A stretch of DNA of 64,000 nucleotides, from NCBI GenBank assembly GCA_963663165.1, contig OY760175.1, forward strand, positions 4,160,001 through 4,224,000, in the 5' to 3' direction. The notes beneath the pieces are model-generated. The model did not search any database. It was not told the origin of the DNA and saw only the letters and a program-made list of their open reading frames with translations. Positions 1-64,000 of this stretch are shown here, one piece after another. The translations under genes and the position numbers were made by a program. Position 1 is the first letter of the stretch. Each line of letters begins with the position of its first letter. The stretch is from an uncultured Desulfospira sp. (GTDB taxonomy: Bacteria; Desulfobacterota; Desulfobacteria; Desulfobacterales; Desulfobacteraceae).

Positions 1-1
1 C

Positions 2-115
2 AAGGAAACCTATGAACTTGAACCCGGGGACAGTGCCTATTATCTGTCCACCACCCCCCACTATATTACGGCAAAAACGGAAAAAGCCACCATACTCGCT
101 GTCCTATATGAATAA
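2..115 (+). CDS. 3' end of a cupin-domain protein (probably XRE/cupin regulator), cut by the window edge
   Basis: Frame 2 reads KETYELEPGDSAYYLSTTPHYI...VLYE*, a typical cupin C-terminal motif. Confidence 0.65.
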   Translation, partial: KETYELEPGDSAYYLSTTPHYITAKTEKATILAVLYE

Positions 116-134
116 TGAACGCTTTTCGCCTTTT

Positions 135-190
135 GCTAACAGCTAACCGCTAACGGCTAATAGCTAAAAGCTAACAGCTAATAGCTAAAA
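135..190 (+). repeat. Heptamer tandem repeat GCTAA(C/T/A)N x8
   Basis: gctaaca gctaacc gctaacg gctaata gctaaaa gctaaca gctaata gctaaaa, abutting the RBS of the next gene. Confidence 0.9.
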
Positions 191-202
191 AGGAGATCAT
201 CC

Positions 203-2152
203 ATGCTCAAAAAACTATGGGAACCATCTGAAGAACGCATCAAAAGCACCAATATGTACCGGTTCATGACCCTGGTGAACGAAAAATTCAACCAGGGTTT
301 CAATGAATACGCCCCCTTGTGGGAATGGTCGGTCAACCACCTGGAAGATTTCTGGGACACGGCATGGAAGTTCTTGGAAATTAAATATTCCGCGCCCTAT
401 TCAAAGGCCGTTGAAAACCCGGATAAAATGCCCGGGGCCAAATTTTTTCCTGGTGCAAAGCTTAACTTTGCAGAAAACCTGCTTCAGTTCAGAAATGACC
501 GGACCGCCCTGATTTTCAGGGGAGAGGATGAGGTCCGAAGGACCCTGACCTATAATGAGCTGTACGACGAAGTGGCAAAGACCGCGTCGGCTTTAAAAGC
601 CATGGGCGTTCAAAAAGGAGACCGGGTGGTGGGGTTTGTCCCCAATATGCCCGAATCCATCATTGCCATGCTGTCGGCAGTCAGCTTAGGGGCCATCTGG
701 TCGTCTTGTTCCCCTGATTTCGGCATCAAAGGGGTGCTGGACCGGTTCGGCCAGACCCGGCCGAAGGTGCTGTTCACGGCTGACGGATACTATTTTAAAG
801 GCAAACCCTTAGACAGCCTTCAGCGGATTGCCGGTATTGTCAAGGAACTGCCCTCCATTGAAAAAATCGTGGTCATCCCCTATGTCAGTGCGACGCCGGA
901 TATTTCTATTCTGGACAATGCGGTCCACCTGGAGGATTTCCAGGACCACACGGCCACGGAAATTGAATTTGAACAGGTGGAATTTGACCATCCCCTGTAC
1001 ATCATGTACTCCTCGGGAACCACGGGCCTTCCCAAGTGCATGGTCCAAAGCCAGGGCGGGGTCCTGCTCCATCAGAAAAAGGAACTGGTCCTTCACACCG
1101 ACCTTAAAGAAGAGGATGTCATCTTTTACTTTACCACCTGTGGCTGGATGATGTGGAACTGGCTGACCTGTTCTTTGAGTGTGGGGGCTACCCTGGTGCT
1201 CTACGACGGCAACCCATTTCATCCGGGGCCCGATGCCTTGTGGAAAATGGCAGAAGATGAAAAAATTACGGTTTTCGGCACCAGTGCCGGCTATATTGAA
1301 GCCTTGAAAAATGCCGGGGTCAAACCCAAAGCGCAATTTGACCTTTCAGCCCTGAAATCCGTTCTTTCCACAGGCTCCCCCTTGTCAGACGAGAACTTTG
1401 AGTTCATTTATCTTCAGGTCAAAAGCGACCTGCAGCTGGCCTCCATTTCCGGGGGCTCAGACCTGAACGGCTGTTTTGCCTTAGGCAACCCCATGGGACC
1501 CGTATACACGGGCCAGCTCCAGTGCCGGGGCCTTGGCATGAAAGTCTATGCCTATGACGAAACCGGCACCCCGGTGGTGGGGCAGCAGGCCGAACTGGTC
1601 TGTGCGGCGCCCTTCCCGTCCATGCCCATTTACTTTTGGGGGGATGACGACGGCTCCAAGTACCATTCCGCCTATTTTGACGAATTTCCGGGAATCTGGA
1701 CCCATGGGGATTTTGTCATGGTTACCGAACAGGGCGGGGTCATTATGTTTGGCCGGTCCGACGCCACATTGAACCCGGGCGGGGTCCGGATCGGGACCGC
1801 TGAAATCTACCGCCGGCTGGACGCCATGGAAGAACTCGAAGATTCGGTGGTGGTGGGCCAGCCTTGGGAAAATGACGTCCGGGTCATTTTGTTTGTCAAA
1901 ATGGCACAAGGATTTGAGCTGACCAAGGAGCTGGAACAAAAAATCCGGAGTGATATCAGGGCCAATGCATCGCCGCGCCATGTTCCGGCCAAAATCATTG
2001 CCTGTCCGGATGTCCCCTACACGTTGAACATGAAAAAAGTGGAACTGGCCGTCAAGAAGATGATTGAAGGCAAGGAAGTCAAAAATAAGGATGCGTTAAA
2101 GAACCCCGAGGCCCTGGATTTCTTTGGAGATTTAGAAGAGTTGAAATCTTAA
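203..2152 (+). CDS. Acetoacetate--CoA ligase (AMP-forming acyl-CoA synthetase family)
   Basis: 649 aa; YSSGTTGLPK AMP-binding motif, TTCGWMMWNW and GRSDATLNPGGVRIG; AGGAG RBS. Confidence 0.92.
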   Translation: MLKKLWEPSEERIKSTNMYRFMTLVNEKFNQGFNEYAPLWEWSVNHLEDFWDTAWKFLEIKYSAPYSKAVENPDKMPGAKFFPGAKLNFAENLLQFRNDRTALIFRGEDEVRRTLTYNELYDEVAKTASALKAMGVQKGDRVVGFVPNMPESIIAMLSAVSLGAIWSSCSPDFGIKGVLDRFGQTRPKVLFTADGYYFKGKPLDSLQRIAGIVKELPSIEKIVVIPYVSATPDISILDNAVHLEDFQDHTATEIEFEQVEFDHPLYIMYSSGTTGLPKCMVQSQGGVLLHQKKELVLHTDLKEEDVIFYFTTCGWMMWNWLTCSLSVGATLVLYDGNPFHPGPDALWKMAEDEKITVFGTSAGYIEALKNAGVKPKAQFDLSALKSVLSTGSPLSDENFEFIYLQVKSDLQLASISGGSDLNGCFALGNPMGPVYTGQLQCRGLGMKVYAYDETGTPVVGQQAELVCAAPFPSMPIYFWGDDDGSKYHSAYFDEFPGIWTHGDFVMVTEQGGVIMFGRSDATLNPGGVRIGTAEIYRRLDAMEELEDSVVVGQPWENDVRVILFVKMAQGFELTKELEQKIRSDIRANASPRHVPAKIIACPDVPYTLNMKKVELAVKKMIEGKEVKNKDALKNPEALDFFGDLEELKS

Positions 2153-2177
2153 GGTCGCCTGAACGACAACGTTTGTT

Positions 2178-2221
2178 TGGCCGGCCCATCACAGGCACAA
2201 TTGCCTGTGATGGGCCGGCCA
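2178..2221. terminator. Perfect GC-rich hairpin, possible terminator
   Basis: tggccggcccatcacaggca-caat-tgcctgtgatgggccggcca just after the ligase stop; no clear U tract. Confidence 0.55.
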
Positions 2222-2306
2222 TGTTATAGTTCGTCGCAACTGAATGCGATACGTGGTCTCGTTCTTAAATGCAAGATGAATAGCAGGAAAAAAAGGACAT
2301 ATCCCA

Positions 2307-3128
2307 ATGAATAAGAAAATCCACACCCTGTTTTTTAGCGCCACCGGTACCACTGAAAAAATTGTAACCGATATGGCTGGGAAAATTGCCGGAAAGTATG
2401 GACAGGACATTCCGGTCAACCCCATTGACTTTACACTGCCGAAGGCCCGGGAAAACAGGCTTTCCTTTGACAAGGATGATCTGGTTATTGCGGGGGTTCC
2501 GGTTATCGCCGGCCGTGTCCCCAATGTATTGCTCAAATTCTTAAATACTATTGAAGGCAACGGGGCCATGGCCGTGGCCGTGGTTCTCTATGGAAACCGA
2601 AATTATGACGATGCCTTAATAGAGTTCAAGGATATATTGGAGTCAGACGGGTTTAAGGTGATGGCCGCCGGCGCATTTATCGGTGAACACTCCTTTTCAA
2701 CAACCCTTGCCGCCAACCGGCCGGACGATCAGGATATGGCTCTGGCCGCTGAGTTTGCCGCAAAGGTATATGATAAAATAAAGACAGGGGGCAAAGGGCC
2801 TGCCCTTGAGGTAAAAGGAAATCAACCTTATAGAGACTATTACCGGCCCAAGGGTCCGGACGGCAACATCATCAGTATCCTCAAGGTTATTCCCAAAACA
2901 AACAGTGACTGCACCGACTGCAAGCTGTGCAGTGAAATCTGCCCCATGGGCTCCATTGATTACGACGATGTGTCCAAAATAACCGGTATTTGTATTAAAT
3001 GTTGTGCCTGTATTAAAAAATGCCCGGTGGGGGCAAAATATTTTGATGATGAAAATTATCTATGGCATAAAACCGAACTGGAGGATAAACTAACCCATAC
3101 AAGACAGGAACCGGAATATTTTATTTAA
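2307..3128 (+). CDS. EFR1-family ferredoxin (flavodoxin-like fold plus 2x[4Fe-4S])
   Basis: FSATGTT N-terminus, YGNRNYDDAL, two CxxCxxCxxxCP motifs. Confidence 0.88.
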   Translation: MNKKIHTLFFSATGTTEKIVTDMAGKIAGKYGQDIPVNPIDFTLPKARENRLSFDKDDLVIAGVPVIAGRVPNVLLKFLNTIEGNGAMAVAVVLYGNRNYDDALIEFKDILESDGFKVMAAGAFIGEHSFSTTLAANRPDDQDMALAAEFAAKVYDKIKTGGKGPALEVKGNQPYRDYYRPKGPDGNIISILKVIPKTNSDCTDCKLCSEICPMGSIDYDDVSKITGICIKCCACIKKCPVGAKYFDDENYLWHKTELEDKLTHTRQEPEYFI

Positions 3129-3139
3129 AAAGGAGGCTT

Positions 3140-3511
3140 ATGGACAAAAAACCCCTCCCGGACGTGTTTTTTCATTTCAGGTTCAAGTTTTTGGCCATCA
3201 CCACGATTGCCTTTTTATTTTATGTGATTCTGTCCGGTTCTTCGGATTTCAGACAGTTTGCGGACAGCATTCAGTTTAAATTAATGGGCCCGGTGTTTAT
3301 CTTGAGCGGCATCATGTTTCTGGTGTTCCGGAAATTTCCCATCAAATGCCCTCACTGCCATAAAATTGTTTCCACCAAAAAGGACTGGGTATGTCCCGAA
3401 TGCGGCAAATCCCAGGGAAAAGAAAGGTATCTCATAGATAAATGCACCCATTGCCGCCAGGTGGCGGCAACGGGTGCATGCGATCACTGCAAAAAAGAAT
3501 TCCGATTATAG
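3140..3511 (+). CDS. Hypothetical 2-TM protein with C-terminal zinc ribbons
   Basis: Two hydrophobic helices then four CxxC pairs; AGGAGG RBS. Confidence 0.7.
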   Translation: MDKKPLPDVFFHFRFKFLAITTIAFLFYVILSGSSDFRQFADSIQFKLMGPVFILSGIMFLVFRKFPIKCPHCHKIVSTKKDWVCPECGKSQGKERYLIDKCTHCRQVAATGACDHCKKEFRL

Positions 3512-3548
3512 CCTGTTATAAAGGCCGGCGGCTTTGTGCTGGCGGTTG

Positions 3549-4397
3549 TTATAAATATTTGTCCAGGGAGGTGCTGAAGGCTTCCATGACCATATCGGCG
3601 ATCATCTGATCCAGGGTCTGCCCCATTTTTTCAAGAACATCGGCGGTCGAGGTCTCTTCCTCGTCTTCTTCGGCCTTGTCCAGGTAATGCTGGAACAGGG
3701 ACGCCAGGGGCTGCCGGGCCTTTTCAAGAAGTTTTTCTTCGCGTTCAGCCAGTTTTTCAGTCATTTTTTCAAGGATGCTCTGGGCCTTTTCAACGGCACT
3801 GGTTTTCCGGGTATCAGATGAGCCGGATTCACTGTCCTGTTCCGTATCCGGCAGGGACGCGGCATCGGTTGTGCCTAAGGCCGCGCCGGTGCTTTTCTCC
3901 ATTACGGAATAGCCGGTGGCATAACTGATATCGGCGGTAAACATGGAAATGGAATCATAGTCTTCCATGGCCATGAGCACGGCCTGGCCAATGGCCCCCT
4001 TCATATCCCCTTCCACGACCTCGCCGATCACCTCATCAATTCCCTTGATGATGGCCTCAATATCGGCCAGTTCTTCTTCATTTAAATCTCCCTGAACGGA
4101 AAATGAAAAGGTTTCCCCGGTGGTCAGGGTGATTTCACTGTAGTTGGTGGTGACCATGGCGGTGCCGGAATCGGTTTCCACCATTCCCTGGCTGTTATAG
4201 CTGTATGAAGAATATTGCGAAAGAGAAGACGAGGAAAGGGTCACAACATCTCCCTCCCGGGTCTGAATGGTCAGCCCGGTACTCAGTTCAGAGTAGACCT
4301 CCATCTGGCTTGTGGTGCTGCTCAAAGACGCCTCTTGCAGTCCTTGATAATTTTGGGCCGACATCCCTGTGCCTGAAGTTTGGGCTATGCTGCTCAT
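3549..4397 (-). CDS. Hypothetical acidic Ser/Thr-rich protein
   Basis: ORF with AAAGGAGG before MSSIAQ; TIQTREGDVVTL and FSVQGDLNEEELADI segments. Confidence 0.7.
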   Translation of the reverse strand: MSSIAQTSGTGMSAQNYQGLQEASLSSTTSQMEVYSELSTGLTIQTREGDVVTLSSSSLSQYSSYSYNSQGMVETDSGTAMVTTNYSEITLTTGETFSFSVQGDLNEEELADIEAIIKGIDEVIGEVVEGDMKGAIGQAVLMAMEDYDSISMFTADISYATGYSVMEKSTGAALGTTDAASLPDTEQDSESGSSDTRKTSAVEKAQSILEKMTEKLAEREEKLLEKARQPLASLFQHYLDKAEEDEEETSTADVLEKMGQTLDQMIADMVMEAFSTSLDKYL

Positions 4398-4544
4398 TTT
4401 CGTTCCTCCTTTAACGAATTTTTTGCTCTCTTTAGAATACGCTATCGGCAACTATGAAGAAAAATTGAGGGGAAATTTTCTTTGATATTTGGAAAGGCTT
4501 GTGCTATGTGTACACTTAAAGCACATAAAAAGAGAGGGGGCAAT

Positions 4545-4790
4545 ATGAATATAACACTTTCTGCCGATAAAAATTTGATTGAAAAATCAAGGATTTTTGC
4601 CAAGAAACATAATACATCGCTCAACCAGCTGGTTCGGGACTACTTGGCACGTCTCGTTTCCCAAGGAGAGTTAACCGAAATTGCCTTGGAGTTTGAACAG
4701 TTGGCCTTGAACAATTCAGGAAAATCTTTAGAAGGCTACTCGTTTAACCGGGATGAGATCTATTCGCGTTCAAAGGAGCAGGACGGTTGA
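4545..4790 (+). CDS. Antitoxin (RHH/DUF6364-like, VapB-type)
   Basis: MNITLSADKNLIEKSR...SLNQLVRDYL; overlaps the PIN gene. Confidence 0.8.
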   Translation: MNITLSADKNLIEKSRIFAKKHNTSLNQLVRDYLARLVSQGELTEIALEFEQLALNNSGKSLEGYSFNRDEIYSRSKEQDG

Positions 4791-5209
4791 AAAAAAAATT
4801 TATTGACACCAACATTATCATATATGCAAATGACGCCAGGGACAGACATAAACAGAAAACGGCCATTTCCCTTATCACCTCCTTAATGACTTCTCAGGAG
4901 GGAGTGATCTCCACTCAGGTATTGCAAGAATATGCTTACGTTGCCATTAGAAAACTAAATCAGGAGCCGGGAGTTGTCGTTCGCCAGCTTAAAATTCTCG
5001 AATCCTTTGAGGTCGTCAGACAATCTTCAGATATGATCCGCCGGGCCATAGAAATCATGCAGACTTATAAAATCAGTTTCTGGGATTCTTGCATCATCAG
5101 TAATGCTGAATATGCAAACTGTTCCGTTATCTATTCCGAAGACCTCAACTCCGGGCAGTATTATTCCGGAATTCAAATTTTGAATCCATTTTCAGCAGAC
5201 GGTGCCTGA
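4787..5209 (+). CDS. PIN-domain (VapC-like) toxin
   Basis: FIDTNIIIY, STQVLQE, SFWDS, YSED acidic PIN motifs. Confidence 0.9.
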   Translation: MKKKFIDTNIIIYANDARDRHKQKTAISLITSLMTSQEGVISTQVLQEYAYVAIRKLNQEPGVVVRQLKILESFEVVRQSSDMIRRAIEIMQTYKISFWDSCIISNAEYANCSVIYSEDLNSGQYYSGIQILNPFSADGA

Positions 5210-5235
5210 TGGCCAGTCAGGGGTAAAAACCCACC

Positions 5236-6048
5236 ATGGATACCTTTGGATTTACCCGGAAAAAGTTTTGTTCCCTTGCCCAGGCAGCCCGGCACCGGCA
5301 TGTGATGGCCTGGCTTTCAAAAACCTACCAGCAGCTGGTCACCGGCCGGGTTTCTCCGGATGCCTTTTTTGATTTTTGTTCCCGGTATGAATCCCTCCTT
5401 GGCTGGATGGGGAAGGCCGTGCCGGTCCGCCCTGAAGGCAATGACCCAAGAGGCTTTATTGAATACGTATCCAATGCCGTTCACTTTCACCGGCAGGCGG
5501 CCGGGATTGTTGGGCGGGATGAGAATCTGCTGCCCTGCGCCCAAACTTCGGATAAACCCCAGGAGGGTTCCAGGCCGGTGTCTGGAAGAAATATCATCCT
5601 GGCCCTGGACGGATTAAGAAGCCTTTTTAACGTGGGGTCTGTTTTCAGAACCTGTGACGGGGCCGGTATCAGAACCATTATTTTAGGGAACACCCCGGGA
5701 AAAGAAGACCCGCGGGTCAGGAAAACCAGCATGGGAAGCCATGAATGGATTCATCAGGAAACAACCTCGGACCTGGGCCAGAGCCTTTTGGATAAAAAAA
5801 GAAACGGATACCGGATTATCGGCGTTGAAACCATTAAAGGCGCTGCGGCGGTCCATGAGTTTGCCTGGCCTTCAAAGGCGGTGCTGGTATTCGGCAATGA
5901 GGAGTTCGGCATCTCCTCTCATGTCATGGCGGTCTGCGACGAATTCATCCACATCCCCATGTTTGGCCGGAAAAATTCCCTTAACGTGGCCAATGCCGTA
6001 TCCGTGGTTTTGTTCCAGGCCGTCCTCAGTGCCGAAACCCGCCAGTAA
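5236..6048 (+). CDS. TrmH/SpoU-family RNA methyltransferase
   Basis: NVGSVFRT, FGNEEFG, IPMFGRKNSLNVANA SPOUT motifs. Confidence 0.9.
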   Translation: MDTFGFTRKKFCSLAQAARHRHVMAWLSKTYQQLVTGRVSPDAFFDFCSRYESLLGWMGKAVPVRPEGNDPRGFIEYVSNAVHFHRQAAGIVGRDENLLPCAQTSDKPQEGSRPVSGRNIILALDGLRSLFNVGSVFRTCDGAGIRTIILGNTPGKEDPRVRKTSMGSHEWIHQETTSDLGQSLLDKKRNGYRIIGVETIKGAAAVHEFAWPSKAVLVFGNEEFGISSHVMAVCDEFIHIPMFGRKNSLNVANAVSVVLFQAVLSAETRQ

Positions 6049-6086
6049 TTTGAACATATACCAAAGGGATGGGGCATACATTCAGC

Positions 6087-6119
6087 AAGGGGCCGGGAAA
6101 CATCCCGGCCCCTTTTTTG
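6087..6119 (+). terminator. Rho-independent terminator
   Basis: ggggccggga-aaca-tcccggcccc followed by T6, between convergent genes. Confidence 0.8.
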
Positions 6120-6145
6120 TTTGCGCTTTCGGGTGTGGCCAAAGA

Positions 6146-7489
6146 TCAGGTGCCGAAAAAAAGATGGGGCAGCCAGGTCACCAGAGCGGGAAACAGGCTA
6201 AGAATAATGATACAGACCACCTGAAGGACCACAAAGGGCAGAATGCCTTTATAAATGTGCATCATGGTATATTGAGGCGGCGCCACCCCTTTAAAGTAGA
6301 ACAGGGCATAGCCAAAGGGCGGGGTTAAAAACGAGGTCTGAAGGTTGACGCACAGGAGAATGGAGAACCAGAGCGGGTTGAACTCAATTTCCATGGCAAT
6401 GGGCATGAAAATCGGGACCGTGACCAGCAGGATGGCTGCCCAGTCAATGAACATCCCCATTAAAAAAACAATGAGCATCATCACCAGCAGGATCAGCCAC
6501 CGGTTCATGCCGGAGCCGATGAGCAGATCGGCCACCACATCACCGCCGCCCATGCTTAAGAATACCGTACTGAAAAACTTGCCCCCCACAAACAACAGCA
6601 TGACCATGGCAGTGGTTTTCAGGGTGGCAAAGCTGGCATCCCTTAGAACGGTCAGGTTCAGCTTCTTATTGAGGGCCGCCAGAATCATGGCCCCGGCAGC
6701 CCCGAGCCCGGCCGCTTCAGTGGGGGTGGCCACCCCGGCCAGGATGGTTCCCATGACCGCCAGAATAAGAATCAACGGAGGGAGCAGGCTTTTTAAGGTC
6801 ATGCCCCATTTCTGGGCCGCCGTGTAGGTGCCGGCCTCTTGCCTTGAAATGGGCGGACCCAGTTCCGGGCTGATGTTGCAACGGATGAAAATATAAAGAA
6901 AATAAAGGCCTGCCAGAAGCAAGCCCGGAAAAATGGCCCCGGCAAACAAATTGCCCACGGACGTTTCTTTTAAACCGGTCAGCCCGCCGTACACCACCAT
7001 CATGATACTGGGAGGGATCAGGATGCCCAGGGTTCCTGAAGCGCAGATAATGCCCGAGGTCAGCTCTTTCTGGTATCCCTTGTTGATCAGGGCCGGCGTG
7101 GCCAAAAGCCCCATGGCCACCACGGATGCGCCGATAATGCCTGTGGTGGCCGCAAATACCGTGCAGACCACCACCACGGCCAGGCCAAGCCCGCCTTTGA
7201 TGGACCCGAGGACCACATAAAGGGACTCAAACAGGGCGTCGGACACCTTGGAACGATCCAGCAGCTGGGCCATGAGAATGAACAACGGGATGGCCACAAG
7301 GGTATAGTTGTTCATCAGGCCCCAGGTGTTGTTGACAAACATGTTAAAGAGCATGGAGATGGAGAATCCATTGTCGATCAGACCGAACAAGGTGGCCACG
7401 GCCGCCAGGGTATAGGCCAGGGGATGGCCTAAAACAATGGCCAGGATCAGCAGAGCGAACATGGCCAGGGTCATTATTTCGGGGCTCAT
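6146..7489 (-). CDS. dctM: TRAP transporter large permease
   Basis: Multi-TM; GTLGILIPPSI, ATPTEAAG, FLTPPFG motifs. Confidence 0.93.
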   Translation of the reverse strand: MSPEIMTLAMFALLILAIVLGHPLAYTLAAVATLFGLIDNGFSISMLFNMFVNNTWGLMNNYTLVAIPLFILMAQLLDRSKVSDALFESLYVVLGSIKGGLGLAVVVVCTVFAATTGIIGASVVAMGLLATPALINKGYQKELTSGIICASGTLGILIPPSIMMVVYGGLTGLKETSVGNLFAGAIFPGLLLAGLYFLYIFIRCNISPELGPPISRQEAGTYTAAQKWGMTLKSLLPPLILILAVMGTILAGVATPTEAAGLGAAGAMILAALNKKLNLTVLRDASFATLKTTAMVMLLFVGGKFFSTVFLSMGGGDVVADLLIGSGMNRWLILLVMMLIVFLMGMFIDWAAILLVTVPIFMPIAMEIEFNPLWFSILLCVNLQTSFLTPPFGYALFYFKGVAPPQYTMMHIYKGILPFVVLQVVCIIILSLFPALVTWLPHLFFGT

Positions 7490-8001
7490 TTTTTACCTCC
7501 CCGGCCCATGCCGGCCAGATGGGTTATGTCGTTGATGAGGTTGGCAATTCCCTGTAACAGAAGAAAGAAAAAACAGACCGCCATTAAAATCTTAAGGGGC
7601 CAGATGGGCGGGGCCCAGCTGGTGGGGTTCACCTCAAGTCCTTTTGTGGAACTGTAGGCAAACAGGAAAGACCAGATGGTCAGGCAAACCATCACCGGCA
7701 TAAAAAAGAGCAGGTTGGTGCCAATTTTCAAAATGGTTTGGATTTTTTCGGGCATGTACAAGGTAAACACATCCACCTTGACATGGCCGTCATGAAAATC
7801 GGTATAGGCCAGGCCGAACATATAATGCAGGCCGTAAAGGAATGTGGTGGCTTCAAATCCCCAGGTTGTGGGAGCATTAAAAACATACCGCATAAACACT
7901 TCGTACACCACGACAAACAGCAGGGGATAAATCAGGTACGAAGACCATTCCCCCTCATATTTAATGATCATTTCCAGTTGTTTTGCAATAGGGTGTTGCA
8001 T
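7486..8001 (-). CDS. dctQ: TRAP transporter small permease
   Basis: 4-TM; EVFMRYVFNAPT and HVKVD; lies between dctP and dctM. Confidence 0.9.
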   Translation of the reverse strand: MQHPIAKQLEMIIKYEGEWSSYLIYPLLFVVVYEVFMRYVFNAPTTWGFEATTFLYGLHYMFGLAYTDFHDGHVKVDVFTLYMPEKIQTILKIGTNLLFFMPVMVCLTIWSFLFAYSSTKGLEVNPTSWAPPIWPLKILMAVCFFFLLLQGIANLINDITHLAGMGRGGKK

Positions 8002-8098
8002 GCGAAGACCTTTTGAACCTTAAGCCCGGGCCTGAAGCAGGCACCTTATAACCCGGCAAGGATGCCCGCCCAAAGCCGGCAAAAGACAAATTATAGGG

Positions 8099-9250
8099 TT
8101 ATTCCGTTGTTCTGCCGTTGACAAAAGCTTCATAGGGCCAGGGGGTGACACCGCTTCTGGAGTCGCGCCATACCGAATACTCTTCCGTAAAGGCTTCCTG
8201 GGAATCAAGGACTTCTTTGACATCCGGATATTTGGCTTTTACGGAATCCAGATAGGCTTTGGTGACTTTTCTGAACTCAATCACGGTTTCTTTATCCATT
8301 TTTACGATTTCAACATTTTCCTTGAACATCTTCATGGCCTTGGCGTTCAGGCTGTTGATCCAGTTGTAGCTCCACAGCTGGGTTTCTTTTGCACAGATAT
8401 TGATGATCCATTTAAGGTCCTCGGGCAGTTCGTCATAGGCTTTCTGGTTGAAGATGACGTCACATTGGAACGCGGGCTGGTGAACGCCGGGCTGGATGGC
8501 ATATTTGGTAATTTCATCAAATCCCATGGGGTAGTTAATGGCCGGGGTGGAATATTCTGCCGCATCAATCACGCCCCGTTCAAGGGCCAGGTAGACTTCG
8601 CCGCCAGGAAGGGGAGAAACCGAAGCCCCCAGTTGATTCATGATGTCCATGTACCAGCCGGGCGTCCGGATGCGCATCCCTTTGAAATCTTCCATTTTGG
8701 TGGCCTTTTTATTGGAGAAAAGCCCCATTTCCTGACCGGTCTGCCCGGCGGGAAGCGCAAAAATGCCGTGCTTGGCATACAGTTTTTGTAAAAGCGCCAA
8801 TCCCCCCTTTTCGTAAAGCCAGATGTTGTAGCCTTCGGCATCTAGGCCAAAGGGGACCGAGGCAAAGGCCACAAACGCTTCGTTTTTCCCTTTCCAGTAA
8901 AGCGGGGAGCCATGGGCCATTTGAACCGAGCCTGAGGAAACCGCATCAAAGGTCTGGTTGGCCGGCACCAGCTCCCCGGCAGAAAAGGGCTTTATGTCCA
9001 GCCGGCCCGCCGAAGCCAGGCGGACGCTGTCGGCAAAATGGGTGGCAATGTCATAAAACAAAAGGCCCTTGGACCAGGGCATGGCCATTTTCCACCGGAT
9101 TTCTTCAGTAGACGGCTTAAAACTGACGCGTTTGGCATCTTTGTGGCGCGGGTCCTGGCCAAATTTTTCCCTGGCACCGGCAAAGGGTGATCCACAGATA
9201 AAAAAAATAGCCGTACAGCAGGTGACTGCAACGATTAATGCTCTTTTCAT
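8099..9250 (-). CDS. dctP: TRAP substrate-binding protein (probably lactate/monocarboxylate type)
   Basis: Signal peptide; KGMRIRTPG, GEVYLALERGVIDAAE; divergent from GlcD/GlcF-like genes. Confidence 0.9.
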   Translation of the reverse strand: MKRALIVAVTCCTAIFFICGSPFAGAREKFGQDPRHKDAKRVSFKPSTEEIRWKMAMPWSKGLLFYDIATHFADSVRLASAGRLDIKPFSAGELVPANQTFDAVSSGSVQMAHGSPLYWKGKNEAFVAFASVPFGLDAEGYNIWLYEKGGLALLQKLYAKHGIFALPAGQTGQEMGLFSNKKATKMEDFKGMRIRTPGWYMDIMNQLGASVSPLPGGEVYLALERGVIDAAEYSTPAINYPMGFDEITKYAIQPGVHQPAFQCDVIFNQKAYDELPEDLKWIINICAKETQLWSYNWINSLNAKAMKMFKENVEIVKMDKETVIEFRKVTKAYLDSVKAKYPDVKEVLDSQEAFTEEYSVWRDSRSGVTPWPYEAFVNGRTTE

Positions 9251-9303
9251 GGTGTTCCTCCAGTTTTAAAATTTTAAAAAAGGTTCATGACACGGTATTT
9301 AAA

Positions 9304-9508
9304 TAACGGTCATACCCTTAAAGGGCAGAAACGGACCGTCTTTGATTATCCAGCCAGGCACCGCCCACAACGAATAATGAAAGCCTTCTCAGGATGTTTT
9401 ATATGAAAGAATCTGCAAGCTGCTGTAATTCTTTCATGCTTTGTTGTGGGCCGAACCGGATTAACAATCCAATCGGCCCGGTTTCTGCCCTTTAGGGTAT
9501 GGCCGTTA
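9304..9508. repeat. MITE/REP-like element with about 30-bp imperfect terminal inverted repeats
   Basis: taacggtcatacccttaaagggcagaaac ... gtttctgccctttagggtatggccgtta; interior matches the 18406-18585 repeat. Confidence 0.75.
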
Positions 9509-9622
9509 GTGAGCCTTTCATATAAAAATTAATGGGATGTTAGCGCCCTGTTTCCTCCTTTTCCCCCGGCCTTTTCTTAAATCAAAAGGGTAAAAACAAT
9601 TCAAATAATGAAAAATAAGCTA

Positions 9623-9832
9623 TGGTATTACCAATATCTATTTTGAGAAAATAATTTTGTCAAGAGAAAAATTAATTGAATTGATTTTTTTACTTGTATC
9701 TGTTATTTCAAACAAAGCGTTGCATTTCAGGCAGCCTAAAACCCGATAAATAGCGCTTTGGTAAATGGTATGACCATGGTATTTATTGCAAGTCGCCTTG
9801 TGAAAAAGCAATAATAAAATTTGGTATGACCA
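9623..9832. promoter_or_regulatory. Three FadR/GntR-type operators TGGTAT(T/G)ACCA
   Basis: Palindromes at 9623-9633, 9766-9776 and 9822-9832 in the divergent promoter region; FadR-family gene at 12653. Confidence 0.75.
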
Positions 9833-9855
9833 TATTCCATGAAGGGAGGCAATTG

Positions 9856-11247
9856 ATGAATTCAGCACTGAAAAAAGAATTAATCCAAATCCTGGGGGCA
9901 GACAACCTGATGACGGATATGGAGGACAGGATGAGTTACGCGTATGATGCGGCCGTGCTGGAGCCCCAAACCCCCATGGCCGTTGCCATGCCCCGGAACA
10001 CAGAAGCCGTGGGCAAGGTTATCCGGTTATGCCATGAAAACGGCATTCCCCTGACGGTCAGGGGGGCCGGCACCAATCTTAGTGGCGGAACCATCCCCGA
10101 CCCCGGCGGGATTGTCCTGCTCACCAACCGGTTTAACCGGATTCTTGAAATCAATGAACAGGACATGTACGCCGTGGTCCAGCCCGGCGTGGTCACCGCA
10201 ACCCTGGCAGCAGCCGTGGAAAGCAAGGGGCTGTTCTATCCTCCGGACCCGGGCAGTCAGGCCGTCTCCACGCTGGGAGGCAATGTGGCGGAAAACGCCG
10301 GCGGGCTTCGGGGGTTGAAATACGGGGTAACCAAAGATTATGTCATGGGCCTTGATTTTTTTGATGCCCAGGGCGGGTATATAAAGACCGGGTCAAAAAC
10401 CGTGAAATGTGCTACCGGATATAATATTACCGGCCTGATGGTGGGGTCGGAAGGAACCCTTGGCGTGCTAGACACCATTATCTTAAAGCTGATCCCCTAT
10501 CCCAAAGCCAGGAAATCCATGATTGCCGTATATGACGCCATAGAAACCGCATCCGAGGTGGTGTCGGCCATTATTGCCGCAAGAATTGTTCCCGCCACCC
10601 TGGAAATCCTGGACAACTTTACCATCCGGGCCATTGAAGACTATACCAAAGCCGGCCTGCCCGTGGATGCGGCTGCCCTGCTGCTCATTGAAGTGGACGG
10701 CCATCCCGCTGAGGTGGCCGAAGAGGCCGGGCAGGTGGAAACCCTGTGCAAAGAATATGGGGCTACGGATATTAAAACAGCCAGGACCGATGAAGAACGC
10801 GACAAGGTCTGGTCGGCCCGCAGGGCGGCGTTGTCTGCCCTGGCCAAACTAAGGCCCACCCTTGTCCTGGAAGACGCCACCGTGCCCAGAAGCCGGATTC
10901 CGGAAATGGTCAAGGCCCTTCAGCAGATCGGAAAAGACTTTAACCTGAGCATTGGCACGTTTGGCCATGCCGGGGACGGCAACCTTCATCCCACCATTCT
11001 GACCGACCGCCGGGACAAAAAAGAGTGGGAAAGGGTCGAGGCCGCCATTGAACAAATTTTTGACAAGGCCCTGGCCATGGGCGGCACCCTTTCCGGCGAA
11101 CACGGCACCGGGATCGCCAAAGCCCCGTTTCTGGAAAAGGAGGCCGGGGCCTCGACCATACTATTCTCGCAAAGGCTTCGAAAGGCCCTGGACCCCAAAG
11201 GCATCCTTAACCCGGGCAAAATCACAGGAGTGCCCCGTCATGGATAA
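9856..11247 (+). CDS. FAD-linked oxidase, GlcD-like (D-lactate/glycolate dehydrogenase subunit)
   Basis: RGAGTNLSGG, YPPDPGS, GSEGTLG, GHAGDGNLH, SGEHGTG. Confidence 0.92.
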   Translation: MNSALKKELIQILGADNLMTDMEDRMSYAYDAAVLEPQTPMAVAMPRNTEAVGKVIRLCHENGIPLTVRGAGTNLSGGTIPDPGGIVLLTNRFNRILEINEQDMYAVVQPGVVTATLAAAVESKGLFYPPDPGSQAVSTLGGNVAENAGGLRGLKYGVTKDYVMGLDFFDAQGGYIKTGSKTVKCATGYNITGLMVGSEGTLGVLDTIILKLIPYPKARKSMIAVYDAIETASEVVSAIIAARIVPATLEILDNFTIRAIEDYTKAGLPVDAAALLLIEVDGHPAEVAEEAGQVETLCKEYGATDIKTARTDEERDKVWSARRAALSALAKLRPTLVLEDATVPRSRIPEMVKALQQIGKDFNLSIGTFGHAGDGNLHPTILTDRRDKKEWERVEAAIEQIFDKALAMGGTLSGEHGTGIAKAPFLEKEAGASTILFSQRLRKALDPKGILNPGKITGVPRHG

Positions 11248-12568
11248 AATCAGCGCCCTGGCCGTACGGGTGAAAGAACTGGAAGACCAGCTTGCGGTAT
11301 GCATGCGTTGCGGCATGTGCCAGGCCGTCTGCCCCCTGTTTGAACAGACCGGGCGGGAAACGGATGTGGCCAGGGGCAAACTGGCCCTGCTCTCAGGATT
11401 GATGTCCCGGATGTTTGATGATCCCAGGGGGGTGGCGGACCGGCTCAACAAATGCCTGTTGTGCGGCGCCTGTGCCGCCAATTGTCCATCCGGCGTGAAT
11501 GTGCTTGATATTTTTATCCGCGCCCGGGCCATTCTGACTGAATATGCCGGGCTTTCGGCCCCTAAAAAACTGGTTTTAAGGCAGGTGCTTTCAAATCCGG
11601 AACGGTTTAACACGGTGGTGGGTCTGGCTGAAAAGTTCCAGGGGATGATGGTGAAAAGCCGGGAGTCCGTCCAGGGCACCTCTTGTGCCCGGTTTGGTTC
11701 GCCATTGCTGTCCGGCCGCCATTTTCTGCCCCTGGCCAAAAACCCTTTTCACCGCTGCCGGACTGCCCCGGTTTCGGCAAAAGGCCATTCAGGCCCCAGG
11801 GTGGTGTTGTTTACCGGCTGTCTGATCGACAAGCTCATGCCCGACATCGGCCATGCCGTGGTAAAGGTTATGGCCCATCACAGGGTCAACCTTCTGGTTC
11901 CTGAGACCCAGGGCTGCTGCGGCATACCGGCCCTTGCCTCAGGGGATCGAAAAACCTTTGACACCCTGGTCAGCCACCATATCCGCCTGTTCAAAAAGCA
12001 GCCGTTTGACTATCTGATCACGGCCTGCGCTACCTGCACGTCTACGGTGAAAAAACTATGGCCGTCAGTTTTTAAAGGCGCGGCCAATGAAAATGAATAT
12101 ATCAAAGAACTTTGTGCCAAAACAATGGATGTTAACCAGTTTCTCGTGGATGTGATAAAGGTGCCGGTACCGGACATGCCCGGGGAAGGAAAGGAGGCGG
12201 TCACCTACCACGATCCCTGCCACCTGAAGAAATCTTTGGGAATCTTTGCCCAGCCCAGAACCCTGATAAGGGCTGCCGGCCATCCGTTAAAAGAGATGGC
12301 GGCTCCGGATAAATGCTGCGGCATGGGCGGAAGTTTCAATCTTTTCCACTATGAAATTTCCATGAAAATCGGATCCATCAAGCGACAGAACATTGTTGAC
12401 ACCGGGTGCCCTACGGTTGCTTCGGGCTGTCCGGCCTGCATCATGCAGATCAGCGACATGCTTTCAAGAAAAAAGGACGATATAAAGGTTGTCCATCCGG
12501 TTCAATTGTATGCCCGGCACCTGGATAATGATGATCCGGCCGCCCGCGGACAACAGAAAAAGGCTTGA
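11240..12568 (+). CDS. Fe-S subunit, GlcF-like (2x4Fe-4S plus CCG domains)
   Basis: CMRCGMCQAVCP, CLLCGACAANCP, two CCG motifs, YHDPCH; AGGAG before MDKISA. Confidence 0.9.
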   Translation: MDKISALAVRVKELEDQLAVCMRCGMCQAVCPLFEQTGRETDVARGKLALLSGLMSRMFDDPRGVADRLNKCLLCGACAANCPSGVNVLDIFIRARAILTEYAGLSAPKKLVLRQVLSNPERFNTVVGLAEKFQGMMVKSRESVQGTSCARFGSPLLSGRHFLPLAKNPFHRCRTAPVSAKGHSGPRVVLFTGCLIDKLMPDIGHAVVKVMAHHRVNLLVPETQGCCGIPALASGDRKTFDTLVSHHIRLFKKQPFDYLITACATCTSTVKKLWPSVFKGAANENEYIKELCAKTMDVNQFLVDVIKVPVPDMPGEGKEAVTYHDPCHLKKSLGIFAQPRTLIRAAGHPLKEMAAPDKCCGMGGSFNLFHYEISMKIGSIKRQNIVDTGCPTVASGCPACIMQISDMLSRKKDDIKVVHPVQLYARHLDNDDPAARGQQKKA

Positions 12569-12652
12569 TATTCGAAAATTTTTAATCAATATTAGATCAT
12601 CAAACATAAAAATACCCCAAGTATTAACAGCCAACAGCCAGATGAACCAAAC

Positions 12653-13363
12653 ATGACCATACCCATTAAACCCATTCAACCCCAACGGATCTCAGACCAG
12701 GTTTTTGAACAGATAAGGGAACTGATTTTCAGGGGAAAACTCAAGCCCGGCGAAAAGCTGATGACCGAACGGGAACTGGCCCAGGCCATGAACGTTAGCC
12801 GGACAGCCATCAGAGATGCGGTCCAGCGCCTTTCCGCCATGGGGCTCATTGTCCGCAAACAGGGCCAGGGCACCTTTGTCAAATCCTATGACCCTGAGCC
12901 GACCAATCCCCTGGTCAAGGCCATGGAAGAGCAGAACGCCACCCTGAACCATCTTCTGGAAGTCCGGATGGGGCTTGAGTGCAATGCCGCATCCATGGCG
13001 GCTCGGCGTGCTGATGAATCCGATATCAACTCCATGAACCAGAGCATGGAAGAGATGCGCCGGGAAATCGCCTCGGGCCGCCTGGGAACCCAGGCCGACA
13101 CCGCCTTTCACATGGCCATTGCCTATGCGGCAAAAAATCCCCTTCATATCCTGATCATGCGCAATTTTTACGATTACCTGACCCACAATATTCGGGAAAA
13201 CCTGGAATCCCTTTACCAGGAAGCTGAAAACACCAGAATTATCCTGAATCAGCACCAGAATATTCTTACCGCCATTATGGCCAGGGACGGGGATTCGGCA
13301 CTGGAGGCCATGAAAACCCATATCCGGTTTGTTATGGATTTTTTCAAGGAAAAATCAACCTGA
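12653..13363 (+). CDS. FadR/GntR-family regulator (LldR/GlcC-like)
   Basis: wHTH LKPGEKLMTERELAQAMNVSR; FCD-like DTAFH. Confidence 0.92.
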   Translation: MTIPIKPIQPQRISDQVFEQIRELIFRGKLKPGEKLMTERELAQAMNVSRTAIRDAVQRLSAMGLIVRKQGQGTFVKSYDPEPTNPLVKAMEEQNATLNHLLEVRMGLECNAASMAARRADESDINSMNQSMEEMRREIASGRLGTQADTAFHMAIAYAAKNPLHILIMRNFYDYLTHNIRENLESLYQEAENTRIILNQHQNILTAIMARDGDSALEAMKTHIRFVMDFFKEKST

Positions 13364-13522
13364 ACAGTTAGGGCCCCTGGTTTTTGCCTATTTTTCAGCA
13401 TTAGCTGAATAGTTAATATGTGCCTTTTGGTGTAACGCAGGATACGGACAAAAAGGCAAGCAAGATGGGGGAGTTATTTCTTTCCGAACCCCTTACCCTG
13501 AACCAAAAGTAAAGGAGCGGGC

Positions 13523-14707
13523 ATGCGTTATCTTGTCCTCCTGTCAGCCGTTGTTATGCAGATCTGCCTGGGTGCCACCTACTCCTGGAGTGTTTATGTC
13601 CAGCCCCTTAAAACATTGACCGGCCTTGCCCAGGGGCCGGTCCAGCTCCCGTTTAGCCTGTTTTATTTTGCTTTTCCGGCGACCATGATGATTGCCGGCC
13701 ATTTTCTGCCCCGCATGGGGCCAAGAAAAAGCGCGGTGGCCGGAGGGCTTCTTTTCGGGGGAGGATGGCTGGTGGCCGGCCTGGGAAGCAAAAGTTTCTG
13801 GTTCACCGTTCTGGGCATCGGCGGCCTGGCCGGCATGGGCGCGGGCATGGCCTATATCGTTCCCATTGCCGTATGCATCAGCTGGTTTCCCAAAAGCAAG
13901 GGACTGGTGACCGGGATTGCCGTGGCCGGTTTCGGCGGCGGTGCCGCCCTGGTCAGCCAGGTGGGCGGCCACCTTATTTCCGGGATGGGCATGACGCCTT
14001 TTCAGACATTTTTTATATTTGGCGGCCTGTTTTCCGTATTGATTTCCCTTTCCGGATCATTGATGCATTTCCCGCCGGGAAAATTAAGCGGCAAAAACCG
14101 GCCTGCCAGGACATTAAAACCGGGGCAAGTGGTGCGGCATCCTGATTTTTACATGCTTTATGCGTCCATGTTCATGGGGCTTGCGGCCGGATTTGCCGTA
14201 AACGCCAATCTAAAAGAACTGTACCAGGGCGCTGGAAATGGTGTCAGCATAGGGGTGACGGCTGTGTCTGTATTTGCCCTGGCCAATGCGGCCGGCCGGG
14301 TGATCTGGGGCGCGGTTTTTGACCGGATCAGCGCTTCGGCAGCCATTCAGGCCAACCTGATCAGCCAGGCCCTTGTCTTGGCAGTGTCCCCGTTTCTTGC
14401 CACCACTGCTTTGGGGTTCTGGGCACTGGCCTTTATTGCCGGGTTCAATTACGGCGGGGTTCTGGTAATTTATGTATCCTCCGCTTCAAGGGCCTGGGGT
14501 GCGGCCCATATCGGCCAGGTCTACGGCTGGCTTTTTACCAGCAACATCCCGGCCTCTTTATCGCCTATTCTGGCCGGGCTGTTCTATGACCGGTTCCATA
14601 CTTTTAACGGATTTCTTTTTATTTTGTCCGGCCTGCTGATTGCTGCCGCAGGCATGGTCCACGCCCGGCCTGAACCCGTTAACCGGTCGGCTAATTCCGA
14701 AAACTGA
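13523..14707 (+). CDS. MFS transporter, oxalate:formate antiporter (OFA) family
   Basis: QICLGATYSWSVY, WFPKSKGLVTGIAVAGFGGG, NAAGRVIWG. Confidence 0.88.
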   Translation: MRYLVLLSAVVMQICLGATYSWSVYVQPLKTLTGLAQGPVQLPFSLFYFAFPATMMIAGHFLPRMGPRKSAVAGGLLFGGGWLVAGLGSKSFWFTVLGIGGLAGMGAGMAYIVPIAVCISWFPKSKGLVTGIAVAGFGGGAALVSQVGGHLISGMGMTPFQTFFIFGGLFSVLISLSGSLMHFPPGKLSGKNRPARTLKPGQVVRHPDFYMLYASMFMGLAAGFAVNANLKELYQGAGNGVSIGVTAVSVFALANAAGRVIWGAVFDRISASAAIQANLISQALVLAVSPFLATTALGFWALAFIAGFNYGGVLVIYVSSASRAWGAAHIGQVYGWLFTSNIPASLSPILAGLFYDRFHTFNGFLFILSGLLIAAAGMVHARPEPVNRSANSEN

Positions 14708-16553
14708 TTTCTATATGATATGCCCCCCCATCCAGGTTCGCCTCCATGGGCAGCCCGAGTTTTTCAAACACCTTGATCATGGGGTAATTATCCGGCATCA
14801 CCTCTGCGGTAATTCCCTTGAATCGCTGTTTTTTACCGAAATCCACCAGCAGTTTGAGCATGAATGAGCCAATGCCGATGCCCTGATATGCCTGGTCAAT
14901 GAGAAAGGCCACCTCTCCGGAATAGGTTCGTTCATCCCGGATCAACCGGGCTTCGGCAACAATCTGGTTCTGCTCTTCACTGGTGTCCACCATGCCGACG
15001 ATGGAGACTTCCCTGCTGTAATCCACGTTCACATACTTTTGCATTTTATCGTGGGCCATGGTCTTAATGGCGTAAAAGAACCGGTAGTAAATGGCCTCTT
15101 TGGAGCACCGGTAAAAAAAGCGGCGCATGGCCTCTTCGTCCGATGGCTTGATCCCCCTAAACCGGATTTCCTTTCCCCCTTTGAAGGTCTGGGTGCAGTC
15201 CAGGTAGGAGGGGTAATACCGTGCTGAATTGGGGATAAAAATCTGGTCGGGATAGATCAGCTGCTGTTCCTTTGCTTTTTCAACCAGCTCCTCCCGGTCG
15301 TCGGGATGGGCAATGTCGATGATGGCCTGGGCCCGCTCCCTTAAGGTTTTCCATTTCAGGTTGGCCACGCCGTATTCGGTGGCGATCATGTGAACCGATT
15401 CTTTTAAGCGGAGCTGGTTGGCATAGTTTTGAACGCTTAACAGAATATTGGGCTCCCCTTTTTCATTTCTGGAGGGAAGGCCGATAATGGTGGCCCCGTC
15501 TGCGGATGCCTCGGCCCCCTTGTAAAAGTCAATTCCCTCTCCAGGGCCGGTGATCACCGCCCCTTTCAGGGGGAAGGCCGCGCCCCCGAGAAGGTCCACC
15601 TTTCTGACCTCGTAGATGGCGACAAACTGGGGGTTCTGGGCAATGAGCTGGGAGTTGCACACCCAGTTGATTCCCTGGAATTCCACCAGGGGATTCCGGT
15701 TCAGCCACTTCATAAGGCGCTTGGTCCCAAGGGCATAGGATGCAAGACTTTTTCCCCGGAAAGGGGATTTGAACCGGTTGGTCACGGCCCCGGAATTGAC
15801 CAGCTCGGCCAGGGCATCGGTAAAATAAAGGGAATGAACCCCCAGGTCCTTTTTGTCGCTAAGGTGGGGGACCAGGGCTTCAAACAAGGAGCCAAGGCCG
15901 TAATTGATGCAGTCTCCGTCTTTGATCACCGACGCCACATTGGCGGCCACCTGGTTCATCAGCTCGGAAACCGTGGGCGGTGCATAGGTGACCGGCTCGT
16001 GCTCAGACCGGACCAGAAGGTCAAAATCTTCAATAGAAACAAGGGTATCGCCATAGGTAAAGGGGATATCGCGGCTGACCTCCCCCACCACCAGAGATGC
16101 CTGTTCCATAACCTCCCTTGCCACGTCCACGGCCCCGCCAAGGCTGCAATACCCGGCGTCATCCGGCGGTGTGATCTGGATAAACGCCACGTCAATCTTG
16201 ATTTTTTTGGCCTTGATGATCTTGGGAATCTCCGAATAATAGGCCGGAATCAAGTCCACCTGGCCCGATGCGATGGTGTCCCAGGCCACATAACCGGAAA
16301 AAAATGTCTTTAACCGGTAATTGGGCGCATTGAGCCGGTCCACGGAAAGGATGGTCTCTCCCTGGACGGCCAGCTGCACCAGTTCGAGATCCCGTATGTT
16401 ATGGGAATCCACATCCAGAAGGCTACGAAGCAGGGTCCGGGGTGCTGCCGGACCGCTGCCGATAAAAACGGTCATGCCCGGGTTTATATGATTTAAAACC
16501 TTTTCAGGCGGGACCATGTTCTCTTCCCAGTTGGACACATCGAATTCTGGCAT
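14691..16553 (-). CDS. Acetyl-CoA hydrolase/CoA-transferase fused to a C-terminal GNAT domain
   Basis: PPDDAGYCSLG, ATEYGVANL, IAHPDDREEL, then EVAFLIDQAYQGIGIG. Confidence 0.88.
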   Translation of the reverse strand: MPEFDVSNWEENMVPPEKVLNHINPGMTVFIGSGPAAPRTLLRSLLDVDSHNIRDLELVQLAVQGETILSVDRLNAPNYRLKTFFSGYVAWDTIASGQVDLIPAYYSEIPKIIKAKKIKIDVAFIQITPPDDAGYCSLGGAVDVAREVMEQASLVVGEVSRDIPFTYGDTLVSIEDFDLLVRSEHEPVTYAPPTVSELMNQVAANVASVIKDGDCINYGLGSLFEALVPHLSDKKDLGVHSLYFTDALAELVNSGAVTNRFKSPFRGKSLASYALGTKRLMKWLNRNPLVEFQGINWVCNSQLIAQNPQFVAIYEVRKVDLLGGAAFPLKGAVITGPGEGIDFYKGAEASADGATIIGLPSRNEKGEPNILLSVQNYANQLRLKESVHMIATEYGVANLKWKTLRERAQAIIDIAHPDDREELVEKAKEQQLIYPDQIFIPNSARYYPSYLDCTQTFKGGKEIRFRGIKPSDEEAMRRFFYRCSKEAIYYRFFYAIKTMAHDKMQKYVNVDYSREVSIVGMVDTSEEQNQIVAEARLIRDERTYSGEVAFLIDQAYQGIGIGSFMLKLLVDFGKKQRFKGITAEVMPDNYPMIKVFEKLGLPMEANLDGGAYHIEISFRN

Positions 16554-16856
16554 GGTTGGCTCCTTGGATCAGATTGTTGCGGGAAAATGCACGGATTGTC
16601 TATGCCATATTTATATCAGCAATAAAACGGTTTCGCAAGAAACCGGAAAAAATATGATTTTTTTGTAAAATAGTTCATTTTTTTTCTAAAGCTTTATATA
16701 TTGGCGATATTGGCAGGGCGAAAATGAAATGGACTTTTGCCAGCAAAAAGGTTAGGTTATGGTAATTAAATTTCAATTATAGTATTTCATGATATCACAT
16801 CCATTTTATGATTAAATTCGATTCAGCTGCTTTTTTTCCGAAAAAAGGGGACGTTA

Positions 16857-18302
16857 ATGCTTAAAGAACGCCGTTCATTTACCGTTAACTGCCAGAGGTT
16901 TGTTGATCTGGGAATAACCGGATCTTCTTTTCTGTTGGCCTATGGAATTAAAAAATTCCTTTTATCCGGTGAATATAAAGGGTTGTCCACAGAACCCAAC
17001 TATTATTTGATTCTGCTTCTGGCCATGCTGTCCTGGCACATTTCCCTGAACTGGATGGGAATGTATGGCCTGTACTTTCGCAAGAACCATTTCCGGCAGT
17101 ATTTTACCACCATTTTAAAATCCTGCTGCCTGGGGATTTTTTTGTTGAGCCTGGCCATGTACGCCATGCATATCCAGGAGGTCAGCCGTGTCCTGATCTC
17201 CATATTTTTCTTTTTAAATATTTTTTTTCTGGCCGTGACCAAATATGCGGCCCAGAAAATATTAAAAAAGGTCAGGGCCCGGAGGTTTAATACTAAAAAC
17301 GTCATCATCGTCGGCAGTGGGAACCGGGCAAAGGAGGTCATTGCGGCCGTAAAAAATCAGGATGATACACGGTTCACGATTTCAGCCTGTTTTGAGGTGG
17401 ACAGTGAAAGACTGGGCCAACCCATAGCCGAGGGGTACCGGGTGACCGGCCTGGTCAAGGACCTTGAAGACTATATGCAGACCCATGTGGTGGATGAACT
17501 GATTTTTGCCACACAGCTAAAAGGGGTGAAAGACGGGGACCGGTATATCGAACTTGCAGAAACACTGGGAATAAAGGTCCGGATTGTGCCGGACTGGGAA
17601 CTGCACCACCTGAAATACTACCCCAACCTGGCCCGGGTGGCATTCGGGGAGTTTTTGGGCATTTACAACATGACCCTCCAGTTCACCCCGCCAAATGAGG
17701 GAGAGCTGCTGCTGAAAAGCGCCTTTGATCTGGTTGTGGCCACCCTTTTGACCATTCTCTTGAGCCCGCTGCTCCTCGGGATTGCCATTGCCATTAAATT
17801 TTTTTCCCAGGGGCCGGCGCTTTACACCCAGGAGCGCCTGGGCCAGTATGGTAGAACATTTATGGTTTATAAATTCAGAACCATGGTGGAAGGGGCCGAC
17901 GAACTTTTAAAAGAACTGGCGGAAATGAATGAAGCAGACGGGCCGGTCTTTAAAATCAAAAATGACCCGCGAATTATCCCCTGGGTGGGCACCTTTCTCA
18001 GGAAAACCAGCCTGGATGAGCTTCCCCAGCTGTTCAACGTGCTCAAAGGGGAAATGAGCCTTGTGGGCCCCCGGCCCCCTATCCCCAAAGAGGTGGATGA
18101 ATACTCCATCTGGCAGCGTCGGCGGCTTTCCATGAAGCCGGGCATGACCTGCCTGTGGCAGATCGCGCCCCACAGAAACGAGCTGAGCTTTGAAGACTGG
18201 ATCCAGCTGGACCTGCAATACATCGACACCTGGTCTATATTTAACGACATCTGGATCCTGGTGCTGACCGCCCGGGCGGTTCTTACTGGCGCCGGGCAAT
18301 AG
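16857..18302 (+). CDS. Priming glycosyl-1-phosphate transferase (WcaJ/WbaP-like)
   Basis: N-terminal TMs; YKFRTM, DPRI, SLDELPQLFNVLKGEMSLVGPRP. Confidence 0.93.
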   Translation: MLKERRSFTVNCQRFVDLGITGSSFLLAYGIKKFLLSGEYKGLSTEPNYYLILLLAMLSWHISLNWMGMYGLYFRKNHFRQYFTTILKSCCLGIFLLSLAMYAMHIQEVSRVLISIFFFLNIFFLAVTKYAAQKILKKVRARRFNTKNVIIVGSGNRAKEVIAAVKNQDDTRFTISACFEVDSERLGQPIAEGYRVTGLVKDLEDYMQTHVVDELIFATQLKGVKDGDRYIELAETLGIKVRIVPDWELHHLKYYPNLARVAFGEFLGIYNMTLQFTPPNEGELLLKSAFDLVVATLLTILLSPLLLGIAIAIKFFSQGPALYTQERLGQYGRTFMVYKFRTMVEGADELLKELAEMNEADGPVFKIKNDPRIIPWVGTFLRKTSLDELPQLFNVLKGEMSLVGPRPPIPKEVDEYSIWQRRRLSMKPGMTCLWQIAPHRNELSFEDWIQLDLQYIDTWSIFNDIWILVLTARAVLTGAGQ

Positions 18303-18405
18303 CGGACAGAAAAGCCGCGTGTAACGGATCATATTTTTATAATCTAACCAAGGGGCACCAGGCTTGATCTTAGAGCCAAAACAAGACGTTCCTCGGCACG
18401 GTTAC

Positions 18406-18585
18406 TAACGGCCACGGGCCGCCTTGGTTATCCAGCCAAGAACCGCCCACAACGAATAATGAAAGTCTTATCAGGATGTTAGTGAGACTTTCATATAACG
18501 GCCACGGGCCGCCTTGGTTATCCAACCAAGAACTGCCCACAACAAATATTGAAAGCACTCAACAGGTTGCTGAGTCTTTCATATA
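18406..18585 (+). repeat. Two tandem 90-bp repeat units
   Basis: Units start at 18406 and 18496 (taacggccacgggccgccttggttatcca...ctttcata). Confidence 0.85.
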
Positions 18586-18626
18586 AAAAAGTTCAAAATT
18601 TGTTTGCGGCCACATCTTGAAGCAAC

Positions 18627-19031
18627 TCATGGGCAAATAAGTTTTATGTTTGGGAAATACGTTCTATATTTTGCAATGTCCCTTGTGACTAAGTCAAATG
18701 AAGATACTGTAGCGTGAGCACCAATGAAGAAATCCGGAAGGGTTGAACTTTTAGTGCCCTTTTTTCTTCGATACTCAAGGAATGTCTTTCCAGCCAAAAA
18801 CAAAGCTTCGCGTGGAATTTCCAGGACTTTTACACCCACTTGTTCAACAGCGTCCTCGACTTCTTCAATACGGTTGAAACCAATTGATATTTGGGTATAC
18901 ACAATTGAATTAATAAATAATGTATTCGTCTGGCTATACTGACTTAATACGTCTTCAGACCAGTTTCCCCATTTAGGATCATTCGTAAACAGATCAAGCA
19001 ACACACACGAATCAATGAAAATTCCGTTCAT
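18627..19031 (-). CDS. VapC/PIN toxin (distal cassette)
   Basis: IFIDSCVLLD, LPDFFIGAHA, VTRD. Confidence 0.9.
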   Translation of the reverse strand: MNGIFIDSCVLLDLFTNDPKWGNWSEDVLSQYSQTNTLFINSIVYTQISIGFNRIEEVEDAVEQVGVKVLEIPREALFLAGKTFLEYRRKKGTKSSTLPDFFIGAHATVSSFDLVTRDIAKYRTYFPNIKLICP

Positions 19032-19252
19032 TTTATTTTTCTTGTCATATTCATGATTTCGTCTGTAGACATTTTAGCTGTAGCAATCCCCCTTAACTTC
19101 GAAAATTTAGAGGTCGTTTTGTTTTTTGATACTTTGACCAGATAAAATCTTCCGTTATCTTCATGAAAATCAACGTCTGTCTCTGGAGCAATACCTAATA
19201 TTTCCCTTACATTCTTGGGGATAGTGACTTGGCCTTTTGTGGTTACACGCAT
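19028..19252 (-). CDS. AbrB/MazE-type antitoxin
   Basis: MRVTTKGQVTIPKNVREILG; AGGAG RBS; upstream palindrome agtaatac-N6-gtattact. Confidence 0.9.
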   Translation of the reverse strand: MRVTTKGQVTIPKNVREILGIAPETDVDFHEDNGRFYLVKVSKNKTTSKFSKLRGIATAKMSTDEIMNMTRKIK

Positions 19253-19321
19253 AATAAATCTCCTTTTATAAAGTAATACCAATATAGTATTACTTTTTGA
19301 TTCGTGCAACGATTTTTTGAA

Positions 19322-20215
19322 ATCGGGTAGCCGGGGGTAGTTATCTACCCCAGACCCCCTCAGAACCGTACGTGACAGTTTCCCGTCATACGGCTCAAGC
19401 ATTTCTAAGGCTAAGCCTTGCGGGGCCGCCCGGTTGTTTGAGCAATAATGAAATTTACAGTCATTTCATAGCATGCGTCCTTGGGCATCGGCCAGGAAGT
19501 ACTGTTTTTTTTTCCTGGTCAAAGACATACGTCCTTTGAAAATGCCTTGGATGTAAATGCCGTACGCTCCTTTAACAACCTTTGCGATACGCATCTACAG
19601 TCTTTTAGCAGCATAAAGCTGCTGATGGGCGCACCAGCTAATGCCGTCATTTGCTTTCCCATCTTAAAAGATTCTCTAAACTCTCTCGCAAAGAAACACC
19701 TGCCCGGGTGTGTCTGTAGTCACACCCGCCGGACGTCAGCTTCCTTTCGGACCGGGTAATATCGGGGTTTTCTCCTCAACCCGTATCCACCTCATTACGA
19801 GATGGCCTTCGCTTTTTCCTGCATCTTACGCCCGCACCCCCATCAGTGTGCCTTGCGGTTTCACCTGCCGAATGTTCCCGGCGAAGATACGGGGTTTCCA
19901 CGTTCCACATTATTGCCGATTAATGGATGACTTAGGCCTGCCCACTGCACCGGCGGCGCAACATCTCACGCGGCAGTTCCGACACCTGCATCCTGACCAC
20001 TCACCTTTTGGTCCAAGCTTACCAGCCTCTTTAGCTTGTTCTCCCTGACGACGCTTAAGGAACATTCAATTAATTTGACCATATCATCCAAACCCTTGCC
20101 CTCACCCGGAATGAGGCTTCCAGGAGGGTATCCACCTCACGGCTTCCACCCCTTCCGCAACTGCGGAATTCGGTACTTTGTCGGTTGGGCTTCACACCGT
20201 TGCCGGATGCACCGG
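19322..20215 (-). mobile_element. Group II intron copy E, ORF-less, 5' end deleted
   Basis: Domain V GAGCCGTATGACGGGAAACTGTCACGTACGGTTC, 3' end ACCCGAT; homology to other copies stops at 20215. Confidence 0.88.
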
Positions 20216-21045
20216 CCATTGCCAGAACCATGAAACAAGTCAATGGATCGACCGGCAGCAAAATAAACTGTTTCATGGTGACTTTTACCTATCCCTGTCA
20301 GTTCAGAGATGTGGCATATCTGAATCAACGGGCAGTTTATTCTCTGATGTTTTCATGTGTATCCGGCACTTTGAAAGATTTTGGGCTCAACCCACGGCAC
20401 CTTGGTGCTCAGATCGGTATAACCATGGTCCTTCACACCAATAGCAGAAGATTGGACTTTCACCCGCATATTCACGTAATTGTTCCAGGTGGCGGTGTTG
20501 ATCCATCCAGACGGCAATGGAAAAAGAAAAAGGCAAGTATTTGTTTAACCAGAAAGCCCTGGCCAAGGTTTTCCGGGCACGTTTCCTGGATGGATTGAAC
20601 AAAAAAAATTTGCCGATCCCCAAAGGTGCTCGTCCCAAATGGGTTGTTGATTGTGAGAGGGTTGGAGCAGGTCTCTCTGCCCTGAAGTATCTGTCCAGGT
20701 ATTTATACAGGGGAGTGATCAGCGAGCGTAATATTATTGCCAACCAGAACGGTCAGGTTACCTTCAGGTATATTGACGGCAAAACCAAAAAAGTATGTAC
20801 GCGAACCCTTAACGGCGAAGATTTCCTGCGCCTGATCCTGCTTCATGTATTGCCCCGGGGATTTCGCAGGGCAAGGGATTACGGTTTTCTTCATGGGAAT
20901 GCCAAAAAAACTGCTCTTTCTGGTACAGATGATTCTCCACGTACGGATTACGGCAATAGTGCGTCGGCCAAGGCCTGTGTTTAAATGCCCCCATTGCGGG
21001 CAGCCTATGAAAATCCTGGGGATAAAACCTGCCGGTGCGGGATAG
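20216..21045 (+). pseudogene. IS91-family (Y2 HUH) transposase, 5'-truncated and frameshifted
   Basis: Four frames give HCQNHE.., FMVTFT, HPHIH (HUH), YLSRY (Y2), HVLPRGFRRARDYG, CPHCG. Confidence 0.88.
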
Positions 21046-21255
21046 GAAAAACAAAAGGTAGAAACCAAATCTCAATTTAACTGGAGGAGAGCAACTCTAT
21101 GAAATAATCCGGCTTTTTTTAGAAAGCCCTGAAAATGGCTATGCTACAGGTGCGCCTTATCTGCGATGTCCGGAAATCAAACTCCTTCCAGCCTCCTAAT
21201 CTCCAAAAAGATATTTTCATATATAGGGAAAGCCCGGTTCATTTTGGCCGGGCTT

Positions 21256-21316
21256 GTTCAACAATCGGATAAGATCGTGGTTCGTTCCTCACACGATCTA
21301 TCCTTATTCGTTGTGT
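21256..21316 (-). other. attC (short, 61 bp), abutting the IS91-like end
   Basis: Minus strand ACACAAC...AGGATAGATCGTG/CACGATCTTATCC...GTTGAAC. Confidence 0.75.
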
Positions 21317-21321
21317 GAGTA

Positions 21322-21732
21322 TTATAGCAAGATTGTTTTGAATGCCTTTTTCCCTTTAATTCTGTAAATAGAAAAGTCACGGTCAATAGTCGCTACTTCA
21401 TTTATCCCCATTTTTTCAGCGAGTAGGACAAGACATGAATCTGCAAAATCCATTGGTAGATCTCGATACTTTTTAGTCAGTTCTTTGATCCTCTGAAAAT
21501 CTGAATTTAATACATTGACTATTTCAACGCCACCCCGACTGACCCATTCGATAAAATCTAACTGTGCATTTCGGTTAAAATCCAAAAGATGCAATGTTTC
21601 TGTAATGGATGCGATCGTGGTTATGAGTAGAGCTTGATTTGACTGGATAAATTCAACAGTCTTTTGATGGTATTTGTCTGAGGAATCAAAAAGAGCAATT
21701 AATGGCCCACTATCAATAAGAATTTTGTTCAT
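21322..21732 (-). CDS. VapC/PIN toxin (cassette)
   Basis: ILIDSGPLIALFD, MDFADS, TIDRDF. Confidence 0.92.
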   Translation of the reverse strand: MNKILIDSGPLIALFDSSDKYHQKTVEFIQSNQALLITTIASITETLHLLDFNRNAQLDFIEWVSRGGVEIVNVLNSDFQRIKELTKKYRDLPMDFADSCLVLLAEKMGINEVATIDRDFSIYRIKGKKAFKTILL

Positions 21733-21971
21733 TTTCTTTTTGCCTGGAGTTTGTTTTTAAGAAGCTCTTTCCTGTTTGAGGACAAATCATTCCGGCCACT
21801 AGCATATTTGCCGAATAAATCTTGACCAGATTCCCACGCACTTTTTGTTTCTATTTTTTTGAAATAATCTACAAGGCTTTTTCGGATAAGCTCGGACTTT
21901 GTTAAGCCGAGATTTTTTGCTGTATAGTTTAATTGCTGCTCAAGCCTTGGGTCAAGTCTTAGTGTAATCAT
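21729..21971 (-). CDS. RHH/CopG antitoxin
   Basis: MITLRLDPRLEQQL...TKSELIRKSL; GGAGG RBS. Confidence 0.88.
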   Translation of the reverse strand: MITLRLDPRLEQQLNYTAKNLGLTKSELIRKSLVDYFKKIETKSAWESGQDLFGKYASGRNDLSSNRKELLKNKLQAKRK

Positions 21972-22035
21972 AATATCACCTCCGTAATACATATGGTAAT
22001 ACATCAAGACTAAAGAATCAACGTTCTTTTTTACA

Positions 22036-22870
22036 GTCGGGTAGGTCGGGGGGGCTTTACAGCCCCTTTCCCCCCCCTCAGAACCGTACGTGACAGTTTC
22101 CCGTCATACGGCTCAAGCATTTCTAAGGCTAAGCCTTGCGGGGGCGCCCGGTTGTTTTAGCAATAATGAAATTTACAGTTATTCCATAGCATGCTTCTTT
22201 GAGCATCCCCCAGGGAAGTACAGTTTTTTTTTCCCTGTTCAAAAAAACATACGTCCTTTGAAAATGCCTATAGATGTGCATGCCGTGTGCTTCTCTAACA
22301 ACCTTTGCGATACTCATCTACAGTCTTTTAACAGTATAAACTGCTGATGGGCGCACCAGCTATTGCCGTCATTTGCTTTCCCCTCTTCAAAGATTCTCCA
22401 GACTCTCTCGCAAAGAAACGCCTGCACGGGTGTCCCCGGCGAGGGTGCGGGGTTTCCACGTTCCACATTATTGCCGATTAATGGATGACTTAGGCCTGCC
22501 CACTGCACCGGTGGCGCAACATCTCACGCGGCAGTTCCGAAACCTGCATCCTGACCGCTCACCTTTTGGTCCAAGCTTATCAGCCTCTTTAGCTTGTTCT
22601 CCCTGACGACGCTTGAGGAACATTCAATTAATTTGACCATATCATCCAAACCCTTGCCTTCACCCGGAATGAGGCTTCCAGGAGGGTATCCGCCTCACGG
22701 CTTCCACCCCTTCCGCAGCTGTGGAATTCGGTACTTTGTCGGTTGGGCGTCACACCGTTGCCGGATGCACCGGTAACTGCATGCCACCTAGGGTGCCGGC
22801 AGGAGAATGCCGGGTTTGGTCAGGACCGACTGGCCCGCCAGACAGCCAATAATGCGACTTCGTGTCGCAC
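22036..22870 (-). mobile_element. Group II intron copy D, ORF-less, with an extra internal deletion
   Basis: 5' GTGCGACACG, domain V, 3' ACCCGAC; lacks about 165 nt (junction near 22433) present in the other copies. Confidence 0.9.
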
Positions 22871-23001
22871 CGAGAACGGGGAGCTGAGGGGCCAGGCTTT
22901 TGAACCCCAAAACTTCCGATAAAAAGTTAAGTTTTCCTGAACCAGAAACTCCCGATAAGGCCGCGCAGTAAGCTTGGTTCCTCTCCAGCGTTTTGTTGTG
23001 C
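22871..23001 (-). other. attC site; intron D adjoins its R' core
   Basis: GCACAAC...CAGCTCCCC-GTTCTCG|GTGCG. Confidence 0.88.
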
Positions 23002-23093
23002 AATATTTTTTCAAGCAAGCCGTCTCTCTTTCAAAATTGAAAATCAACTTATTTTTCCTTGCGCCATACGTCAATATGACGTATATTGAAATC

Positions 23094-23367
23094 ATGAATA
23101 AAGTTATTCTCCATAAACGAGTCCAAAAACAACTTAAGAAACTTCCTTCTCATATAGTTACAAACCTTGAAGTTTGGATGCAAACCGTTGAAGAAGACGG
23201 AATTTTTGAAGCTCGTAAGCTCTCTGGTTACCATGATGAGCCTTTGGGCGGCAAAAGAAAAAGGGCAGCGGTCTTTCAGGCTGTCCAAAGCATATAGAGG
23301 TTTTTACATTGAGCACAATGGCAATATAATTATAGAGGTTATTGAGGTGAACAAACATGAGTACTGA
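23094..23367 (+). pseudogene. RelE/HigB-like toxin split by a +1 A in a homopolymer; gene pair inverted relative to the array
   Basis: MNKVILHKRVQKQL...GYHDEPLGGKRK continues as GQRSFRLSKAYRGFY...EVNKHEY in another frame. Confidence 0.8.
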
Positions 23368-23653
23368 ATACGGCATTAAAGAATTAGAAAACGATTTTGG
23401 ACCTTTGACATTTGGCAAGGCTCTTGCGGCCCATAGAAAAGGCGAAGAAATGACCCAGAAGCAGTTTGCTGATTTTTTAGGTATAACATCATCCAGCCTT
23501 TGTGACCTGGAAAAAGGACGAAGAATACCGTCTGTGAAAAGGGCTGCTAAAATTGCGAAGGCCTTAGGAATGTCAGAAAAAACATGGGTTAAATTTGCCA
23601 TACAAGACATGATCCGTGAGGCTGAGCTTGAGTATACTGTGTCTGTCGCGTAA
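23357..23653 (+). CDS. HigA-like XRE antitoxin
   Basis: MTQKQFADFLGITSSSLCDLEKGRRIPS HTH. Confidence 0.9.
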   Translation: MSTEYGIKELENDFGPLTFGKALAAHRKGEEMTQKQFADFLGITSSSLCDLEKGRRIPSVKRAAKIAKALGMSEKTWVKFAIQDMIREAELEYTVSVA

Positions 23654-23735
23654 TACATTTAATGTGTTATAGGCTTTCAATAAGGCCGACAAGTCGAACT
23701 TGTTGAAAGTTAACCATCTCCGTTTCGTTTCAAAG

Positions 23736-25668
23736 ATCGGGTAGGTCGGGGGCTTTACAGCCCCTTTCCCCCCTCAGAACCGTACGTGACAGTTTCCCGT
23801 CATACGGCTCAAGCATTTCTAAGGCTGAGCCTTGCGGGGCCGCCCGGCTGTTTTCTCTTGCCAATGCTGAAATTTACAGTTATTTCATTACATATTTTCT
23901 CGGCCGCTGTGACAGGGATCACCTTTGGTTTCACCCGTCTTGCCCAGTGGATTTTATCCATGAAGGCCTGCACATTTTTCCTGGATGGTTTAATGAGCAG
24001 TTTGCCGTCATACTTACGAATGTTTTGGCCCAGAAAATCGAATCCCCGGTCAATTCGGGTAATCAGGGTCTTTTCTTCAGACAGGGATAGATCCCGTTCC
24101 GAGAGAAATCTGATTATGGCCGGTTTGACCTTGTCTTCAAGAAGTTCCCGGGTTGCACCGGTAATAATGAAATCATCAGCATACCGGATGACGTTGATTT
24201 TGGAACTGATGTCCTTACCGTTGCGTCTGTCCCTGACAGGGGCAACAGATCCGGCAGTCCCTTCAATGCCGTCCAGAACCATGTTGGCCAGTGTGGGAGA
24301 GGCAATGCCGCTTTGCGGTGTTCCCCGGCCTGTTGGAAAGAATTTACCGTCCTCCATAAACCCGGAAGCCAGCCATTTGGTAAGGATCATCTTATCCATA
24401 GGGATATGGTCGATCATCCAGTCATGGCTGATTTCATCAAAGCAGGCTTTAATATCCGCTTCAAGTATCCAGACCGGCGAGGTTTTCTTGGCCAGTGTAT
24501 TAAAGCATTGGGATATGGCGTCCGCACATCGCCTGTATGACCTGAATCCGTATGAATTGTGGTCGGCCAGTGTTTCTGCTATCGGCTCCAATGCCAGTTT
24601 ATACAATGCCTGAACAGCCTGTCGATCATTGTGGGAATACTTAACGGACGTTTCTTGCCGTTCTTTTTGGGAATATAGATCCGCCTGAGCGGTGATGGCT
24701 GGTATCCTCTCCGTTTGAGGTTGCCTGCTGCCTGGAATTTCTTCCTGGCGGTTTTCCAGGTGACGTTGTCGACACCCGGAGTGCGTTTCCCTTTATTGGA
24801 GGTCACGCGTTTTACAGCTAACAGCTTTGCCTGGTAAGAGTGGGTCAGAAGCCACTGGAGGGCCTTGGCCCGTCCGTATCTTCCTTCTTTCACAGCCTTT
24901 GCGATACGCATTTGCAGTCTTTTAACAGCTTCATAAATGGCTTTCCAATGAATGGACTTCCAATTCCTGAAACTGCCGATGGGCGCACCAGCTGTTGCCG
25001 TCATTTGCCTTCCCATCTTCAAAGATTCTCCAGACTATCTCGCAAAGAAACACCTGCCCGGGTGTGCCTGTAGCCACACCCGCCGGACGTCAGCTCCCTT
25101 TCGGGCCGGATAATGTTGGGATGTTCTCCTCAATCCGTATCCACCTCATTACAAGATGGCCTTCGCTTTTTCCTGCATCTTACTCCCGCACCTCCATCAG
25201 TGTGCCTTACGGTTTCACCTGCCGAATACTCCCGGCGAAGATACGGGGTTTCCACGTTCCACACTATTGCCAATTAGTGGATGACTTAGGCCTGCCCTCT
25301 GTACCGGCGGCGCAACATCTCCGTGCAGGCAGTTAGGAAACCTGCAGCCTGACCGCTCACCTTTTGGTCCAAGCTTACCAGCCTCTTTAGCTTGTTCTCC
25401 CTGACGGTACTTACGGAACATTCAATTAATTTGACCATATCATCCAAACCCTTGCCCTCACCCGGATTGAGGCTTCCAGGAGGGTATCTGCCTCACAGCT
25501 TCCACCCCTTCCGCACTTGCGGAATTCGGTACGTTGTCGGTTGGGCTTCACACCGTTGCCGGATGCACCGACCACCGCATGCCACCTAGGGTACCGGCAG
25601 GAGAATGCCGGGTCTGGTCAGGACCGACTGGCCCGCCAAACAGCCAATAATGCGACCTCGTGTCGCAC
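23736..25668 (-). mobile_element. Group II intron copy C with a defective IEP
   Basis: GTGCG...ACCCGAT boundaries; near-identical to copy A except a 372-nt in-frame deletion. Confidence 0.93.
23809..25016 (-). pseudogene. ltrA: Group II intron RT/maturase: frameshift near 24618, 124-codon deletion after YADD, PQGG changed to PQSG
   Basis: ORFs 24579-25022 and 23809-24606; RYADDF present. Confidence 0.9.
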
Positions 25669-25798
25669 CCGAACGGGGAGCTGAGGGGCCAGGCTTCTTA
25701 AACCCAAAAGCTCCGATAAAAGTTTAAATTTTCTTGAACCAGGGACTCCCGAGAAGGCCGCGCAGTAAGCCTGGTCCCGCTCCAGCGTTTTGTTGGCC
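25669..25798 (-). other. attC site; intron C inserted in its R' core
   Basis: GGCCAAC...CAGCTCCCC-GTTCGG|GTGCG. Confidence 0.9.
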
Positions 25799-25809
25799 CT
25801 TTAAAGTAT

Positions 25810-26187
25810 TCATTTGTGTTTAATGCTTTTCTTATATGTTGTAATTAACTTTGATATCATAGAATTAACATTGCAATTTTCATTATCTGCAAGATCATTT
25901 AACTTTTTAAAGTTTGAATCTGTAATGTTTTTGTCTAAAATTCTTACACTTCCATCGTTCCAACGTAGCACACCTCGACTATCAAGAATAAATCTATCAG
26001 GATATTGCTTTGCAGCCTTTTTCTTGGTTTCATTCCAAGCAGCATTTATTTCTCGAGTGGAAGATAGCTGCCCAACAAGACCTAAACGTAAAGTAACATT
26101 TTCTTTTAAATGTTCTGTTCCGTTCGGAAGTTCTGTAAGCTGTTCCAACATCATTTTCGATATTCTGCCTTTTGATAACATTGCCAT
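25810..26187 (-). CDS. Hypothetical cassette protein
   Basis: AT-rich ORF filling the space between two attC sites; start MAMLSK. Confidence 0.75.
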   Translation of the reverse strand: MAMLSKGRISKMMLEQLTELPNGTEHLKENVTLRLGLVGQLSSTREINAAWNETKKKAAKQYPDRFILDSRGVLRWNDGSVRILDKNITDSNFKKLNDLADNENCNVNSMISKLITTYKKSIKHK

Positions 26188-26212
26188 ATTTCCAATCCCT
26201 ATGATATTACGA

Positions 26213-26328
26213 GGCCAACGGGTAGGGGCATATTGCCGAGCAGGTTGTCGAAGCCAAGTTTTTTCGAAAACCAAGGGCTTTTGAAAAGCCGCTAGCCCCC
26301 CGGGTCGGCCTGCAGCGTTTTGTTGGGC
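26213..26328 (-). other. attC site with the L' arm deleted
   Basis: Aligns to attC 33159-33285 but lacks agctcagccgacc. Confidence 0.8.
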
Positions 26329-26333
26329 AAATT

Positions 26334-26687
26334 TTAATCAACTTCTCGTGGTTCAAGTAACAAATTAAGACCTTGCAATATTTCTTCAAAACGTTTTTTT
26401 GAAAGCGTCCCGATTTTTTCGGTTAGATCACTTTTATTGACTGTATAAATTTGCGAAATATTCACAACGCTTTTCTTCGGAATGTTTGCTTCACCTTTTT
26501 TAAGAGTTACATTTCCGGGTGCGCTGCCTAACCTTAAATTTGATGTGAGGGCACAAACAACGGAAGTGTTTATTCTACTTTGATTAAAAAGGTTATTTTG
26601 AATTACAAGATGTGGATGACGATAACCGGGTTCTGATCCTTGTGGCTCTCCAAAATCAATCCAATAGATGTCACCCTGTCTTACCAT
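26334..26687 (-). CDS. MazF/PemK toxin (cassette)
   Basis: QGDIYWIDFGEPQGSEPGYRHPHLVIQNNLFN. Confidence 0.92.
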   Translation of the reverse strand: MVRQGDIYWIDFGEPQGSEPGYRHPHLVIQNNLFNQSRINTSVVCALTSNLRLGSAPGNVTLKKGEANIPKKSVVNISQIYTVNKSDLTEKIGTLSKKRFEEILQGLNLLLEPREVD

Positions 26688-26926
26688 TGGTCTTTCACCA
26701 TTTTTTTATGTTTCGGGCGCATTTTTTGAACTAAAGAGTCTGCTTGTTGATCATCATAAATGTCGTTTAGCTGTTGAAGCAATTCAATGTTTTGATGACG
26801 CTGGATATACTCTTTGACTGCTTGTGAAAAGATATAACTTCTCGAGACATTTAAACTTTTTGCAAGAATATTTATTTTTTCAAAAATGGGCTTTTCTATA
26901 GAAATGGCTGTTTTTACATTCGGCAT
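26681..26926 (-). CDS. RHH-type antitoxin
   Basis: KTAISIEKPIF...VSRSYIFSQAVKEY; overlaps the toxin gene. Confidence 0.87.
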   Translation of the reverse strand: MPNVKTAISIEKPIFEKINILAKSLNVSRSYIFSQAVKEYIQRHQNIELLQQLNDIYDDQQADSLVQKMRPKHKKMVKDQW

Positions 26927-26990
26927 ATTGATTCCTCCATTATTTTTTTACAGTATAATGTCTGGTATGAAAGACGTCAATACTTTGGTA

Positions 26991-27121
26991 GCCCACCGGG
27001 GAGCTAACCGGCCGGGCGTTGAAGCCACAAAAGCTCCGATAAAAGTTTAAAATTTCATTAACCAAGCTGCTTCAAAATGCCGCGCAGATAAGCCCGGTCG
27101 GGTTCAGCGGCTTTGTTCGCC
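26991..27121 (-). other. attC site with R' core changed from GTT to GGT
   Basis: GGCGAAC...TAGCTCCCC-GGTGGGC. Confidence 0.82.
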
Positions 27122-27124
27122 TCA

Positions 27125-27460
27125 TCAGTATGCAAACAGTTCCTGTAAACAATTACAAACTTTAATTTGGGTAGTTTTTGAAATAACTCCAAACTTTTTG
27201 ACTAATCTTAATTTATCTACAGCTCTTATTTGATCCAATAATATCAAGCCTTTTTTACCTTGGAATGTACATTGAATTCTTGTGGGGAAATTGAAGCCTT
27301 TGGAGGTCATTGGGGCAACAATAGCCGTTTTTAATGAAGACATTTCGTCAGGAGAAATTACAACACAAAGCCTTTTTTTCTTTATTTCGTGACCTTGTGT
27401 CGGGTCCAATTGAACTAACCAAATGTCGAATCTGTTGATAGGCTGATTCACCATTCCCAA
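27125..27460 (-). CDS. PemK/MazF toxin (cassette)
   Basis: DIWLVQLDPTQGHEIKKKRLCVVISPDEM, LDQIRAVDK. Confidence 0.92.
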   Translation of the reverse strand: MGMVNQPINRFDIWLVQLDPTQGHEIKKKRLCVVISPDEMSSLKTAIVAPMTSKGFNFPTRIQCTFQGKKGLILLDQIRAVDKLRLVKKFGVISKTTQIKVCNCLQELFAY

Positions 27461-27702
27461 TCCTCATCATCAACCAGAGATGCATCCAACCATTCCTGGT
27501 CCAACTCCTCTTCGTTTTCTGCTTTAAGGTATTTTTCAAATTGTTTTTTCCACCCCTGCCTGGGTTTTCTGGATGGTTTTATTAACAGCCCTTCATCAAG
27601 CACCTTAAATTCCAGTTCTTTCTCATTAAGTTGTGCTTGTTCAATAATCGCTTTGGGAATTCTCACTCCTTGCGAATTTCCAATTCTTATTAATGTTGCC
27701 AT
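27448..27702 (-). CDS. AbrB/MazE antitoxin
   Basis: LIRIGNSQGVRIPKAII. Confidence 0.92.
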   Translation of the reverse strand: MATLIRIGNSQGVRIPKAIIEQAQLNEKELEFKVLDEGLLIKPSRKPRQGWKKQFEKYLKAENEEELDQEWLDASLVDDEDWEW

Positions 27703-27787
27703 AAACACCTCTAATTTTGATTAATGTAATTACAACATAATCACTTAATTCTGTTTTTGTCAAATCAAAATCGTAGGTTTTTAGAAG

Positions 27788-28777
27788 ATCGGGTAGCCGG
27801 GGGTAGTTATCTACCCCAGGCCCCCTCAGAACCGTACGTGACAGTTTCCCGTCATACGGCGCAAGCATTTCTAAGGCTAAGCCTTGCGGGGCCGCCCGGT
27901 TGTTTTAGCAATAATGAAATTTACAGTTATTTCATAGCATATATCCTTGAGCATCTGCCCGGAAAGTATTTTTCTTTTTCCGGGTCAAAAGAGAACATCC
28001 TTTTGAAAGATGCCTCTGGCGTGTATGCTGTGTGCTACTTTAACAACCTTTGCGATACGCATCTACAGTCTTTTAACAGAATAAATCTGCTGATGGGCGC
28101 ACCAGCTATTGCCGTCATTTGCTTTCCCATCTTCAAAGATTCTCCAGACTCTCTCGCAAAGAAACACCTGCCCGGGTGTGCCTGTAGCCACACCCGCCGG
28201 ACGTCAGCTCCCTTTCGGGCCGGATAATGTTGGGATGTTCTCCTCAATCCGTATCCACCTCATTACAAGATGGCCTTCGCTTTTTCCTGCATCTTACTCC
28301 CGCACCTCCATCAGTGTGCCTTACGGTTTCACCTGCCGAATACTCCCGGCGAAGATACGGGGTTTCCACGTTCCACACTATTGCCAATTAGTGGATGACT
28401 TAGGCCTGCCCTCTGCACCGGCGGCGCAACATCTCACGCGGCAGTTAGGAAACCTGCAGCCTGACCGCTCACCTTTTGGTCCAAGCTTACCAGCCTCTTT
28501 AGCTTGTTCTCCCTGACGGTACTTACGGAACATTCAACTACTTTGACCATATCATCCAAACCCTTGCCCTCACCCGGATTGAGGCTTCCAGGAGGGTATC
28601 TGCCTCACGGCTTCCACCCCTTCCGCAGTTGCGGAATTCGGTACGTTGTCGGTTGGGCTTCACACCGTTGCCGGATGCACCGACCACCGCATGCCACCTA
28701 GGGTACCGGCAGGAGAATGCCGGGTTTGGTCAGGACCGACTGGCCCGCCAAACAGCCAATAATGCGACTTCGTGTCG
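27788..28777 (-). mobile_element. Group II intron copy B, ORF-less; first 3 nt separated from it by copy A
   Basis: Begins CGACACG directly after the 3' end of copy A; domain V and ACCCGAT end. Confidence 0.9.
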
Positions 28778-31082
28778 ATCGGGTAGGTCGGGGGCTTTAC
28801 AGCCCCTTTCCCCCCTCAGAACCGTACGTGACAGTTTCCCGTCATACGGCTCAAGCATTTCTAAGGCTGAGCCTTGCGGGGCCGCCCGGCTGTTTTCTCT
28901 TGCCAATGCTGAAATTTACAGTTATTTCATTACATATTTTCTCGGCCGCTGTGACAGGGATCACCTTTGGTTTCACCCGTCTTGCCCGGAAGTATTGTTG
29001 ATGTTCCGGGTCAAAAGGATTTGCATCGCTTTTGATTTTGATGTGCCGTTGGATATGTATGCTGTGCGCTTTGATGAGTTCGGATGTTCTCGGGTTGCCG
29101 TTTTTATCTTTGACCACCGTTGAGAACCGCCCCGGTTTTGAGCCCTTTGACCAGTACGTCTTTTTCAACCATTGGATGCTTTTATTCCGGTGACGTCGTT
29201 TCACCCATTGCCACGCTTCATTCCATATGTACCCGTCAACATAGCTGAAAGTTTTTGCTGAGACAACATGTTTGTGATAGTTCGCCCAACCCCTTATTTT
29301 CATGTTAAGATCATGAATCAGAGCCTCGGCTTTCGATCCCCGGTGCTTCCTGAACGTCTCGTGGATTTTATCCATGAAGGCCTGCACATTTTTCCTGGAT
29401 GGTTTAATGAGCAGTTTGCCGTCATACTTACGAACGTTTTGGCCCAGAAAATCGAATCCCCGGTCAATTCGGGTAATCAGGGTCTTTTCTTCAGACAGGG
29501 ATAGATCCCGTTCCGAGAGAAATCTGATTATGGCCGGTTTGACCTTGTCTTCAAGAAGTTCCCGGGTTGCACCGGTAATAATGAAATCATCAGCATACCG
29601 GATGACGTTGATTTTGGAACTGATGTCCTTACCGTTGCGTCTGTCCCTGACAGGGGCAACAGATCCGGCAGTCCCTTCAATGCCGTCCAGAACCATGTTG
29701 GCCAGTGTGGGAGAGGCAATGCCGCCTTGCGGTGTTCCCCGGCCTGTTGGAAAGAATTTACCGTCCTCCATAAACCCGGAAGCCAGCCATTTGGTAAGGA
29801 TCATCTTATCCATAGGGATATGGTCGATCATCCAGTCATGGCTGATTTCATCAAAGCAGGCTTTAATATCCGCTTCAAGTATCCAGACCGGCGAGGTTTT
29901 CTTGGCCAGTGTATTAAAGCATTGGGATATGGCGTCCGCACATCGCCTGTATGACCTGAATCCGTATGAATTGTGGTCGGCCAGTGTTTCTGCTATCGGC
30001 TCCAATGCCAGTTTATACAATGCCTGAACAGCCTGTCGATCATTGTGGGAATACTTAACGGACGTTTCTTGCCGTTCTTTTTGGGAATATAGATCCGCCT
30101 GAGCGGTGATGGCTGGTATCCTCTCCGTTTGAGGTTGCCTGCTGCCTGGAATTTCTTCCTGGCGGTTTTCCAGGTGACGTTGTCGACACCCGGAGTGCGT
30201 TTCCCTTTATTGGAGGTCACGCGTTTTACAGCTAACAGCTTTGCCTGGTAAGAGTGGGTCAGAAGCCACTGGAGGGCCTTGGCCCGTCCGTATCTTCCTT
30301 CTTTCACAGCCTTTGCGATACGCATTTGCAGTCTTTTAACAGCTTCATAAATGGCTTTCCAATGAATGGACTTCCAATTCCTGAAACTGCCGATGGGCGC
30401 ACCAGCTGTTGCCGTCATTTGCCTTCCCATCTTCAAAGATTCTCCAGACTATCTCGCAAAGAAACACCTGCCCGGGTGTGCCTGTAGCCACACCCGCCGG
30501 ACGTCAGCTCCCTTTCGGGCCGGATAATGTTGGGATGTTCTCCTCAATCCGTATCCACCTCATTACAAGATGGCCTTCGCTTTTTCCTGCATCTTACTCC
30601 CGCACCTCCATCAGTGTGCCTTACGGTTTCACCTGCCGAATACTCCCGGCGAAGATACGGGGTTTCCACGTTCCACACTATTGCCAATTAGTGGATGACT
30701 TAGGCCTGCCCTCTGTACCGGCGGCGCAACATCTCCGTGCAGGCAGTTAGGAAACCTGCAGCCTGACCGCTCACCTTTTGGTCCAAGCTTACCAGCCTCT
30801 TTAGCTTGTTCTCCCTGACGGTACTTACGGAACATTCAATTAATTTGACCATATCATCCAAACCCTTGCCCTCACCCGGAATGAGGCTTCCAGGAGGGTA
30901 TCCGCCTCACGGCTTCCACCCCTTCCGCAACTGCGGAATTCGGTACTTTGTCGGTTGGGCTTCACACCGTTGCCGGATGCACCGACCACCGCATGCCACC
31001 TAGGGTACCGGCAGGAGAATGCCGGGTTTGGTCAGGACCGACTGGCCCGCCAAACAGCCAATAATGCGACCTCGTGTCGCAC
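28778..31082 (-). mobile_element. Group II intron copy A, full length (2305 nt)
   Basis: 5' GTGCGACACG, IEP ORF, domains V/VI, 3' ACCCGAT. Confidence 0.95.
28851..30430 (-). pseudogene. ltrA: Group II intron RT/maturase (CL-like, no HNH domain) with one frameshift near 30032
   Basis: WKSIHW..RLQMRIAKA..GKRTPGVD N-terminus, TPQGG, RYADDF, RGWANYH; IDRAVQAL broken by one missing G. Confidence 0.92.
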
Positions 31083-31209
31083 CACGACGGGGAGCTCAGC
31101 CGCCCGGAGCGAGAACCGAGAACTTCCCCAAAATTAAATTCTTTTCAAAAACCAAGGTCTTTCAAAAAGCCGATAGCTCTCCGGGTCGGCCTGCAGCGTT
31201 TTGTTGTGC
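31083..31209 (-). other. attC site; introns A/B at its R' core (GTC variant)
   Basis: GCACAAC...GAGCTCCCC-GTCGTG|GTGCG; near-identical to attC 31952-32078. Confidence 0.88.
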
Positions 31210-31212
31210 GAG

Positions 31213-31518
31213 TTATATTAAAGCCTCTAAGCCTTTTCTTTCCATGATATCCAACAATTTCCTTGAGGCTCCTGTAGGTTTTTTATTCCCCTGTTCCCAC
31301 TTCTGTACAGTAGAGGTACTAATATTGAAAACGCTTGCTAACGCAGCTTGGCTTAAATTAAATCTTTTTCGGATTTCGGTTATGTTTTTGGGGGAATAGT
31401 CTTTAACTTCTGGAAGACATAATTTTTCAATATTTCTTAAAGTAATGTCATCCACAAGCCCACTTTTATTTAAGTCCCTTACGGTTTCGGTAATTGAATC
31501 TGAAATTGATTTTCTCAT
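31213..31518 (-). CDS. HigA-type XRE antitoxin
   Basis: LSQAALASVFNISTSTVQKWEQGNKKPTG. Confidence 0.92.
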   Translation of the reverse strand: MRKSISDSITETVRDLNKSGLVDDITLRNIEKLCLPEVKDYSPKNITEIRKRFNLSQAALASVFNISTSTVQKWEQGNKKPTGASRKLLDIMERKGLEALI

Positions 31519-31883
31519 GTTGCCACCTCTTTTAAATCACCATTTTGGACTGCTATATCAATTTCCCTTTCAGAAAATGAAAGTAAAATTTTAGCAAGTT
31601 CCTTGAAGACAAATAGCTCTTTGGGTGAAAGGTTTGATTTTTCATTTTTTGAGAATCCATGGATGAAAATAATTCTGCTCCCTTTTTTATAGCAAACAAT
31701 CGTTCTTCCACTACCGCTTTTGCCTTGACCAGGGAACCGAATTCTTTTTTTGTAAATGTGTCCGCCCAAATTTGCTTCGTAATTTCCACTACCGACTTCT
31801 TCCAATGCTGTTTCCAAGTCATCGATCAGTATTTTTTGCTTTGAAGCCCATTTCGCAAAGTGCTTTGTCATTAATTTTCGCAT
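31515..31883 (-). CDS. RelE/HigB-type toxin (cassette)
   Basis: NLGGHIYKKRI, GKSGSGRTI, GFSKNEKSNL. Confidence 0.92.
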   Translation of the reverse strand: MRKLMTKHFAKWASKQKILIDDLETALEEVGSGNYEANLGGHIYKKRIRFPGQGKSGSGRTIVCYKKGSRIIFIHGFSKNEKSNLSPKELFVFKELAKILLSFSEREIDIAVQNGDLKEVAT

Positions 31884-31951
31884 AACAACAATATAGCACC
31901 GGGTGACATGATTTTCAATATGTCTTTTTCTGTATCACGTTGGTTTTTAAC

Positions 31952-32078
31952 GCACAACGGGGAGCTCAGCCGCCCGGAGCGAGAACCGAGTACTTCCCAA
32001 AAATTAATTTTTTTCAAAAACCAAGGCCTTTCGAAAAGCCGCTAGCTCTCCGGGTCGGCCTGTAGCGTTTTGTTAGCT
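31952..32078 (-). other. attC site
   Basis: AGCTAAC...GAGCTCCCC-GTTGTGC imperfect hairpin. Confidence 0.9.
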
Positions 32079-32081
32079 GAA

Positions 32082-32600
32082 TTATTTTAGTTCAGCCATT
32101 ATTCTCTTCGGTGGTTCACTACTTTGGTGATCGGCGTCGGAGTTGAGAGATTTCTTAACAGCGGATTCAGCTCTAAACGAAATACTTGATGATTCAAGTT
32201 TGAAGAGTGCATCTGTAATACCCAAACGAATGATATCATTCTTTTTATGCCCAAGACTCAATCTCATTATTCGTGTAAGGTTTCCGTATGCCAAAATCTC
32301 TTGTTCTCCTTCTAACGTTGCTCCTTTACTCCAAAAACTTATTAATGATTTAACAACCTCCGGTTCACCGCAAGTAATGATCCTACTTTTGGCATCATTC
32401 AAGGCAGCCAAATCGATATTTTCATTTGTGACATCTCCAAGCCGTCTTGAAACGGCAAGTCTCGAAGCTGCAGCTAAAAAGTCTGAATAGGATTGAATTT
32501 GAAATTTCAACAGTTCACTTCTTTTATTCCGTGCGGTTGTTAAGTAGTGTGTAATAAAGGCTGCTATAATCGCACTAATAAATGATAAAAATATTGTCAC
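32082..32600 (-). CDS. Hypothetical cassette protein with an N-terminal TM helix
   Basis: 172 aa, GTG start, fills the cassette. Confidence 0.8.
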   Translation of the reverse strand: MTIFLSFISAIIAAFITHYLTTARNKRSELLKFQIQSYSDFLAAASRLAVSRRLGDVTNENIDLAALNDAKSRIITCGEPEVVKSLISFWSKGATLEGEQEILAYGNLTRIMRLSLGHKKNDIIRLGITDALFKLESSSISFRAESAVKKSLNSDADHQSSEPPKRIMAELK

Positions 32601-32614
32601 GAGTTTCCTTTACC

Positions 32615-32744
32615 AGCTAACGCGGAGCTGAGGGGCCAGGCTTTTAAACCCCAAAACTCTCGATAAAAAGTTGAATTTTCCTGAACCAAGCACTCCCAAA
32701 AGGCCGCGCAGTAAGCCTGGTCCCTCTCCAGCGTTTTGTTCTGC
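32615..32744 (-). other. attC site
   Basis: GCAGAAC...CAGCTCCGC-GTTAGCT; same family as 22871 and 25669. Confidence 0.9.
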
Positions 32745-32748
32745 AAAT

Positions 32749-33150
32749 TCAGCTGGTTAATAAATTGGGGATTTGTTTTCCTCGTTCAAAAATTATTTTT
32801 TCACAGAAAAATTCCCAATTTGTATCCATTTCCGCATCATAAACTTTCAAATTTCCTTGTTCCCAACCATCTATTTGGTAATCATCAATAGAAAGTTGAA
32901 CAATATCAATATCAGGGCATATAGTTATACTTCTTGGCCGTTCGATAATCATTTTGATTATAGGGATGTCATATGCATTTCGATCTTTTGTTAATTCAAG
33001 AACCATAACGTTGCATAAGTCCCCAGAAGCATCCAAATAATGTTCATATCTTAGTGACCAAATTTGTTTGTAGTTGATTAAGTTCCCGTCTGGCAACAGG
33101 TCTTCAATTTTATTGTAGCCAATAAATGTTTTTATATTTGCTGGTATCAT
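32749..33150 (-). CDS. Hypothetical acidic cassette protein
   Basis: 133 aa AT-rich ORF between attC sites. Confidence 0.8.
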   Translation of the reverse strand: MIPANIKTFIGYNKIEDLLPDGNLINYKQIWSLRYEHYLDASGDLCNVMVLELTKDRNAYDIPIIKMIIERPRSITICPDIDIVQLSIDDYQIDGWEQGNLKVYDAEMDTNWEFFCEKIIFERGKQIPNLLTS

Positions 33151-33158
33151 TTTTAATA

Positions 33159-33285
33159 GCAGAACGGGGAGCTCAGCCGACCGGGGCGTATAACCGAGCA
33201 GGTTGTCGAAGCCAAGTTTTTTCGAAAACCAAGCACTTTCGAAAAGCCGCTAGCCCCCCGGGTCGGCTGCAGCGTTTTGTTGTGC
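33159..33285 (-). other. attC site of cassette 1
   Basis: GCACAAC...GAGCTCCCC-GTTCTGC. Confidence 0.9.
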
Positions 33286-33327
33286 AAAATGTCTTCTCCC
33301 TAAACCAAAAAGATTTATTAAATCTAA

Positions 33328-33963
33328 TCATTTAAAGGATGCTTGCCCACCTGAACATAAAGCCAACAACTCTTTACTGCTCAACAATTCCGCTGCCATT
33401 TGGCGTAAAATAATATATTGCACGTCTGGAACAGGAATGTTTTTGGGAATTCCGTCGATTATTTTTGTAATATACCCAACTGCTGGACCATTTTTAACCT
33501 GATCGTATTCTTTGGAGAGTTTTTTATCAACGTGCGCCCCTCCATCCTTATTCGCTGCCCCAAGATATATATCTCTTCTCGATATTCTCATGGTCGTTTG
33601 TAATATTGATTGGTTAATCCATGTTTTTATAGAAACGTCTGTATATTTAGTATCGTTAAATCTGCATGCGGGGACAAAATGGGTTCCTGGAGTAGGGTGA
33701 TTACAACCAATTGCGTACATACCGCCAGCCATAAATGCAAGCTTGTCGTCGTCTTCGCCATCACCTACAGTAGATGATAATTTAATATCAGAAGCTTTTA
33801 AGTGCTTTAATAAAGATGTAGAATTTTTGGTATCGTGAATTAACACCCTTATCGTTGTTGCAATTCTAAGCCCTTCATCTTTAAATCCTTGATCGAAAAG
33901 AATGCTTGATCTATGAAGAAACCCTAATTGTTCTTGTAATTTTTCTTTAAAATCAACAGCCAT
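33328..33963 (-). CDS. Hypothetical protein, first cassette
   Basis: 211 aa AT-rich ORF; AAAGGA RBS. Confidence 0.85.
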   Translation of the reverse strand: MAVDFKEKLQEQLGFLHRSSILFDQGFKDEGLRIATTIRVLIHDTKNSTSLLKHLKASDIKLSSTVGDGEDDDKLAFMAGGMYAIGCNHPTPGTHFVPACRFNDTKYTDVSIKTWINQSILQTTMRISRRDIYLGAANKDGGAHVDKKLSKEYDQVKNGPAVGYITKIIDGIPKNIPVPDVQYIILRQMAAELLSSKELLALCSGGQASFK

Positions 33964-34080
33964 AAACGTCCTTTGTCAGGAAACAATCAAGTATTAATAA
34001 GGGATATAATGTTTGTCCAAGTGCAAAAAAAATCAAATTTTTAAATACCGTTAACTGATATTTGAACCTTCCGTTTCAAA

Positions 34081-34138
34081 GCACAACAGTGAAATAGGCA
34101 GAATGGGCCAATAGTATAATAGGCGGATTCTGCCTATT
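34081..34138 (-). other. attI site
   Basis: Minus-strand G|TTGTGC at 34087-34081 matches the R'' of cassette 1; flanked by repeated AATAGGC(A/G)GA boxes. Confidence 0.75.
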
Positions 34139-34212
34139 GCATTAATTGCAATTTTTGGGTATTATTTTACACAACTTGAACTACCCCCAGAAAGATATTG
34201 GATACCTACCAT

Positions 34213-35607
34213 ATGAATCCGGCAAAATCAACACACGAAAACGAAATCAAAAGATTTTGGGACAATTACATTAATCGTTTAGAACATGCTGGTATTAAAA
34301 GTAATGTTTCCAGGTGGTATGTGATCAGAGCCGAGCAGTATATCAAGGCTTTTCCGGATAAGCGTCTGGCCGATCATAACCCTGAGGACGTGGTCTCCTA
34401 CCTGGAGCAGCAGGGCCGGGCCGGCCGGATTCAGGACTGGCAGTTCCGGCAGCTGGTCGATGCTATACAGAATTTATTTTCCATGCTTGGCGTATCCTGG
34501 CTGTCGGATGTAGACTGGCAGTTCTGGATGGATTCAGCCGCGTCCCTGACAGAAGTTCATCCCACAGTTGCCGGCAGCCTTCCGGCTAAAGCAACCATTG
34601 AAAAATTATCCGGCCGAAAAGGCTCACAGCTTTCCGCTGTCCGCAAACTTCATGCAGATCTTCTGGAAAAGCTGCTGATCGTCTTGCGGACGAAGGGGTA
34701 TTCCATAAGAACCGAGCAGTCTTACGAATCCTGGGTAAGCCGTTTTATTGAGTTTTGCCAAAATCAGGACCCGGCCGGGCTTGGTAAGGTTGAAGTGGTC
34801 TCCTTTTTGCAACATCTGGCTGTTGGGCGGAATGTGGCGGAGAGTACCCAGAACCAGGCGTTGAATGCCCTTGTCTTTTTTTATGACAAGGTTTTGGAAC
34901 AGCCCCTGGGGGATCTTGGGGATTTTGTCCGGGTAAAACGCCCTAAACGGCGACCGGTTGTGCTGACCCGGATTGAAGTGGCAAAACTGATCGACCACAT
35001 GGAGGGCCGCCAGAAACTGATGGCCTCCCTGCTTTATGGCACCGGCATGCGGCTGATGGATTGTATCAGGCTCAGGGTCCAGGATATTGATTTTGGGTAT
35101 TATCAGATTGTGGTCAGGGACGGAAAAGGCAAAAAAGACCGGGTAGTTCCATTGCCGGAAGGGCTTGTCAGCGATCTTACGGCCCATCTTGAAAAAGTTC
35201 GTAAACTGCACGAGGCAGATTTGGAAAAAGGGTTTGGAGAGGTCTATCTACCCTATGCCTATGACCGCAAATCCCCCAAAGCGGCAAAGGAATGGGGATG
35301 GCAGTATGTGTTCCCCAGCGGACGGCTTTCCGTTGATCCAAGGAGTGGAAAAACACGCCGTCACCATATTCACGAAAATGGTCTTCAAAAAGCCGTGAAA
35401 AAAGCGGCGCAGCAGGCCCAGATTACGAAAAGGGTAAACTGCCACGCCCTTCGCCACAGTTTTGCCACCCATCTTCTGGAAAGCGGTTATGATATCCGTA
35501 CCGTGCAGGATCTGCTCGGCCATGCCAATGTTTCAACAACCATGATCTATACCCATGTGCTTAACCGGGGCGGGAGAGGCGTAAAAAGTCCCTTTGACGT
35601 GCTGTAA
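34213..35607 (+). CDS. intI: Integron integrase, long form with an N-terminal extension
   Basis: [18 protein letters not shown]...TTMIY plus the integron-specific WQYVFPS..SVDPRSG..RRHH segment. Confidence 0.96.
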
Positions 35608-35935
35608 TTCGAAACTAAACAGCGGGTCGCCGCCACATTGAAAACCGTAAAAATTTTTGATATAAATCAGGACAGAGCCGGGACCTTTTCAAAGGGGATG
35701 GCAAAAGAGCGGGTTCTGGTCGTGCCGAATATGGAAGACGCTGTTAGAATCTGCGATATCGTCAGCTCAGTGACCGTTGGCCGGTCCCACCCGGTTTTTA
35801 AAAAAGATTTGCTGCAGACTATAACTATCTGAAAATATATTTATGTTTCGTTTTGGACGATGCCTTGGCCGGATAACCAGGGACAGTCCGGTTTCTATCT
35901 TTTATAGCAACCCCAATTTCATGGAGGAAAGACAG

Positions 35936-36910
35936 ATGAAACACATTTCAAAAGTGATGGTTGTTCTGGCCGCGGCAAGCCTTCTGTTTGCCGGACGGGC
36001 CATGGCTGTCGACAGAATCTTTTTCGGCATTGCCACCGGGGGTACCGGCGGCACCTATTACCCCCTGGGGGGGATGCTGGCCCAGATGATTTCCAACAAG
36101 GTGGTCATTAACGGCAAAAAACTGTCCGCCACCGCGGAAACCGGAAATGCGTCCGTGGCCAATGCCACCTTGCTGGGCAGAAAGGGGATTGAATCCGCCT
36201 TTGCCGGGGCTGATATCCTGAGTGCGGCTTACAAAGGCATTAAACAGTTTGACGGCAAAGAGCAAAAAAGCTTAAGGGCCTTGGGCGCGCTTTATCCTGA
36301 AACTGTACAGCTGGTGGTCCGGGGCAATGCCGGAATAACCAAATTTGAAGATCTCAAGGGCAAATCCATTTCCTCCGGGTCTCCCGGATCCGGCCAGTGG
36401 CAGCTGCTTGGTGATTTGCTCAATTGCTACGGCATGGACCGGAAAAACGATATAAAAGAGGATTACTCTTCTTTTGCCCAGTCGGTTGAAAAAATCAAAA
36501 ACGGCCGTCTGGACGCCTCTTTGATCACGGCCGGAACCCCTACGGCGTCTGTTGCAGAGCTGGCCGCCCATCATGATATCCAGATCATACCGTTGAGCGG
36601 ACCGGCTATTGAGGGCCTTCAGAAGGTTCAGCCCTGTTATGCCGGTTTTCTGCTGCCGGCCGGGACCTATAAAGGCCAGGATGAGGCGGTGAAGACCATT
36701 GCCGTCCGCGCCATCTGGGCTACCCATGACGAGCTGGATAAGGTGCTGGCCTATCACCTGGTCAAAGCCTTGTATGAAAATACAGACACCCTGGCCAAGG
36801 TTCATGTCAAAGGCAAGGATATCAGCCTTGAAACCGCCCTGGAATCGGTTTCCATTCCCCTGCATCCCGGCGCGGAACGGTACTATCGTGAAAAAGGCCT
36901 GATCGACTAA
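35936..36910 (+). CDS. TAXI-family TRAP solute-binding protein
   Basis: IATGGTGGTYYPLG, ALYPETVQ, IPLHPGAERYY; signal peptide. Confidence 0.93.
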   Translation: MKHISKVMVVLAAASLLFAGRAMAVDRIFFGIATGGTGGTYYPLGGMLAQMISNKVVINGKKLSATAETGNASVANATLLGRKGIESAFAGADILSAAYKGIKQFDGKEQKSLRALGALYPETVQLVVRGNAGITKFEDLKGKSISSGSPGSGQWQLLGDLLNCYGMDRKNDIKEDYSSFAQSVEKIKNGRLDASLITAGTPTASVAELAAHHDIQIIPLSGPAIEGLQKVQPCYAGFLLPAGTYKGQDEAVKTIAVRAIWATHDELDKVLAYHLVKALYENTDTLAKVHVKGKDISLETALESVSIPLHPGAERYYREKGLID

Positions 36911-36911
36911 A

Positions 36912-37391
36912 ATGAAGCGCATGGCTGCAGGCCTCCCGGTTTTTCTGGCGGCTGCCTGCATCTGCATAGTTTCCTTCAGCCTGACCGCCGGAACCCTTGG
37001 CCCGAAATTAATGGTATCACAATTTCCCGGCGGCAAAGACCTTCACCAGATTAATCTGGACAAAGAAAAAGGGTTTTCTCTTTCCTTTATCCACTCGGTG
37101 TCCCAAACCCGGGTCACGGATATTTACCGGATTGAAGGAGACCGGATTATCCAGACCGCAGAACGGTTCCGGGCCCATGGCGCAGGGCTTCCCTCCCAGA
37201 CAGATGAGCCAGGCGTTACCCGCTGGGAAAAAAAGGGGGATGAGTTTGTTATCACCATGGAGCGGCCTGTTCCCCAAATAGTGATCCGGACCGATAAAAA
37301 TTATGAAAACCGGCTCATGGTCGGCCGCCGGGTGATCAACCTCAACCAATGGGAAGACCAGGCCCTGCGGCTGTATATTAAAACAGACTAA
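36912..37391 (+). CDS. DUF1850-like TAXI-associated protein
   Basis: FSLSFIHSVSQT, HGAGLP. Confidence 0.8.
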   Translation: MKRMAAGLPVFLAAACICIVSFSLTAGTLGPKLMVSQFPGGKDLHQINLDKEKGFSLSFIHSVSQTRVTDIYRIEGDRIIQTAERFRAHGAGLPSQTDEPGVTRWEKKGDEFVITMERPVPQIVIRTDKNYENRLMVGRRVINLNQWEDQALRLYIKTD

Positions 37392-37756
37392 CGGCTGGTC
37401 TTTATGGGCACTGGCCATATGGGGTCCCGAATCTATAAAACCGGTTCACCTGGGAGAGGCTATGGCAGGGCAATCGCATGTAAAAGAAAGCCATCTCTTC
37501 CGGAATTGAAAATAAGGATAATCTCCAATTATGTAGCGTGTTTGATTATGTTGTGAGTTTTATTCATTTTTATTCAAAAAGATTTTTCAAATCTTTCATT
37601 TTATTCGTATAATTCCAAATCATATGCATAGAAAAAGCCCGGAGTAGCCCCTCCGGGCTTTGATTGTGAACTCCCGTCGATAGCCGGAGAAGCCCACACA
37701 CACAGTTATATTTCTATATCATTTTCCGGTTATCTGCAATACCGGAAAAATCTAAA

Positions 37757-38143
37757 ATGCTTTTAATTCCAAATACATGCCGATGGTGCCATTTCGTATT
37801 TTTTGTTTGCAGGTTCTGCTGGAGAGGGCAGGCCTATTGTTGCAGGGACTGCCGTAAGGCCGGAATCCTCAGAAACAAAAGAGAAGCACAGCGACGATAC
37901 CGCCAGACCGAGAAGGGGAAAAGACGGCATCGGGAAGCCGAGAACCGGCGTCGGCATCGAAAAAAAATTCAAGAGACAAAAAACATGGATGATACAGCTT
38001 CCACAGTGCTGCCTGCTTGGTGTAGGACAATAATATTGTGGATTTTGTTTCAGATTCAGGGCCTTCCAATCAAACCATATTGTCAATTCTGCGGCTCTTC
38101 AGGTCAAGTCGTCACACAATTTCCCCGGCGGGGATATGGATAA
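37757..38143 (+). CDS. Cys-rich basic hypothetical protein
   Basis: CxxC x3 then Arg/Lys-rich helix; C-terminal CxxC. Confidence 0.65.
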   Translation: MLLIPNTCRWCHFVFFVCRFCWRGQAYCCRDCRKAGILRNKREAQRRYRQTEKGKRRHREAENRRRHRKKIQETKNMDDTASTVLPAWCRTIILWILFQIQGLPIKPYCQFCGSSGQVVTQFPRRGYG

Positions 38144-38576
38144 ACGTAAAAACTGGAGGCGCGGCATGGTAAAAAAAGAAATCCTGAACCCTTCAAGGGT
38201 GCGTTGTATCAAAGGAGGATTTAGTTTTATCCCCCATCGGTTTCTTACGGGTGGATTTTTGCGAGCATTAAGCCGGGACGAGTTGTTATTGTATTTTTTC
38301 CTGGTTCTGGCCGGTGACCGCAACGGATTAAGTTTTTACAGTTATGATAAAATATGCACCCTGCTAAAAATGCAACTGGACCAGTACATTGAAGCTCGGG
38401 ATGGATTGATGGAAAATGATCTGATTGCCTTTGACGGCACCATTTACCAGGTGCTTTCCTTACCGGCCAACCTTATACAATCTGCTGTACAAAAAAAATC
38501 TTCCCTGAACAGCCGTCAACCTGAATCAGTTGGAAAAATTTTGAGCAAACTGGTTATGGAGGCCGATCATGGTTGA
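38136..38576 (+). CDS. Putative winged-HTH protein
   Basis: GGFSFIPHRFL, LLLYFFLVLAGDRNGLSFYSYDKIC; stop/start overlaps with both neighbours. Confidence 0.7.
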   Translation: MDKRKNWRRGMVKKEILNPSRVRCIKGGFSFIPHRFLTGGFLRALSRDELLLYFFLVLAGDRNGLSFYSYDKICTLLKMQLDQYIEARDGLMENDLIAFDGTIYQVLSLPANLIQSAVQKKSSLNSRQPESVGKILSKLVMEADHG

Positions 38577-39486
38577 GCAGACACCCAAAAGTCCGCCCGG
38601 TTATGATCTGGATCAGATCCGCCGGGATTATCTGGACCATATGCTTAAAATCAAGGAAAGCTCTCCTTCTCAAACCTGTTGCAGGACCAAAATTATCAAA
38701 GCGTTTGACAGTTATCTGCAAACATCGGGAGTCTCACTGGTCAATATAAACATAGGGCATGTTGATGATTTTCTGGCAAGGTTCAATGCCCCATATGCAA
38801 AGAGTACCCAGGGGGTATACCGTTCCTGTTTTCGAGGCTTTTTGCACTACCTGTATAATGAACGGCATTTGATCCAACAGAATTTAGCCCCGCTTGTGAC
38901 CGGTCCGCCAATGTTTGCTCAAGTCAAGCCTCCTAAATTTTTAAGACCCGGTGAAGTCCGTCAGTTATTTGATCATTTGCCCTGTGCAACATCCAAAGAG
39001 CTTCGTGTCTATGCACAGGTTCACCTGGCTTATTATCTTGGATTGCGCCCCATTGAAATCAGCCGCCTTACTCTGGACGATATCTGTTTTGCCAAAGGAC
39101 TGCTAAACCTGGAAAACACAAAAAATGCAAAGCCCCTTCAATTGCCCATTCCCGATGAAGTTATCAAAGCAATCACCGCTTATATCGTTGGAGGCAGGCC
39201 TAAAAGTCAGTCTCGCTCTCTTTTTTTAACCAGCCATTGCCCACCTTACAGAGCTGTAAGTGCCTGGCTCACCAGGCACGATTTAACAAAGGCGTTGCGG
39301 GCTGCCGGTCTTCCCGGTACAGGATATTGGCTGCGCCACACCTTTGCACAAAACATGCTGGAAGCAGGTGCCGGCATTTTTGAAATCAAAGAAATGATGG
39401 GGCATTCCATCATTGATTCCACAAAAGTATATCTAAGTATCCACAAGGAATTGATGCGCCGGGTGTTGTTCGATGAAACCGTTTAA
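38569..39486 (+). CDS. Tyrosine recombinase (RitA-like)
   Basis: GLRPIE, WLRHTFA, GHS..STKVY. Confidence 0.9.
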   Translation: MVEQTPKSPPGYDLDQIRRDYLDHMLKIKESSPSQTCCRTKIIKAFDSYLQTSGVSLVNINIGHVDDFLARFNAPYAKSTQGVYRSCFRGFLHYLYNERHLIQQNLAPLVTGPPMFAQVKPPKFLRPGEVRQLFDHLPCATSKELRVYAQVHLAYYLGLRPIEISRLTLDDICFAKGLLNLENTKNAKPLQLPIPDEVIKAITAYIVGGRPKSQSRSLFLTSHCPPYRAVSAWLTRHDLTKALRAAGLPGTGYWLRHTFAQNMLEAGAGIFEIKEMMGHSIIDSTKVYLSIHKELMRRVLFDETV

Positions 39487-40447
39487 AAGCTTTTTGGCCA
39501 CAGAGATGGAAAACTTTATTGTTTACCGGCAAGGACTGGGATACAGTTGCCATATGCTCCGGTGGGCCTTGCTTACCTTTGACGATTTTTTAATGAGGCA
39601 GCCGGATCTCTCAGACATTTGGATGCCCCATTTTTATATCACCTTTAAAAATGAGATTGGCCTTGAGCCCTCCGGCGTAGCCAGCATTCTAAATGTAGTT
39701 CGAGGCTTTTTTGATTATCTGAAACGGCAGCGGATAAATCTTGATAACCCTTTGAAAGATGTGACCGCTCCGGCCCGACGCACCTTCATCCCCTTTATAT
39801 TCTCACCGGAGCAGGTAGAAATGTTACTGGGGGTGGTATGCGGACGGATCCGGCAAACCCCTATGCGGTTCCTTAAAGATTACAGTGAATATCTGGTGAT
39901 CCTTCTGCTTGCCCGCTGTGGGCTGAGGATGAATGAACCCTTGCGCCTGAGATTGAAAAATTACCGGCCGGATGAAAAGACGATTTACATAGAGAAAACC
40001 AAGTTCAAAAAGGACCGTCTTATCCCTATTCCAAAATCAACTGCCATGCAGATTGACAACTATCTTTCAACCAGGGCCGCTTTAATTGAAAACGATATGA
40101 ATCCCTACCTGTTCATGGAGATAGGGGAAAACGGCTTGAACGATAACCGTATTCGCTCTGTTTTTCACGATGCTGTGCGTCAAATCGGGATCCGCCGCCC
40201 AAGGAAAATTATCGGCGACACGACCTTTGGGAAGCCCACTCCGCACTGTTTACGGCACTCTTTTGCCATTAACACCTTGAAGGCAGCCATTGCCCGGAAA
40301 CAATCACCCCGGAATGTGCTGCCGGTGCTTGCCGGCTATATGGGTCATGTTGAGTATAAATACACCATGGAATATTTGAAAGCAGTTGATGCTGAAAGCC
40401 GCGACAGCCTGTTCAAATTTACCACCGGCAGAAGGGATGAATCATGA
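39473..40447 (+). CDS. Tyrosine recombinase (RitB-like)
   Basis: GLRMNE, TKFKKDR, HCLRHSFA, LAGYMGH..TMEY. Confidence 0.9.
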   Translation: MKPFKSFLATEMENFIVYRQGLGYSCHMLRWALLTFDDFLMRQPDLSDIWMPHFYITFKNEIGLEPSGVASILNVVRGFFDYLKRQRINLDNPLKDVTAPARRTFIPFIFSPEQVEMLLGVVCGRIRQTPMRFLKDYSEYLVILLLARCGLRMNEPLRLRLKNYRPDEKTIYIEKTKFKKDRLIPIPKSTAMQIDNYLSTRAALIENDMNPYLFMEIGENGLNDNRIRSVFHDAVRQIGIRRPRKIIGDTTFGKPTPHCLRHSFAINTLKAAIARKQSPRNVLPVLAGYMGHVEYKYTMEYLKAVDAESRDSLFKFTTGRRDES

Positions 40448-41463
40448 ACCTGACCCGTTGCGTTGTTCAATTTTTTGACCAATACCTGCCTTATGTCAAA
40501 GGGTGCCGCCCCAATACGATCAAAAGTTACCGGGATACCATGCGCTTTTTTTTACCGTTTGCTGCCGAGTACCACAGCGTAAAGGTCAGTTCGCTCAATC
40601 TGGAACATATCACGGTAGAATTAATTTTGCAGTTTCTCAATGAGCTTGAATCCAAACGGTCCAACACGGCTAAAACCCGGAACCAGCGCCTGGCCGTTTT
40701 AAAGTCTTTTGCCAAAATGATCCGTTTTATTTATCCCGAGCAACAAAAACTGACCAATGCGATCCTTGATATTCCCCGGAAACGAAGCCAACACAAGTTG
40801 ATCGGATTTTTGTATCCCCAGGAGATCAATCAAATCCTTAATGCGGTCCAACTTAAAAGAAAGGACGGGTTCCGAGATTATACCCTTCTGTATCTATTAT
40901 ATGATACCGGTGCCAGGGCAACGGAAATCGCTACCCTTGAGATGGATTATTTTGATTATGAAAATCAAACTCTGGCGATTCTTGGGAAGGGTAACCGATA
41001 TCGACAAGTTCAGTTGCTTGGGAAAACAGTAGAGCTTATGCATCAGTATATTGAAGAACATCGCAATACGCCAATCCATCCGTTTAAAAAAAGGCTGTTC
41101 ATCAACCAAAGAGGAACAAGCTTGACCCGCCACGGTATCAACCGGATCTGTAAAAACTACCTTGAACAGGCTTTACCGGCAAAGCGGACAGCGACCATGC
41201 ACCCCGTCCATAGCTTCCGTCATTCGTGTGCCGTTCGAATGCTCTCAGAGGATCGGCCTTTATCTGAAATTAAGAATCGCTTGGGGCATTCTAATGTCAA
41301 ATCCACAATGGTTTACTTAAAGCTTGATCTAGGCCAGAAGCGACATTTACAAGAGAACTTCATCCAGTTCACCAAACAGCACCTGAAATCTGATCCGAAA
41401 ATTGAGGAGTTGATCCAGTGGGAAAACAAGCAAAACGTTCTTGAGTGGCTGGATAGTCTATAG
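40444..41463 (+). CDS. Tyrosine recombinase (RitC-like)
   Basis: TRNQRLAVLKSF, TGARATE, GKGNR, HSFRHS, GHS..STMVY. Confidence 0.9.
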   Translation: MNLTRCVVQFFDQYLPYVKGCRPNTIKSYRDTMRFFLPFAAEYHSVKVSSLNLEHITVELILQFLNELESKRSNTAKTRNQRLAVLKSFAKMIRFIYPEQQKLTNAILDIPRKRSQHKLIGFLYPQEINQILNAVQLKRKDGFRDYTLLYLLYDTGARATEIATLEMDYFDYENQTLAILGKGNRYRQVQLLGKTVELMHQYIEEHRNTPIHPFKKRLFINQRGTSLTRHGINRICKNYLEQALPAKRTATMHPVHSFRHSCAVRMLSEDRPLSEIKNRLGHSNVKSTMVYLKLDLGQKRHLQENFIQFTKQHLKSDPKIEELIQWENKQNVLEWLDSL

Positions 41464-41658
41464 ATCCTTACAGACTTCATCACCAGCACTCCTCAGGGCA
41501 AACTGTAGCTGTTTATTATGTTTAGTGATTTGTTGCAAATTTGTCATACCCTTGATAACCCACTGTTTATTTGAACGATTTTGACTTACGGCATTACGGC
41601 GCCCAAACCACGGTCAATCAAGGCTTCAGGACCGCTCGCAACATAACTCCAAAATAAT

Positions 41659-41740
41659 GGACTTGGGACTTGGGATATGGGACTTGGGGATTGCCGTATC
41701 CATGGCCTCCCCAAGTCCCAAGTCCCATATCCCAAGTCCC
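41659..41740. repeat. Inverted pair of GGGACTT heptamer arrays forming a hairpin
   Basis: ggacttgggacttgggatatgggacttgggga ... tccccaagtcccaagtcccatatcccaagtccc. Confidence 0.9.
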
Positions 41741-41917
41741 AATTTTATACATTATTATCCTTATCACCCAAATTGGCATCACCAGCAGACAAGTTACATG
41801 CGATCTCCCTGTGCGGATAAAGCGCCTGGTTGACAATTTTCCCAATCAGCTATAATAAATACCACTTTTTTAACGGTATTTAATGGGTCCGCCCCTTTTT
41901 ATAAGGAAACCGACATC

Positions 41918-43480
41918 GTGGAAGACCAGCCCCGGGAGCAGACAGACCCGGATCATGAAAAAGAGGTCCTATCGGATATTGGCCGCTGCATCAGGGTGCT
42001 GGAAACCCTGGCAGACCGGTCTGAACTTTTGGCAAAAATCTCCGAAGATGAGCGCATCGCCCTGGTGACCGCAGCCGGTAAAATATCCCGGCCGGACAGG
42101 GCTGAAATTAAAAAACGCAACAAGGACAAAAAACGGCAGATGCGCCTGGCTGTTGTGGGAAAAGAGCGTCAGGCCCGGGCGGCAACCGGTATCCGCAAGG
42201 CCCGGGAAGCCGCTGTGTTTACGGCACCGGCCCAGATTGAGGGCCCTGGTGTCCAGGGCCGTAATGATACCCGGCGCCTGGATTCTGCCCGCAACTGTTA
42301 TGTGTGCAAGGAAAAGTTCACAACCCTTCATCATTTTTATGACAGCATGTGTCCCAGGTGTGCGGCGTTCAATTACACCAAGCGATTCCAGACCGCGTCC
42401 CTTGCGGGGCAGGTGGCGGTCATCACAGGCTCCAGGCTCAAGATTGGGTACCAGGCCGCCCTGATGATGCTCCAGGCCGGGGCAAGGGTGATTGCCACCA
42501 CCCGGTTTCCCAAGGATTCGGCCTTAAGGTTCTCTAAAGAACCCGATTTTGGCCAGTGGGGCCACAGGCTGCATGTTTACGGGCTGGATTTGCGCCATAT
42601 CCCCAGTGTGGAACTGTTTTGCGATCATGTTCAGCAAACCTATCCGCGCCTGGATATCCTGATCAACAATGCGGCCCAGACCGTCCGGCGGCCGCCCGGA
42701 TTTTATGCCCATTTGATGGCCACGGAACAGCAGGATATCTCATCGCTGCCCCCGGAGGCGGCAAGTCTTTTAGGCCATTACCGGGACTGCCTGGCAGGGC
42801 TGGATACCGGCCCAACCCGGGGGGATGACCCTTCCCTGCCCGTTGCCTGGAACGGCGCTGCCCCGGGAATCGGGCTGCGGCAGTCGGCCCGGCTCTCCCA
42901 GGTTCCCTATTCCTATGACCAGAGCCTGGATGATCCCCGGGTGTTCCCGGAAAAGGCCCTGGATGCCGATCTCCAGCAGGTGGACCTTCGGAAGACCAAC
43001 TCCTGGCGGCTGAAGTTAGGGCAGATTGAGACCGCAGAGATGCTGGAAATTCAGCTGGTGAACAATGTGGCCCCCTTTGTCCTGTGCAACCGGCTGGCAG
43101 AGATGATGAAAGCTGACTTTACCGGCCAGAAACACATTGTCAATGTCTCGGCCATGGAAGGCAAATTCCTGAGGTTCAAGAAAGGCAGCCGCCACCCCCA
43201 TACCAATATGGCCAAGGCCGCGCTAAACATGCTCACCCACACGGCCGCCGAAGACCTTGCCAAATACGGGATTTATATGAATGCCGTGGATACCGGCTGG
43301 GTCACGGATGAGGACCCGGCACTCCTTGCCCGGCTCAAAGAGGAGCGCCACGACTTTCAGCCTCCCCTGGATATCGTGGATGGGGCGGCCCGGATCTGCG
43401 ACCCCTTTTTCCACGGCATTTTAACGGGAAAGCACTGGTGCGGAAAATTTTTAAAAGATTATTTTCCTATCGACTGGTAG
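41918..43480 (+). CDS. SDR-family oxidoreductase with an N-terminal CxxC region
   Basis: [35 protein letters not shown]. Confidence 0.88.
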
Positions 43481-43599
43481 CAATCGATTTTTCATGCCAG
43501 GTCTGGTATTGTTTTTTCTGTCTTTCCCTCCACGATCAAAACAACCGGCCGGCTGCCGGTATCCGGCTGGCCCGTGAAAATTTAAGATGGAGACTTTTC

Positions 43600-44961
43600 A
43601 TGAATTTAAAATTTGTGTCAAAGACGGTACCGGTCCTGGCGGCGATTTTCTGGTTGTTTTCTGGACCGGCCCTGGCCAAGGTTGACCTGACCACCCTCAC
43701 CGACCGGGACCAGGTTCAGCTTACCATTTATAACAGTGCTGACCTGACCCTGGTCCGGGACACCCGGTTTCTCAACTTTAATCCCGGGATGAACCAGATC
43801 CAGTTTTCCTGGGCAGGGACAAGGATTGATCCCACGTCCCTGACCCTTGAGATTAAATCGCCTGACGCACCGGCCGCCGTGACCCAGATGAGCTTTCCTC
43901 CCCAGGCCAAAGACCTTGGCATCTGGTATATTCAGGCAGACAAGGCCTGCCGGGCCCAGGTGGACATCACCTATTTTACCTCCGGGATTTCATGGCAGGC
44001 CTTTTATACAGCGGTGATGTCGGAAGACGAAACCGCCATGGGGTTAAAGGGGTATGTCCGGGTCAACAACCAGTCCGGGGAGGATTATCCCAATGCAAAG
44101 ACCCGCCTGGTGGTGGGGAAAATCAATCTGCTGGACGAAATTGCTTTTTTGGCCCAGCGCACCTATCCATACGGCGCACCGGAAAAACCGGTTCCGGTAC
44201 AGCAGGTCCGGGCCGCCTACGCCAAAGCGGCCCGGATGATGGAGGCGCTCCCGTCTGTGGGCATGGACAGCGAAGAGATCGCGGCCCGGCCAAAGGAGAT
44301 TGTCAAACAGGGGTTGTCCGAGTATTTCCTGTATACGGTTGAGGGACGGGAAACCATCCCCAGCGGGTGGGCCAAGCAGCTGCTCTCCTTTGATGCCCCC
44401 AGGGTGGCGGTGGAAAATGTCTACCAGTATGAAGAAGAAAGGTATGGCGACCAGGTGGTCCGCAAACTCAAGTTTACCAACGATAAACCATCCGGGCTTG
44501 GGGCCGTCCCCCTGCCGGCCGGAGAGGTGAGCGTGTATCAATCCGTGGACCGCCAGGGCGGAATGGCCTTTGCCGGGTCTGCTCCGATGAAATATCTGTC
44601 TGTGGGCAAACCCTCGGAACTTGATTTGGGGCCGTCACAGCGGGTATCGGTCAAGCCTGTGGTCATGGGGTATGTGAAGAAACATCTCATCTTTGATGAA
44701 GAAAAAGATTTGTCCGGGTTTGACGAGGTCCGGGATATGGAAATCAAAACCGCCAACTTTTCAGACACCAAAGCCCGGATCGAGATTACCCGGAATATGG
44801 GAAATCCCCATTTTAAGCTGGACAAGATATCTTTTAAGGGGAAATTTGAAAAAATCGACCAGGACAGCTTTAAATTTGAACTGCTGCTGGATCCGGGTCA
44901 AAAGGAGACCATTCGGTATCAGCTAACCCGTTTTGCAGGAGAAAGAAAATGGCAGCAGTAA
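43600..44961 (+). CDS. DUF4139-like secreted protein
   Basis: Signal peptide; LTIYNSADLTLVRD, YFTSGISWQAFY, NQSGEDY, PLPAG. Confidence 0.8.
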   Translation: MNLKFVSKTVPVLAAIFWLFSGPALAKVDLTTLTDRDQVQLTIYNSADLTLVRDTRFLNFNPGMNQIQFSWAGTRIDPTSLTLEIKSPDAPAAVTQMSFPPQAKDLGIWYIQADKACRAQVDITYFTSGISWQAFYTAVMSEDETAMGLKGYVRVNNQSGEDYPNAKTRLVVGKINLLDEIAFLAQRTYPYGAPEKPVPVQQVRAAYAKAARMMEALPSVGMDSEEIAARPKEIVKQGLSEYFLYTVEGRETIPSGWAKQLLSFDAPRVAVENVYQYEEERYGDQVVRKLKFTNDKPSGLGAVPLPAGEVSVYQSVDRQGGMAFAGSAPMKYLSVGKPSELDLGPSQRVSVKPVVMGYVKKHLIFDEEKDLSGFDEVRDMEIKTANFSDTKARIEITRNMGNPHFKLDKISFKGKFEKIDQDSFKFELLLDPGQKETIRYQLTRFAGERKWQQ

Positions 44962-46115
44962 GATTACCGTTCACGGCCCCCGTCATTACCGGCTTAGGGG
45001 TGTTTCTGGCCCTTTGCCTGATCCTGTGCCCGCCCGTTTTCCGGATTTGCCAGGCCAGGACCAGCCTGGTTTCCCTGCCGGCCAGGGATCAGGTGGTGGT
45101 CCGCCTCACCGGCGGCCATGCGGCCCTGGTTCAGGAAAAGCGGACCTTGAGCCTTAAAAAGGGGCGCAATGAAATTGACTTTTCCTGGCAGAACGTGGCC
45201 ATTGACCCGGACTCCATCCTGCTTGAACCTGTGGGCGGCAGCACCACGTTGCTGTCGGTCTCTTTTCCGCCGGGGGAATCCGCCCTGGTGTGGGAGGTTC
45301 ACAGCAAGGCCGATACATCCCAGCCCGTGGTGATTTCCTATCTTCTTGAGGGGCTGGACAGCCTGGTCACCTACGAAGCTACGGCAGACGCCGGTGAAAA
45401 GGCCATCCGGCTGAAATCCCACCTGATCTTACGCAATTTTTCAGGAGAGGATTTTGCCCCGGCCACCATCTGGCTCAACCCGGCCACGTCGTTTCCCACA
45501 GAGTCCCGGAACTTTGAAACCCGGAAAATCCTCTATTTTGACAAGGCCGGCATTCCCGTGACCAAAGTGTATACCTGGGATTCGGCCATCATGCCCCATG
45601 ACCCTGAAAAGGAAAAAACCGCCGTGGGAATCCCTGCCGGGTACAAGCTTGAGAATACAACGGCAGGCGGTTTGGGGTTTGCCGATCTGATTCACGGAAA
45701 GGTCCGGCTGTACCAGGAAGATTTAAGCCAAACCACCATTTTTTCAGGCGAGGATATGGCCCGGTTTGTGCCCAGAGGGGATAAGCTTATCCTTGAAACC
45801 GGAAAAACCCGGGACGTTATCGTTGCCAAACACCGGATGGACAGCGAGCGGACCCATATCCGCCGGAACGACAGCGGCAAAATCCAGGTTTATGACGAAA
45901 TCGTCAAAGCCCGGTTCACCATTGAAAACACAAAGGAGAGCCCCGTTGTCCTGACCCTGAAAGATTATATTGAAGGCCAGTGGGAGCCGGTTAAAATGGG
46001 CGCTGAATACCGCAAAGAGGATTACCGGACCCTGGTGTTTGAGATCGCCCTGGCCCCGGGGGAGAAAAAGACCCTGGATTTAGCTATGACCACAAAATTC
46101 AGTTGGATTTTGTAG
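44949..46115 (+). CDS. DUF4139-like paralogue; C-terminus possibly altered by the adjacent IS
   Basis: LVQEKR, FSWQNVAIDPDS, NFSGEDF. Confidence 0.75.
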   Translation: MAAVRLPFTAPVITGLGVFLALCLILCPPVFRICQARTSLVSLPARDQVVVRLTGGHAALVQEKRTLSLKKGRNEIDFSWQNVAIDPDSILLEPVGGSTTLLSVSFPPGESALVWEVHSKADTSQPVVISYLLEGLDSLVTYEATADAGEKAIRLKSHLILRNFSGEDFAPATIWLNPATSFPTESRNFETRKILYFDKAGIPVTKVYTWDSAIMPHDPEKEKTAVGIPAGYKLENTTAGGLGFADLIHGKVRLYQEDLSQTTIFSGEDMARFVPRGDKLILETGKTRDVIVAKHRMDSERTHIRRNDSGKIQVYDEIVKARFTIENTKESPVVLTLKDYIEGQWEPVKMGAEYRKEDYRTLVFEIALAPGEKKTLDLAMTTKFSWIL

Positions 46116-46117
46116 AA

Positions 46118-47945
46118 TCATGAACATTTCTCCAAAGCCAGTTGAATTTTTTCCGGCAGATTATCCATTATTATCAATTTCCTAAAGCCCGGCAGTACCC
46201 GGTCGGTATGAGAAATTGAAGAAATAGGTTCATATCCGTCGATTTCGAGGTCCGCGAACAGTTCTTCAAGATTTTTCTTCCCATTCAGAAGCAAGTGCAT
46301 ATACTCAGGATTTCCCAAATTTTTTATCAGGGGCGTGTCAGCCAGCATTGCATGCAAAATCCGCCGCATTGAGTTGTTACCGGTTTTTCTTCGATGATCA
46401 CGGCGCAGCCCCCGAAAAAATTGTTCCAACAGGTTGTTGGTGCGCTGAGGATAGATGGTTATTTTTCCGGACGGAGTGTCGACCTCAATGGGATCTGCAA
46501 ACAGTCGTTCATCGTATTTATCGATCTGTTTAGCCAACTTTTGACAAAGCAGATCTCTTTTGTACTTGGTGTTTTTATCAAGTCTCGAACGGAATCGGCC
46601 TACGGCTTTTTGGATACTGTTCATGGATTTGTTCGATCCATCATCATTCAAGCCGTTCCGTCCGGAAGGATCTGCAATACGCATTTTTCTCCGGAGGTCA
46701 TCAAAAAGCAGGGTCCGCCATTCAAGATCATCAATAGATCGAATGAAATCGGGATCATTACAGATATTTTTGGCCAGGTTATTGAGCTTGCCAAATAACC
46801 GTTCTCCAACTTTGTCCCGGGGGACCTTTTTTTGAATGGAGGGTAGAGAATCTTTCAATTGCGCAATTCTGCGGGCAAAGGCCAGAAGTGGTCGATCAAA
46901 CGGGAACCCATATCCGTTTCCTTCTTTTTTACCCTGTAGGCACCACAGGCACAGAGAATAGATCGAAGCCGAAGATGTCTGATCCATAGTTTCTAACGTA
47001 TGTCCTTCTGTAATGGCAGCTGTCAGGTGCTCCGCATCAAGAGCATGGTTATCAATCCGTTGGTGAAGATCGCGGATAATTTCACCCAGCCTGGTGGTGG
47101 CGGCATGTTTTTGCAGGGTTTTTCTTAATTGACCGTAAGAGGGTTCGAGCAGATCCTTTCCAGCATCCCGCAGAAAATGAAAATGGCAGACAAAGTCTCG
47201 GGTACCAGGAAAAACCAGGGACACTGCTTTACAGATACCAGTCCCCATGTCATGGACACAGGCAATGGGGGGGCCGTAGTTTCTTTGCAGTTGCTCAAGG
47301 AAAGGTACGATATGGTCGGTATGTTCGCTGGGGATTTTTACATTGCCCAGTACAATCTGCTTCAGACCGTCCATCCCGGTCATCAGAACTGGAGCATCTC
47401 CTTCATGGGTGGCATCCAGGTGCAATATGTATCCGCCGCTGCGGTTCATGGCCTGTTCAATGCGAGGGGTGGCCTGCTGGTGCGCCAATGCGAGGTAGAG
47501 AATGAATTTGCGTCCAAGGTATTCGACTTCTGAAGGGCTCAAATCAATATTTTTGAGCATAAGTTCAAGGCAGACCTCATCAGTTGTCAGACAGCGATGG
47601 TAAAGACTTTTACCGACAAAGACAAGGACATCCCATGCCACATTACAATATCTGGCAACGATGTTCCGCAAATCTTTCGAACGGTAAACTTTTCGGCATG
47701 TCCGGCAGTGGTACAGGGTCTCATGGGCTTTAAAAGGACCGCTCATGGTAAACACGGTTTTTCGTCTGGTTTTCTGGACAAAAAGAGTCCTGCCGCAAGA
47801 ACAACGATTCTCTTTGGGCCGAAACCTGACGTCCGGGGGATTCGGGAACAATGCCCCCGGCAGTGTATCGTGGTAAAGCCGGGTTAAATTCCGGCTGAGC
47901 GCGAGCCAGGCCTTGGCTCCGGAATTCAGGCCTTTTTTTTTATCC
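46118..47945 (-). CDS. DDE transposase OrfB (IS256/Mutator/ISL3-like fold); start uncertain
   Basis: Zn ribbon, LHLDAT, VHDMG, CHFH, RTNNLLEQFFR. Confidence 0.82.
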
Positions 47946-48567
47946 CGTGTGTATCGAAAAGCGTTTGAATCTGATCTGTGTTGATCCGCACTCCTGTTTT
48001 TTGAAAAACAGATTTGGCCAACTGTTTCAAATCCAAACCGGGTTTCTGGATAAATACCACGAGGATCTGTACAGCCAACTCCGCCGGCAGGGGTGTATAT
48101 TCCGTTTGAAGGGCTTTTTCCTGAACATCGGCTTTGACAGGATCGATGGCCAGGTACACATAGGAACTGCCGTGCTTTTGTCTTTGCAGCTGCCCCTTGC
48201 GGTATAATTGAACCAGAACGGCATGGCAGCGGCACCGAAGCAACTGCCCCAGTTGATCGGCTGTCATCCCCGATGTGCTTTTCTCGACCAGATTCACCAG
48301 CGTATGGGTAAGCGGGCCATGTCTTGAAAAACCGATATCCCGGTAAAACCAAAGACCCTTGCTGCTGAAACGGGGTATCGAGGCCAGGGTGTACCATTTC
48401 CCATTGTGGGAAAAACTGCTGAAGTAACCGGTTTTGGCCAGGAATCGCCGAACTGAAGGGATGGAGTAGTTCATTCGCTCGGCCAGTGGTTGGATCATCC
48501 AGCATTTGTTTTCCTGAAAGGCTGAAATCAGCTTCAGGTCTGGTGTTTTGTCCATATGTACCAGCAC
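47926..48567 (-). CDS. IS-associated OrfA, putative DNA-binding protein
   Basis: 213 aa with GGAGG RBS; ends in the A9G run overlapping the OrfB frame. Confidence 0.75.
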   Translation of the reverse strand: MLVHMDKTPDLKLISAFQENKCWMIQPLAERMNYSIPSVRRFLAKTGYFSSFSHNGKWYTLASIPRFSSKGLWFYRDIGFSRHGPLTHTLVNLVEKSTSGMTADQLGQLLRCRCHAVLVQLYRKGQLQRQKHGSSYVYLAIDPVKADVQEKALQTEYTPLPAELAVQILVVFIQKPGLDLKQLAKSVFQKTGVRINTDQIQTLFDTHGIKKKA

Positions 48568-48948
48568 CTCCTGATAAAGTATTGCAAATATACTCAGAAC
48601 TAACCAAATATATGCAATACTTTATCAAAAGCGGGCTGACATTACAAGCCTTGATTTGAATTTTTACTAGCAAGTAATATAACCCAGGATCCTTTATTTT
48701 CGGGTCTTTTACAATTTTTTGTTTTTTATGGGTCAAATTAAGAATGAGAAAAAATGTCATAAAAAAATGATCAAGTATGGCATTTTTTGGCTTGTAACCG
48801 ATTGACATTATTGAATCCAACCGTTATTTGTGATCATAGGGATTTAGAATATAAGATGCTGAATCTATTTGCCCGGGAGTTTTCAGAATAACCTGACTTT
48901 TCGTCCAAAGACAAGGATTTCGTTCAGGCGATAGCTAACAGCTAACGG

Positions 48949-51360
48949 CTAACAGCTAATACATACATCCCAAAGCAGCGCCACATCAACATCATAAATA
49001 TCCGAGCGTCTTGGTTTGATGGGGAAGGTCCGGATCTCATAATTTTCAATATTGAATTTTTCCGTCAGCGTTGCGGCATCGGATTCAATCTGGGCGGCCA
49101 GGGCATCCATATCCGCCTGAAGCAGGGCCGCGCTGTCTTGGGCCCTGCGGACATCGCCCTTTTCCTTACTCACCCGGCCCACGCCCCGGACCCCGGAGGC
49201 GGCCCGGCGGATATTGCCTGCCGAGAATGTCTTGCGGCCGAAAAAAGCCCCAAGAACCGCCGTGCCGAAGCTGATCAGGGTATCCGCGGTTTTGGCCTGG
49301 ACATCCTGTTTTTCTTTTTCCACCCGGACAAGGGCCTTTTCCAGCCGGTCTTCAAGGCGCTGCTGCTTTTGGGCATAATTTTTCCGGAGGTCTTCAATTG
49401 CCTGCTCCTTCTGGTCCCGCAAATGGTCCCGAAGCCGGATTTTAAAGTCGGCCAGACCCTCTCCAGGCTCAGATTCAAAGCCCAGTTTATCCACGCAAAA
49501 CAGCTCCAGCCGCTGGCTGTGGTAAAGATGGTCGGTAAATTCTTTTTGCAGGGAACGAAAATTTTTCATCCGGGCAAAGGCATTGGGCAGGGGATAAAAC
49601 TGGGACGCCCGGGGCGCGGTCGTTGAGCAGTCCGCCAGGTCAAATTCCATGGGCTCAAGCTGTTCCCAATCGGCATCGCGCCAGTCTTCAGGCAGGTAAA
49701 GCCTGCGGCAGACCCTGCTGTCCTGCTCGATATGGCGTTTGGCGTTGTAAAACCTTACAGACGCAGACACCGCCAGCCAGGGCTCAAAAACAGGGGCCTG
49801 GTCAATCACATTGGGCAGGCGGAACCGCTGTTCAATGTCCCGGCTGATCACGGGGGCCATGGCTTGGGCCGGCGGCAGATCCGGTTTTGGGGCCGGCGAA
49901 ACCGGTCCCCGGCCATGATCCTCGATTAAAGTCGCGGCGGCAGGGTCTTTTCGGCCGGCCGTCAGTTTTTCAATGTCCCGGCTGGAGATGGGCCCCTTCA
50001 GGTAGGACATGACCCACCGGGTTTCAAACACCGTTGTCCCGTCAAGGTGAACACAGTTGAGCAGAAACTGCCTTCCCTGGAGAGCGGCGATCAGCCTGCG
50101 GGTCTCCCCGATTTCCAGTTGGCCGTTGCTGGCCCCGGCAATGCCTTCCACCACCTTGTCCTGGTCCTGGCGGGTCTGCATCCGGCCGATAAACCAGGTG
50201 CCGATATTGGAAAGTCCCTTGTAGTCAAGGTCCACGGGGTTTTGTGAGGAAAGGACAACCCCGACCCCAAAGGCCCTGGCCTGCTTGAGAAGCAGCATCA
50301 TGGGCTTTTTGGAAGGGGGGTTGGCTCCCGGGGGAAAATACCCGAAAATTTCATCCATATAGAGCAGGGCCTTGAGGGAGGCAGATCCCTGCTGGCGCCG
50401 CATCCAGCTGACCACGCGGTTGAGCAGCATGGTCACGAAAAACATTCTCTCGCTGTCCGTGAGGTGGGAGATGGAAAATATGGCGGTCCGGGGCCGGCCG
50501 TCATTTTTGTAGAGAATCTGCTGAATATCCAGGGGAACCCCCTGGGTCCAGGCGGAAAAAGACGGGCTTGCCAGGACGTTGTTCAAGGTCATGGCCAGCT
50601 TCATTCGGTCGGTCTGGGGGTAAAAGCTGTTCATGGGAAACACGCCGACTTTCTCAAACGGGGGCGCCACAATCCCGCCGATCAGGGCTTCCAGGGAAGG
50701 GGATTCCCCTTTTCGCCAGTAATGCAGCAACAGGGAGCTGATAAGGATATGCTCCCGGCTCTGCAGCGGGTCCGCCTTGATGGAGACCAGGGATAACAGG
50801 CTGCTCACACTGGCTTCCACCAGGTCGTTGAGGGTGTCGGCGTCATCGATCATCCCGGGGGAAGGGGCCTGAAAACTCTCAAGGACGCAAACCGGTGTGC
50901 CCGCAGAGCTGCCCGGCGTATAGATGGTCAGGTCCGACTTGGCGCCCATGGCCTCAATACGTTCCGGTCCCTGGCCCCATGCGGCCAGGCCCTGTTTCCA
51001 GGTATCGGCTGTTTTTTGGGCAAACTCAGGGACATCCATGCCTTTTCTGGCGGCTTCGGCCGGGTCGATCCAGGGCTCGAAATCCCGGGCCCGGCACTCG
51101 GGGAAGGTGAGCAGCAGGTTTCCCATGTCCCCCTTGGGATCAATGATGATGGAGGGGATCTCGTCCATGATGGCCTCTTCGATGAGGCCAAGCCCCAACC
51201 CGGTCTTGCCCGAGCCGGTCATCCCCAGGATCACCCCGTGGGTAACCAGGTTCCGGCTCGCATATAAAAACGGCGCATCACCGGCCGGTTGCCCGTTTAA
51301 ATCAAGCTCTCGCCCCAGATAAAACAACCCCATTTTCTCGTATGTCGTACTGATGGCCAT
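48949..51360 (-). CDS. HerA/DUF87-like P-loop ATPase with a C-terminal coiled coil
   Basis: GMTGSGKT, IIDPKGD, LYMDE, KQARAFGVG..SQNP. Confidence 0.85.
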   Translation of the reverse strand: MAISTTYEKMGLFYLGRELDLNGQPAGDAPFLYASRNLVTHGVILGMTGSGKTGLGLGLIEEAIMDEIPSIIIDPKGDMGNLLLTFPECRARDFEPWIDPAEAARKGMDVPEFAQKTADTWKQGLAAWGQGPERIEAMGAKSDLTIYTPGSSAGTPVCVLESFQAPSPGMIDDADTLNDLVEASVSSLLSLVSIKADPLQSREHILISSLLLHYWRKGESPSLEALIGGIVAPPFEKVGVFPMNSFYPQTDRMKLAMTLNNVLASPSFSAWTQGVPLDIQQILYKNDGRPRTAIFSISHLTDSERMFFVTMLLNRVVSWMRRQQGSASLKALLYMDEIFGYFPPGANPPSKKPMMLLLKQARAFGVGVVLSSQNPVDLDYKGLSNIGTWFIGRMQTRQDQDKVVEGIAGASNGQLEIGETRRLIAALQGRQFLLNCVHLDGTTVFETRWVMSYLKGPISSRDIEKLTAGRKDPAAATLIEDHGRGPVSPAPKPDLPPAQAMAPVISRDIEQRFRLPNVIDQAPVFEPWLAVSASVRFYNAKRHIEQDSRVCRRLYLPEDWRDADWEQLEPMEFDLADCSTTAPRASQFYPLPNAFARMKNFRSLQKEFTDHLYHSQRLELFCVDKLGFESEPGEGLADFKIRLRDHLRDQKEQAIEDLRKNYAQKQQRLEDRLEKALVRVEKEKQDVQAKTADTLISFGTAVLGAFFGRKTFSAGNIRRAASGVRGVGRVSKEKGDVRRAQDSAALLQADMDALAAQIESDAATLTEKFNIENYEIRTFPIKPRRSDIYDVDVALLWDVCISC

Positions 51361-51478
51361 TTTTTTCCTCTTTTTGCGGTAAGGCTGTGGTGACGGGTTA
51401 TCCCTGCGGTCACAGGCGTTATCTTCCATTCATCCCCATTATATCCTCAGATGATCCATCTGGGTATTAAAATGTGGG

Positions 51479-52249
51479 CTACATCAATTTATCCGGCCTG
51501 TCCGCTTCAAGAATTATGCTGACCGCCTCCTGGGCCACGGCCAGGCCAAAGGCGCCGGGCACCCAGGAGACACTGCCCAGGGGGGGCCGGGACCGGCCGT
51601 GGCCGGGCAGGGGATCGTCAACATCAGCCGGCTTAAAGGGCTGTTTGTTCAAGGGGGGTTCGGTGGAATAAACACAGCGCACCCCGTCATAAAGCCCCCG
51701 CCGGTGGAGCCGCTGCCGGACCACCCGGGCCAGGGGACAGACACTGGATTCGCTGATATCCCCGGTTTTGATCATGGATATGTCGGTTCTGCCGGCCGCG
51801 CCCATGGCAGAGACCACGGGAAGGTTCATCAGTCTTGCCCCGAAAATCAGGTTGACCTTTGAGTTGAGCCCGTCAATGGCGTCTACCACCAGGGTAAGGT
51901 CCGGGGATAAGAGATCGGTTAAGCTGTCGGCATTGACAAAGGCCGAGTGAAGGTCCACCCGGCATTCCGGGTTGATGTCCAGGACCCGTTCCCTGGCAAG
52001 TTCCGCCTTTGACCGTCCCACCGTAGAGTTCAACGCCAGAATCTGCCGGTTGATGTTGGACAGATCCACCCGGTCAAAGTCCACCAGCCTTAAAAAGCCG
52101 ATGCCGGACCGGGCCAGGGCCTCAAGGGCAAAGGACCCCACGGCCCCGAGGCCGAACACGGCCACCCGGGCGGATTTGATTTTTTTCATGTTGTCGGGGC
52201 CTAACAGCTGTTCAATGCGGGCAAACTGGTCCAAAACAGGCGTCCTCAA
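51479..52249 (-). CDS. tcdA: tRNA threonylcarbamoyladenosine dehydratase (ThiF family)
   Basis: GLGAVGS, SNINRQ, DAID, SAMGAAG, CPLAR, YSTE. Confidence 0.85.
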   Translation of the reverse strand: MRTPVLDQFARIEQLLGPDNMKKIKSARVAVFGLGAVGSFALEALARSGIGFLRLVDFDRVDLSNINRQILALNSTVGRSKAELARERVLDINPECRVDLHSAFVNADSLTDLLSPDLTLVVDAIDGLNSKVNLIFGARLMNLPVVSAMGAAGRTDISMIKTGDISESSVCPLARVVRQRLHRRGLYDGVRCVYSTEPPLNKQPFKPADVDDPLPGHGRSRPPLGSVSWVPGAFGLAVAQEAVSIILEADRPDKLM

Positions 52250-53031
52250 GGCAGAATAGGGTTAAATATCTTCAGGCTGTTGGCATAGGCCCGGTCACAG
52301 AAAGTTTTTTCATCCATCCCCTTTAACCGGGCCGCGATGCCGGCAATGGCGGGGACATTGGCCGGTTCGTTGAGTGTTGAAGAAGGGGGCTCATGGCCAA
52401 GGCTGGGATAGATGTCCGGGGCGTCAGTTTCCAGCAGCAGCCGGTCCATGGCGACGGCCCCAAGGGCTTTGACGGTTTTTTTGGCGTTGGGCCGGGTCAC
52501 GGACCCGGAAAAGGACAGATAGAGATGGTATTTTTCTAAAACCGCTGCCATGTCCGCTGACCCGGAATAGGAGTGGATCAGCCCCGGGGTTTTTAACGGG
52601 CCGGTCTTTTTTAAGATCTGGATTAAGCCGTCCCAGGCCTTTCTGATGTGGATGTTGATGGGCCGTTTGAATTCAAGGGCAAGGCCCAGGTGAAATTTAA
52701 ACACCGTTACCTGAAGGTCCCGGTCAGCGGTTTTATCCATAAAGTCCAGGCCGGTCTCCCCGATGCCCCAGGGACCTGATCCCACCCGGTCGGCCAGGAC
52801 CTGCCGCCAGTTGTCCGACAGCGAATCTAAAAACCAGGGATGAATCCCGTAACAGGGCAGAACGCTTTGATACCTTTGGGCCAGGCGGGCCGTGGTTTCA
52901 AAGTTGCTTTCCATGGTGCTGCACGTGACCATATAGTCCACCCCGGACCGGGCCGCACGGCCGATGATATGGTCCATATCATGGATGATCCGGTCATCGT
53001 GGAGGTGGCAGTGGGAATCAATATACCGCAT
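52246..53031 (-). CDS. tatD: TatD-family hydrolase
   Basis: DSHCH, GIHPW, IGETGLD, HSYSG, ETDAP. Confidence 0.9.
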   Translation of the reverse strand: MRYIDSHCHLHDDRIIHDMDHIIGRAARSGVDYMVTCSTMESNFETTARLAQRYQSVLPCYGIHPWFLDSLSDNWRQVLADRVGSGPWGIGETGLDFMDKTADRDLQVTVFKFHLGLALEFKRPINIHIRKAWDGLIQILKKTGPLKTPGLIHSYSGSADMAAVLEKYHLYLSFSGSVTRPNAKKTVKALGAVAMDRLLLETDAPDIYPSLGHEPPSSTLNEPANVPAIAGIAARLKGMDEKTFCDRAYANSLKIFNPILP

Positions 53032-53048
53032 GGCAGACGGCTGCCGGA

Positions 53049-53510
53049 TCAGGCGTTAAGCCGGCTGTTGTGAATGGCCAAAAGGGCCATGTGGTAGCCA
53101 AAATGGCCGAACCCCGTGATCTGGCCTGTGGCAATTCCGGCCACAAAGGATTTATGGCGGAATGCTTCGCGTTTGTGGATGTTGGACAGATGAACTTCGG
53201 CAATGGGGCAGGAGAGAAGGAGGAGGGCATCCCGCAGGGCCACACTGGTGTGGGTTAAAGCCCCGGGGTTGATAATCACGCCGGCCGGGTCCTGCTCAAA
53301 AATGGCCTGGATATAATCCACCAGGGCCCCTTCATGGTTGGACTGGAAAAAGGCCAGGTCAAGGCCCAGGTTCCGGGCGGCGTTTTCCAGTTCAGTGTTG
53401 ATCTGCTCCAGGGTTAGGGACCCGTAAACTTCAGGTTCCCGCTTTCCCAGCATGTTCAGGTTCGGGCCGTTGATCACGTGGATCCGGCCGGTGTCAGTCT
53501 TTTTTTTCAT
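53049..53510 (-). CDS. aroQ: Type II 3-dehydroquinate dehydratase
   Basis: [29 protein letters not shown]. Confidence 0.96.
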
Positions 53511-53741
53511 TTTTATCAGATCTTTTTAAGGTTATGCACCGATTCTTCCCTTACTATCACATCTTTCCGGGAAAGGGAAAGTCAACCTATTCGGCAGCCA
53601 ATGTAGGGGATTAGGCTGAAGGCTGAAGGGGTTTAGGGTTGTGCATCCCTTCAGCCTAACCACCTTCAGTCTAATTACCTTTTCTACATTAATTTTACTA
53701 CCAATAACCCAAAATCATGCCGGATTATAAATGTGGTTGCC

Positions 53742-54347
53742 CTATTCACTAACCGTTAGCCTGATTTTTTGATAGGGTTCAATGGCCGTTAACAGCTGTT
53801 CAGGTGCAACCGGTTTTGAATCAAGGGTTGTGCGGCATATGGCGTTGAGGACATCTGGCCGCCGTTTCATGAAAGAGACAAATGAACGGCCAGATACCGT
53901 AACGCCAGCCTCTAAAAGCCCGGTACTTTTATCCCTTGCGATCTGGTTGAATAACTTTAAGGTTACCGTTACACCTCCCCCTTTTCCGTTTTCCCGGGCC
54001 GCCTTTTCAGGCACGGTGCGCAATGAACTGTGGATGCCGCCTTTTCTGAAAATGGCCCCGGCAAGACCCGGCATGGCAGCGGAGAGGGCCACCACCGCCC
54101 GGGTTCCCTCAATAGGGGTCTTCAGGTCGTCAACGGGATTGCTGTTCAAAAAGATGGTTTGCACTTTTTGGGCCACATAGGTTTGTGAAAAGCCCGGGCA
54201 GGAGCAGATAAAATCACCGAGCAGTACACCGGATACTGCTTCAATTTCAATGCCGGATTGAAACAGAGTTGAAAACATGACCGCCTTTCCGGGTAAAACC
54301 GTAAACCGGACGTCGGGTAAGGTGCCTGAATATGAGTCTTTTTTCAT
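53742..54347 (-). CDS. Hypothetical protein divergent from the AOR gene
   Basis: 201 aa; QTIFLNSNPVDD, LSAAMPGLAGA. Confidence 0.7.
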   Translation of the reverse strand: MKKDSYSGTLPDVRFTVLPGKAVMFSTLFQSGIEIEAVSGVLLGDFICSCPGFSQTYVAQKVQTIFLNSNPVDDLKTPIEGTRAVVALSAAMPGLAGAIFRKGGIHSSLRTVPEKAARENGKGGGVTVTLKLFNQIARDKSTGLLEAGVTVSGRSFVSFMKRRPDVLNAICRTTLDSKPVAPEQLLTAIEPYQKIRLTVSE

Positions 54348-54721
54348 TTATAACCGGTGTTGCCCATTGGCAGTATACTGAAAAACGACTTGTGCAAGCA
54401 TTGGCATTATCTCTCCTTGGGGTGTGGAAATATATGTTTTTTATATGTTGTTATTTAACCAAAATCCGATTAAAATTAAACGACTTTTTAACAGGTTAAT
54501 ACTTTTACAGGCCCTGTTAAACAAAAGAGTTTTTGTAACTATTCAGCTAATGCTGAAAACTAAGCAACAGCAGGGTCCGTAACTGTTTATCAGTGCTTCA
54601 TATTTGTTTAGTCAGGACTTCGTAGCATACTTTTGCTATGTGAGAAGGCCTGAATGAGCGAAGATGGGGCACTGCTGAACAGTTACGAGTTTTTTTAATT
54701 TACAGATATGGAGGACAGGCA

Positions 54722-56452
54722 ATGGCTGAGAAAATTTTAAGGGTAAACATGTCGGATCTAAGCACAACAGTTGAATCCGTACCGGATCAATGGATGGGGC
54801 TTGGCGGCCGGGGGTTGACTTCAACCGTTGTTGCTGCCGAGGTTGAGCCCACCTGTCACCCCTTAGGACAGCACAACAAGCTGGTTATTGCACCGGGCCT
54901 GCTCTCCGGCACCCCTGCGGCCAATTCGGGCCGTCTCTCCTTTGGATCAAAGAGCCCGCTGACCGAAACCATCAAAGAGTCCAACGCCGGCGGTACGTCG
55001 GCCCAGTTTCTGGCCCGGCTCGGGATTAAAGCCATCATCATTGAAGGCAAGCCCGCGGACGATAAAAAATGGTACTCCCTCCACGTGGATGAGCAGGGGG
55101 CGGCCATCAAGGAAGAGACCGAGACCATCGGCAAGGGCAATTTTGAAACCATTCAAATCCTCAATGAGAGACTGGGTGACAAAATCGGGGTGATCGCCAT
55201 TGGCCCTGCCGGTGAAATGCTCATGAGCGCCGCCAATCTCTCCATAAAGGACCCTGACAGCCACATCCGGTCTGCCGGCCGGGGGGGCCTGGGCGCGGTC
55301 ATGGGGACCAAACGGATAAAGTTTATCTCCGTTGAACCCAGCAAGGCCAAAATAGACATTGCTAACCCGGACGCCTTCAAAGCGGCCAATAAGGCGTTCT
55401 CCAAAGCCCTGGTCAACCATCCGGTCAGCCAGAGTCTCGGACAGTACGGCACCAATGTCCTGGTCAACGTGATTAACGAATCCGGCGGACTGCCCACCAG
55501 AAATTTTACCGGCGGACAGTATGAGCAGCATGACGCCATCTCCGGCGAAACCATGTATGACACCATCACGGCCCGGGGCGGCAAACCCAAACACAACTGC
55601 CATCCGGGCTGCGTTATTCAATGTTCCCAGATCTACGCGGACCTGAAAGGCAAATACAAAACCTCCGGGTTTGAATATGAAACCATCTGGGCCTTTGGCG
55701 CGGACTGCTGCATCGACAACCTGGACCATGTGGCCGAAGCCGACAGCATTCTGGATGATCTCGGCCTGGATTCCATTGAAATCCCCGTGGCATTTGGCGT
55801 GGCCATGGAAGCGGGTATCCTTAATTTTGGCGACGGCCTTGAAGTCTGCCGCATCCTTCGCGAGGAAGTCGGCAAAGGGACCCCCTTGGGAAGAATTATC
55901 GGCAACGGCGCCGCATCCGTAGGGAAAATGTTCGGTGCCACCCGGGTCCCGGTGGTAAAGGGGCAGGCCATTCCCGCCTATGATCCCCGGGCCATTAAAG
56001 GCATCGGCATCACCTATGCCACCTCCACCCAGGGGGCGGACCACACCATGGGATACACCATTGCCACCAACATCCTCGGGGTGGGCGGTACTGTTGACCC
56101 CTTGAGCAAGGAAGGACAGGTGGAACTTTCCCGGAACCTCCAGATTGCCACCGCAGCCATTGATTCCACGGGCATGTGCCTGTTCATCGCCTTTGCGGCG
56201 CTGGATGATGAAACCTGCCTGCCGTCCCTGATCGACATGATCAATGCCCGGTTCGGCATCTCCCTGACCGCAGATGACGTGACCAACCTGGGCAAATCCA
56301 TCTTGAAGACCGAACATAATTTTAACCTGGCCGCAGGGTTCACCAACAAGGATGACCGGCTGCCGGAATTCTTCAAAACCGAAGCCATTGCGCCCCACAA
56401 TGTGGTCTGGGATATCAGTGATGAAACCATTGACTCCTTCTGGGATTTTTAA
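54722..56452 (+). CDS. aor: Aldehyde:ferredoxin oxidoreductase (W/Mo-pterin)
   Basis: KSPLT..KESNAGG, GRGGLGAVMG, CxxGCxxxC, EYET, DDLGLD, YDPR. Confidence 0.93.
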   Translation: MAEKILRVNMSDLSTTVESVPDQWMGLGGRGLTSTVVAAEVEPTCHPLGQHNKLVIAPGLLSGTPAANSGRLSFGSKSPLTETIKESNAGGTSAQFLARLGIKAIIIEGKPADDKKWYSLHVDEQGAAIKEETETIGKGNFETIQILNERLGDKIGVIAIGPAGEMLMSAANLSIKDPDSHIRSAGRGGLGAVMGTKRIKFISVEPSKAKIDIANPDAFKAANKAFSKALVNHPVSQSLGQYGTNVLVNVINESGGLPTRNFTGGQYEQHDAISGETMYDTITARGGKPKHNCHPGCVIQCSQIYADLKGKYKTSGFEYETIWAFGADCCIDNLDHVAEADSILDDLGLDSIEIPVAFGVAMEAGILNFGDGLEVCRILREEVGKGTPLGRIIGNGAASVGKMFGATRVPVVKGQAIPAYDPRAIKGIGITYATSTQGADHTMGYTIATNILGVGGTVDPLSKEGQVELSRNLQIATAAIDSTGMCLFIAFAALDDETCLPSLIDMINARFGISLTADDVTNLGKSILKTEHNFNLAAGFTNKDDRLPEFFKTEAIAPHNVVWDISDETIDSFWDF

Positions 56453-56505
56453 CGGCTTCCCGCTATGGATCATGATTTAAAACCTTTTGGCGGTTATTGG
56501 GCGGC

Positions 56506-56730
56506 ATGCAGATTACCGTAAGATTATTTGCCTATTTCCGGGATGGCCGGTTCAAAGAGAAGGTTATGGATTTTCCCCAGGGAACAACGGTAGAAAACAT
56601 CGTTGATTCCCTGGGGATAAACCCACAGGAGGTAGGCATCACCATGATCAATTCCCGCCACTGCCCCCTGGACCAAATCCCTGAAGAATCCGACAAACTG
56701 GCCATTTTCCCCGTAATCGGCGGGGGATAG
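56506..56730 (+). CDS. MoaD/ThiS sulfur carrier
   Basis: VRLFAYFR ... IFPVIGGG C-terminus. Confidence 0.92.
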   Translation: MQITVRLFAYFRDGRFKEKVMDFPQGTTVENIVDSLGINPQEVGITMINSRHCPLDQIPEESDKLAIFPVIGGG

Positions 56731-56832
56731 CCCAGAACAAACTCATTTTAAAAAAAGATATGATATGATAAGATTCCCGGTGGTTATGATTAATACCGGC
56801 GGATACACCATTGGCTTGCTTTTTTTAACATT

Positions 56833-58110
56833 ATGAAAAATTTCTTCAATCTCAAAAGCTCTTCGGAAGTCCTTGCCTTATATGAGCAGTTTGTTCCATT
56901 GGCAGCAGAAAATATAGATCTGATTTCTGCCCGGGGCCGTATTTTAGCAAAGGATATTTTCAGCCCGGAACAGCTCCCGCCCTTTTTCCGGTCCACCATG
57001 GACGGATTTGCGGTGCGGGCCCGGGACACCTTTGGCTGTTCCGAATCTGAACCGGCCCTGATGGAGATGATCCATGAAGTTAAGATGGGCCATACCAGCC
57101 GGGATATCACCCTTGGCCCGGGCCAGGCCGCCCGGATCTGGACCGGCGGGGAACTGCCCCAAAAAGCCGATGCCGTGGTCATGCTGGAATATACCAGGGA
57201 TTTTGATGAAAACAGCATTGCCATATACAGACCGGTTGTCCCGGGGGAAAATGTGATCACCGCCGGCGAGGATTACCAGAAAGGGGAGTTGGTCCTGCCC
57301 CGGGGCCGCATATTGCGCCCCCAGGACATGGGGGTTCTCTCCGGCCTGGGCATTTCAAGCCTCCCGGTTTATCAGCGCCCGAAAGTGGCCGTCATTTCCA
57401 CCGGTGATGAACTGGTGCCGGCCGACACCCCGGCACCGGCTCCGGGAAAAATCAGGGACATCAATTCCACCACCCTGGCGGCCCTCATTGCTGAAGCCGG
57501 CGGGATCCCCATCTTATGCGGCATCTGCAATGACGATTTTGATGCCCTGGTGGACAGGAGTTCAAAGGCCATTGACCAGGCAGACATCCTGGTGTTCTCC
57601 GGCGGCAGTTCCGTGGGGATGAGGGATTTTACCCTCAAGGTTATCGAATCCATAACAGACGCCCAGCTCCTGGTCCATGGGATTGCCATCCGCCCGGGAA
57701 AACCCACCATTATCGCCCGGCAGCACAACAAGGCCCTGATCGGGCTTCCCGGCCATGTCACCTCGGCCATTGTTATTTTTTATCTTTTTGTCCGGCCGCT
57801 AATTCGAAAGCTTTCCGGCCTTTGCGCCTCTCACGGGTTGCGAATGGTCCGGGGCAGAACCACCCAGCCCATTGCCTCGGTCAGTGGCAGAGAAGATTAT
57901 GTCAGGGTACAGCTGACCATGGCCCGGGGGGATACCGGCCTTGAGGTAGCGCCCCTTTACGGCCGTTCAGGACTGATCGCCCCGCTGGTTGACGCCCACG
58001 GGCTGCTGCCCATCGGACGGGATACCGAGGGGCTGGACAAGGGGAGTGTGGTCGATGTACTGCTTTTTCCCGATGAACATCATACCGGATTTAATCCATC
58101 ACTGATGTAA
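56833..58110 (+). CDS. moeA: Molybdopterin molybdo/tungstotransferase
   Basis: STMDGFAV, STGDEL, SGGSSVG, RPGKP, GLPG. Confidence 0.93.
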   Translation: MKNFFNLKSSSEVLALYEQFVPLAAENIDLISARGRILAKDIFSPEQLPPFFRSTMDGFAVRARDTFGCSESEPALMEMIHEVKMGHTSRDITLGPGQAARIWTGGELPQKADAVVMLEYTRDFDENSIAIYRPVVPGENVITAGEDYQKGELVLPRGRILRPQDMGVLSGLGISSLPVYQRPKVAVISTGDELVPADTPAPAPGKIRDINSTTLAALIAEAGGIPILCGICNDDFDALVDRSSKAIDQADILVFSGGSSVGMRDFTLKVIESITDAQLLVHGIAIRPGKPTIIARQHNKALIGLPGHVTSAIVIFYLFVRPLIRKLSGLCASHGLRMVRGRTTQPIASVSGREDYVRVQLTMARGDTGLEVAPLYGRSGLIAPLVDAHGLLPIGRDTEGLDKGSVVDVLLFPDEHHTGFNPSLM

Positions 58111-58242
58111 CCGCACCGGGCTGATTGGGTTGTCTAATCCGGATAAGCCCACAACATAAAGAGAGCCTGAAGGGGCGAAGCAACCCTAACAGCCTTCAGT
58201 CTAAACCCCTTCAGCCTTTCACAAAACCTGAAAGGAAATAAC

Positions 58243-60189
58243 GTGCCAGCCAAACGAAATGTTTATTTAAACATGAAGTCCAGGGGTGAGGCAAAACAAC
58301 TGTTTTTTGCCCGTTTTTCAGGGTACAGAACCGGTCAGGAAACCATTGGTGTCCGGTCTTCAGGGGGCCGGGTAACGGCAGCGCCGGTGTTTGCAAGGTT
58401 TTCTTCTCCATCCTTTCATTCGGCCGCCATGGACGGGATCGCCGTTCTGGCCAGAGAAACCTTCAGCGCCTCGGATCAGGCGCCCCTTACCCTTTCCCTT
58501 GAAGCCGGGCAGGCGGTAATGATCAATACCGGCCATCCCATGCCTCAGGACAAAGACGCCGTCATCATGATCGAAGATATTGTCATGGCAGAAGACGGCA
58601 ATACCACTGTGATTCGCAAGCCTGCGTACCCCTGGCAGCATGTCCGCAAAGTCGGCGAGGATATCGTGGCTTCCGAGCTGTTGTTTCCCACCGGGCATCA
58701 AATTGTACCGGCGGATATGGCGGCCCTGATAACGGCCGGCTGTTCACAGATCAGTGTCCGCTGCCGCCCTAAGCTTACCATTATCCCCTCGGGTTCAGAG
58801 CTGATAGAACTTGACGACACCCTTTCTGAACTGCCTGCCGGCAAAACCATCGAATCCAACTCGGCCGCCCTTTGCGCCCTTGCCGAGCAGGCCGGGGCCA
58901 GGGTCTGGATTGAGCCCATCATAGAAGATGATTTGGCCGGCTTAAAAAACCGGCTGCTCACCGCCGTGAAGAGCGATGCCGATATGGTCATCATCAACGC
59001 AGGATCTTCTGCGGGCAGTGCCGATTACACCCTGCCGGCCATAGAAGAACTCGGAGAGGTACTCACCCACGGCATTACCATCATGCCCGGCAAACCCACC
59101 ATTCTGGGCATTATTGAAAATAAACCCGTGGTCGGTATTCCCGGCTATCCCGTATCGGCCATCATTGCCATGGAGGAATTTGCCGTTCCCCTTCTGGCCG
59201 GCATGCAGGGCATCACCCTTCCGGCTTCCCGGACCATAGAAGCCGTTATTACCAAAGATCTGCCCTCAAAATCCGGTATTGAGGAATTCCGGCGCATGGT
59301 GGTGGGCAAAATTGGCGAAACATATGTGGCCACGCCTTTGAAAAAAGGGGCCGGGGCCATCACCACCCTGACCCGGGCCAACGGGATGCTCAAAATTGAA
59401 GCCGGGGCTGAGGGCATAAAAGGGGGAACAAAAAAGACCATTGAACTACTCGCCCCCAGGTCCCGGATTGATGCCACCATTCTGTGTACCGGAAGCCATG
59501 ATTTAAGCCTTAATGTTCTGGGCGACCTTCTCCAGAAAAACGAGCCGTCGTTTTCCCTTTCATCATCCCATGTGGGCAGTCTTGGCGGGATTATCGCCAT
59601 TAAAGACGGGATGTGCCATATGGCGGGCAGCCACCTTCTTGACGTAAATGACGGCTCCTACAACGTGCAAACCATCAAAAAGTACATCAAGGGCAAGGAC
59701 CTGCGGTTAATTACCCTGGTTTATAGAGAACAGGGATTTATCGTAAAACCCGGTAACCCTAAAAACATTCATTCCATTGCCAGCCTTCTGGAAAACGATA
59801 TCAAATTTATCAACCGCCAGGCCGGATCCGGCACAAGGGTGCTGTTTGACTATGAACTAGACCGGAACCATCTGGACTGCGATGATATTGACGGGTATGA
59901 CCAGGAGGAGTACACCCATATGGCCGTGGCCGTGGCGGTTCTTTCGGGCCGGGCCGATACGGGCTTGGGGATAAAATCCGCGGCCCAGGCCATGGGCTTG
60001 GGCTTTGTTCCCCTGGTTGAAGAACGGTATGACCTGATCATCCCCGAAGCGGTGTTTGGCACACCGGCCATGGCCCATACCATGGAACTGATCAACGGCA
60101 GGGAATTCAAACAGGCCGTGGAAGCCCTTGGCGGTTATTCCACACGGGAAACCGGAAACGAAGTTAGTTTAGGACCGCAAATTTTATAA
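58243..60189 (+). CDS. moeA: MoeA fused to a PBP (LysR substrate-binding-like) domain
   Basis: AAMDGIAV, PGKP, GIPGYP, then GSHD, GSLGG, NRQAGSGTR. Confidence 0.92.
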   Translation: MPAKRNVYLNMKSRGEAKQLFFARFSGYRTGQETIGVRSSGGRVTAAPVFARFSSPSFHSAAMDGIAVLARETFSASDQAPLTLSLEAGQAVMINTGHPMPQDKDAVIMIEDIVMAEDGNTTVIRKPAYPWQHVRKVGEDIVASELLFPTGHQIVPADMAALITAGCSQISVRCRPKLTIIPSGSELIELDDTLSELPAGKTIESNSAALCALAEQAGARVWIEPIIEDDLAGLKNRLLTAVKSDADMVIINAGSSAGSADYTLPAIEELGEVLTHGITIMPGKPTILGIIENKPVVGIPGYPVSAIIAMEEFAVPLLAGMQGITLPASRTIEAVITKDLPSKSGIEEFRRMVVGKIGETYVATPLKKGAGAITTLTRANGMLKIEAGAEGIKGGTKKTIELLAPRSRIDATILCTGSHDLSLNVLGDLLQKNEPSFSLSSSHVGSLGGIIAIKDGMCHMAGSHLLDVNDGSYNVQTIKKYIKGKDLRLITLVYREQGFIVKPGNPKNIHSIASLLENDIKFINRQAGSGTRVLFDYELDRNHLDCDDIDGYDQEEYTHMAVAVAVLSGRADTGLGIKSAAQAMGLGFVPLVEERYDLIIPEAVFGTPAMAHTMELINGREFKQAVEALGGYSTRETGNEVSLGPQIL

Positions 60190-60194
60190 AGGGA

Positions 60195-60307
60195 TCAAAA
60201 TTACTTGTTCTTTGACTCATCTACTGCGTTGCATCAAAGGCCCAATAGCCCTACTATTGGGCCTTTGATGCGCCTTGTATATGAGCCAAAGCCCGGCGCA
60301 ATTTTGA
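60195..60307. repeat. Long bulged palindrome (REP/MITE-like)
   Basis: tcaaaatt..gcatcaaaggcccaatag-ccta-ctattgggcctttgatgc..aattttga. Confidence 0.85.
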
Positions 60308-61012
60308 CCACTTTATTTCATCTGAGGTCCTTAGGGTAACCCATTCGTTGTTTTTCAGGTCCATGATCAGGCAGCCATCGGCAAGGTCCGACGGCTGTGC
60401 CAGCAAAATTTTCAAGGTTTCGGAAACCTGGATGCCGGCCACCAAAGCAACGGTAAAGGAGAGGACTGACGGCGGCTTTTGCCGGGCTTGATCAATGTGC
60501 CGGGGATAGAGTTTCCGGTACAGATCCCCCTTGGGCAGCTGAACCCCGGCCTGGCCGGTCCAGCCGCTGACCGCCCCGTATACCAGGGCTTTGCCGTACC
60601 GGGAGCAAAGGTCTGAAAGGTCGCGCCTGGCGTCCACATTATCCAGGCAGTCCACCACGGCATCTGCCCGGCCAAATATGTCCGGGTCCGTAACCTTTCG
60701 AAAATCCATGGGAAAGGGAACCACCTGGCCAAAGGGATGAATCTTTTCAGACCGCCTGGCCGCTACCTCGGCCTTGTTTTGGCCTATGGTCTCACTGGTG
60801 GCATTGAGCTGCCGGTTGCAGTTGCTGATGGAAAACAGATCCGGGTCAAAGCAGTCGATATGGCCGACCCCTAAGCGGACCAGCTGTTCGATGACATACC
60901 CGCCAAGCCCGCCGCAGCCCACCACACAAACCCTTTTTTGCTGTAGATTTTTCTGCTGCTCGTGTGTTAGGGTATCCCAGTTTTTTGCAAAAATATCCCT
61001 ATAATCCGGCAT
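60254..61012 (-). CDS. ThiF/MoeB-family adenylyltransferase
   Basis: GCGGLG, SNCNRQ, DCLDN; stop codon lies inside the palindrome. Confidence 0.9.
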   Translation of the reverse strand: MPDYRDIFAKNWDTLTHEQQKNLQQKRVCVVGCGGLGGYVIEQLVRLGVGHIDCFDPDLFSISNCNRQLNATSETIGQNKAEVAARRSEKIHPFGQVVPFPMDFRKVTDPDIFGRADAVVDCLDNVDARRDLSDLCSRYGKALVYGAVSGWTGQAGVQLPKGDLYRKLYPRHIDQARQKPPSVLSFTVALVAGIQVSETLKILLAQPSDLADGCLIMDLKNNEWVTLRTSDEIKWSKLRRALAHIQGASKAQ

Positions 61013-61034
61013 TACAGCCCCCTTAAAGACGGCC

Positions 61035-61427
61035 ATGACACAACATAAAAATTCACCCGGCTACAATAACAAGACGGTTTTGCGATGGTTCAATATCGCT
61101 GTCAGAACCGGTCATCTGGCCGCCATGGCCGTGTATTTCGGCGGTTCGCTATTGTCTGTTTCCCACGACAGCCTGCTGCCCTGGTTCCATGGGGTTGTTG
61201 TCAGTGGCCTGCTGCTGGCAGGGTTTGAATATCTTCATGACCGCCGCTGGCCCCACCGGGGCAACGGCCTTATGAGCTATTTTCATATCCTCTGTACGGT
61301 TCTTGCCGTTACAATTGAGAGCCTAACGCTGCCGCTGTTGTGGGTGGTGCTCATCAGCGGATCGGTATGCAGTCATGCGTCACGCAAGTACAGGCACTGG
61401 TCCTTTATCGAAGGCCCGGAAAAATAG
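61035..61427 (+). CDS. Hypothetical membrane protein
   Basis: 130 aa, about 4 hydrophobic segments, several His. Confidence 0.7.
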   Translation: MTQHKNSPGYNNKTVLRWFNIAVRTGHLAAMAVYFGGSLLSVSHDSLLPWFHGVVVSGLLLAGFEYLHDRRWPHRGNGLMSYFHILCTVLAVTIESLTLPLLWVVLISGSVCSHASRKYRHWSFIEGPEK

Positions 61428-61428
61428 T

Positions 61429-61549
61429 GTTTGAACGAGAAGCCACCCATCTGCTGCGTTGTAGAAAAAACGGCAATCCTCACAACCGCCAGGTTGCTCC
61501 GGTTGCCATTTTTTCTACGCCTTGCATATGGGCAACTTCTCGTCCAAAC
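61429..61549. repeat. Long bulged palindrome, same core as 60195-60307
   Basis: gtttgaacgagaag..catctgctgcgttg...cgccttgcatatg..cttctcgtccaaac. Confidence 0.85.
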
Positions 61550-61608
61550 GCGGGTTACCAGCCGTACCGCACGGCTGGCAGCTGACAGCTAATGGCTAAC
61601 AGCTAAAA

Positions 61609-62211
61609 TCACGCTGCCGCGCCGGTTTCGGCCGCTTCATAGCCCAGTTCAAAGGCCTTGAGGTTCTGGTCCAGAAAGCTTGATTTGACCCGCCGTTTGA
61701 TGGCTTCCATGACATGGTCCCGGGTAAAGGGCAGGGCCCCCATCCGGGTTAAGGCCCCCAGAAGAACGATATTGACGCTCATGGGGCTTCCGGCCTGCTG
61801 GGCCAGTGCCATGGCGTCAAAGGCCACCAGGCCGGCGGTTTTCTTTTTGATCAGCTCCTTGGCAAGTTCTATATCCGGGTACTCGCCCTTGCCGATGGCC
61901 ACGGTAAAGGGGGGCAGGGGTGCCGTGCTGGTCACCACCATGGTGTGGCTGCCGCATTTGTTTAAAGCCCTTAGGGTTTCAGCCGGTTCAAACCCCAGCA
62001 GGATATCGGCCTCGCCATCGGAAATAATGGAGCTTTGGGCGTCTCCGAAGACAATGGCGGATTCCACTACCCCGCCCCGCTGGGCCATGCCGTGAATCTC
62101 ACTCATCCGGACAGGAACCCCTGCAATCAGGGCGGCCTCCCCAAGCACCTTAGAGGCCAAAAGGTTGCCCTGCCCGCCAACAGCTACGATAATCATTCGG
62201 GTTGTTTTCAT
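61609..62211 (-). CDS. iorB: Indolepyruvate:ferredoxin oxidoreductase beta subunit
   Basis: VGGQG, SEIHGMAQRGGVV, NIVLLG, NLKAF. Confidence 0.93.
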   Translation of the reverse strand: MKTTRMIIVAVGGQGNLLASKVLGEAALIAGVPVRMSEIHGMAQRGGVVESAIVFGDAQSSIISDGEADILLGFEPAETLRALNKCGSHTMVVTSTAPLPPFTVAIGKGEYPDIELAKELIKKKTAGLVAFDAMALAQQAGSPMSVNIVLLGALTRMGALPFTRDHVMEAIKRRVKSSFLDQNLKAFELGYEAAETGAAA

Positions 62212-62230
62212 ATGATACGTTCCTTGCATT

Positions 62231-64000
62231 CTAATTTTTTAAAGGCCTGATGGCGTTTTCAGGACAGATCTGGGCGCAGACAGCGCATCCCACACAGGTG
62301 TTGGCATCAATGGCAGGCCTGCCGTTTTCAATAAAGAACGACGGACAGGCAATGGTGGTGATACAGTCCCGGTGGTTTTTGCATTTGTCTGTTATCATAA
62401 AGGGCCGCGGCGTCATCATCTTCATGGACTTGGCATACAGGACACAGGGCTCTTTGGAGATAATCACCGAAACCCCTTCAAATTCCAGGGCTTCTTTGAT
62501 GGTTTCAATGCTTTTCTTCACCTTGAAAGGCTTGATCACAGAGACATGTTCCACCCCAAGGGCCCGGACCAGCTGTTCAATATTGACCCGGCCGTATCCG
62601 GAAAGGCCGAACTTTTCCATATCCACCCCCGGATGGGGCTGGTGTCCGGTCATGGCCGTGATATCGTTTTCAAGGATCACCAGGGTGTAGTTGTGGTGGT
62701 TGAACACTGCATTGACAAGGCCGGTGATGCCGGAGTGGAAAAAGGTGGAATCCCCGATAAACCCGATGACCTTCTGGTCAGTGGCCTTGGAAAATCCGCC
62801 CGATGAACTGGCCGATGACCCCATGCAGACCACAAAATCCCCCATGCTCAACGGCGGCATGAACCCTAAGGTATAACAGCCGATATCCGTGGGACAGACC
62901 ACGTCCATGCCTTTGGCCGCTTCCTTGACCTCGTAGAAGGTGGCCCTGTGGGAACAGCCCGAACAAAGGTTGGGGGGCCGGTTGGGGATTTCCGGGACAT
63001 CCGAGGTGTCCACGGCCTTTGGGGGGGTATAATCCACCTCAAAAAACAGGGCCATTTTTTCCCTGACCATGGCCGGATCATACTCATACAGCCTGGAAAA
63101 CAAAGTTTTGGATTTTCCCTGAATGGGAATGACAACCCCGGTTTCCTGGGCCATGGCCTTGACGGCCTCTTCCATGAAGGGTTCGCCCTCTTCAATGACC
63201 AGAACCTTTTCACAGCCCTTTATAAAATCTTTGATAAGGCTTTCGGGCAGGGGATTGGTAAGCCCCAGGCGAAGAATTTTTGCCCGGTCTTCCAGGCCAA
63301 GATCATTAACTCCGTCCTGGGCATAATGGAAGCTGACCCCATTGGCGATGATCCCTAAATTTCCCTGGCCTGACACAAAGTTAAATTCAGAAGATTCGGA
63401 AAGTTCCCGGGCCTTGGCCATTTTTTCCAGAAGCTTGGCGTGAAGATTCCTTGAAACCGCCGGCACCGTGACGCATCTTAAAGGGTCCTTGATAAATTTG
63501 CCTTTGGTCTGTCTGGGTTTGATATTTCCTAGTTCCACAAAGGCGTTGGAGTGGTTGATCCTTGTGGTGGTCCTCATGAGAACCGGCTGTTTTAAGGTTT
63601 CAGACAGCTCAAAGGCCTGCTTGATCATATCCTTTGCTTCGGCTACCGATGAGGGCTCCACCATGGGAAGGTTGCCGAACTTTGCATAGTACCGGTTGTC
63701 CTGCTCGTTCTGGCTTGAAAACATGAACGGATCATCGGCCGTCAGAATGACCATGCCGGCCGTGACGCCGACATAGGCCAGGGTCATCAGGGGATCAGCC
63801 GCAACGTTCAGGCCCACATGCTTCATCATGCAAAAGGTTCTTAACCCTGAATTGGCTGCGGCCGCCGCCACTTCAAGGGCCACTTTTTCGTTGGTCGAAT
63901 ATTCAAAATAAAGATCGGTTTCATGGGATATCTGAAACAGGTTAAGAGAGATCTCCGAGGACGGGGTCCCAGGATAGGTGGTGGCAAAGGCCACGCCGGC
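62231..64000 (-). CDS. iorA: Indolepyruvate:ferredoxin oxidoreductase alpha subunit, 5' end outside the window
   Basis: YPGTPSSE, NEKVALE, MKHVGLNVAAD, GDSTFFHSG, C-terminal ferredoxin motif. Confidence 0.95.
   Translation of the reverse strand, partial: AGVAFATTYPGTPSSEISLNLFQISHETDLYFEYSTNEKVALEVAAAAANSGLRTFCMMKHVGLNVAADPLMTLAYVGVTAGMVILTADDPFMFSSQNEQDNRYYAKFGNLPMVEPSSVAEAKDMIKQAFELSETLKQPVLMRTTTRINHSNAFVELGNIKPRQTKGKFIKDPLRCVTVPAVSRNLHAKLLEKMAKARELSESSEFNFVSGQGNLGIIANGVSFHYAQDGVNDLGLEDRAKILRLGLTNPLPESLIKDFIKGCEKVLVIEEGEPFMEEAVKAMAQETGVVIPIQGKSKTLFSRLYEYDPAMVREKMALFFEVDYTPPKAVDTSDVPEIPNRPPNLCSGCSHRATFYEVKEAAKGMDVVCPTDIGCYTLGFMPPLSMGDFVVCMGSSASSSGGFSKATDQKVIGFIGDSTFFHSGITGLVNAVFNHHNYTLVILENDITAMTGHQPHPGVDMEKFGLSGYGRVNIEQLVRALGVEHVSVIKPFKVKKSIETIKEALEFEGVSVIISKEPCVLYAKSMKMMTPRPFMITDKCKNHRDCITTIACPSFFIENGRPAIDANTCVGCAVCAQICPENAIRPLKN

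Follow-up and report, generated by a model that had tools for sequence, protein, structure and literature searches.

How five group II introns came to lie in the cassette array of a single integron, all in the sense of the cassettes, is the question raised by this locus. The window, i.e. the whole stretch of 64,000 nucleotides analysed here, comes from an uncultured Desulfospira sp., and contains an integron made of intI and of a cassette array on the minus strand, divergent from intI. It is very likely that these introns belong to an endonuclease-less group IIB1 (chloroplast-like) family which homes to the R' box of attC sites, its target being the conserved attC 3' end on the cassette-sense (top) strand.

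Five introns in the cassette array of one integron

The intI ORF of the window was the sole above-cut-off intI of the genome in a TIGR02249 search. Because the family match spans only positions 34663-35604, the real start of the gene is probably downstream of the annotated ORF start. Eight attC sites, called by inspection and regular expressions, were found beside intI; they are imperfect palindromes of 116-131 nt (127-131 nt for those flanking introns), with R'' (RYYYAAC) at one end and R' (GTTNNNN) at the other. The features of the locus are as follows, a vertical bar marking the intron junction.

34198..35607, plus strand: intI, integron integrase ORF (TIGR02249, 5e-137, above cut-off)
33159..33285, minus strand: empty attC, R' GTTCTGC
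32615..32744, minus strand: empty attC, R' GTTAGCT
31952..32078, minus strand: empty attC, R' GTTGTGC
31083..31209, minus strand: attC holding intron A, R'' GCACAAC, R' GTCGTG|
28778..31082, minus strand: intron A, 2305 nt, its set of RNA domains complete, ends GUGCG...GAU
28851..30436, minus strand: IEP pseudogene of A in two frames (ORFs of 147 aa and 389 aa), with RVT_N, RVT_1 and GIIM (Pfam)
27788..28777, minus strand: intron B, an ORF-less derivative without the first 3 nt (GUG), abutting the 3' end of A
26991..27121, minus strand: empty attC with an atypical R', GGTGGGC
26213..26328, minus strand: empty attC whose 3' arm is divergent, R' GTTGGCC
25669..25798, minus strand: attC holding intron C, R'' GGCCAAC, R' GTTCGG|
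23736..25668, minus strand: intron C, with the frameshift of A and an IEP gene shortened by a 372-nt deletion
22871..23001, minus strand: attC holding intron D, R'' GCACAAC, R' GTTCTCG|
22036..22870, minus strand: intron D, ORF-less, EBS1 CGGAAC
19322..~20218, minus strand: intron E, an ORF-less derivative truncated at its 5' end

The five copies in cassette sense announced by the initial annotation were all found, on the minus strand. Each gave matches to Rfam RF02012 and RF00029 above the gathering scores, and the intron ends, GUGCG...GAU or GAC, are those of a six-domain ribozyme (GUGYG...AY), with a domain V of 34 nt (28852..28819). All five are defective. The IEP gene of A is disrupted by one missing nucleotide near 30031-30043, intron D has lost a further stretch of about 165 nt internally, past domain I, and the homology of E begins at intron nt 95, its 5' junction being missing. 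The intact 5' junctions read CTCCCCGTCGTG|GTGCG for A, CTCCCCGTTCGG|GTGCG for C and CTCCCCGTTCTCG|GTGCG for D, exactly as claimed beforehand, and sit 6-7 nt into the R' box; the intron flanks are attC sites adjoining an integron integrase.

Intron class, junctions and guide elements

By far the best PDB match of the IEP was the RT of the T. elongatus IIB1 intron (PDB 6me0; 554 bits, 2.5e-165), an assignment taken from the account of 6ME0 given in PMC8643678. IIC RTs scored 117-121 bits, and IIC and IIA RTs together ranged from e-33 to e-36. Pfam recognised RVT_N, RVT_1 and GIIM in the IEP, and found no HNH domain, in agreement with the initial annotation. Judged from these comparisons, the intron is a group IIB1, chloroplast-like, endonuclease-less element, the label "CL1" being based on its RNA layout and on the match in PDB.

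Over the whole genome, 15 of 15 5' junctions with an exon flank occur at GT(T/C)NNN(N)|. The offset after the G of GTT (14 junctions) or GTC (1 junction) is 6 nt in 10 cases and 7 nt in 5, which is far more regular than chance. The motif GCTCCC[CT]GT[TC] has 71 matches in the genome; 33 of these were judged by eye to be attC sites, in three arrays, and 11 of the 33 are occupied, the intron directly following, the other 22 being empty. A paralogous cassette junction without intron reads GTTGTG|CTTTGATACGGAG, and aligns from position +1 of the 3' exon of intron C. The elements by which the intron RNA would read such sites were placed on intron A as follows.

30811..30817, minus strand: EBS2a (C, 30817), an A, and EBS2 GGGAG (30815..30811), after the layout of PMC8643678, with the register validated on relatives
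30743..30759, minus strand: EBS1 hairpin, with EBS1 CCUAAC at 30751..30746, from the MFE hairpin and covariation with the flanks of relatives
30713, minus strand: candidate EBS3, a G at intron nt 370, in the column that covaries best with the +1 base

GGGAG is present in all five window copies, as expected from the initial annotation, and corresponds to intron nt 268-272. It is preceded by U-C-A, which follows the 5' strand of the ID(iv) helix; this helix is paired at five positions in 31 of 31 aligned relatives, with compensatory changes. In the layout described by Monachello et al. 2021 (PMC8643678, in its section on IIB1 introns), EBS2 starts three nt (N-EBS2a-A) past this strand, and GGGAG falls exactly there. 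The EBS2a C is complementary to G at -13, and GGGAG to CTCCC at -12 to -8. A single-sequence MFE fold puts GGGAGAA in pairing with UUCUCC at nt 63-68; the alignment fold instead leaves this segment as a hairpin loop. Complementarity of EBS2 to the flank at four positions or more out of five was found for 15 of 27 introns, versus 2.7% of cross pairs. It is complete (5/5), with the EBS2a pair in addition, at 11 sites of this genome, and in Bacteroidales copies EBS2a covaries with position -13.

CCTAAC occupies intron nt 332-337 in A, B and C, and CGGAAC is found there in D and E, the EBS1 loop being at nt 328-336, in keeping with the place of EBS1 in a terminal ID3 loop of IIB1 introns. Among 28 aligned introns, 16 have an EBS1 that is 6/6 complementary to their own 5' flank; for mismatched intron-flank pairs the figure is 0.7%. 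From this covariation in relatives, the CCUAAC loop is EBS1, and GGGAG is EBS2; both motifs, as first proposed, lie in EBS loops and not in stems. Complementarity to attC itself, the other half of that proposal, was borne out in part. It stands for EBS2 in this genome and fails for EBS2 in other Desulfobacterota relatives, and EBS1 pairs imperfectly with the window flanks (4-5/6, or 6/6 only with one T bulged out). Most copies of this genome have 5/6 matches to their own flank, A only 4/6. The bases at the three variable EBS1 positions do not follow the flank sequence. Copy F (see below) carries CUCAAC at a GTTAGG site, and three GTTAGG sites offering a perfect IBS1 to CCUAAC are unoccupied, two of them with G at +1. 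To account for this mismatch between EBS1 and flank, one has to assume either gene conversion among the copies or a relaxed specificity. Concerning EBS3, the candidate forms 11 Watson-Crick and 2 wobble pairs among 18 and, as a G, suits the +1 base, a pyrimidine at all 14 3' junctions of the genome; we propose it tentatively.

The habit extends to other genomes. In a tree of the IEPs of 80 relatives, whose rows bear no class labels, one clade of 19 rows (SH-aLRT 93) holds all those with a GTT flank; none of the other 61 rows has this label, and the flanks, read for about 27 of these, have other endings. Tabulation of the flanks of homologues, which the initial annotation had called for, showed insertion at GTTNNN| in three further integron-bearing genomes. 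In G001, GTTNNN| is the insertion point of 11 of 12 copies, and 10 of these are at attC-like ends; in G003, the same is seen for 17 of 18. In each of G001, G003 and G005, an intI has intron copies on its cassette side.

Recognition of the site and spread of the family

Alternatively, recognition might be mainly structural, as in class C: the RNP would find the folded top-strand attC hairpin in single-stranded DNA, with EBS1 contributing no more than a short pairing, and the match of EBS2 in this genome would be a local adaptation or a coincidence. Such a recognition would explain why 17 of the 18 copies of G003 share one offset although the sequence upstream of GTTNNN varies there, and it would accommodate the EBS1 mismatches tolerated in this genome. 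In six Desulfobacterota relatives with the same habit (L027, L028, L030, L072, L077 and L081), EBS2 pairs at three positions or fewer out of five, and only EBS1 matches the flank; a model based on sequence alone is therefore incomplete for the clade. Hairpin recognition is also raised, in the passage concerned, by Sonbol and Siam (PMC7923331). We nevertheless consider it unlikely as the main mode, as the family has kept the full IIB1 EBS2/EBS2a apparatus, with its 11 completely paired sites and the Bacteroidales covariation, and an EBS1 of full 6 nt, unlike the short class C type.

Spread without retrohoming, through duplication or shuffling of intron-bearing cassettes by IntI or by homologous recombination between arrays, is a second alternative. 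The position of the junction implies that an intron would move with the downstream cassette, A and C have a frameshift in common, and the weak correlation of EBS1 with the flank is consistent with recombination among the copies. However, the 3' exons of the 14 available 3' junctions all differ in sequence, with C (9) or T (5) at +1, and the 5' flanks come from at least two attC sub-types, with different R' boxes. Moreover, the ORF-less sub-family, characterised by a common deletion structure and its own domain VI variant, is present at 7 different sites. Tandem intron-intron junctions (A-B in the window, L106-L108 in G001) are likewise expected from re-homing into an occupied site, since occupied sites retain the 5' recognition elements. 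Shuffling is for these reasons a very improbable account of the family's distribution.

Introns of the IIC-attC kind are not known to have an EBS2. The window intron has neither a class C protein nor an IIC RNA devoid of EBS2, and its strand, the minus strand, is that of the cassette ORFs and not the antisense (bottom) one. A class C attC intron of known type, read on the wrong strand, would also lie in the R' box and have an IEP without endonuclease domain, but this reading is refuted by the scores (117-121 bits for IIC, 554 for IIB1), the presence of EBS2 and the cassette sense strand, and is practically untenable.

Under the preferred reading, homing of a IIB1 intron to R', the intron RNA would read the target G-CTCCC-C-GTTNNN|Y. 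EBS2a (C) would pair with G at -13, EBS2 with CTCCC at -12 to -8, EBS1 (NNNAAC) with R' GTTNNN at -6 to -1, and EBS3 (G) probably with the pyrimidine at +1; owing to these pairings, reverse splicing would take place between R' positions 6 and 7. Given this junction position and textbook attC recombination, the integrase crossover G|TT would stay upstream of the intron, which would become part of the downstream cassette and may travel with it. In sense orientation, it could be co-transcribed with the cassettes, and spliced out if intact. Besides two non-autonomous sub-families, the genome holds one autonomous copy, F (G000 5575411..5573101, outside the window), with the only intact RT gene, encoding a 522-aa RT/maturase; its EBS2 pairs 5/5, and the EBS2a pair is formed. 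We infer that the family spread by retrohoming, and that ORF-less and frameshifted copies, the five of the window included, depend on the protein of copy F in trans.

More tentatively, and with slightly less than an even chance in our estimation, endonuclease-less IIB1 introns that form one monophyletic clade, present in several phyla, may be attC specialists, a top-strand mirror of IIC-attC introns. They would have kept EBS1 as NNNAAC, facing the GTT that is universal in R', adapted EBS2 only where the attC repeats of the host are uniform, and relied elsewhere on another cue, such as the single-stranded attC hairpin or the protein. Entering past the G|TT crossover in sense orientation, they would ride in cassettes while remaining spliceable from cassette transcripts.

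Comparison with known systems

In the reviews, as far as the portions considered here go (PMC4424553), attC insertion is a peculiarity of class C, and homing a habit of all other classes. Here, a base-pairing IIB1 intron appears to use the attC R' box as homing site, on the strand opposite to class C introns. Sense insertion allows splicing, so that cassette expression need not be blocked, and an intron placed past the crossover, among the cassette sequences, could be moved by the integrase. This genome amounts to a natural experiment, with one autonomous copy beside two sub-families of non-autonomous ones, and with 11 sites filled and 22 empty; the intron is also a candidate scaffold for an attC-directed targetron.

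The introns of the S.ma.I2 type (IIC-attC), in the descriptions of PMC4424553 and PMC7923331 available to us, are En-minus and specialised on attC like the present family. They are of class C and insert after the folded hairpin, in the bottom strand and thus in antisense to cassettes, whereas the family described here is IIB1, in the top (sense) strand, with EBS1/EBS2 pairing. There is one class C case with sense orientation in attC, as here, but it is a single case and of class C.

The layout ID(iv)-N-EBS2a-A-EBS2, a 5-bp EBS2 and a 6-nt EBS1 are found also in EcI5 and Th.e.I3 (T.el4h; PDB 6ME0/6MEC), the models for bacterial IIB1 introns, as described in the corresponding part of PMC8643678. 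The homing sites of these two are unique, in a gene or an IS, that of the window family is a repeated recombination site. In the window family, IBS2a and IBS2 (-13, and -12 to -8) are one nt nearer the junction than in these two, a shift noted in the same source for a few introns.

The published precedent is UHB.I2, which was overlooked when attC introns were initially said to be known only as IIC. According to the excerpts used of Sonbol and Siam (2021, Mob DNA 12:8, PMC7923331), it belongs to group IIB1, has an En-minus CL1 protein, and lies in a cassette array from the Tanatar-5 soda-lake metagenome. Compared by description, it resembles the window family in RNA subgroup, protein type, sense orientation and position directly after attC, and type II toxin-antitoxin cassettes surround both. 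Sense insertion of a IIB1 intron at attC has thus been published once already, and the window is a further example, not a new kind of element. UHB.I2 however exists as one copy, on a contig that is truncated and shows no integrase, and has UUGCG..GU ends; in the same excerpts, its flanking exons are said to be without conservation, and hairpin recognition is a speculation of the authors. The window family, by comparison, provides 15 exon-flanked junctions in one genome, set from one fixed R' base, EBS1, EBS2, EBS2a and EBS3 assignments with covariation support (EBS3 tentative), non-autonomous derivatives, and a clade of relatives with the same habit.

Introns in the cassette array of the window

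The window carries one integron integrase gene, intI, the sole above-cut-off match to its family when the whole 6.74-Mb genome is searched with the integrase model. The first 155 aa of its ORF (34198-34662) form an N-terminal extension with no integrase-model match, and the TTG start listed for it is probably too early. Divergent from intI, a cassette array extends on the minus strand from about 33960 down to about 18300. Type II toxin-antitoxin pairs are numerous in it (PIN/MazE-type, PemK/RHH, PemK/MazE, RelE/HTH). Eight of its attC sites, 116-131 nt long and reading from R'' RYYYAAC to R' GTTNNNN, make up one family, and a few others are of different types. At the far end of the array, adjoining a sugar transferase gene, two 60-nt direct repeats (18406-18465 and 18496-18555, within 18303-18626, minus strand), 93% alike and ending in GCCGTTA, look like yet another attC type. 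On the plus strand, at 38569-41463, lie three successive tyrosine-recombinase-like ORFs of 305, 324 and 339 aa, each with a weak integrase-model match. This trio, presumably a 'recombinase in trio' mobile element, was found again at no fewer than eight genomic loci, including two next to an attC cluster at 5.54-5.61 Mb.

Rfam detected, on the minus strand throughout, five segments of domain I (RF02012) and five of domains V-VI (RF00029). They define five introns, A to E, the ends of which were then mapped:

34198-35607, plus strand: integron integrase gene intI (TIGR02249, 5e-137)
31082..28778, minus strand: intron A (Rfam segments and end mapping, as for B to E)
28777..27788, minus strand: intron B
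25668..23736, minus strand: intron C
22870..22036, minus strand: intron D
about 20218..19322, minus strand: intron E

All five are oriented in the cassette sense. The intact 5' junctions, three in number, read CTCCCCGTCGTG|, CTCCCCGTTCGG| and CTCCCCGTTCTCG|, with GUGCGAC next in each, and are situated 6 or 7 nt past the G of the R' box (the attC 3' core box), in agreement with the initial annotation, which had placed them in the R' core. The GGGAG motif that it claimed was found in place; so was CCTAAC, except that D and E have CGGAAC instead. After this re-reading of junctions, motifs and copies, we consider the observation as a whole to be real.

A 1-nt loss in the reverse transcriptase gene is common to A and C, and in C a further 372 nt of the gene are gone. 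No ORF is present in B, D or E; the first three bases are absent from B, D is short of about 165 nt after domain I, and E lacks its first 94 nt. These lesions leave no copy in the window functional as a retroelement. The segment upstream of the truncated E (20240-21320, minus strand) contains no attC, and its two ORFs of 118 and 121 aa have no Pfam matches.

Copies and occupied targets in the genome

A domain I search of the Desulfospira genome gave 20 matches, and copies were mapped by BLAST with the whole of A. The genome has three arrays, all on the minus strand, at 1.86-1.92 Mb, 4.18-4.19 Mb (the window) and 5.54-5.61 Mb. Both arrays outside the window are large and have the same attC family with no integron integrase nearby, and are therefore clusters of attC sites only. 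The third harbours, at 5.57 Mb, the only intact intron copy, F (5575411..5573101), which has an intact 522-aa ORF with YADD. A replication-strand bias of the arrays is not supported: cumulative GC skew has its minimum near 4.0 Mb and its maximum near 0.75 Mb, which puts the three arrays on different replication strands, the window itself falling on a flat stretch near the minimum.

Sixteen 5' ends were listed, of which 15 have an exon flank once B, abutting A, is set aside. At all 15, GTT (14 cases) or GTC (one case) starts 6 nt (10) or 7 nt (5) upstream of the junction. The R' core is preceded by GCTCCC(C/T) at 11 of these junctions and by GAGCTTATC at two; upstream of the core at junction 903578 is a short hairpin site, and at 2945506, the junction of a diverged intron fragment, the core comes after CACCCCGGCC. 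The motif GCTCCC[CT]GT[TC] occurs 71 times on both strands of the genome; 33 of these occurrences were recognised by eye as attC ends inside the three arrays, and an intron directly follows 11 of the 33.

For the 3' junctions, a pattern search gave 22 rows, from which 8 chance matches were dropped and the 14 with domain VI context kept. The 14 corresponding 3' exons are all different, and all begin with a pyrimidine (C in 9, T in 5). An uninterrupted paralogous junction, ...CAGCTCCCCGTTGTG|CTTTGATACGGAG, aligns with the 3' exon of intron C from its first base; we conclude that the intron inserts precisely, between positions 6 and 7 of R'.

The copy at junction 903578 (903533-904577, plus strand) has no ORF and lies outside the arrays, after the short hairpin site TAAC...GCTGCGG..CCGCAG...GTTCTGG|. 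With CGGAG in the EBS2 region and CCGAAC as EBS1, it departs from the other copies. A related intron of another genome, G003 (L077/L120, L124, L138), uses short sites that are nearly identical. In a marine-sediment metatranscriptome (run X1), contigs match a cassette ORF and intron domain I of the window (23116-23663, 25003-25613) at 90-97% identity. At this identity the RNA may come from other organisms; related elements are thus present in RNA libraries of other samples. Among the joints listed for four public runs stored as contigs (X1, X4, X6 and X8), none skips exactly intron C (23736-25668); contigs of this kind are broken at the repeated intron.

Two introns of the window are in tandem: B, minus its GUG, directly abuts the 3' end of A. 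In genome G001, likewise, one copy exactly follows another (L106-L108). As nearly all of the recognised sequence is in the 5' exon, a filled site can still serve as a target. If A had simply re-homed upstream of B, an extra GTG would be expected, which is absent from the A-B junction. When joined, the flanks of A read CTCCCCGTCGTGCGACAC, resembling the common target CTCCCCGTTGTG|C. Our best guess is that slippage, before A arrived, removed one GTG from GTG|GTG, which would have recreated a target with C at +1.

Guide sequences and the target they read

Domain I of F, D and 29 relatives from genome contigs was aligned. The hairpin loop with CCUAAC, CUCAAC or CGGAAC is the EBS1 loop: among the 28 aligned introns with a visible flank, 16 show 6 of 6 Watson-Crick complementarity between this loop and the six exon bases just before the same intron, perfect complementarity being found in 0.7% of mismatched intron-flank pairs. 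For EBS2 we followed PMC8643678, according to which a spacer of three nucleotides lies between the 5' strand of helix ID(iv) and EBS2 in IIB1/IIB2 introns. The central spacer nucleotide is EBS2a, with an A next after it, and IBS2a, directly 5' of the 5-nt IBS2, is usually at -14 and sometimes at -13. In all 31 sequences the ID(iv) helix (F nt 260-264 and 361-365) is paired, with compensatory changes, and U-C-A-GGGAG comes right after its 5' strand. In this register, EBS2 pairs its own flank at four or more of the five positions in 15 of 27 introns, versus 2.7% of cross pairs; in F it pairs 5/5 with CTCCC at -12..-8, and the EBS2a C pairs with the G at -13. In the aligned domain I, CCUAAC and GGGAG thus fall at the EBS1 and EBS2 positions that the initial annotation had proposed. 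A single-sequence minimum free energy fold, which pairs the EBS2 segment with nt 63-68, was set aside, as the alignment fold and the helix counts favour the canonical layout; the two segments may form a tertiary contact.

Complementarity to the base that opens the 3' exon is highest (11 Watson-Crick and 2 wobble pairs out of 18) for the alignment column of a G two bases past the 3' strand of ID(iv). We tentatively take this G as EBS3, in keeping with a +1 base that is always C or T. From the EBS2a, EBS2, EBS1 and candidate EBS3 pairings, the target is G-CTCCC-C-GTTNNN|Y, running from the end of L' across the unpaired spacer through the R' box.

EBS1 seldom fits its flank perfectly in the Desulfospira genome, the score being mostly 5/6, and 4/6 for A, with G-U or G-T allowed; the three variable EBS1 bases do not track the flank. 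Bulging out one T makes the pairing perfect at three of the five 7-nt junctions (GTTC(T)CG/CGGAAC, twice, and GTTC(T)GG/CCGAAC). GTTGTG, the commonest R' box among the sites listed, is paired 5/6 by every EBS1 variant. The GTTAGG sites, perfect for CCUAAC, include three empty ones, two of them with G at +1. The poor fit could be due to relaxed specificity, to the requirement at +1 and to copies converting one another.

Class of the introns, relatives and known systems

The protein of F, an intron-encoded protein (IEP), matches the reverse transcriptase of PDB 6me0 over residues 11-486 (2.5e-165, 554 bits), compared with 2.9e-36 for LtrA and about e-33 to e-28 for three IIC enzymes, which argues against class C. 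Structures 6ME0/6MEC are of the T. elongatus intron Th.e.I3, and introns of that kind are treated as IIB1 in the accessible text of PMC8643678. Only RVT_N, RVT_1 and GIIM were found by Pfam in the IEP, and no HNH domain, as the initial annotation had it. From the PDB match and the RNA layout, we infer that the IEP class is CL1. Among plasmids, the best relatives are about 54% identical.

A tree of 80 IEPs was built (IQ-TREE quick search, LG+G4). The 13 rows labelled as having a GTT flank all fall inside one 19-row clade (SH-aLRT 93); the flank is visible in 11 of them, and in the remaining two the label follows from kinship, since the sequence of L025 breaks off two bases short of the intron and L026 lies directly against another intron. 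The label requires 4 changes on the tree, compared with a mean of 12.3 after shuffling, and none of 500 shuffles was as low. None of the 61 other rows has it, and about 27 of these, in which the junction was read, end in various other sequences. Junctions of relatives were accepted only with the conserved GUGCGAC/UUGCGAC start, and an automatic 5'-end search by EBS1 complement was discarded for its many false positions. The 5' ends of L029, L032, L037 and L039 were left out, as were the flanks of L025 and L079, which run off their contigs. L037 and L039, of the GTT-flank clade, start with GUGUG, aligned at about nt 70 of the other introns, and have common sequence just upstream; either their 5' region is shortened or both carry one and the same truncation.

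The flanks of these homologues bear out insertion at the R' core. In G001, a Desulfatiglandales MAG, 11 of 12 copies are at GTTNNN| and one follows another intron; for 10 of these 11 the flank is an attC-like end, for example GGTGAGCTTGTCGTTCGC, and five are 6/6 with EBS1 GCGAAC. Nine lie within 1-60 kb of an intI match, on the expected cassette side and in the expected direction, one of the matches being below cut-off and the direction being read from intI orientation only. In G003, 17 of 18 copies are at GTT and one at GGTAGG; five flanks are perfect GTTAGG for CCUAAC, and the upstream sequences are heterogeneous. L028, in genome G005, is 4 kb from a broken intI, and its flank ends in CGTTAG|, with an upstream palindrome that makes the R' box ambiguous. 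No attC could be assigned on inspection of the L030 flank.

EBS2-flank pairing does not exceed 3/5 in the Desulfobacterota relatives, so that EBS1 against GTT is the conserved determinant; the EBS2 match in the Desulfospira genome may reflect its unusually uniform attC repeats. In a Bacteroidales MAG (L049-L054), five copies start with UUGCG after GTTG| or GTTA| of attC-like hairpins, and EBS1 and EBS2a co-vary with the flank. We did not retain these flanks as attC sites, attC-like as the hairpins are, since the integrase model search found no integron integrase above cut-off in this MAG. A 289-aa tyrosine recombinase gene of the same MAG, with about 100 bits to the integron integrase model (below cut-off), recurs near several copies, e.g. 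inside L052 and 1.5 kb from L050.

Taken as a whole, the interpretation of the initial annotation, sequence-guided attC homing by introns outside class C, is supported. The accessible part of Zimmerly and Semper 2015 (PMC4424553) places attC insertion under class C only. In full-text searches we found one published account of non-class-C introns in integrons, Sonbol and Siam 2021 (PMC7923331); the supplements of this and of the 2015 paper may hold more. The accessible text of Sonbol and Siam describes UHB.I2 (LFIK01005957), a CL1/IIB1 intron without endonuclease domain (En-minus), in the cassette sense directly after an attC, as well as class E fragments in a Halorhodospira attC cluster; for UHB.I2, that text reports no conservation in the flanking exons and speculates on a role of the hairpin. 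UHB.I2 resembles the window family in its IIB1 type, its sense orientation and its position at attC. The sense-strand IIB1 attC introns described here are a well-documented further case of a kind published once. They go beyond it by a complete EBS2a/EBS2/EBS1/(EBS3) map onto the attC end, by an autonomous copy accompanied by non-autonomous ones within a single genome where a third of the sites are filled, and by evidence against EBS2 pairing as a general trait of the clade.

Follow-up and report, generated by a model that had tools for sequence, protein, structure and literature searches.

EBS1 guide variation in a putative chloroplast-like/IIB1-type group II intron family at integron attC sites

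The question raised by this locus is whether a short loop sequence that differs between copies of one intron reads the site into which each copy is inserted. The window, a stretch of 64,000 nucleotides from an uncultured Desulfospira sp. (GCA_963663165.1, OY760175.1:4160001-4224000), contains five such copies, A to E, within an integron cassette array. A first-pass annotation had named the loop a putative EBS1, assigned CCTAAC to copies A, B and C and CGGAAC to copies D and E, and proposed that the guide diversifies over the variable part of the R' core and tracks the target. Both minus-strand hexamers lie where it placed them, as a regular-expression search of the window's reverse complement confirms; the same search finds GGTTTCCTAAC-TGCC in copies A, B and C. 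To our knowledge, integron-associated introns were until 2021 known only as antisense IIC-attC elements recognising the folded bottom strand; one IIB1 integron case has reportedly been described since, without a recognition rule.

The intron and its integron setting

Covariance models found D1-D4 and D5/D6 in 5/5 window copies (RF00029, 59.8-72.1 bits; RF02012, 54.3-95.2 bits; Table 1). The ORFs of these copies are all broken or deleted. In copy A, 98% identical to the intact copy over its full length, a frameshift leaves RVT_N in one ORF and RVT_1 with GIIM in another, and copy C carries a 374-nt ORF deletion also seen in two other copies. Copy B is short of the intron's first 3 nt, lies flush against the 3' end of copy A and has deletion breakpoints in common with four further ORF-less copies (five in all). 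Copy E is missing about its first 95 nt, its match beginning at query nt 95, and hence its 5' exon too; Y2_Tnp fragments adjoin the truncated end. Assembled sequencing contigs are fragmented by repeats, and none joins across intron D.

Table 1. Coordinates of introns, guides, exons and integron features in the window
Feature	Position	Strand	Details and basis
Cassette array	19000..33963	-	mostly toxin-antitoxin pairs; attC ends ...GAGCTCCCCGTTNNN
Intron copy E	19322..20239	-	EBS1 CGGAAC 19976-19981; Rfam, regex
Two overlapping frameshifted Y2 transposase (IS91-like) ORFs	20185..20984	+	Pfam PF04986, E 3.5e-12 and 1.1e-29
Intron copy D	22036..22870	-	835 nt, ORF-less; Rfam, regex
Copy D features	EBS1 CGGAAC 22534-22539; 5' exon GTTCTCG 22871-22877	-	
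Intron copy C	23736..25668	-	1933 nt; Rfam, D5/D6 alignment
Copy C features	EBS1 CCTAAC 25332-25337; EBS2 GGGAG 25397-25401; 5' exon GTTCGG 25669-25674	-	
Intron copy B	27788..28777	-	ORF-less, about 990 nt; EBS1 CCTAAC 28444-28449; Rfam, regex
Intron copy A	28778..31082	-	2305 nt; Rfam RF02012 + RF00029, junction regex
Copy A features	EBS1 CCTAAC 30746-30751; 5' exon GTCGTG 31083-31088	-	
Unoccupied attC examples	end about 31951-31967 (GTTGTG/C), 33159-33174 (GTTCTG/C)	-	attC motif list
Integron integrase gene	34198..35607	+	NCBIfam TIGR02249, 456.5 bits (cut-off 265); Pfam Phage_integrase

Among the copies examined, a single one, at genome position 5575411, retains an unbroken ORF (L287:275-1861), encoding a 528-aa protein with RVT_N, RVT_1 and GIIM, in which a domain search found no match to an HNH/En (endonuclease) domain. 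The protein scores 361 bits against TIGR04416 (cut-off 300), and its closest solved structure is 6me0_C, the TeI4h reverse transcriptase (E 1.4e-165), followed by LtrA (3.1e-36). Because D5 is 34 nt long in the D5/D6 alignment, the protein is closest to TeI4h and the endonuclease domain is lacking, the element is, as far as its sequence tells, a group II intron of the chloroplast-like (CL)/IIB1 type and not IIC, the protein class being judged by similarity to solved relatives.

The integrase gene is divergent from the cassette array; its family match covers residues 156-469, so that the genuine start codon probably lies downstream of where the ORF opens. Nine of the ten cassette ORFs with a Pfam match lie on the minus strand, as do the introns, and the array carries copies of an imperfectly palindromic motif that ends in GTTNNN, as recorded in a motif list. 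At two unoccupied attC sites both strands fold as imperfect hairpins of similar energy (-17.2 vs -21.6 and -29.7 vs -28.9 kcal/mol); folding therefore cannot separate top from bottom strand, and the call of intron orientation rests on the direction of intI and of the ORFs. By this call the introns are sense with the cassettes and are inserted after the sixth base of the R' core (GTTNNN/Y), or after the seventh in four copies, and in all ten copies with a located 3' end the 3' exon begins with C or T. Of the attC sites here that belong to one sequence type, 13/35 hold a sense-strand intron. Across GTT-type junctions with at least 110 nt of flank, gapped local alignment detects an upstream inverted repeat beyond shuffles in only 28/56; the other 28 are probably attC sites too, to judge by the GTT core and flanking motif alone. 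An ungapped inverted-repeat test was rejected as an attC detector after missing even this genome's known attC sites, and gapped alignment was used instead.

Two guides in domain I

The hexamer occupies intron nt 332-337 and makes up positions 4-9 of a terminal loop of 11 nt in domain I. The register chosen for EBS1 in the first-pass annotation was recovered by an unbiased scan that took in every domain-I column across 74 homologous, non-redundant insertions among the matches listed: exon positions -6..-1 give a single outstanding peak at nt 332-337 (own minus cross 1.54; runner-up column 0.44). Exon positions -12..-7 peak at nt 267-272 (1.15 vs 0.38), pointing to EBS2, whose GGGAG (nt 268-272) complements a conserved CTCCC just upstream of the core and which, where it varies among relatives, changes together with the exon. 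Own pairing of hexamer and exon is 5.35/6 against 4.55 permuted, a value that 0/20000 permutations reach. At non-attC targets the guides have changed completely (GATCAT with ATGATC, TCCATT with AATGGA, GTATAG with CTATAC), and the stem of the guide hairpin is preserved through compensatory changes. The loop hexamer is, by this comparative evidence, EBS1, the guide predicted to read the target; such reading is a known intron habit, met here in a little-described setting. The second guide, reading the conserved CTCCC, and the distinctness of the intron from IIC-attC elements lie beyond the first-pass account.

Junctions numbered at least 61 of attC type overall, and 13 with a readable loop in this genome. 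Left out were 71 of the 157 anchor matches, which had no reachable 5' junction; rows were dropped for a doubtful 5' end (L210, L190), for an extra hairpin within the EBS1 loop (L170, L238) or as exact duplicates (L232, L243, L246). Loops were called by automatic hairpin picking on a narrowed region, with manual correction of two and manual addition of four. A 5'-end pattern scan of genome contigs gave 121 stretches, most of them chance matches in GC-rich genomes; L058, L075 and L096 from that scan, which also matched the anchor motif, were kept in the junction set.

Guide and core across the family and within the genome

Only three 5' junctions can be read in the window, because copy B abuts copy A and has no exon of its own and copy E has lost its 5' end: ...CCCCGTCGTG/GTGCGAC in copy A, ...CCCCGTTCGG/GTGCGAC in copy C and ...CCCCGTTCTCG/GTGCGAC in copy D. 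The pairings counted in the first-pass annotation hold, at only 4/6 for copy A (3 Watson-Crick and 1 G-U), 5/6 for copy C and, with the T at -3 bulged, 6/6 for copy D, whose exon and guide recur together in a second independent copy. Three junctions are too few for a test, and the relation was therefore tested genome-wide and across the family.

Family-wide, the covariation of guide and variable core is strong. In 48 non-redundant attC-type insertions elsewhere, from genomes and metagenomes among the matches listed, pairing is 0.806 against 0.659 when permuted, and 0/20000 permutations reach the observed value, so that the correlation of loop and exon expected in a larger sample was indeed found. 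Among pairs of nearest relatives, own pairing exceeds cross pairing in 14, falls below it in 2 and ties in 7; related introns are non-independent samples, and this comparison controls for kinship in part only. G at X1 accompanies C at exon -1 (4/8 vs 1/35, Fisher p=0.0026), and the 15 non-CCT guides outside this genome fit their sites better than CCT would in 10 cases and worse in 1. At least 61 junctions among the matches listed have in common a GTT next to the insertion point and an AAC within EBS1, and AAC is invariant in 15/15 genome copies, in line with the earlier view that a constant AAC reads an invariant GTT. The proposed diversification over the variable core is borne out in that the three 5' guide positions differ between copies, and the family covariation lends it weight.

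Tracking of the target, which stands family-wide, is weak inside this genome (p about 0.03 to 0.56). In the 13-copy permutation test the observed pairing is reached 528 times in 20000 with G-U at full weight, 2731/20000 at half weight and 11268/20000 with Watson-Crick pairs only. Four guide alleles occur among the 15 copies. CGG and CCG behave as fits to GTTC(T)NG sites, both GTTCTCG sites carrying CGG (random-assignment chance 3/78 = 0.038) and a GTTC(T)GG site pairing with CCGAAC; CCT acts like a generalist; and CTC gives no sign of fitting, being better than CCT at 0/3 of its own sites. The bulged IBS1/EBS1 helix predicted for the GTTC(T)NG sites gains support from the second CGG copy and from the CCG site; it is an unorthodox form, based here on three junctions. 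At GTTAGG, a perfect CCTAAC site, tracking as first claimed finds no support: the copy there carries CTCAAC, and three GTTAGG sites are empty, as are five GTTGTG sites (attC motif list).

Such failures are what might be expected if the copies were for the most part dead and their guides differed through neutral decay or gene conversion, with matches arising here by chance and mismatches tolerated beside the fixed AAC/GTT and the EBS2 anchor. The single intact ORF, the non-significant permutation result without G-U credit, the ill-fitting CTC allele and the empty GTTAGG sites all speak for this explanation, which we nevertheless regard as unlikely. Drift would not be expected to make nt 333 and 334 the two most diverse of 468 domain-I columns (pi 0.65 and 0.68, mean 0.06), and the variants have spread, each allele occurring in 3 to 8 copies except for the single-copy CCG. 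The four alleles are not monophyletic and recur on mosaic, differing backbones and in ORF-less derivatives; the joint occurrence of CGG with GTTCTCG and the covariation across the family also tell against neutral decay.

The integron crossover falls between G and TT of R', and TTNNN together with an intron would thus move with the downstream cassette. The last exon bases could in this way travel with the intron, through IntI, homologous recombination between attC sites or co-conversion, with no guide-directed choice, and the mosaic backbones show that recombination occurs. Against such joint travel, the two GTTCTCG/CGG copies differ both in the upstream attC and in the 3' exon (TGTAAAA vs CTCAAAA), and so are not one moved cassette, and covariation persists in 35 insertions from elsewhere that share the GTTNNN/ register and are mutually more than 5% diverged, which makes this explanation quite improbable. 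That the hexamer is not EBS1 at all, and the element a IIC-attC intron recognising the attC hairpin and 3-4 bases, is hardly credible: insertion does directly follow the attC hairpin, as described for IIC-attC introns (PMC7923331), but the introns run sense, not antisense, to the cassettes, they sit at R' GTTNNN/ and not at R'' TTGT/T, the scan finds a 6-bp EBS1 with EBS2, and both the IIB1-like protein and the D5 length disagree.

The reading we prefer, at a probability of about 0.75, is that the hexamer is EBS1 of a CL/IIB1-type intron family that colonised the attC sites of this genome's integron arrays. EBS2 GGGAG would pair with CTCCC and EBS1 NNNAAC with GTTNNN, AAC/GTT being fixed and the three 5' guide bases facing the degenerate part of the core. 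Mutation would generate new guide alleles, recombination would shuffle them among copies, and retrohoming would spread them, with the single intact intron protein acting in trans. New alleles would give access to core variants poorly read by the common CCU guide. CCU itself may serve as a generalist, since its U can pair with either A or G and a single mismatch is tolerated. Observed directly are the sequences, their covariation, the guide polymorphism and the mosaicism of the backbones; mobility, trans-mobilisation and any selective advantage are what we infer here from sequence.

Known systems and significance

Among the closest known cases are the CL/IIB1 introns TeI3/TeI4 of Thermosynechococcus elongatus (Mohr et al. 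2010, PMC2882425). As described there, many close copies share a genome, families differ in EBS, their IBS being complementary for the most part but mismatched at some sites, ORF-less derivatives owe their mobility to proteins encoded by other copies (as would be the case here), and insertions lie in or beside other introns. In T. elongatus the targets of the families are unrelated and the families coincide with clades, whereas here variants of one site are read, two to three guide bases vary, EBS2 is fixed and guide alleles are non-monophyletic. TeI4h, classed as IIB1, has an En domain (PMC2882425), in contrast to the protein described here, in which the search gave no En match.

IIC-attC introns such as S.ma.I2 (PMC3001079, PMC7923331) likewise form a lineage specialised on attC within cassette arrays. 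As described there, they enter the bottom strand, opposite to cassette transcription, at TTGT/T in R'', and recognise a hairpin and a 3-4 bp IBS1 with no EBS2; the present introns are sense, follow R' GTTNNN and combine a 6-bp EBS1 and EBS2 with IIB1-like RNA and protein. Reading of the 5' exon by a 6-bp EBS1 and EBS2 is described for group IIB (PMC7923331). UHB.I2 (IIB1, CL1; Sonbol and Siam 2021, PMC7923331) is another of the closest cases, lying just downstream of attC in cassette orientation, and a 5' end like its own, UUGCG, occurs in part of the present family. That report, on UHB.I2 and H. halochloris fragments, covers one full intron and two fragments, found the flanking exons unconserved and proposed no attC-reading guide, whereas here at least 61 junctions share GTT and EBS1 AAC and the guide bases covary. 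A full-text search, with subscription journals outside its coverage, returned PMC7923331 alone as literature linking IIB introns to integrons.

It is tempting to speculate, and we do so tentatively, that a widespread IIB1-type lineage subsists on integrons, where it reads the attC R' core from the top strand, and holds within one genome a small stock of exchangeable 3-base guides, shuffled among autonomous and ORF-less backbones, that jointly cover the degenerate RRR of GTTRRRY. Lying just past the IntI crossover, an intron would on this speculation head the downstream cassette and be movable by the integrase, and its sense orientation would let it splice out of array transcripts; it would then be a retroelement suited to spreading through retrohoming as well as cassette shuffling.

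The analysis supplies a candidate recognition rule, by which EBS2 and NNNAAC would read CTCCC-N-GTTNNN on the sense strand, for a lineage that is common in environmental assemblies, with at least 120 stretches in a metagenome scan. It also brings to light a naturally occurring case of fine-scale retargeting within a single conserved site, in which guide alleles apparently move between backbones. For the biology of introns, it would provide a second natural system, after T. elongatus, for guide divergence and trans-mobilised ORF-less introns; for that of integrons, it places at cassette boundaries, 13/35 sites in this genome, a sense-strand retroelement that may affect the expression and mobility of cassettes.

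Intron copies and their integron setting

Group II introns are represented in the window by five copies, A to E, all on the minus strand and with Rfam matches to D1-D4 and D5/D6. The array to the left of the integron integrase gene carries toxin-antitoxin cassettes, and because nine of its ten ORFs with a Pfam match share the minus strand with the introns, the latter lie sense to the cassettes. Each intron stands immediately 3' of the R' core (GTTNNN, 5' exon positions -6 to -1) of an attC ending ...GAGCTCCCCGTTNNN. This arrangement is opposite to that of IIC-attC introns, which the consulted portions of PMC3001079 and PMC7923331 place on the bottom strand, antisense, at TTGT/T in R''.

Intron copies and neighbouring features in the window; copy boundaries were set by junction motifs
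Feature	Position	Strand	Length	5' exon ends	Remark
Copy A	31082 -> 28778	minus	2305 nt	GTCGTG	
Copy B	28777 -> 27788	minus			without first 3 nt; abuts 3' end of A
Copy C	25668 -> 23736	minus	1933 nt	GTTCGG	
Copy D	22870 -> 22036	minus	835 nt	GTTCTCG	
Copy E	about 20239 -> 19322	minus			5' truncated
Y2_Tnp fragments	20185-20984	plus			IS91-like transposase, frameshifted; adjoin truncated 5' end of E
Integron integrase	34198-35607	plus			TIGR02249, 456.5 bits

Where A meets B (28770-28790, minus strand), the last bases of A, ...CTACCCGAT, run straight into nucleotide 4 of B, CGACACGAAG..., so that B lacks both its first GTG and an exon of its own; this tandem could have originated by recombination, by template switching or by an insertion at the 5' edge of B.

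Arrays of GAGCTCCCCGTT-type attC sites occur three times in the genome, at 1.86-1.92 Mb, 4.18-4.19 Mb (the window) and 5.54-5.61 Mb, all on the minus strand. In a reading of 49 listed rows for the genome, 13 of 35 such sites hold an intron or intron fragment and 22 are empty, three GTTAGG sites among the latter. All ten located 3' junctions have C or T as the opening base of the 3' exon, and of the empty GTTAGG sites two out of three are followed by G, which suggests that IBS3 requires a pyrimidine, the Y of GTTRRRY.

Identity of the guide sequences

The family sample extends well beyond the window. The intron's first 419 nt have 17 matches in this genome, which has 14 intact 5' junctions, and a search of 401 genomes from the same order gave matches in 24. 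Metagenomes were scanned with a motif downstream of the EBS1 loop, the loop itself being excluded, and at least 120 stretches matched; after removal of rows, the matches listed gave a working set of 74 non-redundant introns with both junction and loop. Two metagenomic introns (L170, L238), left out of the counts, carry an extra small hairpin within the loop, just after GCTAA.

Each aligned domain-I column was scored for how well it complements the exon of its own intron compared with other exons. Exon positions -6 to -1 gave a single peak at nt 332-337 (score 1.54; next 0.44), and positions -12 to -7 a second one at nt 267-272, AGGGAG (1.15; next 0.38). The first coincides with the hexamer that the first-pass annotation had proposed as EBS1, read there and recovered here as CCTAAC in copies A to C and CGGAAC in the other two. 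Where the target is of another kind, the introns carry wholly different but matching guides (GATCAT/ATGATC, TCCATT/AATGGA, GTATAG/CTATAC), the loop measures 11 nt in 58 of the 74 introns listed, and its stem is preserved through compensatory changes. By complementarity, the hexamer loop is EBS1, and GGGAG is EBS2, predicted to pair with CTCCC of the attC. A sister subfamily (L024, L027, L028, L035, L036, L041, L043) starts with UUGCG, uses non-attC targets, TCTCCAT...ATCNNNN up to the junction, and has a 14-nt loop with the EBS1 register 2 nt further upstream; its guides and targets covary cleanly, e.g., CUGUGA with TCACAG.

Covariation of guide and core

That the guide diversifies over the variable part of the R' core had been inferred from the window copies, and the comparison of loop and exon over many homologous insertions bears this out at family level. 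At 48 attC-type junctions outside this genome, among the matches listed, the variable positions pair at 0.806 versus 0.659 with exons shuffled, a value reached in 0 of 20000 permutations. Among these junctions, 35 are in the GTTNNN register and differ pairwise by more than 5%; they give 0.819 versus 0.683, reached in 0, 1 and 4 of 20000 permutations for three G-U weights. In 23 non-overlapping nearest pairs with differing guides and cores, own exons outscored cross exons in 14 and fell below them in 2, with 7 ties (sign test p=0.004). At guide position X1, G occurs in 4 of 8 introns with C at exon -1 and in 1 of 35 otherwise. CCT, the common guide, is present at many cores that mismatch it at one base, and the U of this guide lies opposite A in 25 cases and G in 9. 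These sequence comparisons argue strongly that the guide tracks the core at family level.

The claim is right in kind; within this genome the picture is mixed and the evidence weak. In favour, of 468 domain-I columns nucleotides 333 and 334 show the greatest diversity among the genome copies. Four guide alleles (CCT, CGG, CTC, CCG) occur, every multi-copy one on differing backbones: between the CTC copies 1863201 and 1879647 (named by genome position) there are 15 differences in nt 100-331, and between 1863201 and a CCT copy only 1. Both GTTCTCG sites, in unrelated contexts, hold CGG, and GTTCTGG holds CCG. Against the claim, a GTTAGG site is occupied by a CTC copy, the three GTTAGG sites mentioned above are among the 22 empty ones, and among the genome copies CTC in no case beats CCT at its own site; permutation over 13 copies reached the observed value in 528, 2731 or 11268 of 20000 cases, depending on the G-U weight. 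Taken together, the local sequences hint weakly that guide follows core.

Two observations concern individual alleles. Copy 903578 (plus strand, ORF-less) lies outside the arrays at GTTCTGG and is preceded by a hairpin and T-run resembling a terminator (CTGCGGATAAACCGCAG-ATTTTGAC); its guide, CCGAAC, is unique and its EBS2, CGGAG, is altered. At 22537-22538, contigs of runs X1-X4 show alternative letters at exactly these two guide positions, matching the CTC and CCG alleles and probably derived from other intron copies of the same or related strains.

Intron class, mobility and precedents

D5 is 34 nt long; a shorter one is the mark of class IIC. Only one of 14 copies examined, 5575411, which lies outside the window, retains an intact ORF; its 528-aa product has RVT_N, RVT_1 and GIIM domains, and a domain search of this protein returned no HNH match. 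The best solved relative of the protein is the TeI4h reverse transcriptase (6me0_C, E 1.4e-165), followed by LtrA (3.1e-36) and IIC enzymes (~1e-33). TeI4h is described as CL/IIB1 in the sections consulted of PMC2882425, and on D5 length and protein matches the introns here are probably CL/IIB1-like as well.

Copies B, D, 903578, 1886142 and 5577783 are ORF-less (about 835-1000 nt) with common ORF-deleting breakpoints, and C, 1888829 and 1863201 have a common 374-nt ORF deletion; guide alleles differ inside each group. A parallel is provided by TeI3 introns without ORFs, whose mobilisation in trans is presented in part of PMC2882425, and by this analogy the introns here would be mobile.

For T. 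elongatus, the same portion of PMC2882425 describes copies whose EBS diverge within a single genome, derivatives without an ORF, and introns inserted beside other introns. The text consulted of PMC7923331 describes a IIB1 intron adjoining attC in sense orientation on one metagenomic contig, reporting no exon conservation for it. Mechanistically this is ordinary group II biology, in a niche that has been little described; what is new is the recognition rule for attC-reading introns, the size of their lineage, fine guide variation that is limited to the degenerate bases of a single recombination site, and the occurrence of guide alleles on mosaic backbones.

Follow-up and report, generated by a model that had tools for sequence, protein, structure and literature searches.

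An ORF-less group II intron sublineage, probably mobilised in trans, at the attC sites of a Desulfospira chromosomal integron

The window analysed here is a 64,000-nucleotide stretch of DNA from an uncultured Desulfospira sp. (GCA_963663165.1 OY760175.1:4160001-4224000). It contains a chromosomal integron with toxin-antitoxin cassettes, a context that was absent from the original prediction made on this DNA. The integron integrase gene, intI, lies on the plus strand (34198..35607), and its family match covers residues 156-469 of the frame; with 456.5 bits on TIGR02249 (cut-off 265), it was the sole match above the cut-off in the genome. Four pairs of toxin-antitoxin genes were identified as cassettes between the introns (18627..27708, minus strand), namely MazE/MazF (27125-27708), RHH/PemK (26334-26926), orf92/PIN (21322-22007), and AbrB-type/PIN (18627-19250). 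We identified seven complete attC sites of the long form (126-130 nt), together with one that has R'' only. The attC directly upstream of intron copy A (31083..31209) ends in ...CCCCGTCGTG, the one directly upstream of copy C (25669..25798) in ...CCCCGTTCGG, and the one directly upstream of copy D (22871..23001) in ...CCCCGTTCTCG, all on the minus strand. Three intron-free attC sites lie at 33160-33285, 32616-32744, and 31953-32078 (span 31953..33285, minus strand). The R' tail complements the R'' of the next attC in all three intron-free neighbour pairs (GTTCTGC/GCAGAAC, GTTAGCT/AGCTAAC, and GTTGTGC/GCACAAC). Introns and cassette genes alike lie on the minus strand, on which the attC sites also read R''...R'; intI is divergent, on the plus strand.

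Rfam searches revealed five group II introns in the window, copies A to E, all on the minus strand, with five RF00029 (D5/D6) matches of 59.8-72.1 bits (cut-off 40) and five RF02012 matches of 54.3-95.2 bits (cut-off 34). Copy A (28778..31082) is full length at 2305 nt, but its IEP gene has lost 1 nt in a G run, leaving frames of 151 and 451 codons. Copy C (23736..25668) is of the deltaX type, with the same frameshift as A and a deletion of about 373 nt in the maturase/D region; this type was also found in two copies elsewhere. The other three are ORF-less. Copy B (27788..28777, 990 nt; Rfam and alignment) lacks its first 3 nt, GTG, and adjoins the 3′ end of A; D5 of B lies at 27829-27862 and its D6, with the bulged A, at 27788-27828. 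Copy D (22036..22870, 835 nt; alignment) has a D6 of the A/C type and an additional internal deletion (A2 columns 465-638), through which it has lost the distal D2 together with most of the D3 region. Copy E (19322..20218) is 5′-truncated by about 95 nt, and no attC was found upstream of it. The 5′ terminus is GUGCG and the 3′ terminus GAU or GAC, except that B is without GUG and E without the entire 5′ end. The bulged A of D6 is 7 nt from the intron end, and of the 20 aligned copies, 19 have the D5 triad AGC, the exception being B (CGC). Within this family, one copy is interrupted by an IS, and some copies abut or are nested.

Copies without truncation were all found within the R' box of an attC (GTTNNG|), on the strand that is sense for the cassettes. 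In each of the 24 intact 5′ junctions that were examined, the intron begins 3 or 4 nt past the GTT or GTC of this box. Measured from the integrase crossover (G|TT), the insertion point is 6-7 nt further downstream. Copy H, located outside the arrays, sits behind a different, short attC-like hairpin. If A were nested after nucleotide 3 of B, the exon of B would end in GTC|, an offset seen in none of the 24 other junctions. For this reason we prefer the reading that A lies at the canonical site and that B has probably lost 3 nt, although the nested reading gives an identical sequence. Exon complementarity suggests candidate pairings of EBS1 with GUUNNG and of EBS2 (GGGAG) with CUCCC. The candidate EBS1 (loop C-N-N-A-A-C) matches the exon fully only in D, I, and H (one bulged U), with one mismatch in most other copies. 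AACGG, the complement of CCGTT, was also considered as EBS1 and was rejected, as it sits in the stem of a predicted GNRA-capped hairpin.

The genome search for an intact IEP proposed in the original prediction yielded one of this family, in copy F (C1:5573101-5575411). Its frame is uninterrupted over 532 codons and contains YADD, and the protein of 526 aa has RT, X, and D regions. A GIIM match within the family was found in the genome only in F and in the frameshifted A. The F protein scored 361 bits on TIGR04416, and its closest solved relative was 6me0_C, the TeI4h protein (E=1.5e-165, 555 bits). Against IIA and IIC proteins it scored at most 128 bits, with E values of 6e-34 to 3e-27 for the IIC proteins. 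No En domain is present, the alignment stopping at residue 490 of 526, as against 483 of 562 in the TeI4h protein. TeI introns are described as CL/IIB1 (PMC2882425). By its best solved relative, this En-minus family is closest to the CL/IIB1 type.

Alignments of A to E and of all eight ORF-less copies in the genome (B, D, E, and five further copies), with intact copy F as the reference, showed a single set of IEP gene deletions common to B, D, and E. The first, of 37-38 nt, lies near the IEP start (F ~704-741) in all eight copies. The IEP 5′ remnant is kept as far as F ~790 and includes the RLQMRIAK string. The main deletion ends at about F 1917-2072, and two additional deletions, one of about 31-40 nt and one of 5 nt, were also seen in the eight copies. 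Global alignment of the remnant to F with cheap gaps gave many spurious blocks of 4-14 nt; only blocks of at least 20 nt were used. B, D, and E align with one another across the junction with indels of only 1-3 nt, and the breakpoints are therefore common. The joining point that had been proposed as shared by B, D, and E was thus borne out by the same four indels, and all eight copies agree. The same architecture was found in G001 (two copies) and G004, and its 34-nt signature in nine stretches among the genome contigs searched. Point changes are also shared by all eight copies and by other genomes (CTGCAAATG to CTGTAGATG, and GGCTGTG to GGTTGTT). Independent losses of the IEP gene in B, D, and E at a deletion hotspot could draw on the general occurrence of intron fragments and other deletion forms (the deltaX copies; L019 and L021), but the four common indels and the common point changes contradict it, and this explanation is barely credible.

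The eight ORF-less copies lie at eight different cassette junctions of the genome with unique downstream flanks. Downstream flanks were unique in 13 of 13 cases, leaving aside A, which is followed by B, and C, whose downstream cassette gene has a partial paralogue. Several copies at different sites are nearly identical: B and G differ at 8 of 989 positions (99.2% identical), I and E at 7 of 895 (99.2%), and I and J, adjacent copies at separate junctions, at 1 of 806 and 0 of 190 (99.9-100%). In G004:C6, the cassette of E's site stands behind an attC end without an intron, which is an empty site, while the same junction in L039 is occupied by another intron haplotype. The junction that holds the deltaX copy C2 in G000 holds an ORF-less copy in L033. 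The family occupies at least three arrays of this genome and several related genomes.

Since the insertion point is downstream of the crossover, each intron would be part of the following cassette. The copies might then have multiplied mainly as cassette passengers, moved or duplicated by IntI and not by reverse splicing. The constant position relative to R' would suit this, as would the recurrence of the junction of B's 3′ end with the MazEF cassette in G001:C2, of the intron-VapBC junction in L039, and of the intron-HicAB junction in L033. However, the recurring junctions hold different intron haplotypes or forms, all eight ORF-less copies in the genome precede different cassettes with unique flanks, and H stands behind its own hairpin outside the arrays. 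We consider passenger transfer improbable as the main route.

Among contigs of four runs covering 20250-23735, no joint skipping exactly 22036-22870 (copy D) was found in RNA or DNA; the joints that were found there had sides of less than 50 nt, at repeats, and were given no weight. Two marine-sediment metatranscriptome runs gave contigs over the intron 5′ part, whose depths sum organisms and are not evidence of transcription. Cumulative GC skew has its minimum near 3.98 Mb and its maximum near 0.74 Mb, the origin estimate being flat around the window. On this reading, the window, the copies at 5.5 Mb, and H are on one template strand and the copies at 1.86-1.89 Mb on the other, and no consistent replication-strand bias of insertions was seen.

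The copies are mosaic. The 5′ 700 nt of B and G are 98-100% identical to the ORF-containing C2, A, and C, while the remainder is of the ORF-less type; their 3′ 155 nt differ by 12-17% from the ORF-containing copies, and single remnant blocks by up to 23%. A 2-nt-indel patch occurs in B, D, E, and H but is absent from their closest kin (G, I/J, and K), and D6 types have been exchanged between ORF-less and ORF-containing forms. Recombination thus moves segments between the forms and could move the deletion too. The deletion might accordingly have spread by homologous recombination, gene conversion, or RT template switching into resident ORF-containing copies, with no retrohoming in trans, and the HicAB junction, with a deltaX copy in one genome and an ORF-less copy in another, would suit this. 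This would require a prior ORF-containing copy at each of the eight sites, and near-identical I and J occupy two different junctions. In addition, identity over D1-D3 to each ORF-containing copy of the genome is 90-95% for the E/I/J, D/K, and H types, which are therefore not converted present residents; their junction-zone haplotypes are 22-38% apart, which indicates long separate histories. Spread by conversion is unlikely, though less so than passenger transfer.

The domain-wise comparison of divergence proposed earlier gave non-uniform values per site among the eight ORF-less copies: 0.064 in D1-D3, 0.038 in the IEP 5′ remnant (D4a), 0.237 in the junction zone (B 741-837, 97 nt), 0.033 on the D4 3′ side, 0.007 in D5, and 0.116 in D6. 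Variable columns made up 48 of 97 in the junction zone versus 101 of 649 in D1-D3 (Fisher p=1.3e-12; columns are not independent). The original prediction had described a strongly diverged remnant between nearly identical domains I and V. This holds for D5 and for the ~97 nt behind the remnant, but the remnant of the RLQMRIAK region itself ranks with the best-conserved parts, and domain I is only 93-95% identical between B, D, and E.

In copy B, the retained IEP 5′ remnant (28038..28130, minus strand) forms the core of a predicted D4a arm, which begins about 30 nt upstream of it; the former start codon region is inside the remnant. The junction zone (27941..28037, minus strand) forms the inner part of a predicted D4b hairpin closed by GGUUGUU/AACAACC. 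The D4b closing stem is GGUUGU/ACAACC in ORF-less copies versus GGCUGU/ACAGCC in ORF-containing copies. In the D4 remnant fold, 96.5% of cells are paired, a share attained in none of 500 shuffles, and 7 of 93 pairs are compensatory, a number attained by 47 of 500 shuffles. With three added genomes the same helices were predicted, with an unfavourable covariation term (+1.75). In D5-D6, 10 of 26 pairs are compensatory. According to this modelling, the IEP remnant is not junk but folds as a D4a arm and a D4b hairpin held by compensatory changes, in line with the proposed selection on RNA structure. Since the copies are mosaic, gene conversion also lowers the divergence of D1-D3 and confounds the selection argument for that part.

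Taken at the level of sequence, these results suggest that B, D, and E are members of a single ORF-less sublineage, mobilised in trans, within an attC-homing, En-minus CL/IIB1-type family, a reading to which we assign a probability of roughly 0.78. The family would home to the top (coding) strand of attC and insert inside the R' box, at GTTNN(N)G|Y, oriented as the cassettes are. The IEP gene would have been lost once, through the main deletion inside D4b and the smaller deletions, while the lineage retained the ribozyme domains, a folded D4b stub, and the D4a arm with the IEP start region. D4a is the usual binding site of the IEP. The ORF-less form would then have been copied to at least eight junctions in this genome, and it occurs in related genomes as well. 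The likely driver is the IEP of copy F, which may splice and reverse-splice the ORF-less RNAs in trans. Spread of a single non-autonomous lineage after ORF loss, as originally proposed, gains support from the shared indels, the eight junctions, the near-identical pairs at different sites, the empty site in a relative, and the other haplotypes at the same junction. As B, D, and E are all damaged, this evidence concerns the lineage and not their present form; we infer that they are now inactive relics and that G, H, and I are intact members of the active lineage.

The nearest precedent is the TeI3 (ORF-less)/TeI4 (ORF-containing) system of Thermosynechococcus elongatus, whose mobility in trans was demonstrated by assay (PMC2882425; Mohr, Ghanem and Lambowitz 2010). 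Like the TeI introns, the family here is probably of the CL/IIB1 type, the best solved relative of the F protein being the TeI4h protein. Both systems have more ORF-less than ORF-containing copies, one D4b deletion with identical breakpoints plus a second small D4a deletion with the remnant frame broken, related intact IEPs in the same genome, and abutting or nested copies with an IS-interrupted one. They differ in that the IEP here is without an En domain, the targets are integron attC R' boxes rather than dispersed sites with diverged EBS families, the lineage is common to several genomes, and trans mobility is known there by assay whereas here it is predicted.

A soda-lake metagenome has yielded UHB.I2, a group IIB1/CL1 intron adjacent to an attC (PMC7923331, Sonbol and Siam 2021). 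By description, it resembles the present family, which is probably of the same type, in its cassette orientation, its position immediately downstream of attC, its array rich in toxin-antitoxin cassettes, and its En-minus IEP. That account is of a single ORF-containing copy at the edge of a contig, whose termini are atypical (UUGCG..GU) and which lacks conserved exons, whereas here the termini are canonical, many copies fix the insertion point within R', and ORF-less and deltaX derivatives are also present. The S.ma.I2-like group IIC-attC introns likewise target integron attC sites and are En-minus (PMC3001079; Leon, Quiroga, Centron and Roy 2010). According to that account, they lie on the bottom strand, opposite to cassette transcription, and are small class C RNAs with class C IEPs. 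The introns here are on the top strand in the sense orientation, with a ribozyme part of about 750 nt (D1-D3 alone ~650 nt) and an IEP that matches IIC proteins only at E~1e-33. By their sequences they thus differ from that group in strand and orientation as well as in IEP class and RNA size. ORF-less bacterial introns are described as rare and as nearly always found alongside related introns with a possibly trans-acting IEP (PMC4424553, Zimmerly and Semper 2015); the same co-residence is seen here, but with eight ORF-less copies to one intact IEP and in an integron setting. Our literature search found no report of ORF-less introns in integrons, the term "ORF-less" there describing cassettes.

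To our knowledge, nearly all introns described in integrons are class C elements, antisense in attC. A family of probable CL/IIB1 type that lies inside R' in the sense orientation, and that occupies three or more arrays of a single genome as well as several related genomes, is an unusual arrangement, most likely reflecting parasitism of a known kind in an unusual setting, the integron. The single well-studied proliferating ORF-less lineage described is that of a thermophilic cyanobacterium (PMC2882425). The present lineage would add an independent second example from this intron class, with similar D4 trimming, and points to a repeatable path from autonomous retroelement to dependent ribozyme.

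That step figures in proposals on how spliceosomal-type introns arose. The arrangement raises the questions of how introns, cassette transcription, and integrase-mediated shuffling interplay, whether homologous intron copies drive rearrangement of the cassette arrays, and whether the attC top strand is read by base pairing or by shape. A more speculative reading, which we offer only tentatively, is a two-tier retroelement system in the integrons of this bacterial family, in which an autonomous CL/IIB1 intron and its commoner ORF-less and deltaX dependants home to the conserved attC 3′ end of the arrays (CUCCC-C-GUUNNG) on the coding strand and act as doubly mobile cassette leaders. If so, an intron just past the crossover would become the 5′ leader of the next cassette, moved by both RT and integrase. 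The ORF-less form, in which the D4a arm and D4b hairpin are conserved, may then persist through low-cost splicing from the polycistronic cassette transcript, and might even be retained for RNA processing or for insulation between cassettes.

The ORF-less intron lineage represented by copies B, D and E is real and well supported. Rfam searches found five group II introns in the window, all on the minus strand, whose ends were set from the sequence (5′ end GTGCGACACG; 3′ end ...CTACCCGAT or ...GAC). Copy A (28778-31082) is full length at 2305 nt, but a G missing from a G run breaks its intron-encoded protein (IEP) gene into frames of 151 and 451 codons. Copy C (23736-25668) carries A's frameshift together with a deletion of about 373 nt in the maturase/D region. 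Nearly the whole IEP gene is absent from B (27788-28777), D (22036-22870) and E (19322-20218), and each of these is damaged. B adjoins A and lacks GUG, and its D5 triad (27860-27862) is CGC instead of AGC, the sole such case among 20 aligned copies. At the junction of the two (28770-28785), the 3′ end of A (..CCCGAT) continues directly into B, which begins CGACACG without GTG; A and B are a tandem or nested pair. D has lost A2 columns 465-638, that is, distal D2 and most of D3, and E has lost its first ~95 nt along with its attC (integron recombination site). The candidates for activity are the ORF-less copies G, H and I, found elsewhere in the genome, rather than B.

Copies outside the window were located by BLAST of A and F and by mapping of ends in the genome, a single 6.74-Mb contig in which the window lies at C1:4160001-4224000. 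Two copies are full length, A and F (C1:5573101-5575411), the latter with an unbroken 532-codon frame. Three copies at three different junctions, C, C2 (C1:1886896-1888829; continuous 441-codon frame) and C3 (C1:1861332-1863201; 72-nt deletion in addition), have in common the ~373-nt deletion in the maturase/D region and form a second deletion lineage, deltaX. Eight are ORF-less: B, D, E, G (C1:5576789-5577783), H (C1:903578-904577, plus strand), I (C1:1885151-1886142), J (C1:1880445-1884151) and K (C1:1871580-1879647). J holds an IS inside the zone of ~97 nt around the main deletion (junction zone), and K holds at nearly the same place a 7-kb composite insertion with transposase-like (DDE) and DruA-like genes. 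These IS-type insertions (loci L001 and L002) lie no more than about 15 nt apart, with inverted ends and short A/T-rich duplications. Six intron fragments were also found. Three of them (C1:388063-388153, 5542906-5543362 and 5565885-5566519) keep the 5′ end and the attC junction and have lost the 3′ part. Incomplete reverse transcription would instead be expected to truncate the 5′ end, so these three resemble products of later deletion or recombination. A mini-element of ~465 nt in a related genome (L021:2488-2952; G033:C180) has the first ~360 nt of D1 fused almost directly to D5/D6.

Alignments of A-E and of all ORF-less copies of the genome showed that B, D and E, compared with the intact F, share a 37-38 nt deletion directly behind the IEP start, an IEP 5′ remnant kept to about F 790 that includes the RLQMRIAK-region string, a main deletion finishing at about F 1917-2072, and further deletions of about 31-40 nt and 5 nt. 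Point changes are common to them as well, e.g. CTGCAAATG to CTGTAGATG. Across the junction the ORF-less copies differ by indels of 1-3 nt only. Differing breakpoints, which would have refuted the original prediction, were not found.

Divergence among the eight ORF-less copies was uneven, so the original prediction also withstood its second refuting condition, uniform divergence. Per site it was 0.064 in D1-D3, 0.038 in the IEP 5′ remnant, 0.237 in the 97-nt junction zone, 0.033 on the 3′ side of D4, 0.007 in D5 and 0.116 in D6. Variable columns made up 48/97 of the junction zone vs 101/649 of D1-D3, 8/93 of the 5′ remnant and 6/78 of the D4 3′ side (Fisher p = 1e-12, 4e-10 and 9e-10, respectively, with columns of related sequences being non-independent). 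The remark that the remnant had diverged a lot between copies needs one correction: it holds only for the stretch behind the RLQMRIAK-region remnant, and that remnant itself is highly conserved.

Applied to D4 of nine ORF-less copies, RNAalifold predicted two arms: D4a, which surrounds the former ribosome-binding and start-codon region, and D4b, a long hairpin closed by GGUUGUU/AACAACC. The closing stem is GGCUGU/ACAGCC in ORF-containing copies, a compensatory difference. The drifted zone holds a 7-8 bp hairpin already present in the coding sequence of F (CCCGGAA...TTCCGGG), of which the variants CCCGGAAA/TTTCCGGG, CCAGGAA/TTCCTGG and CAGGGAA/TTCCCTG are kept, with CUCGGAAA/UUUCCGAG in other genomes. 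In the D4 fold 96.5% of cells were paired, and 7/93 pairs (19 cells) had changes on both sides; these figures and the shuffle results that follow are biased in favour of the structure, which was predicted from the same alignment. None of 500 shuffles reached the observed paired share, both-side-changed cell count or covariation score; 47/500 reached seven pairs, and slid controls gave 0-3. A fold that also took in three further genomes recovered these helices, with an unfavourable covariation term (+1.75). Compensatory change was found in 10/26 pairs of D5-D6 (20 copies) and, with three distant relatives, in 49/149 predicted pairs of D1-D3. The D4a arm is the usual IEP binding place in group II introns, established for IIA and suggested for the TeI introns (PMC2882425), and its retention fits dependence on the F protein.

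The intron copies recombine actively. Over their first ~700 nt, B and G match the ORF-containing C2, A and C at 98-100% identity, and their D4/3′ part differs from every ORF-containing copy by 12-17% (3′ 155 nt), with single remnant blocks reaching 23%. B, D, E and H have in common a small patch (ctgcc--gcgtgag) that their nearest relatives, G, I/J and K, lack, and D6 types have been swapped between ORF-less and ORF-containing forms. The deletion itself could in principle have been passed between copies by conversion, and the mosaic B and G, the shared patch and the swapped D6 types do point to segment transfer; the sharp divergence contrast over ~100-nt scales within D4 is harder to account for in that way. 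Because of this recombination, the low divergence of D1-D3 is partly homogenisation, which confounds the argument for selection on RNA structure in these domains.

Several observations taken together speak for ORF-less copies having homed repeatedly, and with it for the proposal that they spread after ORF loss. The downstream flanks of all 13 copies each occur once in the genome, which indicates that the copies are not segmental duplicates; A, which is flanked by B, and C, whose downstream cassette gene has a partial paralogue, are exceptions. Near-identical pairs occupy different junctions: B/G differ at 8/989 positions, I/J at 1/806 and 0/190, and I/E at 7/895. Identity between the three haplotypes of the junction zone, {B,G}, {E,I,J} and {D,K,H}, is no more than 62-78%. 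The lineage was also found in G001, of the same genus, where two full copies stand at other attC sites and an intact full-length copy is present as well, and in G004, of another genus; a 34-nt lineage signature matched nine stretches of the genome-contig collection, in records titled Desulfobacter, Desulfospira and Desulfobacterium. An empty site exists in G004:C6, where the VapBC cassette of E's site stands behind ...GAGCTTAGCGTTCGC with the intron absent. Sites are also re-used, with another ORF-less haplotype at the junction of E's VapBC cassette (L039) and an ORF-less copy at the junction held by deltaX C2 in the present genome (L033).

An intact IEP was sought in the genome, and one was found, F. 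A GIIM search detected the maturase domain of this family in A and F only, the four other matches being unrelated introns or a fragment, so the uninterrupted frame of F is the sole intact IEP of the family here. Its protein (526 aa, YADD present, 361 bits on TIGR04416) aligns over residues 8-490 to residues 11-483 of the 562-aa TeI4h protein (6me0_C; E=1.5e-165), ending ahead of the endonuclease (En) part of the latter; IIA and IIC proteins reached <=128 bits. As TeI introns are described as CL/IIB1 (PMC2882425), the family was filed as CL/IIB1-like and En-minus, a putative class given by the closest solved relative.

The introns of the window lie in an integron. The integrase frame (34198-35607, plus strand; TIGR02249, 456.5 bits, cut-off 265) is the only above-cut-off match in the genome, and the cassette array runs on the minus strand from about 34000 down to 18600. 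It has seven complete attC sites of 126-130 nt, laid out as R″ (xxxxAAC AAAACGCTG) ... (CTCAGCTCCCCGTTxxxx) R′, and one site with R″ only. At intron-free sites the R′ tail was complementary to the next R″ in 3/3, as expected of integrase-made junctions. The cassettes are mainly toxin-antitoxin pairs (RelE/HTH, two MazEF-type, two PIN-type). In the stretch 25810-26333, an attC R″ box (at 26328) has no R′ within 175 nt; in its place come about 460 nt in which frames of 154 and 156 codons overlap, on both strands and without Pfam match. This stretch may represent an attC that was interrupted, or else a cassette without an ORF. Another attC type, ~60 nt (CACAAC...GTTGAAC), stands behind a PIN cassette at 21256-21321, and past the last cassette (18300-18626) a ~90-nt direct repeat is present in two copies, with GTTGTGGGC...GGATAACCAAGG. 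Both other intron clusters of the genome are cassette arrays too. That at 5.54-5.58 Mb, with F and G, adjoins a degraded intI-like gene (C1:5540264-5541065; two pieces scoring 80.8 and 51.6 bits on TIGR02249, with a TAA stop), and so is probably a second integron that has decayed; that at 1.86-1.89 Mb combines IS elements with toxin-antitoxin cassettes.

The introns share their direction with the cassette genes and with the top strand of attC. All 5′-intact copies stand directly behind an attC, 3 or 4 nt past the GTT of R′, between positions 6 and 7 of GTTRRRY. The preceding bases are GTTAGG for F, GTCGTG for A, GTTCGG for C and K, GTTGTG for C2 and J, GTTAAG for G, GTTCTCG for D and I, GTTGTCG for C3, and GTTCTGG for H, which has a short attC-like hairpin upstream. 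The three 5′ fragments obey the same rule, which fits 24/24 junctions (genome copies, relatives' copies, a second family and signature-bearing named records). Where the neighbour could be checked, the exons of C2 rebuild the R′ box, GTTGTG/CC (slash, intron position) matching the next R″, GGCACAA. The second family, 66-70% identical (L018:7095-10772 and 11642-14453 in G001; L022 in G005; L020 in G033), is likewise inserted after GTTNNN behind attC, so the target preference predates the family studied here.

For target recognition, the D1 hairpin loop GGUUUC-NN-AACUGCC (A2 columns 354-359), as C-N-N-A-A-C, would pair with GUU-N-N-G of R′, and the partner of GGGAG (A2 columns 275-279) would be CUCCC at positions -8 to -12. 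These candidate pairings leave a one-base gap, as is usual between IBS2 and IBS1. The NN positions of the loop differ between copies; its match to R′ is complete with one bulged U in D, I and H, wobble-complete in G001a, and has one mismatch in most other copies. The site of H is without the CUCCC match.

Among known systems, TeI3/TeI4 of Thermosynechococcus elongatus comes closest; there, 17 ORF-less copies have their D4b breakpoints in common and IEPs were demonstrated to act in trans (PMC2882425). The two are alike in putative class, in shared D4b breakpoints with a second small D4a deletion, and in having abutting or nested copies (twintrons) and an IS-hit copy; action of the F protein in trans would be a further parallel. 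Unlike TeI3/TeI4, the present lineage has an En-minus IEP, targets the attC top strand and occurs in several genomes. IIC-attC introns are described as using the bottom strand of attC, antisense (PMC3001079), whereas the introns studied here lie in the top strand of attC, in sense with the cassettes; one earlier IIB1/CL1 intron has been reported in sense orientation just behind attC (PMC7923331). No paper describing ORF-less introns within integrons turned up in our literature search, and it is this integron association, above ORF loss as such, that is the most interesting side of the lineage.

Follow-up and report, generated by a model that had tools for sequence, protein, structure and literature searches.

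Re-invasion of an occupied group II intron site has been described for the IIB1/CL1 tandem EcKTE56.groEL (Gomes et al. 2025, PMC12584367), where a second copy homes into the site via the unchanged 5' exon, the +1 base (EBS3-IBS3) decides re-integration and tandem integration is reported to be more frequent for ORF-less copies. The locus analysed here lies in a 64,000-nt stretch (the window) of contig OY760175.1 from an uncultured Desulfospira sp. and carries two introns, A and B, in direct succession. It resembles the groEL tandem in the use of the 5' exon, in the role of the +1 base and in the similar 5' and 3' ends (..CCGAC|GTGCG..), but the copies described at groEL stand perfectly head to tail, whereas here the junction is 3 nt short and the +1 base is C4 of the resident intron; moreover, the target is the groEL stop codon in that system and the R' box of an attC site in this one (PMC12584367). 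The TeI3/TeI4 introns of Thermosynechococcus elongatus (Mohr et al. 2010, PMC2882425), which supply the nearest solved structure to the protein of the present family, share with it the proliferation of ORF-less derivatives beside few ORF-bearing copies, the divergence of the EBS between copies and the insertion of introns into other introns. In the TeI twintrons described there the inner intron lies in domain IV, with a start codon on either side, and leaves the outer one intact, whereas here the contact is at nt 3/4 and its parse is ambiguous. The Trichodesmium twintron Tr.e.I7/I8 (Pfreundt & Hess 2015, PMC4649490) is likewise a bacterial intron-in-intron for which ordered splicing is expected; its sequential splicing was demonstrated by RT-PCR and Northern blots, whereas the present locus is known from DNA sequence alone, and its two introns are described as distantly related and located in a protein gene, unlike A and B.

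Specialisation on attC sites is shared with the IIC-attC introns, for example S.ma.I2 (Leon et al. 2010, PMC3001079; PMC7923331), which are described as class C elements inserted in the bottom strand at R'' (TTGT/T), antisense to the cassettes. The present introns are, in contrast, CL/IIB-like and lie in the top strand at the end of R' (GTTRRR|Y), sense to the cassettes. The IIB1/CL1 intron UHB.I2 (Mob DNA 2021, PMC7923331) is also found directly after an attC and in cassette orientation, but it is reported as a single copy with odd boundaries (UUGCG..GU) and poorly conserved exons, whereas the present family is multi-copy, targets a defined R' box, includes ORF-less derivatives and provides a case of double occupancy.

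The introns lie in an integron, as identified by an integron integrase gene (34198–35607, plus strand; TIGR02249, 456.5 bits against a cut-off of 265) together with an attC-bounded cassette array in which R''...R' sites are repeated at 33282, 32741, 32075, 31206, 27115, 26325, 25795 and 22998. In three consecutive cassettes next to attI the cassette start is complementary to its own R'', a property that was rejected as undiscriminating for the present locus, where the R'' of the MazEF attC is GGCGAAC. The integrase gene is divergent from the array, while introns and cassette ORFs share the minus strand and hence their direction. The 5' exon is the attC of a RelE/HTH cassette (31083–31209, minus strand), with R'' GCACAAC at 31209–31203 and an R' whose opening six bases, GTCGTG, lie at 31088–31083. 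It is one of a family of slightly more than 50 sites in this genome (the neighbouring attC ends in ...CCCCGTTGTGC) and carries at position 3 of R' a C (31086) where T is the usual base. The 3' exon is a cassette (26990–27787, minus strand) that starts with CTTCTAAAAACC and encodes MazE_antitoxin and PemK_toxin domains, with homologues elsewhere.

On the minus strand the attC, ending in ...CCCCGTC GTG, is followed by A (31082–28778) and then by B, which starts with CGACACG (28777–27788). Intron A (28778–31082, minus strand; GTGCGACACG...CTACCCGAT) is a full-length copy of 2305 nt placed at a canonical GTYRRR|Y point; the boundary with the attC reads ...gagctccccGTCGTG|GTGCGACACGAGG, the first base of A being 31082. 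Its 3' end, ...cgacCTACCCGAT, falls at 28778, and B begins at the adjacent base, 28777, with CGACACGAAGTCGC... Intron B (27788–28777, minus strand) has 990 nt and no ORF, its first base corresponds to consensus nt 4 and its 3' end reads ...ggCTACCCGAT at 27788. The A/B junction is GAT|CGACACG and hence not that of a perfect tandem, in which the intron 3' end would run directly onto GTGCG. BLAST of A against the genome likewise aligned B from nt 4 of A (4–699, 97.4%) and then over 2146–2272. In-silico removal of A leaves GTC-GTGCGACACG, in which the GTGCG start of B is rebuilt exactly, and removal of both introns leaves GTCGTG|CTTCTAAAA.

These observations agree with the preliminary description, made from the letters of the DNA, which had placed A between the GTG and the CGACACG of B and had noted the rebuilding of GTGCG. 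The triplet concerned (31083–31085, minus strand) coincides with positions 4–6 of the R' box, where it closes the IBS1 of A, and equally with what the 5' end of B is missing; removal of A gives a complete B at the sequence level, and the same three bases are equally assignable to the attC. The placement of A after nt 3 of B is one of two equal parses of a shared GTG. Chance does not account for nt 4 of B directly abutting the last base of A. On the other hand, GTG occupies positions -3 to -1 in 5 of 34 other junctions and is a common 5' exon of the intron family, so that the rebuilding of GTGCG would be a ~1-in-7 coincidence if B were merely a copy truncated by 3 nt.

Complete matches to Rfam RF00029 (D5-D6, 1–77 of 77) were obtained in A at 28778–28854 (72.1 bits) and in B at 27788–27864 (59.8 bits), and complete matches to RF02012 (D1-D4) at 30868–31026 (94.5 bits) and 28566–28724 (95.2 bits), respectively; each intron therefore holds a full ribozyme domain set, as defines a group II intron. 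The 5' GUGYG and 3' AY boundaries are both present in A (GTGCG...GAT), while B has the 3' end and its GTG is parted from CG... by A. The D5 triad of B (27861, minus strand) reads CGC in place of AGC, and among the 13 D5 copies of the genome GCGCCG occurs in B only, the other 12 reading GAGCCG. B is probably a relic, in view of its non-contiguous 5' end, of this triad change and of a candidate EBS1 and a 5' GUGCG that would need splice sites three bases apart.

The RT/maturase gene of A (28851–30436, minus strand), located in domain IV, encodes RVT_N, RVT_1 and GIIM domains, an HNH domain not being found, and is split in two frames in the assembly. The frame break consists of GG versus GGG at 30032–30033, a 1-nt gap relative to an intact copy of the intron (copy F) whose protein matches TIGR04416 with 361 bits. 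The extra base is carried by X1 short-read contigs among the matches listed, and the frame break could therefore stem from the assembly. Among solved structures the intron family protein comes closest to 6me0_C (E 1.5e-165), presumably the TeI4h intron RNP, whereas IIC RTs score far lower against it (6ar1, 6.9e-33; 5hhl/5hhj, ~1e-27). The TeI introns are classified as CL/IIB1 (PMC2882425). The features of this class seen here are the CL-type protein, the AGC triad in 12 of 13 D5 copies and an EBS1 candidate, with a complementary pentamer only in the case of EBS2; EBS3 was not located. By sequence comparison the family is best placed as CL/IIB-like and not as IIC-attC; the latter identity was considered and rejected, as the protein is not of class C and the insertion is neither antisense, nor in the bottom strand, nor at TTGT/T.

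The canonical insertion point of the family is GTTRRR|Y. Leaving B aside, all 15 of the full 5' junctions in this genome lie after GTY, with a spacing of 3 nt in ten and of 4 nt in five; 19 of 20 junctions in other genomes lie 3–4 nt after GTY, the remaining one following ATT, and a metagenome scan gave one further junction only, also canonical. The +1 base at 13 of the 3' junctions is C (nine) or T (four) and in no case a purine. A is therefore at the normal position. None of the 35 other junctions (this genome and other genomes) lies directly after GTY, so B, parsed as GTC|GTGCG, would be the sole off-register copy. A survey of attC sites in the genome gave 52 regex matches, 14 of them occupied by introns. 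The commonest R' box among the 52 is GTTGTGC, found at five sites, none of them occupied; the next bases are TTC, TTT or GTT and then a stretch rich in A (TTC/TTT in four of the five). The locus with both introns out, GTCGTG|C-TTCTAAAA, matches these empty GTTGTGC + TTC/TTT sites, and a counterpart of GTC|CTTC is absent from the list of 52 matches. Because of this resemblance of the intron-free site to the empty GTTGTGC boxes, the GTG would most likely be the attC's own triplet.

The pairing elements proposed for A are consistent with this target. The candidate EBS1, CCTAAC (30746–30751, minus strand), occupies the 9-nt loop of a predicted 6-bp hairpin, and the candidate EBS2, GGGAG (30811–30815, minus strand), is assigned by its complementarity to CTCCC of the attC 3' arm. 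The candidate EBS1 loop differs among the 16 copies tested and fits their own sites (GTTNNG), sites with 4-nt spacing being accommodated with one bulge; the observed pairing was reached by ~2% of 10000 shuffles in a weak permutation test run on related copies. At the present locus the candidate EBS1 pairs with 4/6 bases at GTCGTG| versus 1/6 at CCCGTC|, and base 28777 (C, nt 4 of B) is the +1 (IBS3) base for A. The IBS1 of B after removal of A would be CCCGUC, a poor one. In the groEL system an IIB1 intron is described to re-integrate at an occupied site only via wobble of an EBS3 U with the resident G1 (PMC12584367), which by analogy would provide a rationale for a +1 G guarding occupied sites here.

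The explanation that we favour, and regard as fairly probable, is that B inserted normally, that one GTG was then lost, restoring the homing site, and that A invaded it. The family would home into the top (coding) strand of the attC at GTTRRR|Y, targeting being probably mediated by the EBS1 loop CNNAAC with GTTNNG and possibly by GGGAG with CTCCC of the attC arm. B, which has no ORF, would first have entered the normal point GTYGTG|C to give ...GTG|GTGCG..., and one of the two neighbouring GTG triplets would next have been deleted by slippage or junction microhomology. In the resulting GTCGTG|CGACACG, IBS1 would be intact and the +1 position would hold a pyrimidine, C4 of B, instead of the blocking G1, so that a complete homing site would be regained into which the full-length A could retrohome. 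A variant in which A entered a shifted register, GTGGTG|C, and the GTG was lost later is inseparable from this explanation. The anatomy, the canonical place of A and the composition of the target are seen in the sequence, while the order of events, the EBS assignments and any splicing are inferred. A related genome with B alone was not found, and we thus infer the GTG loss and do not see it. Against the favoured explanation, the five other copies at GTTGTG| keep GTGGTGCG intact, so the loss of GTG would be rare, and the T-to-C change in the R' box would be a second unexplained event. Divergence gives no order of A and B, as B shares 97–98% identity with A-type copies in the 5' 690 nt.

Double occupancy is most likely the outcome of a site hit twice; elements of a known kind have piled up in a way that is unusual but can be explained, and taken alone it is a modest curiosity. 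The locus offers a natural example of what decides whether a homing site already occupied by a group II intron can be hit again: in the present family the +1 base appears to guard occupied sites, and a 3-nt change where exon and intron overlap would lift this protection. The family also shows that IIC-attC introns are not the only kind to colonise attC sites; the second kind is CL/IIB-like, in sense orientation in the top strand and with non-autonomous ORF-less derivatives. Sense introns would be transcribed together with the cassettes, a point of relevance to the transcription of the array and to its staying recombinable. That A and B form a working 'shared-GUG' twintron of an undescribed lineage, that of attC top-strand-reading CL/IIB1-type introns in which triplet loss at the exon-intron overlap regenerates the homing site, is conceivable on sequence grounds but doubtful. 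If this were so, occupied attC sites would be re-invadable, the older copy would have its 5' splice site restored only once the newer one is spliced out, and the EBS1 loop would diversify with R'-box variants while EBS2 pairs with the conserved attC arm.

Among the alternatives to normal insertion and GTG loss, a true nested insertion is unlikely, although it best survives the comparison. B would here have inserted off-register right after GTC, its own GTG completing an R'-like box in which A homed at nt 3|4 of B, and the locus would form a twintron in which only the splicing out of A restores the outer 5' splice site. Two events suffice and a deletion is unnecessary, A holds the canonical position with respect to the attC arm and its removal restores GTGCG exactly; against this stand the 35 other junctions, the single base of CCCGTC with which the candidate EBS1 would pair and the implied empty site, GTC|CTTCTAAAA, which lacks the counterpart among listed attC sites that GTYGTGC+TTC has. 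The preliminary description had proposed GTCGTG|C as an R'-like target, and this part holds, the target being an R' box with A exactly there and C at nt 4 of B as the +1 pyrimidine. Its attribution of the GTG to B, with the insertion after GTC that this implies, finds no support in the same junctions, pairing and empty sites. The splicing of B only after A, which it also proposed, would face the poor IBS1 and the D5 triad change of B. Ownership by B is less likely than by the attC, with one GTG lost instead, which comes near to the loss of the B triplet by deletion that the description itself had set against its proposal.

An assembly artefact is very unlikely; the true locus would in this case be a single copy or a perfect tandem (GAT|GTGCG), with the gap or duplication stemming from the assembly of near-identical repeats. 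The genome does hold ~17 copies at 92–100% identity, at least one homopolymer difference in A (30032–33) is unsupported by the listed short-read contigs and perfect tandems of related introns are found at 4 loci in 3 other genomes. Collapse or duplication is nevertheless improbable because A and B differ (2305 nt with ORF versus 990 nt without, D6, 97% identity), and a 3-nt non-homopolymer deletion would be atypical as a consensus error. In X1, four contigs pass at 28777 from an A-type 3' end to different flanking sequence, as expected from the four other A-type copies, and a triplet inserted at 28777 is absent among the X1 matches listed. The public contigs listed, which are short, fragmentary and broken at repeats, include no piece bridging 28777/28778.

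Least credible is that A entered the empty site first, remaining canonical, and that B followed at the junction of the A 3' end and the exon, losing its 5' 3 nt by incomplete reverse splicing or repair as in the 5'-truncated junctions that reportedly arise when linear introns retrohome in eukaryotic test systems (PMC3280974), since the IBS1 of B would then be CCCGAT, the end of A, with ~1/6 pairs to the candidate EBS1, microhomology is absent at GAT/CGA, and in another genome (G001) the same cassette adjoins a B-type 3' end, the 3' junction being identical, with no A-type copy ahead. This last arrangement suggests that B and the MazE/MazF cassette belong together. In G001 the 5' part of the intron has been replaced by an insertion element; the remnant was considered as an orthologue of B and rejected as unspecific, its identity being 89.1% to B and 89.6–91.6% to five other B-type copies and copy D. 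Two further genomes (G005 and G051) have the toxin-antitoxin pair with neither attC nor intron, and a third (G013) has the upstream cassette without the attC of the RelE/HTH cassette; none of the four shows the 5' junction of B.

Three more copies of the family lie on the minus strand of the window. Copy C (23736–25668) has an internal deletion in the RT gene and is inserted at GTTCGG|C. Copy D (22036–22870) is an ORF-less intron of 835 nt at GTTCTCG|T, and copy E (19322–20218) has its 5' end cut off by an element with a Y2 transposase gene.

On the minus strand, the attC ending in ...GAGCTCCCCGTCGTG provides the R' part GTCGTG (31088–31083). Next come a complete group II intron of 2305 nt (copy A, 31082–28778; GTGCGACACGAGG...CTACCCGAT), an intron of 990 nt whose first base is consensus nt 4 (copy B, 28777–27788; CGACACGAAG...CTACCCGAT) and, directly after B, the start of a MazE/MazF cassette (CTTCTAAAAACC...). 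A and B abut with a spacer of 0 nt. The Rfam ribozyme models are complete twice over, with RF02012 placed at 30868–31026 (A) and 28566–28724 (B) and RF00029 (D5-D6, model 1–77 of 77) ending exactly at 28778 and 27788, respectively, and B aligned from nt 4 of A onward when A was compared by BLAST with the whole genome. The layout in the preliminary description, with A nested after nucleotide 3 of B and the GTG of B rebuilt on removal of A, is correct to the base according to sequence, Rfam and BLAST. The sharing of a single attC by two copies of an attC-targeting intron family, CL/IIB-like and in sense orientation, is real and well defined. It is a variant of the known tandem and twintron arrangements, and a regenerated homing site best accounts for the 3-nt overlap.

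A classical integron lies in the window, with an integrase gene on the plus strand (34198–35607; TIGR02249, 456.5 bits; cut-off, 265) and an attC-bounded cassette array from ~33.3 kb down to ~18.6 kb. The cassettes hold mostly toxin-antitoxin pairs (RelE/HTH, two MazEF and two PIN), with genes nearly all on the minus strand; one cassette has a plus-strand HTH gene. The array contains five intron copies (A to E, within 19322–31082), each on the minus strand and oriented like most of the cassette genes. The genome (G000; 6.74 Mb, one contig) contains ~17 copies or fragments spread over three such arrays, the others lying near 1.86–1.92 Mb and 5.54–5.61 Mb. Only A and copy F (G000 5575411–5573101) are full-length, three copies have internal deletions of the RT gene and about eight, B among them, belong to an ORF-less form of ~990 nt that has a D6 variant of its own (window 27788–28777, 22036–22870 and 19322–20218; G000 5576789–5577783, 1885151–1886142 and 903578–904577, and others). 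This form appears to be a non-autonomous family that depends on mobilisation in trans, comparable to that of Thermosynechococcus. An uninterrupted RT/maturase frame (526 codons) is seen in F only. In A (30032–30033) and C (about 24618) a common GG in place of GGG breaks the frame; the third G is present among the listed short-read contigs of one public sequencing run (X1), so the frameshift may reflect a homopolymer error in assembly.

The F protein matches the solved maturase 6me0_C with an E value of 1.5e-165, and group IIC reverse transcriptases with about 1e-27 to 1e-33 only. The 6ME0 structure is presumably the Thermosynechococcus TeI4h particle. TeI introns are classed as CL/IIB1 in PMC2882425, and the D5 triad is AGC in 12 of 13 copies of the present family. 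Known IIC-attC introns, as described in PMC3001079 and PMC7923331, occupy the bottom strand at R'' (TTGT/T), antisense to the cassettes, whereas the introns described here lie on the top strand at the R' end of attC, in sense orientation and with a CL/IIB-like protein; protein class, strand and insertion point thus rule out a IIC-attC identity. A single IIB1/CL1 intron in sense orientation behind an attC has already been reported (PMC7923331, section 7).

The normal insertion target was surveyed at every full 5' junction of this genome, of other species' genomes and of the metagenome, counting GTY in the attC R' box or in R'-like sequence. Besides B, all 15 junctions of this genome are placed 3 nt (10) or 4 nt (5) after GTY. 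The same is true for 19 of 20 junctions, three of the 20 being duplicates of junctions of this genome, in Desulfobacter, Desulfobacterium, Desulfospira and others (the odd one is ATT plus 3 nt), and GTG precedes CGACACG in all 20. One match, GTTAGG|, came from the metagenome, and the first base of the 3' exon is C in nine and T in four of 13 copies. Therefore, the target is GTTRRR|Y, an integron core site in which the cut falls one base before the end. A candidate EBS1, CCTAAC (A nt 332–337, window 30751–30746), lies in a 9-nt hairpin loop of the computed fold and could pair with GTTNNG. The two middle bases of this motif vary by copy (CCTAAC, CGTAAC, CGGAAC, CTCAAC, CCGAAC, GTCAAC), with a tendency to match the R' box that each copy occupies and with one bulged base needed at 4-nt-spacing sites; ~2% of 10000 shuffles of 16 related copies match or exceed the observed loop/R' pairing, a weak test because the copies share ancestry. 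GGGAG (A nt 268–272), complementary to CTCCC of the attC arm, may act as EBS2.

An A inserted after nt 3 of B and an A at its normal site followed by a B without 3 nt consist of identical letters, between which the sequence cannot decide. That the GTG is the attC's own is favoured on three grounds: the off-register position is unparalleled, EBS1 would pair very poorly there and the empty site fits. A is placed exactly at the canonical target (GTCGTG|C, the pyrimidine being C4 of B), and this part of the nested-intron proposal stands; its assignment of GTG to B is disfavoured by the absence of any junction directly after GTY among 35 others and by the candidate EBS1, which pairs 4 of 6 bases for A at GTCGTG| and 1 of 6 for a copy after GTC (CCCGTC). 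Removal of both introns leaves GAGCTCCCCGTCGTG|CTTCTAAAAACC. In a regex scan of this genome (52 attC matches, 14 intron-occupied) the commonest R' box is GTTGTGC (n = 5, all empty), followed by TTCAAAAC, TTTGATAC, TTCAAAAC, TTTGAAAC and GTTAAAAAC, and the neighbouring attC at 32075, nearly identical to that of A/B, ends in CCCCGTTGTGCG; none of the 52 matches corresponds to the alternative empty site, GTC|CTTCTAAAA. The R' box at 31086 reads GTC instead of GTT, the sole GTC among the integron-array sites of this list. GTT in R' is what integron integrases cut, and the change may have frozen the cassette junction.

In the history that we consider probable, B would have inserted normally to give GTYGTG|GTGCG, whose adjacent GTG units would then have been reduced from two to one. 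Where a purine at +1 had protected the site, this loss would have restored a full homing site, GTCGTG|C, into which A would have homed. Such a regenerated target would explain a double hit at one of 14 occupied sites. GTG is found at −3 to −1 in 5 of 34 other junctions and is followed in all five by the intron's own GTG, giving GTGGTGCG; however, both triplets are thus retained at five other GTTGTG| sites, the loss step is inferred and not observed, and the box carries a T-to-C change as well, an additional event without explanation. An off-register insertion of B, as first proposed, is unlikely. Alternatively, A could have entered in a shifted register, with the triplet lost afterwards. For a IIB1 intron, experiments from 2025 show that re-integration at an occupied site hinges on +1 pairing of the EBS3 U with the resident G1 and yields perfect tandems with the junction CCGAC|GTGCG (PMC12584367). 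Perfect head-to-tail tandems of related introns (..CTACCCGAC|GTGCGACACG..) occur at four loci in three other genomes (L131/L133 on an Actinomycetota MAG contig, L130 and L132), two junctions being 2392 nt apart in one genome, which therefore has three copies in a row; the same search of other genomes gave no second case of the zero-gap form. An assembly error at A/B is very improbable. None of the listed contigs of four public runs, short and broken at repeats, bridges the junction; the GTC variant at 31086 has about single-copy depth in X1 (1764.1 minus 1591.6), a run that may derive from the sample behind this genome.

In a genome of the same genus (G001), a MazEF cassette of 86% identity (locus L003, G001:C2:1-1151) is preceded by a B-type 3' end with an identical junction (GAT|CTTCTAAAA). 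The 5' part of this intron (800 nt) is replaced by an insertion element, and B is no closer to the remnant than other B-type copies. In two other genomes the toxin-antitoxin pair is neither part of an integron nor accompanied by an intron.

If A were spliced out, the exons would read ...GUC GUG CGACACG and B would regain GUGCG. The resulting 5' exon, CCCGUC, would be a bad fit to the candidate EBS1 of B, and if EBS1 paired with GUCGUG instead, the splice site would fall downstream of the GUG. Because of this poor fit and of a D5 triad CGC instead of AGC, seen in B alone (window 27861), B is expected to be a relic in decay and not an outer intron that splices once A is gone. Excision of the 3.3 kb as a whole, from the 5' site of A to the 3' site of B, is conceivable.

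Several further features of the family and the array were observed. The alignment of A with F has 45 differing columns, 42 of them in nt 1–595 (5' part of the ribozyme) and 3 in the other 1700 nt, a mosaic that suggests recombination between copies. A deletion of A nt 1723–2095 is common to copies at window 23736–25668 and G000 1886896–1888829; therefore, an internally deleted form of the RT-bearing intron has itself multiplied. The 5' end of copy E is cut off by a Y2-transposase gene (PF04986; 20185–20984, plus strand), itself split in two frames. Outside integrons, a few copies stand behind terminator-like hairpins (G000 903578; loci L148 and L161). In the three cassettes nearest attI (31957–33282) the first six bases are the exact complement of their own attC R'' (TTCTGC/GCAGAA, TTAGCT/AGCTAA and TTGTGC/GCACAA), a rule that breaks down further along the array.
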